Assembly: GCF_019669965.1 (NCBI RefSeq)
Contig: NZ_AP019781.1
Coordinates: 1,527,092 to 1,551,091, forward strand
Length of the DNA stretch: 24,000 bases
Direction of reading: 5' to 3'
From: Methanoculleus chikugoensis
GTDB taxonomy: Archaea > Halobacteriota > Methanomicrobia > Methanomicrobiales > Methanoculleaceae
Shown: in pieces, positions 1-24,000 of the stretch
Layout of the letters: the number at the start of each line of letters is the position of its first letter
How positions within the stretch are numbered: the first letter of the stretch is position 1
The notes under the pieces: generated by a model
What the model was told of the DNA's origin: nothing
Databases searched by the model: none
The model's input: the letters and a program-made list of their open reading frames with translations, nothing else
Position numbers and translations under genes: made by a program

Positions 1-16
1 TCGTTCCTGTTGCATC

Positions 17-439
17 TTACGATCTCTCCAATGACAGAATCATGTTCAGGTCCAGCACCAGCTCGAACGGCACCGCCCGGTAACACCGCCGGAGATACGG
101 CGGCTCGTCTGACGTCCTGCTGATCCCCTCCGCGAGCCCGGACTTTTCGAGCTGCCGCAGGTAGATGGCGGCCAGCGGGCGCGATATGCCGAGCTCTTCG
201 GCGATCTCGCGGGCGTACTTCTCGTCGTCTGCAATTGCCCTGAGCACGGCAAGCCGCTGCTCATTCCCGAGCAGGGAGAGCAGCCGCGCCAGTTCGGGGA
301 GGGTGCTGAAAGATAATGTCAACAGGTGTTGATTATTTTTTACAGGTATCAATGTTGCGATCCGATGCCTTGTAATGGCCGCCCGGACTTTCATGGCAGG
401 GAACCCCCCTGTTCCGGCAGATAGGCCGCGCTCGCTCAC
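17..439 (-). CDS. ArsR/SmtB-family winged-helix transcriptional regulator
   Basis: The ORF carries a typical ArsR HTH core, LGNEQRLAVLRAIADDEKYAREIAEELGISRPLAAIYLRQLEKSGL. The first ~39 codons are AT-rich and promoter-like. An in-frame TTG at 322 would give a more typical ~101-aa protein, so the start is uncertain. Confidence 0.75.
   Translation of the reverse strand: MSERGLSAGTGGFPAMKVRAAITRHRIATLIPVKNNQHLLTLSFSTLPELARLLSLLGNEQRLAVLRAIADDEKYAREIAEELGISRPLAAIYLRQLEKSGLAEGISRTSDEPPYLRRCYRAVPFELVLDLNMILSLERS
319..332. promoter_or_regulatory. Inverted repeat TCAACA-GG-TGTTGA, possible ArsR autoregulatory operator
   Basis: Perfect 6-bp arms read directly from the sequence. It lies in the only AT-rich patch (about 310-350) of the ArsR 5' region, next to an A-rich TATA-like stretch on the minus strand. 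Confidence 0.25.
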
Positions 440-503
440 TCATCCTATCCGGCATCAGATCGTAACCTTCTTCCGGCCGGGTGTGTTCACGCGGCGCAGG
501 TGA

Positions 504-935
504 TTGGGGATGGCCGCCAACAGGGTAAGAAAGAACACACAGCCCGAGATCAACGCCCGGATCGATCGCGAGATCCTGAAGAGTCTCCGTCATTTTGCCG
601 CACAGGATAATCTCGAGATAACCAGACGTATCCGTGAACTGGACCGGGGATGGGACGTCGAGCGGGCGCTGGAGGCGAACTCGGCATCCCTAGGGGCAAC
701 GGGACTCACTCCGGCGTTCTCCGCGACTGCCGGCGGTTGATCCTGCCGGGCCTTGTCCTGCCGTTCCTGCTGCAGCATGCCGTGCAGGGGTGGTGTCCTC
801 CGCTCGAAGTCCTCCGGTGACCGGGAGAAGTACGCCCTGAAGGTACTGCGCGGCGACTCCGCGAACCTTCATCTCTCTGCCGGAGGTTCGCCGGTGCATC
901 GTACGGAGGCGGCCCTCCGGGCAGCGGATGCATGA
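504..935 (+). pseudogene. Frameshifted DUF2892/YgaP-like-TM family gene (at least 2 frameshifts)
   Basis: Frame 0 (504-740) encodes the family-typical N-terminus, ...RIRELDRGWDVERALEANSAS. The conserved membrane motif RRLILPGLVLPFLLQHAVQGWCPP is in another frame (about 701-812, ending in TGA). The conserved tail REKYALKVLRGD is back in the first frame (753-935). Family assignment is from memory of similar proteins. Confidence 0.55.
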
Positions 936-1329
936 AACAGGTAGCGGCCGGGGAGAACTTCCGGGAGGCGATATGCCGCCCCGGAATCGTCCGGTGGATC
1001 AGGAAAGGTGGGTGTAGGAGAGCCACGTTACGCGTTCTCCCCGCCGGCATCGGACCCGGCCTTTTGCGGTGATGGCATCTGCGTGGGCATCGCCCGGATC
1101 CGGGGTATTCGGGGCAATCGCGGTACATGCCTGTGAGGTTTCGGCCGGTGGATCTTCTCCGGCCCGTCGCATATGCCGGAAGCGCGACGGAGACCGGGAA
1201 GAACCGCTTCCGGCCCGATTAACGTGTTGCCCCTGCGGTGGGAATGGTTCCGCACCGGCATACAGAACTCGGGGCCGGAGAATGATATATTGTTACGGCA
1301 GCCGTGGTGGAAGCGTTGAACTGCCCGGT

Positions 1330-1983
1330 TCAATGCTTCCCGCGGATATCCCGGATATATTCAAGCGCGAGCAGCGCGTCCTCGCGTTTCCGGTCGACGG
1401 CATGTTCGTCGGCAAACGCCAGAAACCGGGTGAGGTCCTCCGGGTCCGCCTTCCCTTCCGCCGCCTCGACGACCGCATCGTAGGTCCGGTCGGGGAAGTA
1501 GAGCTCCCGGGCGGCCTCGAGGAGCCCCCGGGCTGCATCGGCGCCGATCACGTTGCACTCAAGCGCCTGCTGGATGGTCGCCCGGATGTTCACGAGCGGC
1601 TCAGAGAGCGGAATGAACGTCTCGGGGTCGAAGAGGAGCGCCACCTCGTCGTCGGCGACGAGCCTCCCCTCCCGGTAGGCCCGATAGATCTCCCCGACCC
1701 CTTCCATCCCGAGGCTGTCGAGTTCCGCGGCCCGCAGGGCTCCCATGCTGGAGGCGCCGATGACCCGCACCCCGGCCCGGAGGACGGCAAGAATCTCCCG
1801 GTGGGCGACGGCGCAGTCCTGGAAGAAGACGCCGTCGATGAGCCCGATGATCCGGGCACCGTCTTCGGCAGCCCGGGTTATGTCGCCCCGCTTTGCCGGA
1901 GGGCGGTAGTCGGCGTCGAGGATTGCCCGGGCAGTCTCGCGGTCACAGCTGGGACCGAGGAAGACGACGACTCCGCGCGTCAC
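1330..1983 (-). CDS. tfuA: TfuA-like protein (YcaO partner for peptide backbone thioamidation)
   Basis: 217-aa ORF with TfuA-typical segments VVVFLGPS, IGLIDGVFFQ and GASSMGALRAAEL. It overlaps the 3' end of the upstream ycaO by 41 nt. Confidence 0.9.
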   Translation of the reverse strand: MTRGVVVFLGPSCDRETARAILDADYRPPAKRGDITRAAEDGARIIGLIDGVFFQDCAVAHREILAVLRAGVRVIGASSMGALRAAELDSLGMEGVGEIYRAYREGRLVADDEVALLFDPETFIPLSEPLVNIRATIQQALECNVIGADAARGLLEAARELYFPDRTYDAVVEAAEGKADPEDLTRFLAFADEHAVDRKREDALLALEYIRDIRGKH

Positions 1984-3157
1984 GGCACCTCCTCCCCATT
2001 CGGTCCTGGTCCATCGCGTACATCTCGAGCCCCGGCACGATCACCCGGACGACCGGGATGCCGATCTCCGGCCGCGTGAGGTCGACCACGATCACCCGGG
2101 AGAGCCCGGCCCTCCCGAGGCGCTCGGTGACGTGGTTGATGTCGGTGAGGAAGTCGTCGCTGTCAAACGACGGCATCTCCGGGAACCGGACCGTCTCGCT
2201 CTCCGCGAACCAGTGCCGGTTCAGCCGCTTCGTCCGCTCGTACCCGATCATCTTTCTGACGTCCGCCGTATCGGTGTCTTCCCTCGCGCCGTGAATCTGC
2301 GTCAGCCTGCTCTGGGCGACCTCAGTGAGCGCCCGGAGGACCGCAATCCAGGCGCTCGTATGCGACCCCATCCCGATCGTGAGGAGCGCCGGGTCCTTGA
2401 GCACGACGTCGTCGGCCACCGCGGCCACCGTGGGGATCCCGATATCGCTCGTGATATCCTTCAGGGTCACCTCGACGCCGGCAGCTGCGAACTTCCCGAG
2501 CAGGTCGGCGGCGAGCCCGTCGTCGATCCCCTCGATCCGGGGGCCGGTATTCCGGGTCACCTCCACAAGCGACCAGGCGTCACGCTCGACCACCTCCATC
2601 AGGGCGTGGAAGGTCGCCTCCTCGAGGGTGTTTCCGGAAGCAAGTCCGTTGGTGTTGGTCCGGAAGAGGCGTCCGCAGGTCACCGGGAGGGGGTGGTAGA
2701 CCGCGTGGGCGGGAACGAGCACCTCCTCCTCCTGGACGATATCATACCCCTCAACCCAGGGGACGGCTATATCGGGCGGAACCCGATCGGGCAGGATCAG
2801 GTCCGCCGGGTCGATAGCCATCTTCCGGGCCGAGACCTCGCTGTACCGCCCGACGACCGTCTCCCGGCCATCCATCTCGCCCGAGTAGCGCTCGATCCCC
2901 TCCATCACGGCGGAGACCTCCGCCTCGATAGGAGTGGCGCCTTTCCCGTTGTAGACCGATATCGCTCCGGCCCCGGCGGTCGGCCGGATGCTCGAGAAGA
3001 CCGGGATGCCGATCCGGTCGAGGTTCGTGATGTCGGCGATCCGGGTGATCCCCGCCGCCGGGAGCTTCGCCCGCGCCAGGCGGAGCGTCTCTTCGGGCGG
3101 GATGGTGCGCTGGGTCTCGTTCGCGTAGGCCTTCCGGCACGACTGCAGCCGGATCAT
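1943..3157 (-). CDS. ycaO: YcaO-domain protein, methanogen type (McrA glycine thioamidation candidate)
   Basis: 404-aa ORF with a YcaO-domain core (GIPVFSSIRP..., VYNGKGATPIEAEVSAVMEGIERYSGE, C-terminal VPGLEMYAMD). It lies directly upstream of tfuA. Its ATG overlaps the moaE stop (ATGA at 3154-3157). Confidence 0.9.
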   Translation of the reverse strand: MIRLQSCRKAYANETQRTIPPEETLRLARAKLPAAGITRIADITNLDRIGIPVFSSIRPTAGAGAISVYNGKGATPIEAEVSAVMEGIERYSGEMDGRETVVGRYSEVSARKMAIDPADLILPDRVPPDIAVPWVEGYDIVQEEEVLVPAHAVYHPLPVTCGRLFRTNTNGLASGNTLEEATFHALMEVVERDAWSLVEVTRNTGPRIEGIDDGLAADLLGKFAAAGVEVTLKDITSDIGIPTVAAVADDVVLKDPALLTIGMGSHTSAWIAVLRALTEVAQSRLTQIHGAREDTDTADVRKMIGYERTKRLNRHWFAESETVRFPEMPSFDSDDFLTDINHVTERLGRAGLSRVIVVDLTRPEIGIPVVRVIVPGLEMYAMDQDRMGRRCRDARSRRLPRSQL

Positions 3158-3570
3158 GCATCGCCCCCGTAGGACTCGCCCGGCACCCAGCGCTCGCCGT
3201 CCTTCCCGATCTCCTTCTTCCAGATCGGCACGCTCTGTTTGATCCGCTCAAGGATGTACTCGCAGGCATCGAAAGCCTCCTTCCTATGCCCGGCGCCGAC
3301 GACGATGAGGAGGATGTTCTCCCCGACCCGGAGAGACCCGACACGGTGGACGATATCCACCGACTCGATCGGGTATTCCCGCAACGCCTCGTCGCGGATT
3401 GCCTCCAGTTCACGGACCGCAACCTCCTCGTAGACTTCCAGTTCCATCCGCTCGATACCGTCGTCGTCCCTGACGACACCGCAGAAAGTGACCAGGGCTC
3501 CCATGCCCGGCCTCTTCGCCGCCTCGATCATTGCACCCGCGTCGATGACGTCCCTGGTGATGCCAATCAT
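3154..3570 (-). CDS. moaE: Molybdopterin synthase catalytic (large) subunit MoaE
   Basis: 138-aa ORF with MoaE core motifs: VGENILLIVVGAGHRKEAFDACEYILERIKQSVPIWKKE. Confidence 0.88.
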   Translation of the reverse strand: MIGITRDVIDAGAMIEAAKRPGMGALVTFCGVVRDDDGIERMELEVYEEVAVRELEAIRDEALREYPIESVDIVHRVGSLRVGENILLIVVGAGHRKEAFDACEYILERIKQSVPIWKKEIGKDGERWVPGESYGGDA

Positions 3571-3584
3571 AACCTCATACCCCC

Positions 3585-3863
3585 TTATCCGCCCGCGACC
3601 GGCGGGAAGAGGGCGATCTCGTCCCCATCCGCAAGAACAAGAGCATCGCGGTCGATTTTTCCGATCCGCTTCCCGTTTCGCATCAGGATGACGTGCGCCC
3701 GGAGCACCCCGGTCTCGTCGAAGATTGCATCGCCCTCGTCTCCGGCACGCTCCCGGAGCGTGGCGAGAACCGCTGCCATCGTTGTCCCGTCGGGGAGATC
3801 GAGCGTCAACCCGCTCCCGAGGATCTCCCGGAACCGGGCGAACGCCTTCACCCGGATCTTCAT
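3585..3863 (-). CDS. moaD: MoaD/ThiS-family ubiquitin-like sulfur carrier (C-terminal GG)
   Basis: 92-aa ORF of beta-grasp size ending ...GDEIALFPPVAGG. Its ATG overlaps the stop of the upstream E1-like gene (ATGA at 3860-3863). Confidence 0.85.
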   Translation of the reverse strand: MKIRVKAFARFREILGSGLTLDLPDGTTMAAVLATLRERAGDEGDAIFDETGVLRAHVILMRNGKRIGKIDRDALVLADGDEIALFPPVAGG

Positions 3864-4594
3864 AGTCTCACCCCTTCACCGCAGACGGGGCAGTCCGGCC
3901 GCCGCTCCACGGCATACGTCTCAAGCGTCGTCGAACGGCCGTCCCAGATGAGGAGCCGGTCCAGCAGGAGGTCCCCGGTGCCGGTGATGTACTTGATCGC
4001 CTCGTTCGCCTGAATGAGGCCTATGATCCCCGGGGTCGTCCCGATGACCGGGAAGACCTCGGCGGGCGGGGCCTCCGGGAAGAGGCACTCAAGGCAGGCA
4101 GTCCGGCCGGGGATGATAGTCGTTGCCTGGCCGTCGAATCCCCGGATTGCGCCGTGCAGCAGGGGAACACCCGACCGGAGCGCCTCCCGGTTCAGGAGGT
4201 ACCGGGTCGGGAAGTTGTCCATCGCGTCCACGATCAGGTCGGCCTCGCCCACCAGGTCCCGGACGTTCGCCTCGTCAATCGTCGCTGCAAGGGCCTCGAC
4301 CCGGATGTCCGGGTTTGCCTCCCGGAGTTTCGCCTCCGCTGACCCGGCCTTCGGCGTACCGAGATCCCTCTCCCAGTGGAGGACCTGCCGGTTCAGGTTG
4401 GTCCGCTCCACGGTGTCCCGGTCCACAAGACGAATATCGCCGACACCGGCGACGGCAAGGTAGAGGGCGATCGGGCAGCCGAGACCCCCTGCCCCGGCGA
4501 TGAAGACCTTCGCCTTCTTCAGCCGTTCCTGCCCCTCCTCGCCGAAGAGGAGGATCTGCCGGGCGTAGCGTTCCCGTTCCCGCTCGGTGAGCAT
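3860..4594 (-). CDS. ThiF/MoeB/UbaA-type E1-like adenylyltransferase for Ubl sulfur carriers
   Basis: The track ORF runs 3860-4840, but its first 82 codons are Arg/Pro-rich and overlap iscU in another frame. The ATG at 4594 gives 244 aa starting MLTERERERYARQILLFGEEGQ. It has the GAGGLGC nucleotide loop and a CLEC...CPVC zinc site. Confidence 0.88.
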   Translation of the reverse strand: MLTERERERYARQILLFGEEGQERLKKAKVFIAGAGGLGCPIALYLAVAGVGDIRLVDRDTVERTNLNRQVLHWERDLGTPKAGSAEAKLREANPDIRVEALAATIDEANVRDLVGEADLIVDAMDNFPTRYLLNREALRSGVPLLHGAIRGFDGQATTIIPGRTACLECLFPEAPPAEVFPVIGTTPGIIGLIQANEAIKYITGTGDLLLDRLLIWDGRSTTLETYAVERRPDCPVCGEGVRL

Positions 4595-4598
4595 ACCG

Positions 4599-4988
4599 TT
4601 ATCCTCCGTTCGCGGTCGGCGTCCCGTACCGTGCCCGGTAGTCGTCGATCGCCTTGTGGATCCCCTCTTCGGCGAGAACCGAACAGTGAAGTTTCTGGGG
4701 GGGCAGCCCCTCCAGCGCCTCGGCAACCGCCCGGTTGGTGACAGCCCACGCCTCTTCGAGGGTCTTTCCCCTGACGAGTTCGGTGGCCATCGAGCTCGAC
4801 GCGATGGCGGCGGCACACCCGAAGGTCTTGAACTTTGCATCCACGATCCTGTTCTCTTCGATCCGAAGGGTTATCCGCATGATGTCGCCGCAGGCCGGGT
4901 TTCCGACCTCACCGACACCATCCGCATCCGGGATCTCCCCCATGTTCCGGGGGTTCATGAAATGATCCATGACTCGTTCGCTGTACAT
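4599..4988 (-). CDS. iscU: IscU/NifU-like Fe-S cluster scaffold
   Basis: Three scaffold cysteines sit in the motifs GNPACGD, FKTFGCAAAIASS and LHCSVLA. The ATG at 4988 (MYSERVMDHFMNPRN) is preceded by the SD-like GTGTGAT. An alternative GTG lies at 4997. Confidence 0.9.
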   Translation of the reverse strand: MYSERVMDHFMNPRNMGEIPDADGVGEVGNPACGDIMRITLRIEENRIVDAKFKTFGCAAAIASSSMATELVRGKTLEEAWAVTNRAVAEALEGLPPQKLHCSVLAEEGIHKAIDDYRARYGTPTANGG

Positions 4989-5000
4989 AGCAATCACACG

Positions 5001-6188
5001 TTATCGTTCCGGGTTGAGCGGCGACATCTTCCGCAGGCGCTCAATTACCCGGGGGAGGACGGAAAGGACGTAATCGACGTCGTCATCGGTGTTTCGGGAA
5101 CCGAGGGTGAGCCGGAGCGAGCCGTGGGCGTGCTCGTGCGGAAGGCCGCAGGCGGTCAGGACATGCGAGGGCTCAAGCGACGCTGAGGTGCAGGCGCTCC
5201 CCGTGGAGGCGGCGACTCCCAGGGTGTCGAGCGACAGAAGGATCGACTCCCCCTCGACGTAGCGGAACGCGACGTTGACGTTGTTTGCGAGCCGTTCGGT
5301 CGGGTGACCGTTCAATCGGGTGTCGGGGATCGCATCCAGGATCCCGCGGATCAACCGATCGCGCATCGCGGCGAGCCGGGGGGCCTTCGCGGGCATCTCG
5401 GCGGTCGCAAGTTCGATCGCCTTACCGAGCCCCACGATGCCGGGGACGTTCTCGGTCCCGGCCCGGCGGCCCCGCTCCTGCGCCCCGCCGTCTATGAACG
5501 TCCCGACCCGGGTCCCCTGCCGGACGTAGAGCGCTCCCGTCCCCTTCGGCCCGCCGAACTTGTGGGCCGAGAGCGAGAGGAGGTCGATCCCGAGCGCATC
5601 CACGTCGATCGGTATCGCCCCAATCGCCTGGACGGCATCGGTATGGAATGGGATGCCGTGGTCGTGTGCAATCTCCGCGATGGCACGGATCGGCTGGATC
5701 GTCCCGATCTCGTTGTTTGCGGTCATCACCGAGACGAGGATGGTCGCATCCGTGATCGCCTCCTCGACCGACGCCGGGTCGACCCGCCCGAACTCGTCGA
5801 CCGGGAGGTAGGTGACCCGGTAGCCCTGCTTCTCCAGGCTCTTGCAGGGGTGGAGAACGGCGTGGTGCTCGATTGCGGAGGTGACGATATGGTCGCCCTT
5901 CTTTTTGTTCGCTGCCGCCACCCCCTTGATCGCCCAGTTGTCAGCCTCGGTCCCCCCGGAGGTGAAGAAGATCTCATCCGTGCTCGCCCCGATCGCCGCT
6001 GCTACCCGTCCCCGCGCCCTCTCCATCGTCACCTGCGCCTCACGGGCGAGGGCATAGACCGAGGAGGGGTTCCCGAACCGTTCCGAGAAGCAGGGGAGCA
6101 TCTCTTCGACGACCTCAGGGCAGGTAGGGGTCGTCGCCGCGTGGTCCATGTAAACCGACCGTGATCGCCTGTTAACCGTAGCGTTCAC
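5001..6188 (-). CDS. iscS: Group I cysteine desulfurase (NifS/IscS type)
   Basis: Motifs VYMDHAATTP, PLP-lysine SAHKFGGPKG and active-site loop STGSACTS. The track start at 6242 is a TTG inside the palindromic operator and is unlikely. GTG at 6188 has an upstream GGGGTG SD-like element. ATG at 6149 is also possible. Confidence 0.88.
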   Translation of the reverse strand: MNATVNRRSRSVYMDHAATTPTCPEVVEEMLPCFSERFGNPSSVYALAREAQVTMERARGRVAAAIGASTDEIFFTSGGTEADNWAIKGVAAANKKKGDHIVTSAIEHHAVLHPCKSLEKQGYRVTYLPVDEFGRVDPASVEEAITDATILVSVMTANNEIGTIQPIRAIAEIAHDHGIPFHTDAVQAIGAIPIDVDALGIDLLSLSAHKFGGPKGTGALYVRQGTRVGTFIDGGAQERGRRAGTENVPGIVGLGKAIELATAEMPAKAPRLAAMRDRLIRGILDAIPDTRLNGHPTERLANNVNVAFRYVEGESILLSLDTLGVAASTGSACTSASLEPSHVLTACGLPHEHAHGSLRLTLGSRNTDDDVDYVLSVLPRVIERLRKMSPLNPER

Positions 6189-6235
6189 GCTGCACCCCAA
6201 TCCTGTACAAAGGTATTTGTCCTCCGGAACTAAAA

Positions 6236-6249
6236 TTAACAATTGTTAA
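6236..6249. promoter_or_regulatory. Operator site A: perfect palindrome TTAACAATTGTTAA
   Basis: Read directly from the sequence. It lies in the divergent gap between iscS (-) and the HTH regulator gene (+). It overlaps a TATA-like TTAATTTTAG (minus-strand sense, 6230-6239) upstream of iscS. Confidence 0.65.
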
Positions 6250-6291
6250 CATCATCGTTAGATTTGTTCAGAAACCATTAAAAGTTGTGGT

Positions 6292-6618
6292 ATGATGAAA
6301 CTCCCCTGCCAGTTGATTGTATGGAACGTATTGCCCGCAATCCGTGCGGCTATCGCGGAAGAACTGAATACTATGGGCGTTTCCCAGCTGGAGGCCGCCC
6401 GCCTCCTCGATATGACGCCGTCAGCGATCTCCCAGTACCGCACCGGGAAACGCGGGTACCGGATCGTCTTTGAGGGAGAGGTGAAAGAGTCGCTCAACCG
6501 GCTTGCACAGGACCTCCAGGCCGGCCGTGTCGACGACCTCGCCTCCCGGATATGTGAGATCTGCACGCAGATCCGCGAAGAGAATCAACTCGGCGGCTCA
6601 TGCGACGCTGAGACGTAA
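6292..6618 (+). CDS. Small HTH (XRE/COG2522-like) transcriptional regulator with C-terminal cysteines
   Basis: 108 aa. N-terminal PCQLIVWNVLPAIRAAIAEEL is followed by the HTH GVSQLEAARLLDMTPSAISQYRTGKRG. The C-terminal part has CEIC plus a further Cys (GGSC). Its stop TAA lies within the TAAGGAGG SD of the next gene. Confidence 0.75.
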   Translation: MMKLPCQLIVWNVLPAIRAAIAEELNTMGVSQLEAARLLDMTPSAISQYRTGKRGYRIVFEGEVKESLNRLAQDLQAGRVDDLASRICEICTQIREENQLGGSCDAET

Positions 6619-6632
6619 GGAGGCGTCCACCG

Positions 6633-7433
6633 GTGGAATCGAGGTGCAGCAGAGAAGCCGTCGTCGAGGCTCTCAGGGAGAAAGGCCCCATCCTCATCGC
6701 ATACTCCGGCGGCGTCGACAGCGCGCTCCTCGCCGCCCTGGCCGTCCGGGCACTCGGGAAGGATCGGGTCCGGTGTGTCCTCCTTGACTCGCCGCTTCTG
6801 CCCCGGCGAGAGATCGAGGAGGCGCGGGAGACCGCTGGCCGGCTGGACCTTCCCCTGGAGGTCGTGGCGTTCCCGATTCTTGAGGATGAGACCTTCCGGG
6901 CGAACCGGCCCGACCGCTGCTACACCTGTAAGAAAACATCGGCCCGCCTGCTGAAGGATCTGGCCCGGCGGGAAGGGATCGGCACGGTCGCAGACGGGAC
7001 GAACGCCTCCGACCCCGGCACGTACCGCCCGGGGCTTGCCGCAAGCGACGAGGAGGGCGTCTGCCACCCCCTCGCCGGGGCGGGTGCGACGAAGGATGAC
7101 GTGCGCAGGATCGCCCGCGAGTGCGGATTCCCGTTCTGGAACAAACCCTCGGCGGCCTGCCTCGCCACCCGCATCCCCTACGGGGACGAGGTCACGGAGG
7201 AGGCGCTCGCCCGGATCGAGGCGGCCGAAGAAGCGCTGCAGGACCGGGGATTCTCCCAGGTGCGGGTCCGCATGCACGGTGACGTCGCCAGGATCGAGGT
7301 GCCGTGCGACGCGATAGAGAGGCTCTTTTCCATGCGAAATGTTGTGACGGCCGCACTCCGCGCGATCGGCTTCGCCTATGTCGCCCTGGACCTCGCCGGG
7401 TACCGGAGCGGGAGTATGGATGAGGTCTTATGA
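6633..7433 (+). CDS. larE: LarE-family PP-loop ATP-dependent sulfur transferase (three-Cys variant)
   Basis: PP-loop AYSGGVDS, motifs CYTCK and SAACLATR, and the C-terminal LDLAGYRSGSMDE typical of LarE/TIGR00268-like proteins. The GTG start lies 9 nt after GGAGG. Confidence 0.8.
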   Translation: MESRCSREAVVEALREKGPILIAYSGGVDSALLAALAVRALGKDRVRCVLLDSPLLPRREIEEARETAGRLDLPLEVVAFPILEDETFRANRPDRCYTCKKTSARLLKDLARREGIGTVADGTNASDPGTYRPGLAASDEEGVCHPLAGAGATKDDVRRIARECGFPFWNKPSAACLATRIPYGDEVTEEALARIEAAEEALQDRGFSQVRVRMHGDVARIEVPCDAIERLFSMRNVVTAALRAIGFAYVALDLAGYRSGSMDEVL

Positions 7434-8614
7434 CCATTGAAGACTGTAGAGCGGATTTTCCGATCACCCGCGACCTCATCTACCTGGACAGCGCCGCAAC
7501 GGCGCTCACCCCGAAGCCGGTGGTCCAGGCGATGGTCGAGTACGACCTGCGATACCGGGCAAACGTCGGGAGGGGCGTGCACCGGCTCGCCGCGGTCGCC
7601 ACCCACCGCTACCGGGACGCCCGCGACGCTATAAAGTCGTTCATCGGCGGAGAGAGCGGCACCCTTGCTGTCACCCGGAACACCACCGAGGCGATCGGGG
7701 CGGTCGTCAACGGCCTCGACTGGCGCCGGGGCGACCGGGTGGCGACGACACTCCTCGAACACCACTCCAACCTCCTTCCCTGGCTCCGGCTCCGCGAGCG
7801 GGGAGTCGCGGTAGATATCGTCCGGCCGGACGCCGGGGGCAGCCTCGACCTCGCCGACCTGGAGGCTGCCGTCCGCGACGACACCCGGCTCGTCGCCGTC
7901 ACCCACGCCTCGAACGTCCTCGGCACCGTCCTTCCCGTCCGGGAGATTGCCGGGATCTGCCGCGACCGGGGTGCGCGGCTCCTCGTCGACGGCGCCCAGT
8001 CGGCCCCGCACATCCCGGTCGACGTCGCCGCCATCGGGTGCGACTACTTCTGTTTCTCGGGCCACAAGATGCTCGGCCCGACCGGGACAGGCGGGCTCTG
8101 GATGCGCGAGCCGGACCTCGAACCCCTCTTCGTCGGGGGCGGTTCGATCGAGAGCGCGACGGCGGACGGCTACATCCTCGCTCCCGGCGAAGAGCGCTAC
8201 GAGGCGGGAACGCCGCCGGTCGCCGGCACCATCGGGCTTGCACGGGCGGCGGCGTACCTCCGGGAGATCGGGATGGAGACGGTGCGGCGGCACGAGGAGC
8301 GACTCGCCGCCCGGCTGATCGACGGGCTCGCGGCGCTCGACGGGGTTACGGTCGCCGGCCCGGACGCGCCCGGCGACCGGATCGGCGTCGTCTCGTTCAC
8401 GGTCGAGGGGATGCACCCGCACGAGGTGGCGCAGGTCCTCGACGAGGCCGCCGCCGTCCTGGTCCGGTCGGGGCACCACTGCTGCCAGCCGCTCATGGAG
8501 CACCTCGACCTCCCGGACGGGACGGTGCGGGCGAGCGCCTACGTCTACACCACAACGGAGGAGATTGATACGCTGATAGCCACCGTCGAAGAGATCGCCC
8601 GGAGGGCGATCTGA
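7430..8614 (+). CDS. Group II (SufS/CsdA-like) cysteine desulfurase
   Basis: 394 aa with LDSAATALTP, HASNVLG, PLP-lysine FSGHKMLGPTGTGGL and active site RSGHHCCQP. Its ATG overlaps the larE stop (ATGA). Confidence 0.85.
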   Translation: MTIEDCRADFPITRDLIYLDSAATALTPKPVVQAMVEYDLRYRANVGRGVHRLAAVATHRYRDARDAIKSFIGGESGTLAVTRNTTEAIGAVVNGLDWRRGDRVATTLLEHHSNLLPWLRLRERGVAVDIVRPDAGGSLDLADLEAAVRDDTRLVAVTHASNVLGTVLPVREIAGICRDRGARLLVDGAQSAPHIPVDVAAIGCDYFCFSGHKMLGPTGTGGLWMREPDLEPLFVGGGSIESATADGYILAPGEERYEAGTPPVAGTIGLARAAAYLREIGMETVRRHEERLAARLIDGLAALDGVTVAGPDAPGDRIGVVSFTVEGMHPHEVAQVLDEAAAVLVRSGHHCCQPLMEHLDLPDGTVRASAYVYTTTEEIDTLIATVEEIARRAI

Positions 8615-9393
8615 TGCTCTACCGGGAACTGCCGATCGTCAGGGTCGACGACGAGACGTTCGTCCCCGCAACCCACCCCGTCGTCGAGGAGATGCCGCTC
8701 TCCGTGACCGTCAACGGGCGCCACGCCCTCACCGCGATGACGAGCCCGGCGATGATCCGGGAGTTCGTCGTGGGATTCCTCTACACGGAGCGGATCGTCA
8801 GGGATCTCGCGGAGATCGAGTCGATCCGGATCGAGGGGAATACCGCGAGCGTCCTCACGAAGAACCCGTTCGCGATCCTGACCTCCCACAAGACCGTCCT
8901 CTCCGGGTGCGGCGGGAGCACCTCGTTCCTCGATGCCGGTCACCTCCCCACTATACGCTCCGACCTCACCCTCGCGCCCGAGACGATCCGGGCGGCGACA
9001 AAAGAGACGCTTGACTCGGACCTTCACCGGATCACCGGCGGCATTCACCTCGTCGGACTCTTCGACGCCGAAGGCAGAGCGATCCGGATCGCCGAGGATA
9101 TCGGCCGGCACAACGCGCTCGACCGGGTCGTCGGCCACGGCCTGCTTGAGCAGATCGATTTCTCCCGGACGTTTGCGGTCAGCTCCGGCCGGATATCCTC
9201 CGAGATGGTCAGGAAGTGCCTGGTCGCGAACATCCCGGTGATCGTCTCGCGGGGGGCGACGACCACCACCGCCGTCGAGGCCGCAGAGGCGGGCGGGCTC
9301 ACGATCGTCGGGTTCGTGCGGAGCAAAAAGATGAACATCTATACCGGGTGGGAGCGGGTCCGCGGCGCTTCGCAGGCGACCGCAGGCGAGTGA
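8614..9393 (+). CDS. fdhD: FdhD sulfurtransferase (formate dehydrogenase-family Mo/W cofactor sulfuration)
   Basis: 259 aa with SGCGG and GRHNALDRVVG motifs and the length typical of FdhD. Its ATG overlaps the preceding stop (TGATG). Confidence 0.85.
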   Translation: MLYRELPIVRVDDETFVPATHPVVEEMPLSVTVNGRHALTAMTSPAMIREFVVGFLYTERIVRDLAEIESIRIEGNTASVLTKNPFAILTSHKTVLSGCGGSTSFLDAGHLPTIRSDLTLAPETIRAATKETLDSDLHRITGGIHLVGLFDAEGRAIRIAEDIGRHNALDRVVGHGLLEQIDFSRTFAVSSGRISSEMVRKCLVANIPVIVSRGATTTTAVEAAEAGGLTIVGFVRSKKMNIYTGWERVRGASQATAGE

Positions 9394-9513
9394 CCGGAGG
9401 GGCGGTCCCTTGCCCTGCCCGCCCGGTCGAACAACGGCTTCCATCGGCCGGAGAGATCTGCTGAACGCTTCTGCTCTGCAGTGCCGGGTTTCACGGACAC
9501 TGGCGAAAAATTT

Positions 9514-9557
9514 TGAAAAATCTGATTTTTCAGAAATTTTAGATCCCCATAAATACC
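9514..9557 (+). promoter_or_regulatory. AT-rich promoter region with a 9-1-9 palindrome TGAAAAATC-T-GATTTTTCA and a TATA-like ATAAATA
   Basis: The palindrome at 9514-9532 was read directly. The TATA-like box at 9549-9555 lies about 35 nt upstream of the ATG at 9588. This is the only strongly AT-rich stretch between fdhD and the AbrB-like gene. Confidence 0.5.
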
Positions 9558-9587
9558 ACCGCTCCCAACCATAGTACGAGAAACACT

Positions 9588-9878
9588 ATGGCAGAGGAGA
9601 ATACCGATCCGGAACGGTGTCCGTCAGATGGGACGCCGTGCGGGTGCAATCATGCTGCCGTCTGCAGCGTGGAGGCGGTGCTCAGCGTGGACGAGCGCGG
9701 GCAGATGGTGCTGCCGAAAGACGTTCGGGAAAAGGCGGGTATCCGGCCCGGCGACAAACTGGCGCTGATCACCTGGGAGAAGGACGGCGAGGTCTGCTGC
9801 CTTGCGCTGATGAAGGCCGGAAGCCTCAGTGGGATGGTCAGGAGCGTCCTCGGGCCGCTGATCGAGGAGGCGAAGTGA
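9588..9878 (+). CDS. AbrB/SpoVT-domain protein with a Cys-rich N-terminus (HgcAB-associated, HgcC-like)
   Basis: SpoVT/AbrB-like segment VDERGQMVLPKDVREKAGIRPGDKLALI. N-terminal CPSDGTPCGCNHAAVC and an internal CC. It lies immediately upstream of hgcA. Confidence 0.75.
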   Translation: MAEENTDPERCPSDGTPCGCNHAAVCSVEAVLSVDERGQMVLPKDVREKAGIRPGDKLALITWEKDGEVCCLALMKAGSLSGMVRSVLGPLIEEAK

Positions 9879-9882
9879 AGTC

Positions 9883-10929
9883 ATGACATCCCCGTCACGG
9901 TCATGCTGCCCGTCCTGCCCGGAGACGGTTCAGCCGGCCTCCGGGCCGGTGCAGGAGATCCGGACGACGGACAGCAGGATCACGCTCGCCGATCGCCTCG
10001 ATCACTTCCTCGCGCGCTTCGGGGTGAACCGGATGGGCCACCGCGTCGAGCCGGGGCTCTACCGGCTCGGGAACCCGACCGAGGACTCCCCGGTCTTCGT
10101 CTCCGCAAACTACACCCTGAGTTTCGATGCGCTCCGGTCCGCGCTCTCCGGCCGCGACGGCTACATCCTCGTTCTCGACACGCTCGGGATCAACGTCTGG
10201 TGCGCCGCGGGGAAGGGGACCTTCGGCACCGACGAGATCGTCCGGAGAATAGCGCTCACCGGTCTTGAGTCCGTCGTGAGGCACCGGACGCTCATCGTCC
10301 CGCAGCTCGGCGCCCCGGGCGTCTCCGCCCACGAAGTGCTACGGCGTTCGAGGTTCGAGGTGGAGTACGGGCCCGTGCGGGCGAGCGACCTCCCGGAGTA
10401 CCTCGCCCTCGGGAGAGCAACGCCCGATATGCGGCGCGTCCGCTTCCCGGCCGTCGACCGGCTCGTGCTCGCGCCGATGGAACTCGTCCACGCCGCGCTT
10501 CCGACCGTTGCAGGCGCGATCGTGCTCTACCTCCTCGCGGGCCTCCCGGCAGCGCTCGGAGCAGTCGCCGCGGTTCTCGCCGGAACGGTGCTCTTCCCGG
10601 CCCTGCTGCCGTTCATTCCCACCCGGGACTTCAGCACGAAAGGGCTCATCCTCGGGGGAATCGTCGCCCTTCCCTTCTCAGCCGCCTTCTTCGTTGAGAC
10701 TGCCGCGTCCGGGTGGGCCGGGGTGCTTGCCGCGTTCGCACCTCTCCTCCTCATGCCCCCCGTAACCGCATACCTCGCGCTCAACTTCACCGGCTCGACC
10801 CCGTTCACGTCGAGGACCGGTGTGAAGCGGGAGATCTTCCGGTACGTGCCGTTCATGGCGGGAATGGCGGTCCTGGGAGCCGCCCTTGCCGCCGTCCTCG
10901 GGACGGCGCACCTCCTGGGGGCGGTCTGA
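9883..10929 (+). CDS. hgcA: HgcA, corrinoid protein of the mercury methylation system
   Basis: Diagnostic cap-helix signature GINVWCAAGKGTFGT. The N-terminal soluble corrinoid-binding-like domain is followed by a long hydrophobic C-terminal half with several predicted TM helices. Confidence 0.9.
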   Translation: MTSPSRSCCPSCPETVQPASGPVQEIRTTDSRITLADRLDHFLARFGVNRMGHRVEPGLYRLGNPTEDSPVFVSANYTLSFDALRSALSGRDGYILVLDTLGINVWCAAGKGTFGTDEIVRRIALTGLESVVRHRTLIVPQLGAPGVSAHEVLRRSRFEVEYGPVRASDLPEYLALGRATPDMRRVRFPAVDRLVLAPMELVHAALPTVAGAIVLYLLAGLPAALGAVAAVLAGTVLFPALLPFIPTRDFSTKGLILGGIVALPFSAAFFVETAASGWAGVLAAFAPLLLMPPVTAYLALNFTGSTPFTSRTGVKREIFRYVPFMAGMAVLGAALAAVLGTAHLLGAV

Positions 10930-11240
10930 TGTTCGACTCCTACCGCGAGAATACCCTCCGCTACAACCCGGAGCGGTGCTTCGGCTGCCTGCGGTGCACC
11001 GAGGTCTGCCCGCACGGGGTCTTTGCCGAGGGAAACCGGCGGGTCGAGGTCGTTCGGCCGGAGGAGTGCATGGAGTGCGGGGCGTGCGCCCGAAACTGTC
11101 CGGTGCAGGCGATTGCGGTGCAGAGCGGAGTCGGGTGCGCCTGGGCGATGATCGGGGCGGCTCTCCGGGGTAAGGATATGGACAGCGGCACCTGCGGCTG
11201 CGGGGGAGACGAAGGATCCTGCTGCGGCGGCGACCGGTGA
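10929..11240 (+). CDS. hgcB: HgcB, 2x[4Fe-4S] ferredoxin partner of HgcA
   Basis: True start MFDSYRENTL; its ATG overlaps the hgcA stop (TGATG). Two ferredoxin motifs, CFGCLRCTEVCP and CMECGACARNCP, and a Cys-rich tail CGCGGDEGSCCGG. Confidence 0.88.
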   Translation: MFDSYRENTLRYNPERCFGCLRCTEVCPHGVFAEGNRRVEVVRPEECMECGACARNCPVQAIAVQSGVGCAWAMIGAALRGKDMDSGTCGCGGDEGSCCGGDR

Positions 11241-11246
11241 GACCTT

Positions 11247-12164
11247 CTACTCACCGTCCCGCCCGAGCAGCCTGCAGACCTGGCAGACCTCGCCGCTCGT
11301 GAGTTCGCCGCAGATGCGGCAGGTGGAGAGCGCCTTCGCCGGCTCCGCGGAACGAGCCGAACGCCTGACCCCGTCGCGGAACCGCATAAGGCGGAGCATC
11401 GTTCCCGGGTGGCGGTGTTCGAGCCCCGCAAGCATCGTGCGCACCTCCGACCGGAGCGCCGTCCCGGCGTAGGGGCACTCGGGCAGGTCGCGGAAGTAAC
11501 CGCGGAGGAGGAGGTAGGTCACGATCTCCTTCTCGGAGAGGACGGCGAGCGGTTTTATCCGCGGGACGAAGTGCCCGGGCTGCCCGGTCGAGGTGTCCTG
11601 GAGAAGGCGGGGGAGGTCGCCGCGGAGGACGTTCATCAGAACCGACTGCGCCTCGTCGTCGAGGTTATGGCCGGTGGCGAGTTTCGTCGCGCCGGTCCTC
11701 TTCACCGCCTCGCCGAGCGCCCGCCTGCGCAGCACGCCGCAGACGGTGCAGCCCTGCGCCTCTCTTCCGACGAGCATTGCATCGAGGTCTTTCCCGAAGA
11801 GGTCGGCGAACGTGACGATCGCGTGCTCGACGCCGAGTTCGCCCGTCAGGTCTCGTGCGGCCCTGAGGGTCTCCTCCCGGTAGCCCGCGATCCCTTCGTC
11901 GATGGTGATCGCGACCAGACTCGCGCCGAGTGTGGGGAGGATGGGGTGGAGCAGCAGGAGCAGGGCGGTGCTGTCTTTTCCCCCGCTCAGGCCGACGGCG
12001 ACCCGGTCGCCCGGCGAGATCATGCGGTCGTGCTTCATGGCGACGAGGACGCGGGTTTCGGCGTCCTCGATGAAGTGGCCGGCGCAGAGCCGCCGCTCCG
12101 GCTCAGTGAGGCGGACGACCGCAGGTTCGCCGCAGAGGGAGCACCGGTTCTCCGCCGAAGTCAT
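11247..12164 (-). CDS. ttuA: TtuA/Ncs6(NcsA)-family PP-loop tRNA 2-thiolation enzyme
   Basis: 305 aa. N-terminal Zn finger CSLCG...CAGH, PP-loop GLSGGKDS, cluster cysteines GCTVCG and ECPY, and C-terminal Zn finger CRICG...CQVC. Confidence 0.82.
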   Translation of the reverse strand: MTSAENRCSLCGEPAVVRLTEPERRLCAGHFIEDAETRVLVAMKHDRMISPGDRVAVGLSGGKDSTALLLLLHPILPTLGASLVAITIDEGIAGYREETLRAARDLTGELGVEHAIVTFADLFGKDLDAMLVGREAQGCTVCGVLRRRALGEAVKRTGATKLATGHNLDDEAQSVLMNVLRGDLPRLLQDTSTGQPGHFVPRIKPLAVLSEKEIVTYLLLRGYFRDLPECPYAGTALRSEVRTMLAGLEHRHPGTMLRLMRFRDGVRRSARSAEPAKALSTCRICGELTSGEVCQVCRLLGRDGE

Positions 12165-12168
12165 CGGC

Positions 12169-12363
12169 TCACCCGCCGTGCGAGAACCGGAGGATCCTGA
12201 GCTCGTCGCCTTCGGTCGCCGTCACGTCTTCGGGGACGATCTTGCCGTTCTTCACGACGATAACGGTCGTCGGATTGATGCCGAACTCGAGGAGGATCTC
12301 TTCTATCGGCGCGGAGGTACAGGAAAGAGTCCGCACGCTCCTGTCCGGGAGGATGATCTGCAT
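12169..12363 (-). CDS. ThiS/TtuB-like ubiquitin-like sulfur carrier (C-terminal GG)
   Basis: The ATG at 12363 gives 64 aa, MQIILPDRS...GDELRILRFSHGG. It lies 4 nt upstream of ttuA. The longer track ORF (to 12480) runs through promoter-like AT-rich sequence. Confidence 0.78.
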   Translation of the reverse strand: MQIILPDRSVRTLSCTSAPIEEILLEFGINPTTVIVVKNGKIVPEDVTATEGDELRILRFSHGG

Positions 12364-12483
12364 ACTGTACGTGAGTGTTGGTTCCACCGCCCCATAAATA
12401 TCCTCAAGGTTCAGGGGCGGAATGTAACCGGATCTACAGCGACAACAAGAAATATATGGATCTCCCGGAGATCCGTACACAAG

Positions 12484-12497
12484 TTAACAATTGTTAA
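12484..12497. promoter_or_regulatory. Operator site B: perfect palindrome TTAACAATTGTTAA
   Basis: Read directly. It lies about 25-30 nt downstream of the TATA-like AAATATAT (12450-12458) and 47 nt upstream of the radical SAM ATG at 12544, in the divergent gap with the ThiS-like/ttuA operon. Confidence 0.65.
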
Positions 12498-12543
12498 GTC
12501 CGCGCCATGGCAGCCACGACAACGGGCGGGAGGGGGAGAACGC

Positions 12544-13558
12544 ATGGACGTCATGACACCTGAAGAGAAAGCATCTCTCGTCAGCATCGGCTCGGCGGGC
12601 ATCGACGAGGCGCTCGGCGGGCATCGACGAGGCGCTCGACGCGGATCTCCTCCCGACGACGGCGACGGCGGGGCCGGGCGCCGGAGGGTCGTCGATCTTC
12701 ATCCGCTCCGGCGACCGGCGCGTCCGCCTCTCCATCAACCCTGCATCGCCGCTCCGGGTCGTCCCGGACGGAGATGGGGTCGCCGTCGTCCGGGACGGGG
12801 AGACGATTGTACGGGGCAGGCTCGAGCGCCCACTCTCCCACTGCCCGGAGCAGGCCTATATCACCGCCAGCGAGCGCTGCATCTACGACTGTAAGTTCTG
12901 CCCGGTGCCGAAACTCGACGGGGCGATCAAGGATACGGAGACGATTATCAGGATGGTCGAGGCGGCTGCCGCCGGCGGGGGCCTCTCTGCAATCTCCCTC
13001 ACGAGCGGCGTCGCCGAATCGCCGGAGCGGGAGGTGGAGCGGGTGGCGGCCGTGGTGAAAGCGCTCCGGGAGCGGTTCGACCTCCCGATCGGGGTCTCGG
13101 TCTACCCGACCGCGGCCTCGACCGCGGTCCTCCGCGCTGCCGGTGCCGACGAGATCAAGTACAACGTCGAGACGATGGACCCAGGCCTCTTCGCCCGGGT
13201 CTGCCCCGGCCTCTCCCTTCCGTTCATCCTCGACGCACTCGCAGGGGCGGTGGAGGTCTTCGGGAGAAACGCCGTCTTCTCAAACTTCATCATCGGCCTC
13301 GGCGAGGACGACGAGACGGTCAGGGAAGGCGTCGCCCTTCTTGCGAAGATAGGCGTCATCCCCGTCCTCCGGCCGATCTCCGCATCGCCCCTTCGGGCAG
13401 GCGAGATCGCCGTCGAGCGTCCTTCGGCGGAGCGGCTTCTCCGGCTCGCGGCGATGACCCGCGAGATACTGGAGCGGTACGATCTCGACCCGCGGCAAGC
13501 GAGGACGATGTGCCTCCCCTGCACCGGGTGCGATCTCACCCCGTTCCGGGACGTCTGA
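12544..13558 (+). pseudogene. Radical SAM protein (biotin synthase-related, COG2516-like) disrupted by a 22-bp tandem duplication
   Basis: The ATG at 12544 (after the GGGAGGGGGA SD) reads MDVMTPEEKASLVSIGSAGIDEAL and then shifts frame at the duplication. The downstream frame encodes ...ERPLSHCPEQAYITASERCIYDCKFCPV (CxxxCxxC) and continues into the 12905-13558 ORF. Removing one 22-bp copy restores a single ORF. Confidence 0.8.
12591..12634. repeat. Perfect tandem duplication, 2 x 22 bp (CTCGGCGGGCATCGACGAGGCG)
   Basis: Units at 12591-12612 and 12613-12634 are identical. The next 4 nt (CTCG) repeat the start of the unit. A 22-bp unit is not a multiple of 3. Confidence 0.95.
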
Positions 13559-13567
13559 GGCGGGGGC

Positions 13568-13915
13568 TCACCGGGCACACCCATCTTCGCTCTCGTAGCG
13601 CTGCAGGATCGAGAGCGCGGTATCCCGGCCGAGCCGGTCGGTGACGAAGGTGAGAAAGACCTCGACGTGCCCGCAAGGGACGCAGCCGAGGCTCTCGCTC
13701 CCGTCCAGTATCAGCCCGACGAGATACCGGAGGTCATCGTCGTTCAGCCGCTCCAGCCGTTCCCAGAAGTCAGCGAGATCGGCAGCGTAGTGGTTTGCAA
13801 GCGGGGGGAGGATGGACCGGTAGGGCCCTCCCGAACCTGCACAGACCAGCCCCGTGCACTCCGGGGCGGATTTTTTCAGGATCGTCACGTCCCGTTCGGA
13901 TAAGATTCGCGCCAT
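13568..13915 (-). CDS. Small Cys-rich hypothetical protein (115 aa)
   Basis: The ATG at 13915 gives MARILSERDVTILKK.... GC-rich third codon positions look coding. Cysteines occur as CTGLVC, CVPC and a C-terminal GC. No family was recognised. The track ORF start at 14002 lies beyond the operator and promoter. Confidence 0.55.
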   Translation of the reverse strand: MARILSERDVTILKKSAPECTGLVCAGSGGPYRSILPPLANHYAADLADFWERLERLNDDDLRYLVGLILDGSESLGCVPCGHVEVFLTFVTDRLGRDTALSILQRYESEDGCAR

Positions 13916-13951
13916 GGTATCGTCCGGGCACGGCAGCCGGGCCGCACCACA

Positions 13952-13965
13952 TTCACAATTGTTAA
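13952..13965. promoter_or_regulatory. Operator site C: TTCACAATTGTTAA (13/14 match)
   Basis: Read directly. It lies in the divergent gap between the Cys-rich orphan (-) and nadA (+). It overlaps or abuts the TATA-like TTAAGTAAA. Confidence 0.55.
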
Positions 13966-13986
13966 GTAAACACAGGGATAACGGTT

Positions 13987-14955
13987 GTGGACAGGATCGC
14001 ATCGTCGACCGCAGAAAGGGGTTGTGATACCATTTTGTCTTCCAGTCTCGATCAAACCCTCACCGAACAGATTGCCGCGTTGAAAGAGGAGCGTGACGCC
14101 GTCATCCTCGCCCACAACTACCAGATTCCGGCGGTGCAGGAGATCGCCGACCGTGTCGGGGACTCGCTTGAACTCGCACGAGCGGCGGCGGAGTTCGATG
14201 CCGGCGTTATCGTCTTCTGCGGCGTCGACTTCATGGCCGAGACGGCGGCGATCCTATCGCCGGAGAAGACGGTCGTCCTGCCCGCGGCCGACGCCTGCTG
14301 CCCGATGGCGGAGATGATCACCGCCGGCGAGGTCCGGGTGCTCCGCGAGCGGTTCCCGGACGCCGCCGTCGTCGCCTACGTCAACACCTCGGCCGAAGTG
14401 AAAGCGGAGAGCGATATCTGCTGCACCTCCGCAAACGCCGTCGCCGCCGTCGAGTCACTCGACGCGGAAGAGGTGATCTTCCTCCCCGACAGAAATCTCG
14501 GCCGCTACGTCGCGAGGTTCACGGAGAAGAAGATCCTGCCCTGGGACGGCTACTGCATCGTCCACAACCGGATGACGGCCGACAAGGTCGCGGCAGCCCG
14601 CCGTTCCCACCCGGACGCCGGGGTGCTCGTCCACCCCGAATGCCGGCCCGGGGTGATCGACCTCGCCGATCACGTCTTCTCGACCTCGGGGATGGTGCGG
14701 CACGCCTGTGCAAGCCCCCGCAGGGAGTTTGTCATCGGCACCGAGGTCGGGCTCCTCCATCAGCTCGAAAAGAAGTGCCCGGGAAAGGTCTTCTACCCCC
14801 TCTCGAAGCAGGCGGTCTGCGTCAACATGAAGAAGACCGATCTCGCGAAGGTGCTTGCGGCCCTCGAGCGGTTCGAGCCGCGGGTGACGGTCCCGGAGGA
14901 GACCGCCGCCCGGGCGCGGACGGCGATCCAGCGGATGCTGGACCTTCCCCGGTAG
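13987..14955 (+). CDS. nadA: Quinolinate synthase NadA ([4Fe-4S] enzyme)
   Basis: Motifs LKEERDAVILAHNYQ, VGDSLELAR, FCGVDFMAETA and YVNTSAEVKA. The GTG start at 13987 is uncertain; an in-frame TTG at 14035 is an alternative. Confidence 0.88.
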   Translation: MDRIASSTAERGCDTILSSSLDQTLTEQIAALKEERDAVILAHNYQIPAVQEIADRVGDSLELARAAAEFDAGVIVFCGVDFMAETAAILSPEKTVVLPAADACCPMAEMITAGEVRVLRERFPDAAVVAYVNTSAEVKAESDICCTSANAVAAVESLDAEEVIFLPDRNLGRYVARFTEKKILPWDGYCIVHNRMTADKVAAARRSHPDAGVLVHPECRPGVIDLADHVFSTSGMVRHACASPRREFVIGTEVGLLHQLEKKCPGKVFYPLSKQAVCVNMKKTDLAKVLAALERFEPRVTVPEETAARARTAIQRMLDLPR

Positions 14956-14959
14956 TCCC

Positions 14960-15913
14960 TCAGATCTTCCCGAGGGTATCCTGCTGACCGAAGTACCGGT
15001 CCCAGTCCCAGGGCTCGTCGAAGACCTGCACCTCGACGTCCCGGACGCCGTTCACGTCGAGGACCCGGCGCCGGACCCGGTCGGTGAGGTAGTCGACGAG
15101 CGGGCAGGTGGCGGTGGTCAGGACCACCTCCACGAGCACGGAGGAGTCATGAACGGTGATCCCCCTGATCAGGCCGAGGTCGACGACGTCGATCCCGACC
15201 TCCGGGTCGATCACCTCCTTGAGCGCCGCACGGATCCTCTCCTCGAGCGCGATCTCCTCCTGGCGTCTCCCGGCAACCAGGCCCGATCGCTCCACCGCCC
15301 GGAGCCGCTCCTCGATCCGGTTCTGCCTATCAAGCATGCGGCTGACCACCCGGAGCATCGGGTCGGGAAGGTCGCCGCGATCGAGTTTCTCCTGGCCCTT
15401 CCGGCACTTCGGGCCGGCAAGCCTCCCCGGCACGCCCACGACCGTCGCACCGGGGGGGACGGGGTGGACGACGACCGACCCCGCCCCGATCTTTGCCCCT
15501 CGCCCGACGGTGATGGGGCCGAGAACGCTCGCCCCCGACCCGATGATGACGCCGTCCTCGATCGTCGGGTGTCGTTTTGTCTGCTCAAGCGCCGTGCCGC
15601 CGAGCACCACGCCCATGTAGATCAGGACATCGTCCCCGACCTCCGCCGTCTCCCCGATCACGACGCCCGAGCCGTGGTCGATGAAGACCCGGCAGCCGAT
15701 CTTCGCGCCGGGGTGGATCTCGATCCCGGTCAGCGCTCGCGAGATGTGGGAGACGAGCCGGGCTGCAAAGTAGAGCCGGCGGCGGTAGAAGGCATGCGCG
15801 ATCCGGTGCGCCCAGATCGCGTGGAGGCCGGGGTAGCAGCAGATCACCTCGAGCGTCGACCGGGCCGCCGGGTCCTTGTCAAAGACTGTCTGGATGTCTT
15901 CCCTGATGGTCAC
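14960..15913 (-). CDS. cysE: Serine O-acetyltransferase CysE fused to a C-terminal DUF59 (SufT/MIP18-like Fe-S assembly) domain
   Basis: The N-terminal two-thirds are CysE ([19 protein letters not shown], hexapeptide repeats [19 protein letters not shown]...). The C-terminal ~100 aa carry the DUF59 pattern [23 protein letters not shown]...TTATCPL. GTG at 15913 follows a GGGGGATGTGA SD. The track TTG at 15940 overlaps cysK. Confidence 0.82.
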
Positions 15914-15929
15914 CGTGTCACATCCCCCG

Positions 15930-16802
15930 TCACGTTCCAAAGAGATCCGTCGAGAGATACCGCTCGCCGGTGTCGGGGAGGATCACGACGATCATCTTCC
16001 CCTCGTACTCCCGGCGGGCGGCGACCTCACAGGCCGCATGCACAGCCGCGCCCGAAGAGATCCCGGCGAGGATCCCTTCTTCACGGGCGAGCCGGCGGCT
16101 CATCGCGAAGGCGTCCGCGGAGGCGACCCGGAGGACCTCGTCGACGAGATCGGTCCGCAGGACGCCCGGCACGAATCCGGCCCCGATCCCCTGGATACGG
16201 TGCGGTCCGGCCGCCCCGCCGGAGAGGACCGGGGACTCGGCGGGCTCGACGGCGAACGCCTTGAAGGAGGGGTTTCGTGCCTTGATGACCTCCGCGACCC
16301 CGGTGATCGTTCCGCCCGTCCCGACGCCGGCGACGACGGCGTCGACGGTCCCGTCGGTATCCCGCCAGATCTCCTCGGCCGTCGTCCGACGGTGAACGGC
16401 GGGGTTTGCCGGGTTCTCGAACTGCCGGGGCACGAAGTAGGTGTCCGGGTTCTCGGCGGCGATCCGGGCCGCACGGTCGACCGCTCCCCCCATCCCCTCG
16501 GCTCCGGGCGTGAGAACCACCTCGGCGCCAAGCGCCGCGAGGAGTTTTCGCCGCTCCACGCTCATCGTCTCGGGCATTACGAGCCTGAGCCGGTAGCCGC
16601 GGGCGGCACAGACGAACGCGAGTGCAACCCCGGTGTTGCCGCTCGTCGCCTCGACGATCGTCGTCCCCTCCCGGATCTCGCCGGTCCGCTCGGCCTCGTC
16701 GATCATCGCGACCCCGATCCGGTCTTTTACGCTCGCCATCGGGTTGAACGACTCCACCTTGGCGAGAACCGTCGCCCGGGAGCCCTCCGTCACGCGGTTC
16801 AA
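15930..16802 (-). CDS. cysK: Cysteine synthase A / O-acetylserine sulfhydrylase CysK (5' end unresolved)
   Basis: Motifs [25 protein letters not shown] and [10 protein letters not shown]. The conserved N-terminal segment [18 protein letters not shown] is encoded in frame upstream of the first canonical start (TTG at 16802). The true start probably lies near 16859. Confidence 0.85.
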
Positions 16803-17010
16803 CCGGACGAGCGGGGTGTTCCCGATCGTCCAGGTGATATCACGGTATATCCGTCCCGTAGGTATAGCCTCCTTCGATCATTCATATACTTGAACAGGCA
16901 GCATTCCCGCGTCTCCGGCATCCACCGCCACCTCTTCGAGCGCACGGACCTTCTCGACCGCGGCGGCGGTGGATGGGCGTGCCGGACGACGTCCTCCTTG
17001 TCGAACGCGA

Positions 17011-17277
17011 TCAGCGGCCGGCAGCCTGGATCGGCTGGATGTTGATATATGCCTCTTCCCGGTTCCGGATATCGAGGCTGCCGGTGATCTTCGTGACCAG
17101 CGGAGAGCCCGTCCCGGCCTCCAGGTCGTCGAGGGCGGCCCGGACCCGGGCGACACCCTCCCGGATCGCCTGCTCCTCGGCGGGATCCGGGCCGGTCGGG
17201 AGCGTCTCCCGGAGCACTTCGCGGATATCCTCGAGCGCGAAGAGCGCTTCGAACGTCTTCTGGATCTCTTCCTTCAT
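17011..17277 (-). CDS. Hypothetical 88-aa protein directly downstream of tRNA-Cys
   Basis: The ATG at 17277 lies 5 nt after the tRNA 3' end. GC-rich third codon positions look coding. No family was recognised. The track ORF (to 17361) has an N-terminal extension that overlaps the tRNA and is spurious. Confidence 0.4.
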   Translation of the reverse strand: MKEEIQKTFEALFALEDIREVLRETLPTGPDPAEEQAIREGVARVRAALDDLEAGTGSPLVTKITGSLDIRNREEAYINIQPIQAAGR

Positions 17278-17281
17278 GGAG

Positions 17282-17353
17282 AGCCGAAACCCGGAGTCGA
17301 ACCGGGATGGAGTTGATCTGCAGTCAACCGCGTAGCCGTTCCGCCACCTCGGC
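17282..17353 (-). tRNA. tRNA-Cys (anticodon GCA)
   Basis: Manual cloverleaf of 72 nt. Acceptor stem GCCGAGG/UUUCGGC (two G-U pairs). Anticodon stem GUUGA/UCAAC with loop CU-GCA-GA. T arm CCCGG-UUCGACU-CCGGG. Discriminator U73, as expected for tRNA-Cys. No encoded CCA. Confidence 0.9.
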
Positions 17354-17364
17354 AAAGGCATGAA

Positions 17365-17378
17365 TTAACAATTGTTAA
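17365..17378. promoter_or_regulatory. Operator site D: perfect TTAACAATTGTTAA (16-bp palindrome ATTAACAATTGTTAAT at 17364-17379)
   Basis: Read directly. It begins 12 nt upstream of the tRNA-Cys 5' end. Confidence 0.65.
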
Positions 17379-17393
17379 TCTTGCGCAGAGTAG

Positions 17394-17407
17394 TTAACAA
17401 TTGTGAA
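17394..17407. promoter_or_regulatory. Operator site E: TTAACAATTGTGAA (13/14 match), abutting the TATA-like ATATTTATAC (17408-17417)
   Basis: Read directly. Its centre lies 29 bp from the centre of site D. On the minus strand the order is TATA box, site E, site D, tRNA-Cys. Confidence 0.6.
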
Positions 17408-17929
17408 TATTTATACCTTCGGGTCACGCTGGCTGTCGGGCATTCGCCGCGGAACCGTTCCTGGCATGCTGCAGTCACCCGGACATTGGTTGGCCGCCGG
17501 GTTCTCAGCCACCAGCATCTCAATACCAGTCACGGCGCAGAGGAATCGTGACCGTTGCGAAGAAGGGACACGAACTTCAGCACAGAGCGGTGGAACCGGT
17601 CGTGCCCATCCCGGCGGTCAATCTCTTCCGGCTGTAACGCTCGCGTCGGAAAACCGACCACGGTTTCCCGGCCGCTGATAGCGTTCCAGTCCCCGATCCG
17701 TGAGCATCCCGGATCAGCCCTCCGCACAGGTGAACCCGCAGTTATGTGGCGTCGCCGCCGATCTTAACGTTGTAATACCGTGGAGTTGCCACTGCGCACG
17801 ATGCCCTCCCGCAACGGCAGCAGGAAACCCGGTACCCCGAAAAAACCGACCATCTCCTGAGAAACGTATATATCTGTGGTGATGGATATTCCGCACGAAC
17901 CTGCAGACGCACCGGGGCATGGAGAGAGC

Positions 17930-18958
17930 ATGACAACAGGGCTTATCGACGATAGGGAAACATGGGACACATTTGTAGACGAAAGCGCCTCCGGCCGCCT
18001 CTTCCACAAATGGGACTTCATGAAGATAACGGAGAAGCATACCGGCTTTCGGTTCCTCCCCTACGGAGTCTTCAAGGGCAACGAGCTGATCGCCGTCATG
18101 CCGCTCTTCCAGAAGCAGCTGCACAGGGTCAACGTCCTCCTCTCCCCACCCCCGCTCCAGTCGGTGGTGCCGTACCTCGGGTTCGTCATGGGCCGCCGTT
18201 ACGACACTGCCAAGCAGAGCAAGAAGGAATCGATGCTCAAACTGGTTGGTGACGATCTGGAGAGCGAGTTTGCGGCCCTGGCCCCGAACTACCTCTCCAT
18301 AACCCAGGTTCCGGGTTTCATCGATGTTCGACGGTTTCTCAGGGAGGGATACCAGACCCGGCTCCATTTCACCTACCTGATCGCCCTCGATCCGCCGCTC
18401 GACGAGATCTGGAATAGCTTCTCCTCCAACCTCCGGACAAAACTGCGAAAGGTCGAGAAGAACGGCTACCGCCTCGAGAAGAGCACCGACATCTCGATCT
18501 TCTACTCCACGGTCGCGGAGCGGTTCAGCGACCCCGAGATGAGCATCCCGATGATCAGCCGCGCCTACTTCGAGGAACTCTTCCGGGCATACCCCGACGA
18601 ACTCGGGCTCTACTACCTCTACGACGACGAAGGCGCCGTAACAGGCGTGCAGGCAACCCAGGAATACAAGGCCTTCACCCTCTGGATGGGAGCACCGAAG
18701 ATGACCGCGATGCCCGGCAACGAGTTCCTGCAGTGGCTGCTCCTCCAGCAGGCAAAGCATGCGGGGTACCGCCACATGGAGAACGTCGGGGCGAACAACG
18801 AGAACCTGAACCTCTTCAAGTCCAAGTTCAATCCCTCGCTCACCCTCTTTCTAGAGGTGAGCCAGGAGGACTTCATCGGCAGGGTTGCCCGATGGGCCTA
18901 CAGTACCATCGCGAGCAAGAGTCCGATGAAGCGCAAAGTCCTCTCCTACATCGAATGA
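17930..18958 (+). CDS. FemAB-like GNAT acyltransferase (Acetyltransf_6/BioF2-like domain)
   Basis: The ORF has FemAB-like GNAT features (WDFMKI..., LYYLYDDEGAVTGVQ..., LNLFKSKFNP). The ATG at 17930 is preferred because the TATA-like CGTATATATC at 17866-17875 would put the TSS downstream of the track start at 17876. Confidence 0.65.
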   Translation: MTTGLIDDRETWDTFVDESASGRLFHKWDFMKITEKHTGFRFLPYGVFKGNELIAVMPLFQKQLHRVNVLLSPPPLQSVVPYLGFVMGRRYDTAKQSKKESMLKLVGDDLESEFAALAPNYLSITQVPGFIDVRRFLREGYQTRLHFTYLIALDPPLDEIWNSFSSNLRTKLRKVEKNGYRLEKSTDISIFYSTVAERFSDPEMSIPMISRAYFEELFRAYPDELGLYYLYDDEGAVTGVQATQEYKAFTLWMGAPKMTAMPGNEFLQWLLLQQAKHAGYRHMENVGANNENLNLFKSKFNPSLTLFLEVSQEDFIGRVARWAYSTIASKSPMKRKVLSYIE

Positions 18959-19323
18959 CAGGGCGTGCCCCCTCATCGCCCCGTCTCTTCCCGGCCATCA
19001 AACCGGATCAGCGCCGGGGCATCGGATATCCTGCCGGGCGATCGTAAGAGCGCTGCCGGTCCTCTCCCTGTACTCCTGCACGAGGTAGGCGGTGCGGTTG
19101 CGGTAGGTCCGGTCACGGGTGATGAAGATCAGGTCTTCCTCCCACTGGATATCGCGGTGAACGCCCGGGCAACCGGGTCGGCGGCGAGTGCAGCGACCGC
19201 CCAACCATATGGCGTCAACTCGAAATCGGGAGAGTTTTTTTTCTTTTCCCTGAAACGTCGTATCAACACCGAATCAAAATGCTTAAGATATATATCGACC
19301 ATCCCTCAACAATAGGGTGGTGC

Positions 19324-22119
19324 ATGTATCGTATCCTCGTAGTCGATGACGAACCGACGCTTCTTGGACTGAACCGGATCTACCTGGAGCAGTCCGGAGA
19401 CATGCAGGTCGAGACGACGTCGTCACCGCTGCAGGCTCTCGATATGCTCTCGGAAGCCCCCTACGACGCTATCGTTGCCGACTACGAGATGCCGGAGATG
19501 GACGGTATCACACTCTTAAAGGAGGTCCGCCGCAGGGGCCTTTTTATACCGTTCATCGTCTTCTCCGGCCGCGGCCGCGAAGAGGTCATCATCGAGGCGC
19601 TCAACAACGGGGCGGACTTCTACCTCCAGAAAGGCGGCAACCCCTCCGCACAGTTTGCCGAACTCCAGAACATGATTCTCCAGGCAGTCCGGAGAAAAAA
19701 AGCCGAGGAGGAGGTACAGCGGGCCGGGGACCTGTACCGGAGCGTCTTCGAGCATACCAGCTCCGCCACCATCATCATCGAGGGAGACATGACGATCTCC
19801 CTCATAAACAGCGAGGCCGCCCGCCTTTCCGGCTATTCCCGGGAAGAAGTGGAAGGGAAGATCTCCTGGACAACCTTCGTCGCTCCCGAAGACCTGGAGC
19901 GGCTGGTGAGTTACCACCGGCAGCGGCGGACTGAACCCGACTCGATGCCGGGCACCTATGAGTTCCGGCTGGTCGACCGACAGGGCAGACGGAAAGATAT
20001 GCACCTGACGATCGGTTCCATCCCGGGAACGGACCGCTTTGTTGCGTCGATGATCGATGTCACCGACCGGAAACGGTTCGAGGAAGATCTGAACGCGGCG
20101 CACGAGGAGATGACCGCGGCGTTCGAGGAGGCGAGAGCAGGGCAGGAGGCGCTTGAGGCACAGTGCCGCGAGATGGAGAATTACCAGGCAAACCTCCGGG
20201 GCATCATAAACTTCCTTCCCGACCCGACGTTTGTGCTTGACCGCGCGGGGAAGGTCACCATCTGGAACCGGGCAATCGAAGAGGTGACCGGGGTCACAAA
20301 GAGCCGGATCATCGGAGCGGGGCTGGAAGCCGTCTGCAAGGCGGTGCCCGGACTCCGGTCCCCGCTGGTGGCGGAGACCGTCCTCTCCCGGTTGGGCGGT
20401 GAGAGCATCGCACGGGAAGTCCATATCACTTCTCCTCGCACGGGGGAGGAAGTCTGCCTCTGGGCGAAAGCATCGCCGCTCTACGATGCGCAGGGACGGC
20501 TCTCCGGGGCAATCGAGTCTCTGCGGGACATCACCGAGTCAAAACGGATGGAAGCGCAGATCCAGCACCGGGTAGACCTCGAACAGGTGGTAAGTTCGAT
20601 CTCCACGAAGTTCATCGGCCTCGATCCGGCAGACCTCGACGGCACTCTCGAAGAGGCGCTCCGGGTGCTCGGGTTGTTCCTCGATGTCGACCGGAGTTAC
20701 ATCTTCCGCTTCTCCCCCGACCTCACCAGCGCAGAGAACACCCACGAGTGGTGTGCGGAGGGGGTAGAGCCGCAGATAGACGTGCTGCAGAACCTGCCCG
20801 CCGGCGTGATCTCCTGGGGAATGGAGCAGATCAAGGCACGGAAGTCGATCTGCATCCCCGATATCGCCGATCTCCCACAGGAGGCAGCGGCGGAGCGCGA
20901 CTTTCTCCGGGGGTACGGAGTTATGTCGGTCATCCTAGTGCCGATCGCGACCGCCGGCGAGATCCTCGGGGTCGTCGGGTTTGAGACCACCCGCAAGGCG
21001 CGGCCCTGGTCGGACGAGGACTACACGCTGCTTGAGATCGTCGGCAACCTCTTTGCCGACCTTTTCTCGCGGATTCGCGCCCAGGAGAGACTGCGCGAGA
21101 GCGAAGAACGGTTCAGGAGCCTCGTGGAGCGGTCGCACGACTGCTACATCCGTGCTACGACGAAGCCGCAGGCAATCGAGTACATCAGCCCCTCGTGCGA
21201 GAGTCTGACCGGGTACACCCGGGAGGAGATCCTGGGCGATCCGGGGTTCATCAGGCAGTTGATCCACCCCGACGACCGGAAGACGTTCTTTGCCCTGCTC
21301 CAGGAACGGGACGCAACCGCCCGTCAGCCGTACGTCTTCCGGATACGCCGGAAGGACGGGCTCTACATCTGGGTTGAGGCCTGCACGATCCCCGTTTACG
21401 GGAACGAAGGACGCCCGGTTGGAATCGACTACGCAATCCACGACATCGACGCCTGGAAGCAGACCGAGGCGGCGCTCATCCAGGCCAACAAGAAACTCAC
21501 CCTGATGAACAGCATCGTGCGGCATGATATCCTGAACCAGGTCACGGTGGTGCTCGGGCATATCGCCCTCCTCCGGGACCAGCCGCTCGATCCGGCCGTC
21601 GCCGACGCCCTCGGGAAGCAGCAGGCCGCGATCGAGATAATACGGTCGCAGATTGGGTTCACGCGAGATTACCAGGATCTCGGCGTCCGGGCTCCCCAGT
21701 GGTTCCTCGTCGAGCCCCTGGTCACGGGGGCCTCAAAAGCCCTTCGGCCGATCGGGATCCGGATCTCCACCGACCTCAACGGACTCTCCGTCTATGCCGA
21801 CCCGCTCCTCTCGTCCGTCTTCTTCAACCTCCTGGAGAATGCCGTGCGGCACGGCAGGACGGTGACCGAGATCCGCGTCACGGCCGTGCCGGACGGCGGC
21901 GGTGCCCGGATAGTCTGGGAGGATAACGGCGTCGGCGTCCCTGCAGAGCACAAGGAGCGGATATTTGAGCGGGGATTCGGGAGCCACACGGGGCTCGGGC
22001 TCTTCCTGGTGAAAGAAGTTCTCTCGATCACCGGGATCGCCATCCGGGAGACGGGCGAGCCCGGGAGAGGGGCGCGGTTCGAGATGGCGGTCCCGGAGGA
22101 GCACGTCCGGTACAGGTGA
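19324..22119 (+). CDS. Hybrid sensor histidine kinase: REC - PAS repeats - GAF - PAS - HK core
   Basis: N-terminal receiver (MYRILVVDDEP...DAIVADYEMPEMDG), several PAS-like blocks, a GAF-like block (about 20560-21060), an H-box region (IVRHDILNQ) and HATPase_c motifs (NLLENAVRHG, DNGVGV, GLGLFLVKE). The ATG at 19324 lies downstream of the TATA-like AAGATATATAT. Confidence 0.85.
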   Translation: MYRILVVDDEPTLLGLNRIYLEQSGDMQVETTSSPLQALDMLSEAPYDAIVADYEMPEMDGITLLKEVRRRGLFIPFIVFSGRGREEVIIEALNNGADFYLQKGGNPSAQFAELQNMILQAVRRKKAEEEVQRAGDLYRSVFEHTSSATIIIEGDMTISLINSEAARLSGYSREEVEGKISWTTFVAPEDLERLVSYHRQRRTEPDSMPGTYEFRLVDRQGRRKDMHLTIGSIPGTDRFVASMIDVTDRKRFEEDLNAAHEEMTAAFEEARAGQEALEAQCREMENYQANLRGIINFLPDPTFVLDRAGKVTIWNRAIEEVTGVTKSRIIGAGLEAVCKAVPGLRSPLVAETVLSRLGGESIAREVHITSPRTGEEVCLWAKASPLYDAQGRLSGAIESLRDITESKRMEAQIQHRVDLEQVVSSISTKFIGLDPADLDGTLEEALRVLGLFLDVDRSYIFRFSPDLTSAENTHEWCAEGVEPQIDVLQNLPAGVISWGMEQIKARKSICIPDIADLPQEAAAERDFLRGYGVMSVILVPIATAGEILGVVGFETTRKARPWSDEDYTLLEIVGNLFADLFSRIRAQERLRESEERFRSLVERSHDCYIRATTKPQAIEYISPSCESLTGYTREEILGDPGFIRQLIHPDDRKTFFALLQERDATARQPYVFRIRRKDGLYIWVEACTIPVYGNEGRPVGIDYAIHDIDAWKQTEAALIQANKKLTLMNSIVRHDILNQVTVVLGHIALLRDQPLDPAVADALGKQQAAIEIIRSQIGFTRDYQDLGVRAPQWFLVEPLVTGASKALRPIGIRISTDLNGLSVYADPLLSSVFFNLLENAVRHGRTVTEIRVTAVPDGGGARIVWEDNGVGVPAEHKERIFERGFGSHTGLGLFLVKEVLSITGIAIRETGEPGRGARFEMAVPEEHVRYR

Positions 22120-22152
22120 AGCGGCCGGAGCGGTTCAACGATACGACAGTTG

Positions 22153-22186
22153 AGAAAACCCCAAAAAAGACGAGCGGCAGGTCTTC
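22153..22186 (-). terminator. Hairpin plus oligo-T terminator for the minus-strand NEW3-domain gene
   Basis: The minus strand, just after the stop at 22190, reads GAAGAC-CTGCCGCTC-GTCTTTTTTGGGGTTTTC. This is a 5-bp stem followed by a T6 run and a further T4 run. Confidence 0.5.
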
Positions 22187-22189
22187 GTC

Positions 22190-23623
22190 CTACCGCCGCC
22201 CGTATTTCCTGAACATATACCAGAGCCCCGCACCGATCCCGGCCATCACCAGGATGCCGAGCACCGCGACGTAGGACTGTTCCTTCACCACGACCCGGTA
22301 TTCGTCCTCCTCTTCGTCCTGATCGCTTTTTACCAGCGCGACGACCTTGTATTCGCCAGCGACGATGTCGGCCGGCGGGATCACCGTCACCTGCACCGTC
22401 GCCCGTTCGCCGGCCTCAAGGCTCGCGACCGATGCCGGGTCGACGGTCACCCGCCACCCTTCCGGTGCGCTCATGTTGATCCCGATGTTTGTCAGCGCTC
22501 CCCCGACACCGGCGTTCGTTACCGTCATAGCAAACGTGAGAGTGTCGCCGCGGTTGATCTCGTGGCGGTAACTCTTCGCGTAAGTCCGCAGGTCGTAGGA
22601 CCCCCGGAGCCGGAGCGTCAGGTCTTCCTCGTACTGCCGGGCAGAGGATCCGATCACCGCCGTGAAGTTGTACTCGCCGACATCTACCGAGTAGGGCGGG
22701 ATGAGATCGAGATACAGGGTCTTCTCCTCGCCTGACGGGACGTAGATCTCCGAGACCTCTTCGGTGGCGCCGCTGCTCTCCTTGAACCGGGCATACCACT
22801 GCTCGGGGAGGCCCTCGACGGAGAGAGTGTAGGTATCGTCGTTTCTGCCCGTGTTCTTCAGGGTCATCTCATACTGCGGGTTCGAGCCGATCGCCACGAT
22901 CCTGGATGGGGACTTCACCCGAACCTCGGCAAAGAAGTTCTCTTTCTCGAGCGGCACGATCCCGAGGTCGACCGTCTGGCCGATCCGGATCTCGACATTC
23001 TTCTTTTCCCATGCCCGATACCCGGGCCGGGTGACCTTTACAGTGTAGGTGCCCATCGGGGCGCCGATGGAGACCTTGCCTTCGGCGGTCGCAAGCATCC
23101 CCTCGATCCTGGTATCACGGTCGTAAAGGCCGACGTCGGCACCCTTCACCACGTTACCTTCCTTATCCACCACGGTGGCTTCAAGCGTTCCCACTTCACC
23201 GCTGTGCGTCTTCGTGATCTTGACGTAGACCCAGATCGTGCCTTCGCCGATACCCACCCGGATGGGGTACTCCCCCACCGCGGCATGGCCGGAGGTCTCG
23301 GCCACCAGGCGGACGGTCTTCGTCTCGCCGGCCGGGATCAGCATCCGGTAGACCTCGCGATCATCGGCCTCGAACCGGATCTTCCAGTTGTCGGTGCCGC
23401 GGAACGTCCAGTAGTTGAGGAGGCACGTCCCGATATCGCCGCGGTTCGTGACCGCAAGGTCGAATACGGCGGTGTCGCCCGCCTCGATCACCTCGCCGGG
23501 GAAGTTGCACCGGATCTCCGTCTGCATCGTCCCGCCCTGTGCGGCGGTCGCTCCCGGGACGGCGGCCGAAGCGGCGAAGAAGAGCGCGAGGAGGAGGCAT
23601 AGTGGGGATATTCTGCCGGTCAT
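22190..23623 (-). CDS. Secreted, C-terminally membrane-anchored protein with NEW3/COG1470-like and CarboxypepD_reg-like beta-sandwich domains
   Basis: Signal peptide MTGRISPLCLLLALFFAASAAVPGATA. Repeated beta-rich domains (e.g. ATVVDKEGNVVKGADVGLYD...). C-terminal TM helix VAVLGILVMAGIGAGLWYMF followed by RKYGRR. Family assignment is approximate. Confidence 0.65.
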   Translation of the reverse strand: MTGRISPLCLLLALFFAASAAVPGATAAQGGTMQTEIRCNFPGEVIEAGDTAVFDLAVTNRGDIGTCLLNYWTFRGTDNWKIRFEADDREVYRMLIPAGETKTVRLVAETSGHAAVGEYPIRVGIGEGTIWVYVKITKTHSGEVGTLEATVVDKEGNVVKGADVGLYDRDTRIEGMLATAEGKVSIGAPMGTYTVKVTRPGYRAWEKKNVEIRIGQTVDLGIVPLEKENFFAEVRVKSPSRIVAIGSNPQYEMTLKNTGRNDDTYTLSVEGLPEQWYARFKESSGATEEVSEIYVPSGEEKTLYLDLIPPYSVDVGEYNFTAVIGSSARQYEEDLTLRLRGSYDLRTYAKSYRHEINRGDTLTFAMTVTNAGVGGALTNIGINMSAPEGWRVTVDPASVASLEAGERATVQVTVIPPADIVAGEYKVVALVKSDQDEEEDEYRVVVKEQSYVAVLGILVMAGIGAGLWYMFRKYGRR

Positions 23624-23627
23624 CGTC

Positions 23628-24000
23628 TCACCTGATATCCATCCGCATGAACTTCACGTAGGTCGCTGCGAAGAAGGCCGACGGGAAGACGATGAGCGCG
23701 GCGATGTTCATCCAGACCCGGCCGAGAGCACCGGCAAGCCCGGTCGCCTCTTCCGTTGCCGCGCCGTAAGGCGACGCAATCATTGAGGAAAGCTGTGGGT
23801 TCGTCACCGCTATCGCGACAGTGTAGTAGTTCATCTGCGGCGAGAGGAGGTTCGAGATATCGCTGATGAGCCTCTGTTTCTCGACATAGGTCTTCATTTC
23901 TTCTTCATATGCCTTCCACTCCGGGTCCTCGGTTCCGCCGTAGACCACGCTCTGCGAGACGCTGCTGGTGAAATACCCGCCGCTGCTCGCGACCCGCACG
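23628..24000 (-). CDS. ABC-2 type transporter permease, C-terminal part (gene continues beyond the window)
   Basis: The open frame runs to the window edge. It has a hydrophobic C-terminus, ...VWMNIAALIVFPSAFFAATYVKFMRMDIR. It is adjacent to a COG1470-like protein, a common pairing. Confidence 0.55.
   Translation of the reverse strand, partial: VRVASSGGYFTSSVSQSVVYGGTEDPEWKAYEEEMKTYVEKQRLISDISNLLSPQMNYYTVAIAVTNPQLSSMIASPYGAATEEATGLAGALGRVWMNIAALIVFPSAFFAATYVKFMRMDIR

Follow-up and report, generated by a model that had tools for sequence, protein, structure and literature searches.

The window, a stretch of 24,000 nt from Methanoculleus chikugoensis (NZ_AP019781.1, assembly GCF_019669965.1, positions 1,527,092-1,551,091; operon coordinates are given relative to the window), carries on its minus strand, in operon order, nifS, nifU, a ThiF/MoeB-type E1, a MoaD/SAMP1-type carrier, moaE, ycaO and tfuA, and all seven ORFs (7/7) are intact. 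We rechecked the ORFs and found the seven genes at the coordinates, and all on one strand, as a preliminary description had reported; recomputing the junctions returned the same gaps and overlaps. NifS and nifU are 3 nt apart, and nifU and the E1 gene 4 nt, with GGAGG upstream. The E1 and moaD genes overlap in an ATGA (3860-3863), a 14-nt gap lies between moaD and moaE, moaE and ycaO share a second ATGA (3154-3157), and ycaO and tfuA overlap by 41 nt, as they do in other Methanoculleus loci. Shine-Dalgarno-like motifs accompany the tight or overlapping junctions.

Internal promoters or terminators splitting the genes, on which the preliminary description had made its claim depend, were not found. 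The scan of the operon strand from ~6240 to 1364 detected no T5 run, no AT-rich 8-mer or 10-mer and no archaeal promoter-like or terminator-like signal inside the operon. The only AT-rich, TATA-like patches in this region lie between nifS and a divergent HTH gene (6189..6291): TTAATTTTA spans 6239-6231 and AACTTTTAAT begins at 6286. It is thus plausible from the sequence that the seven genes form one transcription unit, read from a divergent promoter at ~6190-6290. On the plus strand, the divergent cluster comprises the HTH regulator (6292-6618), a LarE-like PP-loop sulfur transferase (6633-7433; TIGR00268, 304 against a cutoff of 150), a SufS-like desulfurase (7430-8614; TIGR01979, 392, below the cutoff of 475) and an FdhD sulfurtransferase (8614-9393; TIGR00129, 189 against 141).

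Family calls were made by comparing bit scores with curated cutoffs (NCBIfam models; Pfam domains), and in the profile searches each of the seven genes matched its family. The desulfurase (5001..6188; start at GTG 6188 or ATG 6149) reached 599 against the cutoff of 531 for TIGR03402 NifS and contains PF00266; IscS models stayed below their cutoffs and this identity was rejected. The Fe-S scaffold of the NifU_N type (4599..4997) reached 214 against 188 for TIGR03419 NifU and contains PF01592. The desulfurase and scaffold genes of the preliminary description are therefore present, but by NCBIfam their type is NifS/NifU and not IscS/IscU as first labelled.

The E1-like adenylyltransferase (3860..4594, 244 aa), of what we below call the b-type, is covered over its full length by PF00899 ThiF (249 bits), contains two CxxC motifs and matches M. 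chikugoensis P0001 at 100% identity. It stayed below the cutoff of every NCBIfam equivalog, MoeB included (UbaA, 248 against 450). A profile search of the whole 244 aa detected no rhodanese domain, and there is no crossover-loop cysteine, since Cys184 of E. coli ThiF (1ZFN) aligns to a gap. The b-type carrier (3585..3863, 92 aa) ends in ...PPVAGG, in agreement with the claimed GG terminus. It carries a PF02597 (ThiS family) domain, has 2M19, 1VJK and SAMP1 structures as PDB relatives, and passes SAMP1 (63 against 60) and moaD_arch (58 against 49.5). A ThiS-type identity was rejected (23.5 against a cutoff of 37.45). MoaE, the catalytic subunit of molybdopterin synthase (3154..3570), is recognised by PF02391 (119 bits) and did not reach the NCBIfam equivalog cutoffs. 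The tandem of a two-CxxC E1, a GG-ending MoaD and MoaE resembles the MoeB-MoaD-MoaE pathway and the Haloferax UbaA/SAMP1/MoaE system. It differs from them in that the E1 misses the MoeB and UbaA cutoffs and lacks the loop cysteine, MoaE misses its equivalog cutoffs, and the set lies in a predicted transcript together with ycaO-tfuA.

YcaO (1943..3157; TIGR03266, 510 against 365) is 95% identical to that of locus L001. TfuA (1330..1983; NF033432, 289 against 235) is a full-length homologue of PDB 6XP8 (E = 5.6e-54) with a conserved SMGALRA motif. The background that methanogen ycaO-tfuA is the McrA thioglycine system was confirmed in the cited source (Nayak et al. 2017, eLife, PMC5589413). Like that system, ycaO and tfuA of the window overlap, pass the dedicated NCBIfam equivalog models, and are adjoined by thiF/moeB-like, moaD, moaE and cysteine-desulfurase genes. 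The same study noted thiF, sufS, moaD, moaE and moeB next to methanogen ycaO-tfuA in "several instances", so the linkage of sulfur and molybdopterin genes to ycaO-tfuA is not new. In contrast to what was described there, the window holds all of these plus nifU in one seven-gene recombinant unit. The claim that TfuA acts on thiocarboxylated ThiS-like carriers is supported by the summary in PMC13063428 of Liu et al. 2021 (Nat Chem Biol), according to which TfuA hydrolyses a ThiS-type thiocarboxylate, and by the match to 6XP8. The window resembles that system also in its PF02597 GG carrier with an E1 alongside, whereas its carrier is of the MoaD/SAMP1 type by NCBIfam and is followed by moaE.

Most Methanoculleus have two paralogous loci, locus A (E1a-MoaDa-MoaEa-YcaO-TfuA) and locus B (NifS-NifU-E1b-MoaDb-MoaEb and a ferredoxin-like gene). 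In the window, the 5' part of B runs into the 3' part of A; the switch falls within moaE, at ~3300-3360. By identity profiles MoaE is a chimera, b-type for residues 1 to ~80 and ycaO-linked a-type for the remainder: the N-terminal 80 aa are close to locus-B MoaE (roughly 90%, estimated by eye) and the last 52 aa match A_L012 and A_HGW2. The window MoaD shares only ~53% identity with the a-type MoaD proteins found in other Methanoculleus. Five of the eight intact b-type loci sampled (a ninth, L092, is degenerate) are unlinked to ycaO-tfuA, and the divergent cluster (6292..9393) is kept beside every sampled b-type locus with enough upstream sequence. On account of the identity breakpoint, the paralogue identity matrices, the chimeric MoaE, the existence of unfused as well as fused b-loci and the E1 and MoaD trees, we concluded that the layout is a recombinant of two paralogous E1-MoaD-MoaE sets, formed by fusion or fission.

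The preliminary description had seen in the seven genes a whole route. Their order is not a conserved design, as nifS-nifU belong to the b-locus and the ycaO-tfuA operon begins at E1 in ~25 other Methanoculleus species. It had also left the position of the scaffold gene unexplained; since NifS-NifU travel with the b-type trio, that position is accounted for. The arrangement may well be a neutral by-product of recombination between moaE paralogues, a reading to which we give serious though less than even weight; nifS-nifU would then have no part in thioamidation and would act in Fe-S assembly and for the molybdopterin module of the b-type. The junction within moaE and the disagreement of the E1b history with that of YcaO/TfuA fit this reading, as do the ycaO-tfuA operons of the ~25 species without nifS or nifU and the nifS-nifU-E1b-MoaDb-MoaEb sets without ycaO-tfuA in L084, L085, L091 and L093/L094. 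Against it, the fused form is kept in at least three lineages, and L027 and L028, from more basal lineages, carry nifU-E1-moaD-moaE-ycaO-tfuA, which argues that the nifU linkage is old and recurrent.

At 17671..17709 (minus strand) the window retains a stub of a deleted a-type E1, a start codon and 12 codons, 97% identical to L001 7358-7396 and 92% identical to L088 10001-10037, where homology picks up again at L088 11659. The stub marks the loss of E1a-MoaDa-MoaE, ~1.6 kb; apart from the a-trio the window is collinear with Wushi-C6. No further a-type remnant is present, and the 2.62-Mb chromosome yielded no E1a-type protein. These comparisons indicate that the redundant a-type trio was lost after recombination. 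The M. chikugoensis genome, unlike the system of Nayak 2017, would therefore keep a single E1-MoaD-MoaE set, beside ycaO-tfuA.

Among 29 Methanoculleus and related loci (L001-L029), MoaE lies immediately upstream of YcaO-TfuA in 28; the exception, L010, ends 51 nt upstream of tfuA. In other lineages E1, MoaD and MoaE stand beside YcaO-TfuA in different gene orders: in L031 and L033 E1-MoaD-MoaE follow TfuA, and in Methanothrix and ANME-2c a MoaD-type carrier follows tfuA by 5-20 nt. All carriers tested, whether encoded next to tfuA or within these operons, were of the SAMP1/MoaD_arch type. Of the 38 loci whose flanks were complete, 27 encode a carrier no more than 5 kb from tfuA. In Methanoregulaceae, many of the ycaO-tfuA loci lack a carrier, an E1 and a MoaE in their neighbourhood. 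The comparison indicates that clustering of E1-MoaD-MoaE with YcaO-TfuA exceeds chance and that the link between MoaD-type carriers and TfuA is recurrent and independent of gene order. In the synteny check that had been proposed, the linkage recurs; the seven-gene order itself, with its joined B/A layout, occurs in the window, in Wushi-C6 and in one metagenome contig.

Sulfide is present in the habitat of methanogens. Free sulfide also suffices for YcaO thioamidation in vitro, as PMC7581889 summarises from Mahanta 2018, and a protein donor may therefore not be required. The genes could then merely be co-regulated, sharing a transcript for sulfur-dependent maturation, with MoaD working only with MoaE and TfuA/YcaO using free sulfide or another carrier, SAMP2-like or an unlinked ThiS. 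A candidate for the former is a 64-aa protein with a GG end (12169..12363, minus strand; SAMP2 26.9 and ThiS 21.7 bits, neither reaching its cutoff), ~6 kb from the operon and immediately preceding an NcsA/TtuA-like gene (11247-12164); its orthologues in L089 and L091 are PF21965 SAMP2. Co-regulation would also agree with the many ycaO-tfuA loci without a nearby carrier, with the dedicated carriers of L034 and with Thermococcus kodakarensis, in which elemental sulfur bypasses Ubl carriers (PMC11323500). We consider it unlikely, because tfuA is paired anew with MoaD-type carriers in three different gene orders across methanogen orders, Methanoculleus ycaO-tfuA is always preceded by an a- or b-type trio, and the summary cited above reports TfuA to be a hydrolase that acts together with thiocarboxylated homologues of ThiS. 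That E1 and the MoaD/SAMP1-like protein are mainly a ubiquitin-like conjugation (sampylation) system regulating MoaE or other targets, and not a sulfur relay, is very improbable: the carrier barely exceeds the SAMP1 cutoff and SAMP1-MoaE conjugation is known in Haloferax (PMC4443979), but the E1 falls far short of UbaA and lacks the loop cysteine, no JAMM/MPN protease gene occurs among the scanned window ORFs, and thiocarboxylate chemistry is what the neighbouring MoaE and TfuA suggest.

We somewhat favour the reading that the operon, of recombinant origin, combines a sulfur-mobilising, Fe-S and molybdopterin module with the ycaO-tfuA McrA module, MoaD-COSH feeding both MoaE and TfuA. The first, nifS-nifU-E1-moaD-moaE, would mobilise sulfur, build Fe-S clusters and make molybdopterin, and the second would convert the McrA glycine to thioglycine. 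E1 would adenylate the MoaD-type carrier on its C-terminal glycine, and sulfur from a cysteine-desulfurase persulfide or free sulfide would be added to give MoaD-COSH; as the E1 lacks both a rhodanese domain and a loop cysteine, the donor would be external to it. MoaE would use MoaD-COSH to form the molybdopterin dithiolene. TfuA would hydrolyse it too and pass sulfide to YcaO, which would activate the McrA backbone amide with ATP, and NifU would be an Fe-S assembly side branch outside the relay chain. We infer that MoaD is a TfuA substrate, common to MoaE and fed by NifS. NifS is a putative donor and not the only desulfurase: a SufS-like one is encoded next door (7430-8614), and another NifS paralogue, 84% identical to the window NifS, is known from elsewhere in the genus. 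Of the claim that one transcript encodes the whole route from cysteine to TfuA/YcaO, the plausible single transcription unit and the published background stand, but the order is not conserved and the donor role of NifS is conjectural.

Carrier sharing is not universal, since Methanothrix L034 has distinct carriers for TfuA and for MoaE. T. kodakarensis provides a precedent both for the inorganic-sulfur bypass and for the use of one archaeal Ubl carrier by more than one pathway of sulfur insertion (PMC11323500), although its pathways are tungsten cofactor synthesis and tRNA thiolation, not peptide thioamidation. In M. chikugoensis it is possible that one MoaD is shared by MoaE and TfuA/YcaO, and deletion of the second trio lends this modest support.

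Seven intact open reading frames were found on the minus strand of the window, all pointing the same way, and their identities were assigned by profile searches in which bit scores were compared with the curated cutoffs of the Pfam and NCBIfam models. The first gene (6188 or 6149..5001) matched the NifS model TIGR03402 with 599 bits (cutoff 531), and the second (4997..4599) the NifU model TIGR03419 with 214 bits (cutoff 188). The names iscS and iscU given in the preliminary description were not retained, as the IscS models reached 437–445 bits against cutoffs of 548–643 and IscU 151 against 192. These genes are followed by an E1 gene of the ThiF/MoeB family (4594..3860, PF00899, 244 aa), moaD (3863..3585, PF02597, 92 aa with the GG end PPVAGG), moaE (3570..3154, PF02391), ycaO (3157..1943) and tfuA (1983..1330). 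YcaO gave 510 bits with the methanogen-marker equivalog TIGR03266 (cutoff 365) and TfuA 289 bits with the equivalog NF033432 (cutoff 235), so that both lie above the cutoffs for McrA-glycine thioamidation, and tfuA comes right after ycaO and overlaps it. The TfuA structure 6XP8 matched the window TfuA with E = 5.6e-54. A GG-ending PF02597 carrier and a PF00899 E1 are encoded in the same operon as TfuA.

The carrier is a MoaD-family small subunit (moaD_arch TIGR01687, 58 bits against 49.5) and passed the SAMP1 model NF041918 marginally (63 against 60). A ThiS role in thiamine synthesis was rejected, since TIGR01683 gave 23.5 bits against a cutoff of 37.45. The E1 did not qualify as the UbaA equivalog (NF047750, 248 bits against 450). 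MoaE scored 119 bits with PF02391 (cutoff 23.4), stayed below two NCBIfam equivalog cutoffs (102 against 215 and 91 against 175) and is a full-length chimera. M. chikugoensis is a methanogen; mcrA was absent from the window.

When the junctions were recomputed, three had gaps (3, 4 and 14 nt), two were ATGA overlaps, and ycaO and tfuA overlapped by 41 nt. These values agreed exactly with the preliminary description, as did the places of all seven genes. Separation of the genes by internal promoters or terminators, which had been named as an argument against a common transcript, was not seen in an archaeal-style scan of the operon strand. Between approximately 6240 and 1364 neither T5 runs nor AT-rich 8-mers or 10-mers were detected, and TATA-like patches occurred in the nifS/HTH intergenic region only, which makes a single transcription unit plausible. 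A scan for bacterial promoters and terminators gave hits at chance level and was discarded as uninformative for an archaeal host. An Rfam scan reported a tRNA alone; within the operon it found neither a riboswitch nor any further RNA element. The E1 shares 100% identity with a protein of M. chikugoensis encoded on a contig of 2.62 Mb, and the identical arrangement was present in a draft assembly of this species (L087) and in one Logan contig (L081). Downstream of tfuA no oligo-T terminator was found, and the following ~0.9 kb (440–1330) held no convincing gene; the ORFs 504–740 and 650–820 on the plus strand look like a single gene broken by a frameshift.

The preliminary description had read the seven-gene order as the whole sulfur route in one transcript. 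Comparison with related genomes argues instead that the operon is a recombinant of two duplicated sets, with its junction inside moaE. DNA homology to other Methanoculleus ycaO loci sets in precisely with the start codon of E1 (4594). Identity to the closest relative, L21-II-0, was 57–81% from E1 into the 5' portion of moaE and 90–100% from approximately position 3350 onward. Among core Methanoculleus the MoaD proteins are 88–100% and the E1 proteins 80–95% identical, compared to ~53% and ~69% with the window MoaD and E1. The window YcaO and TfuA fall inside the core Methanoculleus clade (91–96% identity).

A search with the window E1 revealed a second clade, here called b-type, with 82–94% identity. 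In its unfused context, seen in HGW-Methanomicrobiales-2, M. thermophilus, GCA_023436625.1 and GCA_030154545.1, the genes NifS-NifU-E1b-MoaDb-MoaEb are transcribed away from a divergent HTH-LarE-SufS-FdhD series and are followed, directly or past a short insert, by a gene for a 263-aa ferredoxin-like protein. These genomes also carry the a-type set, E1a-MoaDa-MoaEa-YcaO-TfuA, elsewhere (same-genome pairs L005/L084 and L023/L091). As judged from binned identities, the window MoaE is b-type from residue 1 to ~80, and the remainder is of the ycaO-linked a-type, down to the ycaO-overlapping end ...GERWVPGES-GGDA*.

The preliminary description had proposed that synteny of the seven-gene order be analysed across methanogens. 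The fused layout, in which the b-type 5' genes are joined to ycaO-tfuA, did recur in Methanoculleus sp. Wushi-C6 (L089) and in a JGI metagenome contig (L090). In neighbour-joining trees the fused loci formed a subclade inside the b-clade, with a bootstrap of 78% for E1 and 99–100% for the b-clade; basal members of the b-clade are unfused, and the a-clade includes L027, a locus with the order nifU-E1-moaD-moaE-ycaO-tfuA. This suggests three stages: an old nifU-E1-moaD-moaE-ycaO-tfuA linkage, its duplication into the a- and b-type sets, and a secondary re-joining in the lineage of the window. Judged by YcaO/TfuA and flanking DNA, however, the nearest relative of the window is the unfused L21-II-0 locus (94% nucleotide identity, against 86–89% for the other fused genomes).

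Repeated exchange between moaE copies, or replacement between lineages, is likely to have taken place. A single reciprocal inversion or a single deletion fits not all of the flanks; for example, the a-type trio of Wushi-C6 precedes tRNA-Cys and SepCysS and not the ferredoxin-like gene. The two moaE copies of Wushi-C6 (L088 11039–11446 and L089 11025–11441) share an identical 45-aa C-terminal stretch and differ in type in their N-terminal halves, which suggests gene conversion between the paralogues. A NifS search for the b-type block in L21-II-0 returned many paralogues, and the locus viewed was an unrelated Lon-NifS-PGM arrangement. In another locus (L092 3348–5479), NifU-E1b is followed by a 72-aa ORF and the ferredoxin-like gene, with nifS, an intact moaD and moaE missing; this degenerate locus indicates that a b-type set can decay.

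Wushi-C6 keeps an a-type E1-MoaD-MoaE trio without ycaO, 20.6 kb upstream and in the same orientation (L088); apart from the site of this trio, the window and Wushi-C6 are collinear. All that the window retains of E1a at that site is its start codon with 12 further codons (17709..17671, minus strand), 97% identical to L21-II-0, and homology to Wushi-C6 picks up again 213 nt beyond the stop codon of the a-type moaE. No other a-type remnants were found in the window, and a search that recovered the E1a of many other Methanoculleus gave no hit of this type for the 2.62-Mb chromosome of M. chikugoensis. Collinearity, stub and missing E1a together indicate that this genome once held both trios and has since lost the a-type one; what is left is the b-type set, fused to ycaO-tfuA. 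At 16899–17353 (minus strand) a tRNA-Cys(GCA) is followed by a SepCysS-like gene cut down to its first 86 codons, to which a thiI tail is joined. Relative to Wushi-C6 (L088 12286–17930) this site is a 5.6-kb deletion, which removes the SepCysS-like gene, a PLP enzyme of Cys/Met metabolism, an abhydrolase-CBS protein, DUF1890, DUF1894 and ThiI.

To map the linkage more widely, tblastn was applied to eighty tfuA loci taken from species representatives of GTDB. Among Methanoculleus and close relatives (L001–L029), 28 loci have MoaE immediately before YcaO-TfuA, and L010 is truncated; nifU was upstream in L027 and L028 only, and the window's nifS in none. Two loci (L031, L033) have YcaO-TfuA followed by E1-MoaD-MoaE, and in Methanothrix and ANME-2c the carrier comes 5–20 nt after tfuA. 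All carriers tested were above the SAMP1 and MoaD_arch cutoffs and none above that of ThiS. In many Methanoregulaceae loci neither carrier, E1 nor MoaE was found near ycaO-tfuA. When counting was restricted to the 38 loci flanked by 5 kb or more on either side, a carrier was near tfuA in 27, MoaE in 21, E1 in 17 and NifU in 2. E1/MoaD(/MoaE) are thus linked to YcaO-TfuA repeatedly and in differing gene orders, which is good evidence for functional coupling; the link of nifS-nifU does not recur in the same way. The earlier observation is confirmed and its interpretation, a whole route in one locus, partly supported. NifU is best read as an Fe-S scaffold belonging to nifS-nifU, the ancestral head of the b-type operon, and this accounts for the gene that had been left unexplained.

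The GxGxxG nucleotide motif is present in the E1, as are two CxxC zinc motifs. The protein lacks a rhodanese domain, and in the alignment no Cys was found at the E. coli ThiF Cys184 loop position. Sulfur must then reach MoaD-AMP from an external persulfide or sulfide. In the most likely sulfur flow MoaD would be adenylated by the E1 and converted to MoaD-COSH, from which MoaE would make molybdopterin and which TfuA would hydrolyse to supply YcaO, the McrA amide being activated by YcaO with ATP. Our own data concern gene identities and linkage, and the roles of YcaO and TfuA are taken from the literature. We infer that the window MoaD may serve TfuA and be shared with MoaE, with NifS as the donor.

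Alternatives to this NifS/MoaD relay remain. Free sulfide supports thioamidation in vitro (Mahanta 2018, as summarised in PMC7581889), and in Thermococcus ubiquitin-like carriers are redundant and bypassed by inorganic sulfur (PMC11323500). Other desulfurases could act as donors: a SufS-like gene lies at 7430–8614, and a NifS paralogue with 84% identity occurs elsewhere in the genus. A SAMP2-like GG-ending carrier with an NcsA/TtuA-like partner is encoded at 11247–12363. Dedicated carriers also exist in nature, as Methanothrix L034 (4818–9157) has YcaO-TfuA-MoaD1-E1 and further on MoaD2-MoaE, that is two MoaD/SAMP1-type carriers, one by TfuA and E1 and one by MoaE, and not a shared one. Returning to the shared carrier, it is conceivable, if on balance doubtful, that M. 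chikugoensis is a natural single-carrier genotype, in which one MoaD-type thiocarboxylate feeds both molybdopterin synthase and TfuA/YcaO after recombination and deletion of the a-type set. TfuA is 96% identical between the window and its closest relative, and the adjoining carriers only ~53%; TfuA would then tolerate divergent MoaD-type carriers, and the paralogous trios would be functionally interchangeable.

Further sulfur genes surround the operon. An HTH/LarE-like PP-loop sulfur transferase/SufS-like desulfurase/FdhD cluster (6292–9393, plus strand) adjoins nifS-nifU-E1b in all sampled b-type loci that extend far enough upstream. The cluster was found near ycaO-tfuA in other orders too (L073, L047, L064, L067, L074, L076), divergently adjacent in Methanosphaerula and 3–6 kb off in Methanothrix, and as a neighbour of ycaO-tfuA it may be better conserved than nifS-nifU. 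The 64-aa SAMP2/ThiS-like ORF with its GG end, directly upstream of the NcsA/TtuA-like tRNA 2-thiolation gene (minus strand), is another ubiquitin-like sulfur carrier at a distance of 6 kb from the operon, and it could use the same E1. Between the TtuA-like gene and fdhD lies a block of MazE-like, CdhD-like and small ferredoxin genes (9500–11240), present in the window, Wushi-C6 (L089) and L093 and absent from L090 and L091, which marks an insertion/deletion polymorphism in the flank of the b-type locus. The second NifS paralogue was seen in other Methanoculleus in a Lon-NifS-phosphoglucomutase context without nifU (L095 8001–9173; P0233, P0249), and M. palmolei has two NifS clusters on a single contig.

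TfuA reportedly delivers sulfur from a protein thiocarboxylate, as is said of work by Liu in 2021. That ycaO-tfuA is needed for the McrA thioglycine, as the preliminary description noted, was published by Nayak et al. 2017 (PMC5589413), who also found thiF, sufS, moaD, moaE and moeB near ycaO-tfuA in several methanogens. The association of sulfur and molybdopterin genes with ycaO-tfuA is therefore known, and with both studies the conceptual core of our finding was already published. One later summary of TfuA work wrongly presents TfuA as itself thiocarboxylated. Useful new points are the two paralogous E1-MoaD-MoaE sets in Methanoculleus, the junction inside moaE and the scar that leaves one trio beside ycaO-tfuA.

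A tidy operon is not necessarily a designed pathway; here recombination between duplicated genes produced the order. Methyl-coenzyme M reductase makes nearly all biological methane, and the in vivo sulfur source for its thioglycine is only partly defined. The locus offers no new chemistry. Its value lies in the paralogous sets, the moaE junction and the deletion scar, which together provide a comparison set of fused, unfused and single-trio Methanoculleus genomes in which the possible sharing of a MoaD-type carrier between molybdopterin synthesis and peptide thioamidation, the carrier specificity of TfuA and whether a cysteine desulfurase feeds the relay can be tested.

What the first reader, a model, noticed from the sequence alone, without database searches (positions are those of the whole stretch)
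6236..17407. A 14-bp palindrome TTAACAATTGTTAA recurs five times, only in promoter gaps of sulfur/cysteine/Fe-S genes: candidate undescribed regulon
Seen directly: perfect copies at 6236-6249, 12484-12497 and 17365-17378, and one-mismatch copies at 13952-13965 (TTCACAATTGTTAA) and 17394-17407 (TTAACAATTGTGAA). There are about 2.7e8 possible 14-mers and only about 2.4e4 positions here, so recurrence by chance is implausible, especially for an AT-only-flanked motif in GC-rich DNA. All five copies lie in intergenic AT-rich gaps and none lies in a coding region. Each copy overlaps or directly follows a TATA-like box, a position consistent with repression by blocking TBP/TFB or RNA polymerase. The flanking transcription units share a theme: iscS-iscU-thiF-moaD-moaE-ycaO-tfuA; HTH-larE-desulfurase-fdhD; ThiS-like-ttuA; a radical SAM gene; a Cys-rich orphan; nadA (an Fe-S enzyme); and tRNA-Cys with cysK and cysE downstream. 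The obvious regulator candidate is the 108-aa HTH protein at 6292-6618. It lies next to site A and has a C-terminal CEIC plus a further Cys, which could sense Fe-S, redox or sulfide status. I do not recognise this operator or a characterised regulator for it.
Basis: partly seen in the sequence, partly recalled or inferred. Interest (0 to 1): 0.86.

Follow-up and report, generated by a model that had tools for sequence, protein, structure and literature searches.

The report
Cysteine/Fe-S regulon operator in methanogens
The repeated 14-base palindrome is very probably the DNA docking site of a small, uncharacterised cysteine-rich regulator encoded next to it, which appears to switch off cysteine, sulfur-transfer and iron-sulfur genes, and unusually the cysteine tRNA gene itself, in methanogens and some bacteria.

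Summary
Five copies of TTAACAATTGTTAA (three exact, two with one mismatch) lie in promoter gaps of a 65% GC Methanoculleus window; shuffles give none.

In 80 related loci plus the window (1.31 Mb), the consensus A-TT[C/A]ACAATTGT[G/T]AA-T occurs 186 times against about 1 expected, and 179 of these are outside coding sequence.

- It sits about 56 nt upstream of the 108-aa HTH gene in 69 of 81 cases.
- It precedes tRNA-Cys in 21 of 23 cases and other tRNAs in 0 of 19.
- It also precedes iscS, nadA, a variant radical-SAM gene, cysK, SepCysS, pdxS, metX, sufBD and thi4.

The exact 14-mer also lies beside distant homologues of the regulator in a bacterium (Ca. Aminicenantes, cysE-cysK-regulator operon) and three other lineages. 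The regulator and its operator therefore travel together.

Sites abut the TATA box or cover the predicted transcription start, which points to repression. Four conserved cysteines suggest sensing through an Fe-S cluster or thiol chemistry; that step is inferred only.

I found no paper, Pfam or NCBIfam model, or solved structure for this family. In this window, control of cysK/cysE and SAMP2-ttuA is not shown.

The parts
6236..6249 (.). Site A, exact palindrome between divergent iscS and the regulator gene; predicted autoregulatory operator
   Evidence: A site lies at -75 to -30 from the regulator start in 69 of 81 homologous loci. A conserved BRE/TATA-like element lies 16-19 nt upstream, which places the site centre at the predicted transcription start.
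6207..6219 (+). Predicted BRE/TATA (ACAAAGGTATTTG) of the regulator gene
   Evidence: An AAAGGTATTT / AAAGATATTT / CTTTTAAG element is conserved at the same offset from the site across genera. This is a prediction; no start-site data exist.
6292..6618 (+). 108-aa Cys-rich XRE-type HTH protein, candidate regulator (Cys6, Cys88, Cys91, Cys104)
   Evidence: Weak HTH_3 match. The family is 57-97% identical across Methanomicrobiales and Methanosarcinales. C6, C88 and C91 are invariant, and C104 is conserved in at least 90% of the wider family.
6633..9393 (+). larE, SufS-type cysteine desulfurase and fdhD, directly downstream of the regulator; probably one transcription unit under site A
   Evidence: Same strand with gaps or overlaps of 15 nt or less. 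An independent metagenome contig (L189) has a site upstream of larE-desulfurase-fdhD.
1330..6152 (-). NifS/IscS-type desulfurase (5001-6152), iscU (4599-4997), thiF (3860-4594), moaD/ThiS (3585-3863), moaE (3154-3570), McrA-thioamidation ycaO (1943-3157), tfuA (1330-1983); divergent from site A
   Evidence: IscS homologues have a site within 260 nt upstream in 37 of 39 cases. In this window the single shared site lies upstream of the likely iscS TATA, so the mode of control is uncertain.
12484..12497 (.). Site B, exact palindrome upstream of the variant radical-SAM gene
   Evidence: A TATA-like AAATATAT at 12450-12457 lies 26 nt upstream, so the site covers about +3 to +16. Radical-SAM homologues have a site upstream in 12 of 14 cases.
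12544..13558 (+). Variant radical-SAM gene, split here by a 22-bp tandem duplication (12597-12640)
11247..12363 (-). SAMP2-like ubiquitin-fold sulfur carrier (12169-12363) and NcsA/TtuA tRNA thiolase (11247-12164); regulon membership in this window uncertain
   Evidence: Site B is about 85 nt upstream of their own TATA-like box. In Methanolobus the SAMP2 gene lies downstream of a site-controlled tRNA-Cys.
13952..13965 (.). Site C (TTCACAATTGTTAA) between the Cys-rich ORF and nadA
   Evidence: It ends 21 nt before the nadA start and is the only AT-rich stretch there. nadA homologues carry a site in 23 of 46 cases, in Methanoculleus, Methanofollis, Methanolinea, Methanolobus and unnamed Methanosarcinaceae.
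13987..14955 (+). nadA (quinolinate synthase, a [4Fe-4S] enzyme)
   Evidence: NadA, E 1e-122.
13568..13915 (-). 115-aa Cys-rich protein of unknown function, divergent from nadA
   Evidence: No Pfam or NCBIfam hit. Homologues have a site upstream in 5 of 6 cases, and also in metagenome contig L175.
17365..17378 (.). Site D, exact palindrome 11 nt upstream of the mature tRNA-Cys 5' end (proximal operator, about +6 to +19)
17394..17407 (.). Site E (TTAACAATTGTGAA), distal operator directly abutting the TATA box
   Evidence: The arrangement TATA, site, 12-15 bp, site, tRNA-Cys recurs in Methanofollis, Methanolinea and other Methanomicrobiales.
17408..17421 (-). TATA box (TATAAATA, 17408-17415) and BRE-like CGAAGG (17416-21) of the tRNA-Cys promoter
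   Evidence: The same cRRAAtc-TATAAATA element is conserved upstream of tRNA-Cys in L019, L024, L044 and L046.
17281..17353 (-). tRNA-Cys (GCA)
   Evidence: ARAGORN and Rfam at 48.3 bits. 21 of 23 tRNA-Cys genes, against 0 of 19 other tRNAs, have a site within 80 nt upstream.
14960..16859 (-). cysK (15930-16859, conserved start is ACG here) and cysE fused to a SufT-like domain (14960-15940); control by sites D/E not shown here
   Evidence: A 421-nt gap and a separate TATA-like box separate them from tRNA-Cys. In other lineages cysK is directly preceded by a site (L050, L056, L098, L202, L208).

Best explanation
The palindrome (full form A-TT[C/A]ACAATTGT[G/T]AA-T) is the operator of the 108-aa Cys-rich XRE-type helix-turn-helix protein encoded at 6292-6618. 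The protein probably binds as a dimer, one subunit per TTMAC half-site.

It controls its own gene and a regulon for cysteine supply and sulfur mobilisation. In this window the members are the regulator-larE-desulfurase-fdhD unit, the variant radical-SAM gene, nadA, the Cys-rich ORF and tRNA-Cys, and probably the divergent iscS-iscU-thiF-moaD-moaE-ycaO-tfuA operon. In relatives the regulon also covers cysK/cysE, SepCysS, metX, pdxS, sufBD, thi4 and an ABC transporter.

The sites abut the TATA box, lie between TATA and the predicted start, or lie just downstream of it. In bacterial homologues they overlap a -10-like box. The protein therefore most likely represses by blocking TBP/TFB binding or RNA polymerase recruitment.

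tRNA-Cys belongs to the regulon plausibly because in methanogens it is the scaffold on which cysteine is made (the SepRS/SepCysS pathway).

The signal is probably read through the four conserved cysteines (Cys6, Cys88-x2-Cys91, Cys104), as an Fe-S cluster or a thiol/persulfide switch.

Shown here: the motif, its statistics, its promoter positions, its gene associations, and its co-occurrence with the regulator gene across lineages. Inferred: binding itself, the sign of regulation, the effector and the transcription starts.
For: Motif and statistics
- Five sites in the window; 0 of 100 shuffles gave any match.
- In 80 related loci plus the window there are 186 sites with at most 1 mismatch, against a mean of 0.95 in 20 Markov simulations (maximum 2).
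- 179 of the 186 lie outside or at the 5' edge of predicted genes, although only 16% of the DNA is non-coding.
- Information content falls to about zero beyond the 16-bp palindrome, so this is not a repeat element.

Pairing of regulator and operator
- A site lies at -75 to -30 from the regulator start in 69 of 81 genes across Methanoculleus, Methanofollis, Methanoregula, Methanolinea, Methanospirillum, Methanocalculus and Methanolobus.
- The exact TTAACAATTGTTAA also lies beside distant homologues (30-45% identical) in four independent lineages:
  - Ca. Aminicenantes, upstream of cysE-cysK-regulator (L202).
  - A second cysE-cysK-regulator locus, where the site overlaps a TATAAT box (L208).
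  - A thiF-thiS-regulator-nadA locus (L206).
  - A DPANN-like contig (L211).
- Palindromic variants lie in front of regulator-sufBDSU (L210) and regulator-iscS...iscU (L213).
- The putative recognition helix SA[IV]SQY..KRG is nearly invariant.

Regulon
- tRNA-Cys 21 of 23 against other tRNAs 0 of 19.
- IscS 37 of 39, radical SAM 12 of 14, Cys-rich ORF 5 of 6, NadA 23 of 46.
- Also PdxS, MetX-CBS, SufBD, Thi4 and ThiN, and a site followed by tRNA-Cys and then SepCysS in L068.
- A context-blind metagenome scan for TTCACAATTGTGAA gave 14 contigs that carry methanogen-like genes. Every site there lies before tRNA-Cys/iscS, the regulator, cysK-cysE, the radical-SAM gene, larE-desulfurase-fdhD, the Cys-rich ORF, a SepCysS fragment plus metX, an ABC transporter or a conserved 95-aa unknown protein.

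Repression geometry
- The arrangement TATA, site, 12-15 bp, site, tRNA is conserved.
- A conserved BRE/TATA lies 16-19 nt before the autoregulatory site.
- In Methanolobus nadA promoters, TATA is followed after 12 nt by the site.
- The site overlaps -10-like boxes in the bacterial loci.
Against: - There are no binding, start-site or expression data, so all promoter elements are predictions.
- The 80 loci were collected through the regulator gene, so they over-sample its neighbourhood. The context-blind scan gave only 14 informative contigs.
- At some promoters the sites lie upstream of the TATA box, at the BRE position or further. Examples are nadA in Methanolinea and Methanofollis, and iscS in this window. 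This position is also compatible with activation or dual control.
- Methanomethylovorans homologues lack a good site upstream of their own gene.
- The conserved cysteines could bind structural zinc, as I recall for some other XRE-type proteins.
- The AlphaFold model is uncertain exactly at Cys6 and Cys104.
- The correlation between residue 51 (Thr or Ser) and operator positions 3 and 12 rests on one clade only.
- Contexts in two DPANN genomes are not sulfur-related.
Confidence: 0.75

Rival explanations
1. The same regulator and operator are involved, but the protein activates or acts in both directions, as IscR does, rather than simply repressing. It might recruit TFB/TBP where the site lies just upstream of the TATA box.
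For: At nadA in Methanolinea (L040, L046) and Methanofollis (L023), the sites sit immediately 5' of a TATATAA box. In this window, site A lies upstream of the likely iscS TATA. From my own knowledge, archaeal activators bind in such positions.
Against: Most sites lie downstream of TATA or over the predicted start: tRNA-Cys, the regulator gene, the radical-SAM gene and Methanolobus nadA. In the bacterial loci the site overlaps the -10-like box. Both are classic repressor geometry.
Confidence: 0.15
2. The palindrome is bound by a different factor, for example the ArsR-type protein at 17-439 or an unlinked regulator. The neighbouring HTH gene would then be only one of its targets.
For: No binding experiment exists. 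An ArsR/TrmB-like HTH gene lies at the end of the isc-ycaO operon.
Against: The exact operator follows homologues of the 108-aa protein into unrelated genomes (Aminicenantes, DPANN-like and others), where the surrounding genes differ. The site keeps a fixed distance from that gene in 69 of 81 loci. No other regulator gene is consistently nearby.
Confidence: 0.05
3. The motif is a generic promoter or TATA-like element, a short dispersed repeat, or an RNA hairpin acting in leaders. It would not be a factor-specific operator.
For: The motif is AT-rich in GC-rich DNA, always lies in promoter gaps, and in site C it may double as the TATA box. Sites B and D would be transcribed.
Against: Only a narrow set of gene families carries it. 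Of 19 non-Cys tRNA genes, none has it. Internal operon genes and most other genes lack it. Flanks are not conserved. Many sites lie between TATA and the predicted start or upstream of TATA, where they would not be transcribed. Rfam finds nothing but the tRNA. The 14-mer would give only a five-base-pair A/U-rich stem.
Confidence: 0.03

Closest known systems
IscR (Rrf2-family [2Fe-2S] regulator of isc/suf genes in bacteria)
   Same: A small autoregulated DNA-binding protein encoded at an isc locus, with conserved cysteines, controlling Fe-S assembly genes through a palindromic operator. In some homologue loci here the regulator is the first gene of a suf or isc operon (L210, L213), as IscR is in its operon.
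   Different: There is no Rrf2 domain; the only match is a weak XRE/HTH_3 hit. The operator sequence and cysteine spacing differ. The regulon extends to cysteine synthesis, tRNA-Cys, sulfur-carrier and PLP genes. Cluster binding is untested.
SufR (cyanobacterial and actinobacterial [4Fe-4S] repressor of suf)
   Same: A repressor whose conserved C-terminal cysteines are thought to report Fe-S status. It is encoded next to its target operon and is autoregulated.
   Different: The DNA-binding fold and the operator are unrelated (SufR operator CAAC-N6-GTTG, from my own knowledge). No sequence similarity was detected.
CymR / CysB (bacterial master regulators of cysteine metabolism)
   Same: They control cysK/cysE and sulfur assimilation genes. 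The cysE-cysK-regulator operons with the operator in Aminicenantes-type loci indicate the same physiological role.
   Different: The protein families differ (Rrf2 and LysR). Their effectors are O-acetylserine or N-acetylserine, sensed through CysK or a ligand domain. They do not control a tRNA gene.
SurR (Thermococcales sulfur-response regulator with a CxxC redox switch)
   Same: An archaeal regulator of sulfur-related genes with a CxxC motif that could act as a thiol switch. Its operators lie at core promoters.
   Different: SurR is an ArsR-type double winged helix with a GTTn3AAC motif (my own knowledge). It responds to elemental sulfur and controls hydrogenase and sulfur-reduction genes.
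XRE / Cro-C1 family repressors (phage 434 and lambda type; HigA, MqsA; E. coli SutR/YdcN)
   Same: They share the HTH_3-type DNA-binding domain, palindromic operators of 14-20 bp, and autoregulation. SutR is reported as a regulator of sulfur utilisation with a palindromic motif (PMC8464067, citing Yamamoto et al. 2015).
   Different: The C-terminal two-helix extension with CxxC, the N-terminal Cys6 and the tail Cys have no solved or modelled relative. SutR is a 178-aa protein (PMC8464067); no sequence comparison with it could be run here.
NiaR/YrxA control of nadA with nifS in Bacillus
   Same: It couples quinolinate synthase (nadA) to a cysteine desulfurase gene under one repressor (my own knowledge).
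   Different: NiaR is a nicotinic-acid-responsive regulator of a different fold. Here nadA is one member of a sulfur regulon.

Membership tests
XRE / Cro-C1 (HTH_3) transcription factors | Sequence match to the HTH_3 domain | tested here: met
   The window protein gives PF01381 at E 1.2e-4 and 22.5 bits, just under the 23-bit cutoff. 29 of 34 diverse family members match, best E 2.4e-8. A profile search of PDB sequences hits lambda-repressor-like and HigA chains over the HTH only.
XRE / Cro-C1 (HTH_3) transcription factors | Palindromic operator of about 14-20 bp near the regulator's own promoter | tested here: met
   A 16-bp palindrome lies at -75 to -30 from the gene start in 69 of 81 loci.
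XRE / Cro-C1 (HTH_3) transcription factors | Direct, dimeric binding of the protein to that operator | not testable with these tools
   Needs EMSA, footprinting or a structure.
IscR / Rrf2 Fe-S regulators | Rrf2-type winged-helix domain | tested here: not met
   No Rrf2 hit in Pfam or NCBIfam.
IscR / Rrf2 Fe-S regulators | Three Cys plus one His ligating a [2Fe-2S] cluster | tested here: inconclusive
   Four conserved Cys are present (C6, C88, C91, C104). The wider family adds C-x2-H and a terminal CxxC. Spacing differs from IscR and metal content is unknown.
IscR / Rrf2 Fe-S regulators | Encoded at, and controlling, Fe-S assembly genes, with autoregulation | tested here: met
   This holds by position only. 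The gene is divergent from iscS-iscU here. It is the first gene of sufBDSU in L210 and of iscS...iscU in L213. Sites precede IscS in 37 of 39 cases.
SufR-type [4Fe-4S] repressors | DeoR/ArsR-type winged helix plus a C-terminal Cys cluster binding [4Fe-4S] | tested here: not met
   The DNA-binding domain is of the HTH_3 type. Cluster binding was not tested.
SurR-type thiol-switch regulators | CxxC motif acting as a redox or sulfur switch | tested here: inconclusive
   An invariant C88-x2-C91 is present. Its chemistry is untested. The fold and the operator differ.
Archaeal promoter-occluding repressors (the mechanism of MDR1, LrpA, Phr, NrpR) | Operator overlapping BRE/TATA or lying between TATA and the start site | tested here: met
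   This is met relative to predicted promoter elements. TATA abuts site E and its counterparts in other genera, and a second site lies about 26-29 bp further on. A conserved BRE/TATA lies 16-19 nt before the autoregulatory site. No experimental start sites exist.
SutR (YdcN) XRE-type sulfur-utilisation regulator of E. coli | Sequence relatedness beyond the HTH and a shared operator | not tested
   No SutR sequence was available to the tools. Only its existence, length (178 aa) and palindromic motif were read.

The most novel reading that the evidence does not exclude
This is an ancient regulator family found in both archaea and bacteria, so far uncharacterised. It reads cellular sulfur, cysteine or Fe-S status through a cysteine-ligated Fe-S cluster or a persulfide switch, and binds one almost unchanged 16-bp operator in both domains. 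In methanogens it has brought the tRNA-Cys gene itself, together with SepCysS, into the cysteine regulon. That would be a rare case of a single tRNA gene under a dedicated metabolic transcription factor, because the tRNA is the scaffold of cysteine biosynthesis.
Probability: 0.4. Interest if true: 0.88.

Novelty: new variant of a known kind. Interest (0 to 1): 0.8.

Why it matters
None of the papers on methanogen ISC, SMS or Fe/S acquisition that I read names a regulator of these genes.

This finding gives a concrete, testable regulator-operator pair. It also gives a predicted regulon that links cysteine synthesis, including the tRNA-dependent route, to Fe-S assembly, NAD synthesis, tRNA thiolation, molybdopterin synthesis and thioamidation of methyl-coenzyme M reductase.

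Three further points matter:
- Specific transcriptional control of a tRNA gene as part of an amino-acid regulon is unusual.
- The operator is conserved from methanogens to Aminicenantes bacteria, so the family is probably a widespread but overlooked sulfur regulator. At least 644 clusters at 50% identity match it at E <= 1e-10.
- It offers a defined repressible promoter element for methanogen genetics.

Tried and rejected
- **Rfam on the window.** Only the tRNA was found. This gives no support for an RNA element.
- **Solved structures.** The PDB sequence profile and Foldseek on the AlphaFold model gave only weak HTH-level hits and no significant fold match. There is no structural relative for the Cys-bearing part.
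- **Family libraries.** NCBIfam and Pfam have no dedicated family.
- **Literature.** Ten searches covered the motif strings, methanogen sulfur and Fe-S regulators, XRE-type regulators, COG numbers and regulation of tRNA-Cys/SepCysS. Nothing describes the operator or the regulator. AmzR is unrelated.
- **The listing of cluster members on distant relatives.** The result was almost without names.
- **Metagenome scan for TTCACAATTGTGAA.** It stopped at 120 loci. About 100 of them are chance hits in unrelated low-GC DNA. Only 14 were informative.
- **Region 17420-17875, downstream of site E on the + strand.** It has no convincing ORF, no Rfam hit and no homologue in the loci. The AT box there is best read as the tRNA-Cys TATA.
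- **Residue 51 versus operator variant.** The covariation is real but confined to one clade, so it is not used as strong evidence.
- **My own ORF caller.** It over-extends starts and misses small genes. Counts are therefore approximate. Key genes were checked with Pfam or NCBIfam.
- **HgcB.** It was not found next to HgcA.

Full report
**1. The observation**

A search for TTAACAATTGTTAA with up to two mismatches returns exactly the five reported copies and nothing else. None of 100 dinucleotide-preserving shuffles gives a single match. The window is 56-73% GC, and the copies sit in short AT-richer gaps.

I assigned genes with Pfam and NCBIfam and refined the start codons. With those starts, every copy is intergenic:
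- **Site A (6236).** Between a NifS/IscS-type desulfurase (start 6152, minus strand) and a 108-aa HTH gene (6292, plus strand).
- **Site B (12484).** Between a SAMP2-like gene (start 12363, minus) and a variant radical-SAM gene (12544/12553, plus).
- **Site C (13952).** Between a 115-aa Cys-rich ORF (start 13915, minus) and nadA (13987, plus).
- **Sites D and E (17365, 17394).** Upstream of tRNA-Cys(GCA) (17353-17281, minus).

The closest homologues of the HTH protein are from Methanoculleus, at 97% identity to M. caldifontis.

**2. The motif is a conserved, specific element**

The HTH protein belongs to a family that is 57-97% identical across Methanomicrobiales and Methanosarcinales. A profile of it retrieved 80 genomic loci of up to 20 kb.

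In these loci plus the window (1.31 Mb), the pattern TTMACAATTGTKAA with at most one mismatch occurs 186 times. Twenty first-order Markov simulations gave a mean of 0.95 and a maximum of 2. Of the 186 sites, 179 lie outside or at the extreme 5' edge of predicted genes, although only about 16% of the DNA is non-coding. Five of the seven exceptions are one conserved coding sequence in Methanomethylovorans.

The logo extends by one base on each side (A at -1 and T at +1, 63% each), and then information content drops to zero. This is therefore a 16-bp palindrome and not part of a longer repeat. Methanoculleus prefers A/T at positions 3 and 12. Most other genera have C/G, so the window's two 'mismatch' copies are simply the majority variant.

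**3. Which genes carry it**

- **The regulator gene.** 69 of 81 homologues have a site at -75 to -30 from the start, typically about -56. Most exceptions are Methanomethylovorans, which keeps only a degenerate CCACAATGATTTAA at that place.
- **tRNA-Cys.** 21 of 23 tRNA-Cys genes in the loci have a site within 80 nt upstream, ending 3-21 nt before the mature 5' end. None of 19 other tRNA genes (16 Arg, plus Gly, Thr and His) has one.
- **Other first genes of operons**. IscS homologues 37 of 39, the variant radical-SAM gene 12 of 14, the Cys-rich ORF 5 of 6, and NadA 23 of 46 (lineage-dependent). Internal operon genes score about 0.
- **Further flanking genes**. The SAMP2-like carrier, cysK, other desulfurases, PdxS, MetX-CBS, SufBD, Thi4, ThiN and a B12-binding protein. 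In L068 a site is followed by tRNA-Cys and then SepCysS.

The 80 loci were chosen through the regulator gene, so they over-sample its neighbourhood. I therefore also scanned metagenome contigs for the bare 14-mer TTCACAATTGTGAA. Most of the 120 hits returned are chance matches in unrelated low-GC DNA. Fourteen contigs carry methanogen-like genes, and in those the site lies before the following:
- tRNA-Cys-like genes followed by iscS (L088, L195);
- the regulator and iscS (L177, L195, L197);
- cysK-cysE (L098);
- the radical-SAM gene (L128);
- larE-desulfurase-fdhD (L189);
- the Cys-rich ORF (L175);
- a SepCysS fragment plus metX (L086);
- an operon of an OB-fold protein, an FtsX-type permease and an ABC ATPase (L108, L171);
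- a conserved 95-aa protein of unknown function (L143, L146), which also follows a site in M. palmolei (L007).

None of these sites lies before housekeeping or methanogenesis genes.

**4. The regulator and the operator travel together, across domains**

A library-wide profile search finds 644 clusters (at 50% identity) at E <= 1e-10. An alignment of distant members keeps the following features:
- Cys6;
- a nearly invariant SA[IV]SQY..KRG segment in the HTH;
- Cys88-x2-Cys91 and Cys104;
- in many members, an additional C-x2-H and a terminal CxxC.

One such member, P0178, is named by NCBI as from Candidatus Aminicenantes bacterium AC-334-K16. Its locus reads Thi4 <- | -> cysE, cysK, regulator. 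The exact sequence CTTAACAATTGTTAAG lies 44 nt upstream of cysE, abutting a TATACT box.

Further loci show the same pairing:
- **L208/L209.** A second cysE-cysK-regulator locus has ATTAACAATTGTTAAT overlapping TATAAT.
- **L206/L207.** A thiF-thiS-thiS-regulator-nadA locus has the exact site 24 nt before the regulator start.
- **L211.** A DPANN-like contig has it before an MraZ-like gene and the regulator.
- **L210.** The variant TTAACTATAGTTAA lies directly before regulator-sufB-sufD-sufS-sufU.
- **L213.** CTTAACAATGTTAAG lies before regulator-desulfurase...iscU.

At about 40% GC, an exact match is expected roughly 3e-4 times per 12-kb locus (my own estimate from base composition). Four independent exact occurrences next to the homologue are therefore far beyond chance.

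This is the strongest available evidence that the 108-aa protein family is the factor that recognises the palindrome. Two other DPANN contexts are not sulfur-related and are uninformative.

**5. How it probably works**

*tRNA-Cys promoters.* Across genera they share one layout:
- a BRE-like cRRAAtc and a TATA box (TATAAATA or TTAAATAT);
- a site directly abutting the TATA box;
- 12-15 bp of spacer;
- a second site, followed 3-16 nt later by the tRNA.

In the window this corresponds to TATA 17415-17408, site E, a 15-bp spacer, site D, an 11-nt gap and the tRNA. Archaeal start sites usually lie about 23-25 nt beyond the TATA box (established knowledge). The predicted start therefore falls in the spacer, with one site covering roughly -24 to -11 and the other +6 to +19.

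*The regulator gene.* An AAAGGTATTT-like BRE/TATA element is conserved 16-19 nt upstream of the site (window 6207-6219). This places the palindrome's centre on the predicted start.

*Sites B and C.* Site B lies 26 nt after a TATA-like AAATATAT. Site C ends 21 nt before the nadA start codon and is the only AT-rich element present, so it probably overlaps the TATA box of a short-leader transcript.

*Other cases.* In Methanolobus nadA promoters a TATATAA box is followed after 12 nt by the site. In the bacterial loci the site overlaps a -10-like hexamer. Neighbouring sites are spaced 13, 19-22 or 26-29 bp apart.

All of this is the geometry of repression, either by occluding TBP/TFB or by blocking polymerase recruitment. 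A minority of sites lie just upstream of a TATA box: nadA in Methanolinea and Methanofollis, and iscS relative to site A in this window. I keep activation or dual control as a rival at about 0.15.

**6. What it senses (inferred)**

The AlphaFold model has a mean pLDDT of 79 and is all-helical. It shows an HTH core plus two further helices, the second of which carries CxxC. Confidence is low exactly at the N-terminal Cys6 and the C-terminal Cys104, as would be expected if a bound cofactor orders them.

No solved structure resembles the protein beyond the HTH. No Pfam or NCBIfam model covers it.

The regulon mixes cysteine supply with cysteine-consuming sulfur mobilisation and Fe-S-dependent enzymes:
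- **Cysteine supply.** tRNA-Cys, SepCysS, cysK/cysE and metX, with pdxS for the PLP cofactor.
- **Sulfur mobilisation and Fe-S or sulfur-inserting enzymes.** IscS/IscU, SufBD, ThiF-MoaD-MoaE, LarE, FdhD, NcsA/TtuA-SAMP2, YcaO-TfuA, Thi4, NadA and the radical-SAM enzyme.

This mix fits a sensor of sulfur, cysteine or Fe-S sufficiency. My estimates are:
- Fe-S cluster on the four cysteines, about 45%;
- thiol or persulfide switch, about 25%;
- structural zinc with some other effector, about 20%.

**7. Why tRNA-Cys**

In methanogens cysteine is made on tRNA-Cys by SepRS and SepCysS (established knowledge, summarised in PMC8516115). The arrangement of site, tRNA-Cys and SepCysS in L068, and tRNA-Cys followed directly by cysK in L050, show that the tRNA gene is embedded in cysteine-synthesis operons. 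Placing it under the same operator is therefore coherent. I found no report of such control.

**8. What is not shown for this window**

- **cysK and cysE.** They lie 421 nt downstream of tRNA-Cys and have a TATA-like box of their own. The conserved cysK ATG is ACG here. Their membership is supported only in other lineages.
- **SAMP2-ttuA.** They have their own TATA-like box about 85 nt from site B.
- **The radical-SAM gene.** It is disrupted by a 22-bp tandem duplication that is absent from close relatives.

**9. Comparison with known systems, and novelty**

Functionally the system works like IscR, SufR and CymR/CysB. It is an autoregulated repressor at Fe-S and cysteine loci. It is not a member of those families, because the Rrf2, DeoR/ArsR and LysR domain tests are not met.

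By its DNA-binding domain it is an XRE/Cro-type protein with a new Cys-bearing extension.

Ten literature searches found neither the motif nor the regulator. Papers on methanogen ISC, SMS and Fe/S acquisition name no such regulator.

I class it as a new variant of a known kind, namely a palindromic-operator repressor regulon. Three features are unusual: a tRNA gene as a core target, near-identity of the operator between archaea and bacteria, and an uncharacterised widespread family.

**10. Verdict**

- Confidence in the regulator-operator-regulon reading is about 0.75.
- The sign of regulation is likely repression.
- The effector is unknown.
- Interest is 0.8.

Noticed in passing
window 12597-12640: A 22-bp tandem duplication (GGGCATCGACGAGGCGCTCGGC, two copies) lies inside the variant radical-SAM gene. 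It is absent from the close relatives L001 and L002, shifts the frame and splits the gene into 12544-12894 and 12905-13558. It is either a real pseudogene or an assembly artefact.
   Followed up: partly
window 16857-16859 (minus strand): The start codon of cysK that is conserved in other Methanoculleus (ATG) reads ACG here. The next canonical start is a TTG 19 codons downstream.
   Followed up: partly
window 14960-15940 (minus strand): Serine acetyltransferase (CysE) is fused to a C-terminal SufT/DUF59-like Fe-S assembly domain. The fusion physically links cysteine synthesis and Fe-S assembly.
   Followed up: no
window 9588-10929: HgcC and the mercury-methylation corrinoid protein HgcA (NCBIfam E 8.5e-135) are inserted between fdhD and ttuA. 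The insert of about 1.85 kb is absent from the syntenic locus L001. No HgcB was recognised next to it.
   Followed up: partly
window 17420-17875: About 450 bp between the tRNA-Cys promoter and the next gene has no convincing ORF, no Rfam hit and no homologue in any fetched locus.
   Followed up: partly
L088 3472-3560 and 4463-4552: Two sites with near-identical promoters each precede a tRNA-Cys-like gene. ARAGORN leaves one untyped and does not call the other, whose anticodon loop reads ACA rather than GCA by eye. A normal tRNA-Cys and iscS follow.
   Followed up: no
L086 191-439: An 83-aa ORF consists of pieces matching the N- and C-termini of SepCysS. It lies directly after a tandem operator and before metX.
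   Followed up: partly
L007 17338-17625; L143 1658-1942; L146 about 1400-1660: A conserved 95-aa protein with no Pfam or NCBIfam match lies directly downstream of an operator, both in Methanoculleus palmolei and in low-GC metagenome contigs. It is a candidate new regulon member.
   Followed up: partly
L108 953-3260; L171 305-1656; the context of P0289: An operon of an OB-fold secreted protein, an FtsX/MacB-type permease and an ABC ATPase follows an operator on two contigs and sits beside a regulator homologue on a third. L171 also has very Cys-rich small ORFs next to the site. Its substrate is unknown.
   Followed up: no
L210 5370-7904: The SufB gene downstream of a regulator homologue carries an intein with a LAGLIDADG endonuclease domain.
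   Followed up: no
L032, L051, L059, L060, L062, L066, L073 (Methanomethylovorans), about 45 nt upstream of the regulator gene: This genus has only a degenerate CCACAATGATTTAA at the autoregulatory position. It also shares a coding-region TTCACAATTCTTAA that is probably a chance match.
   Followed up: partly
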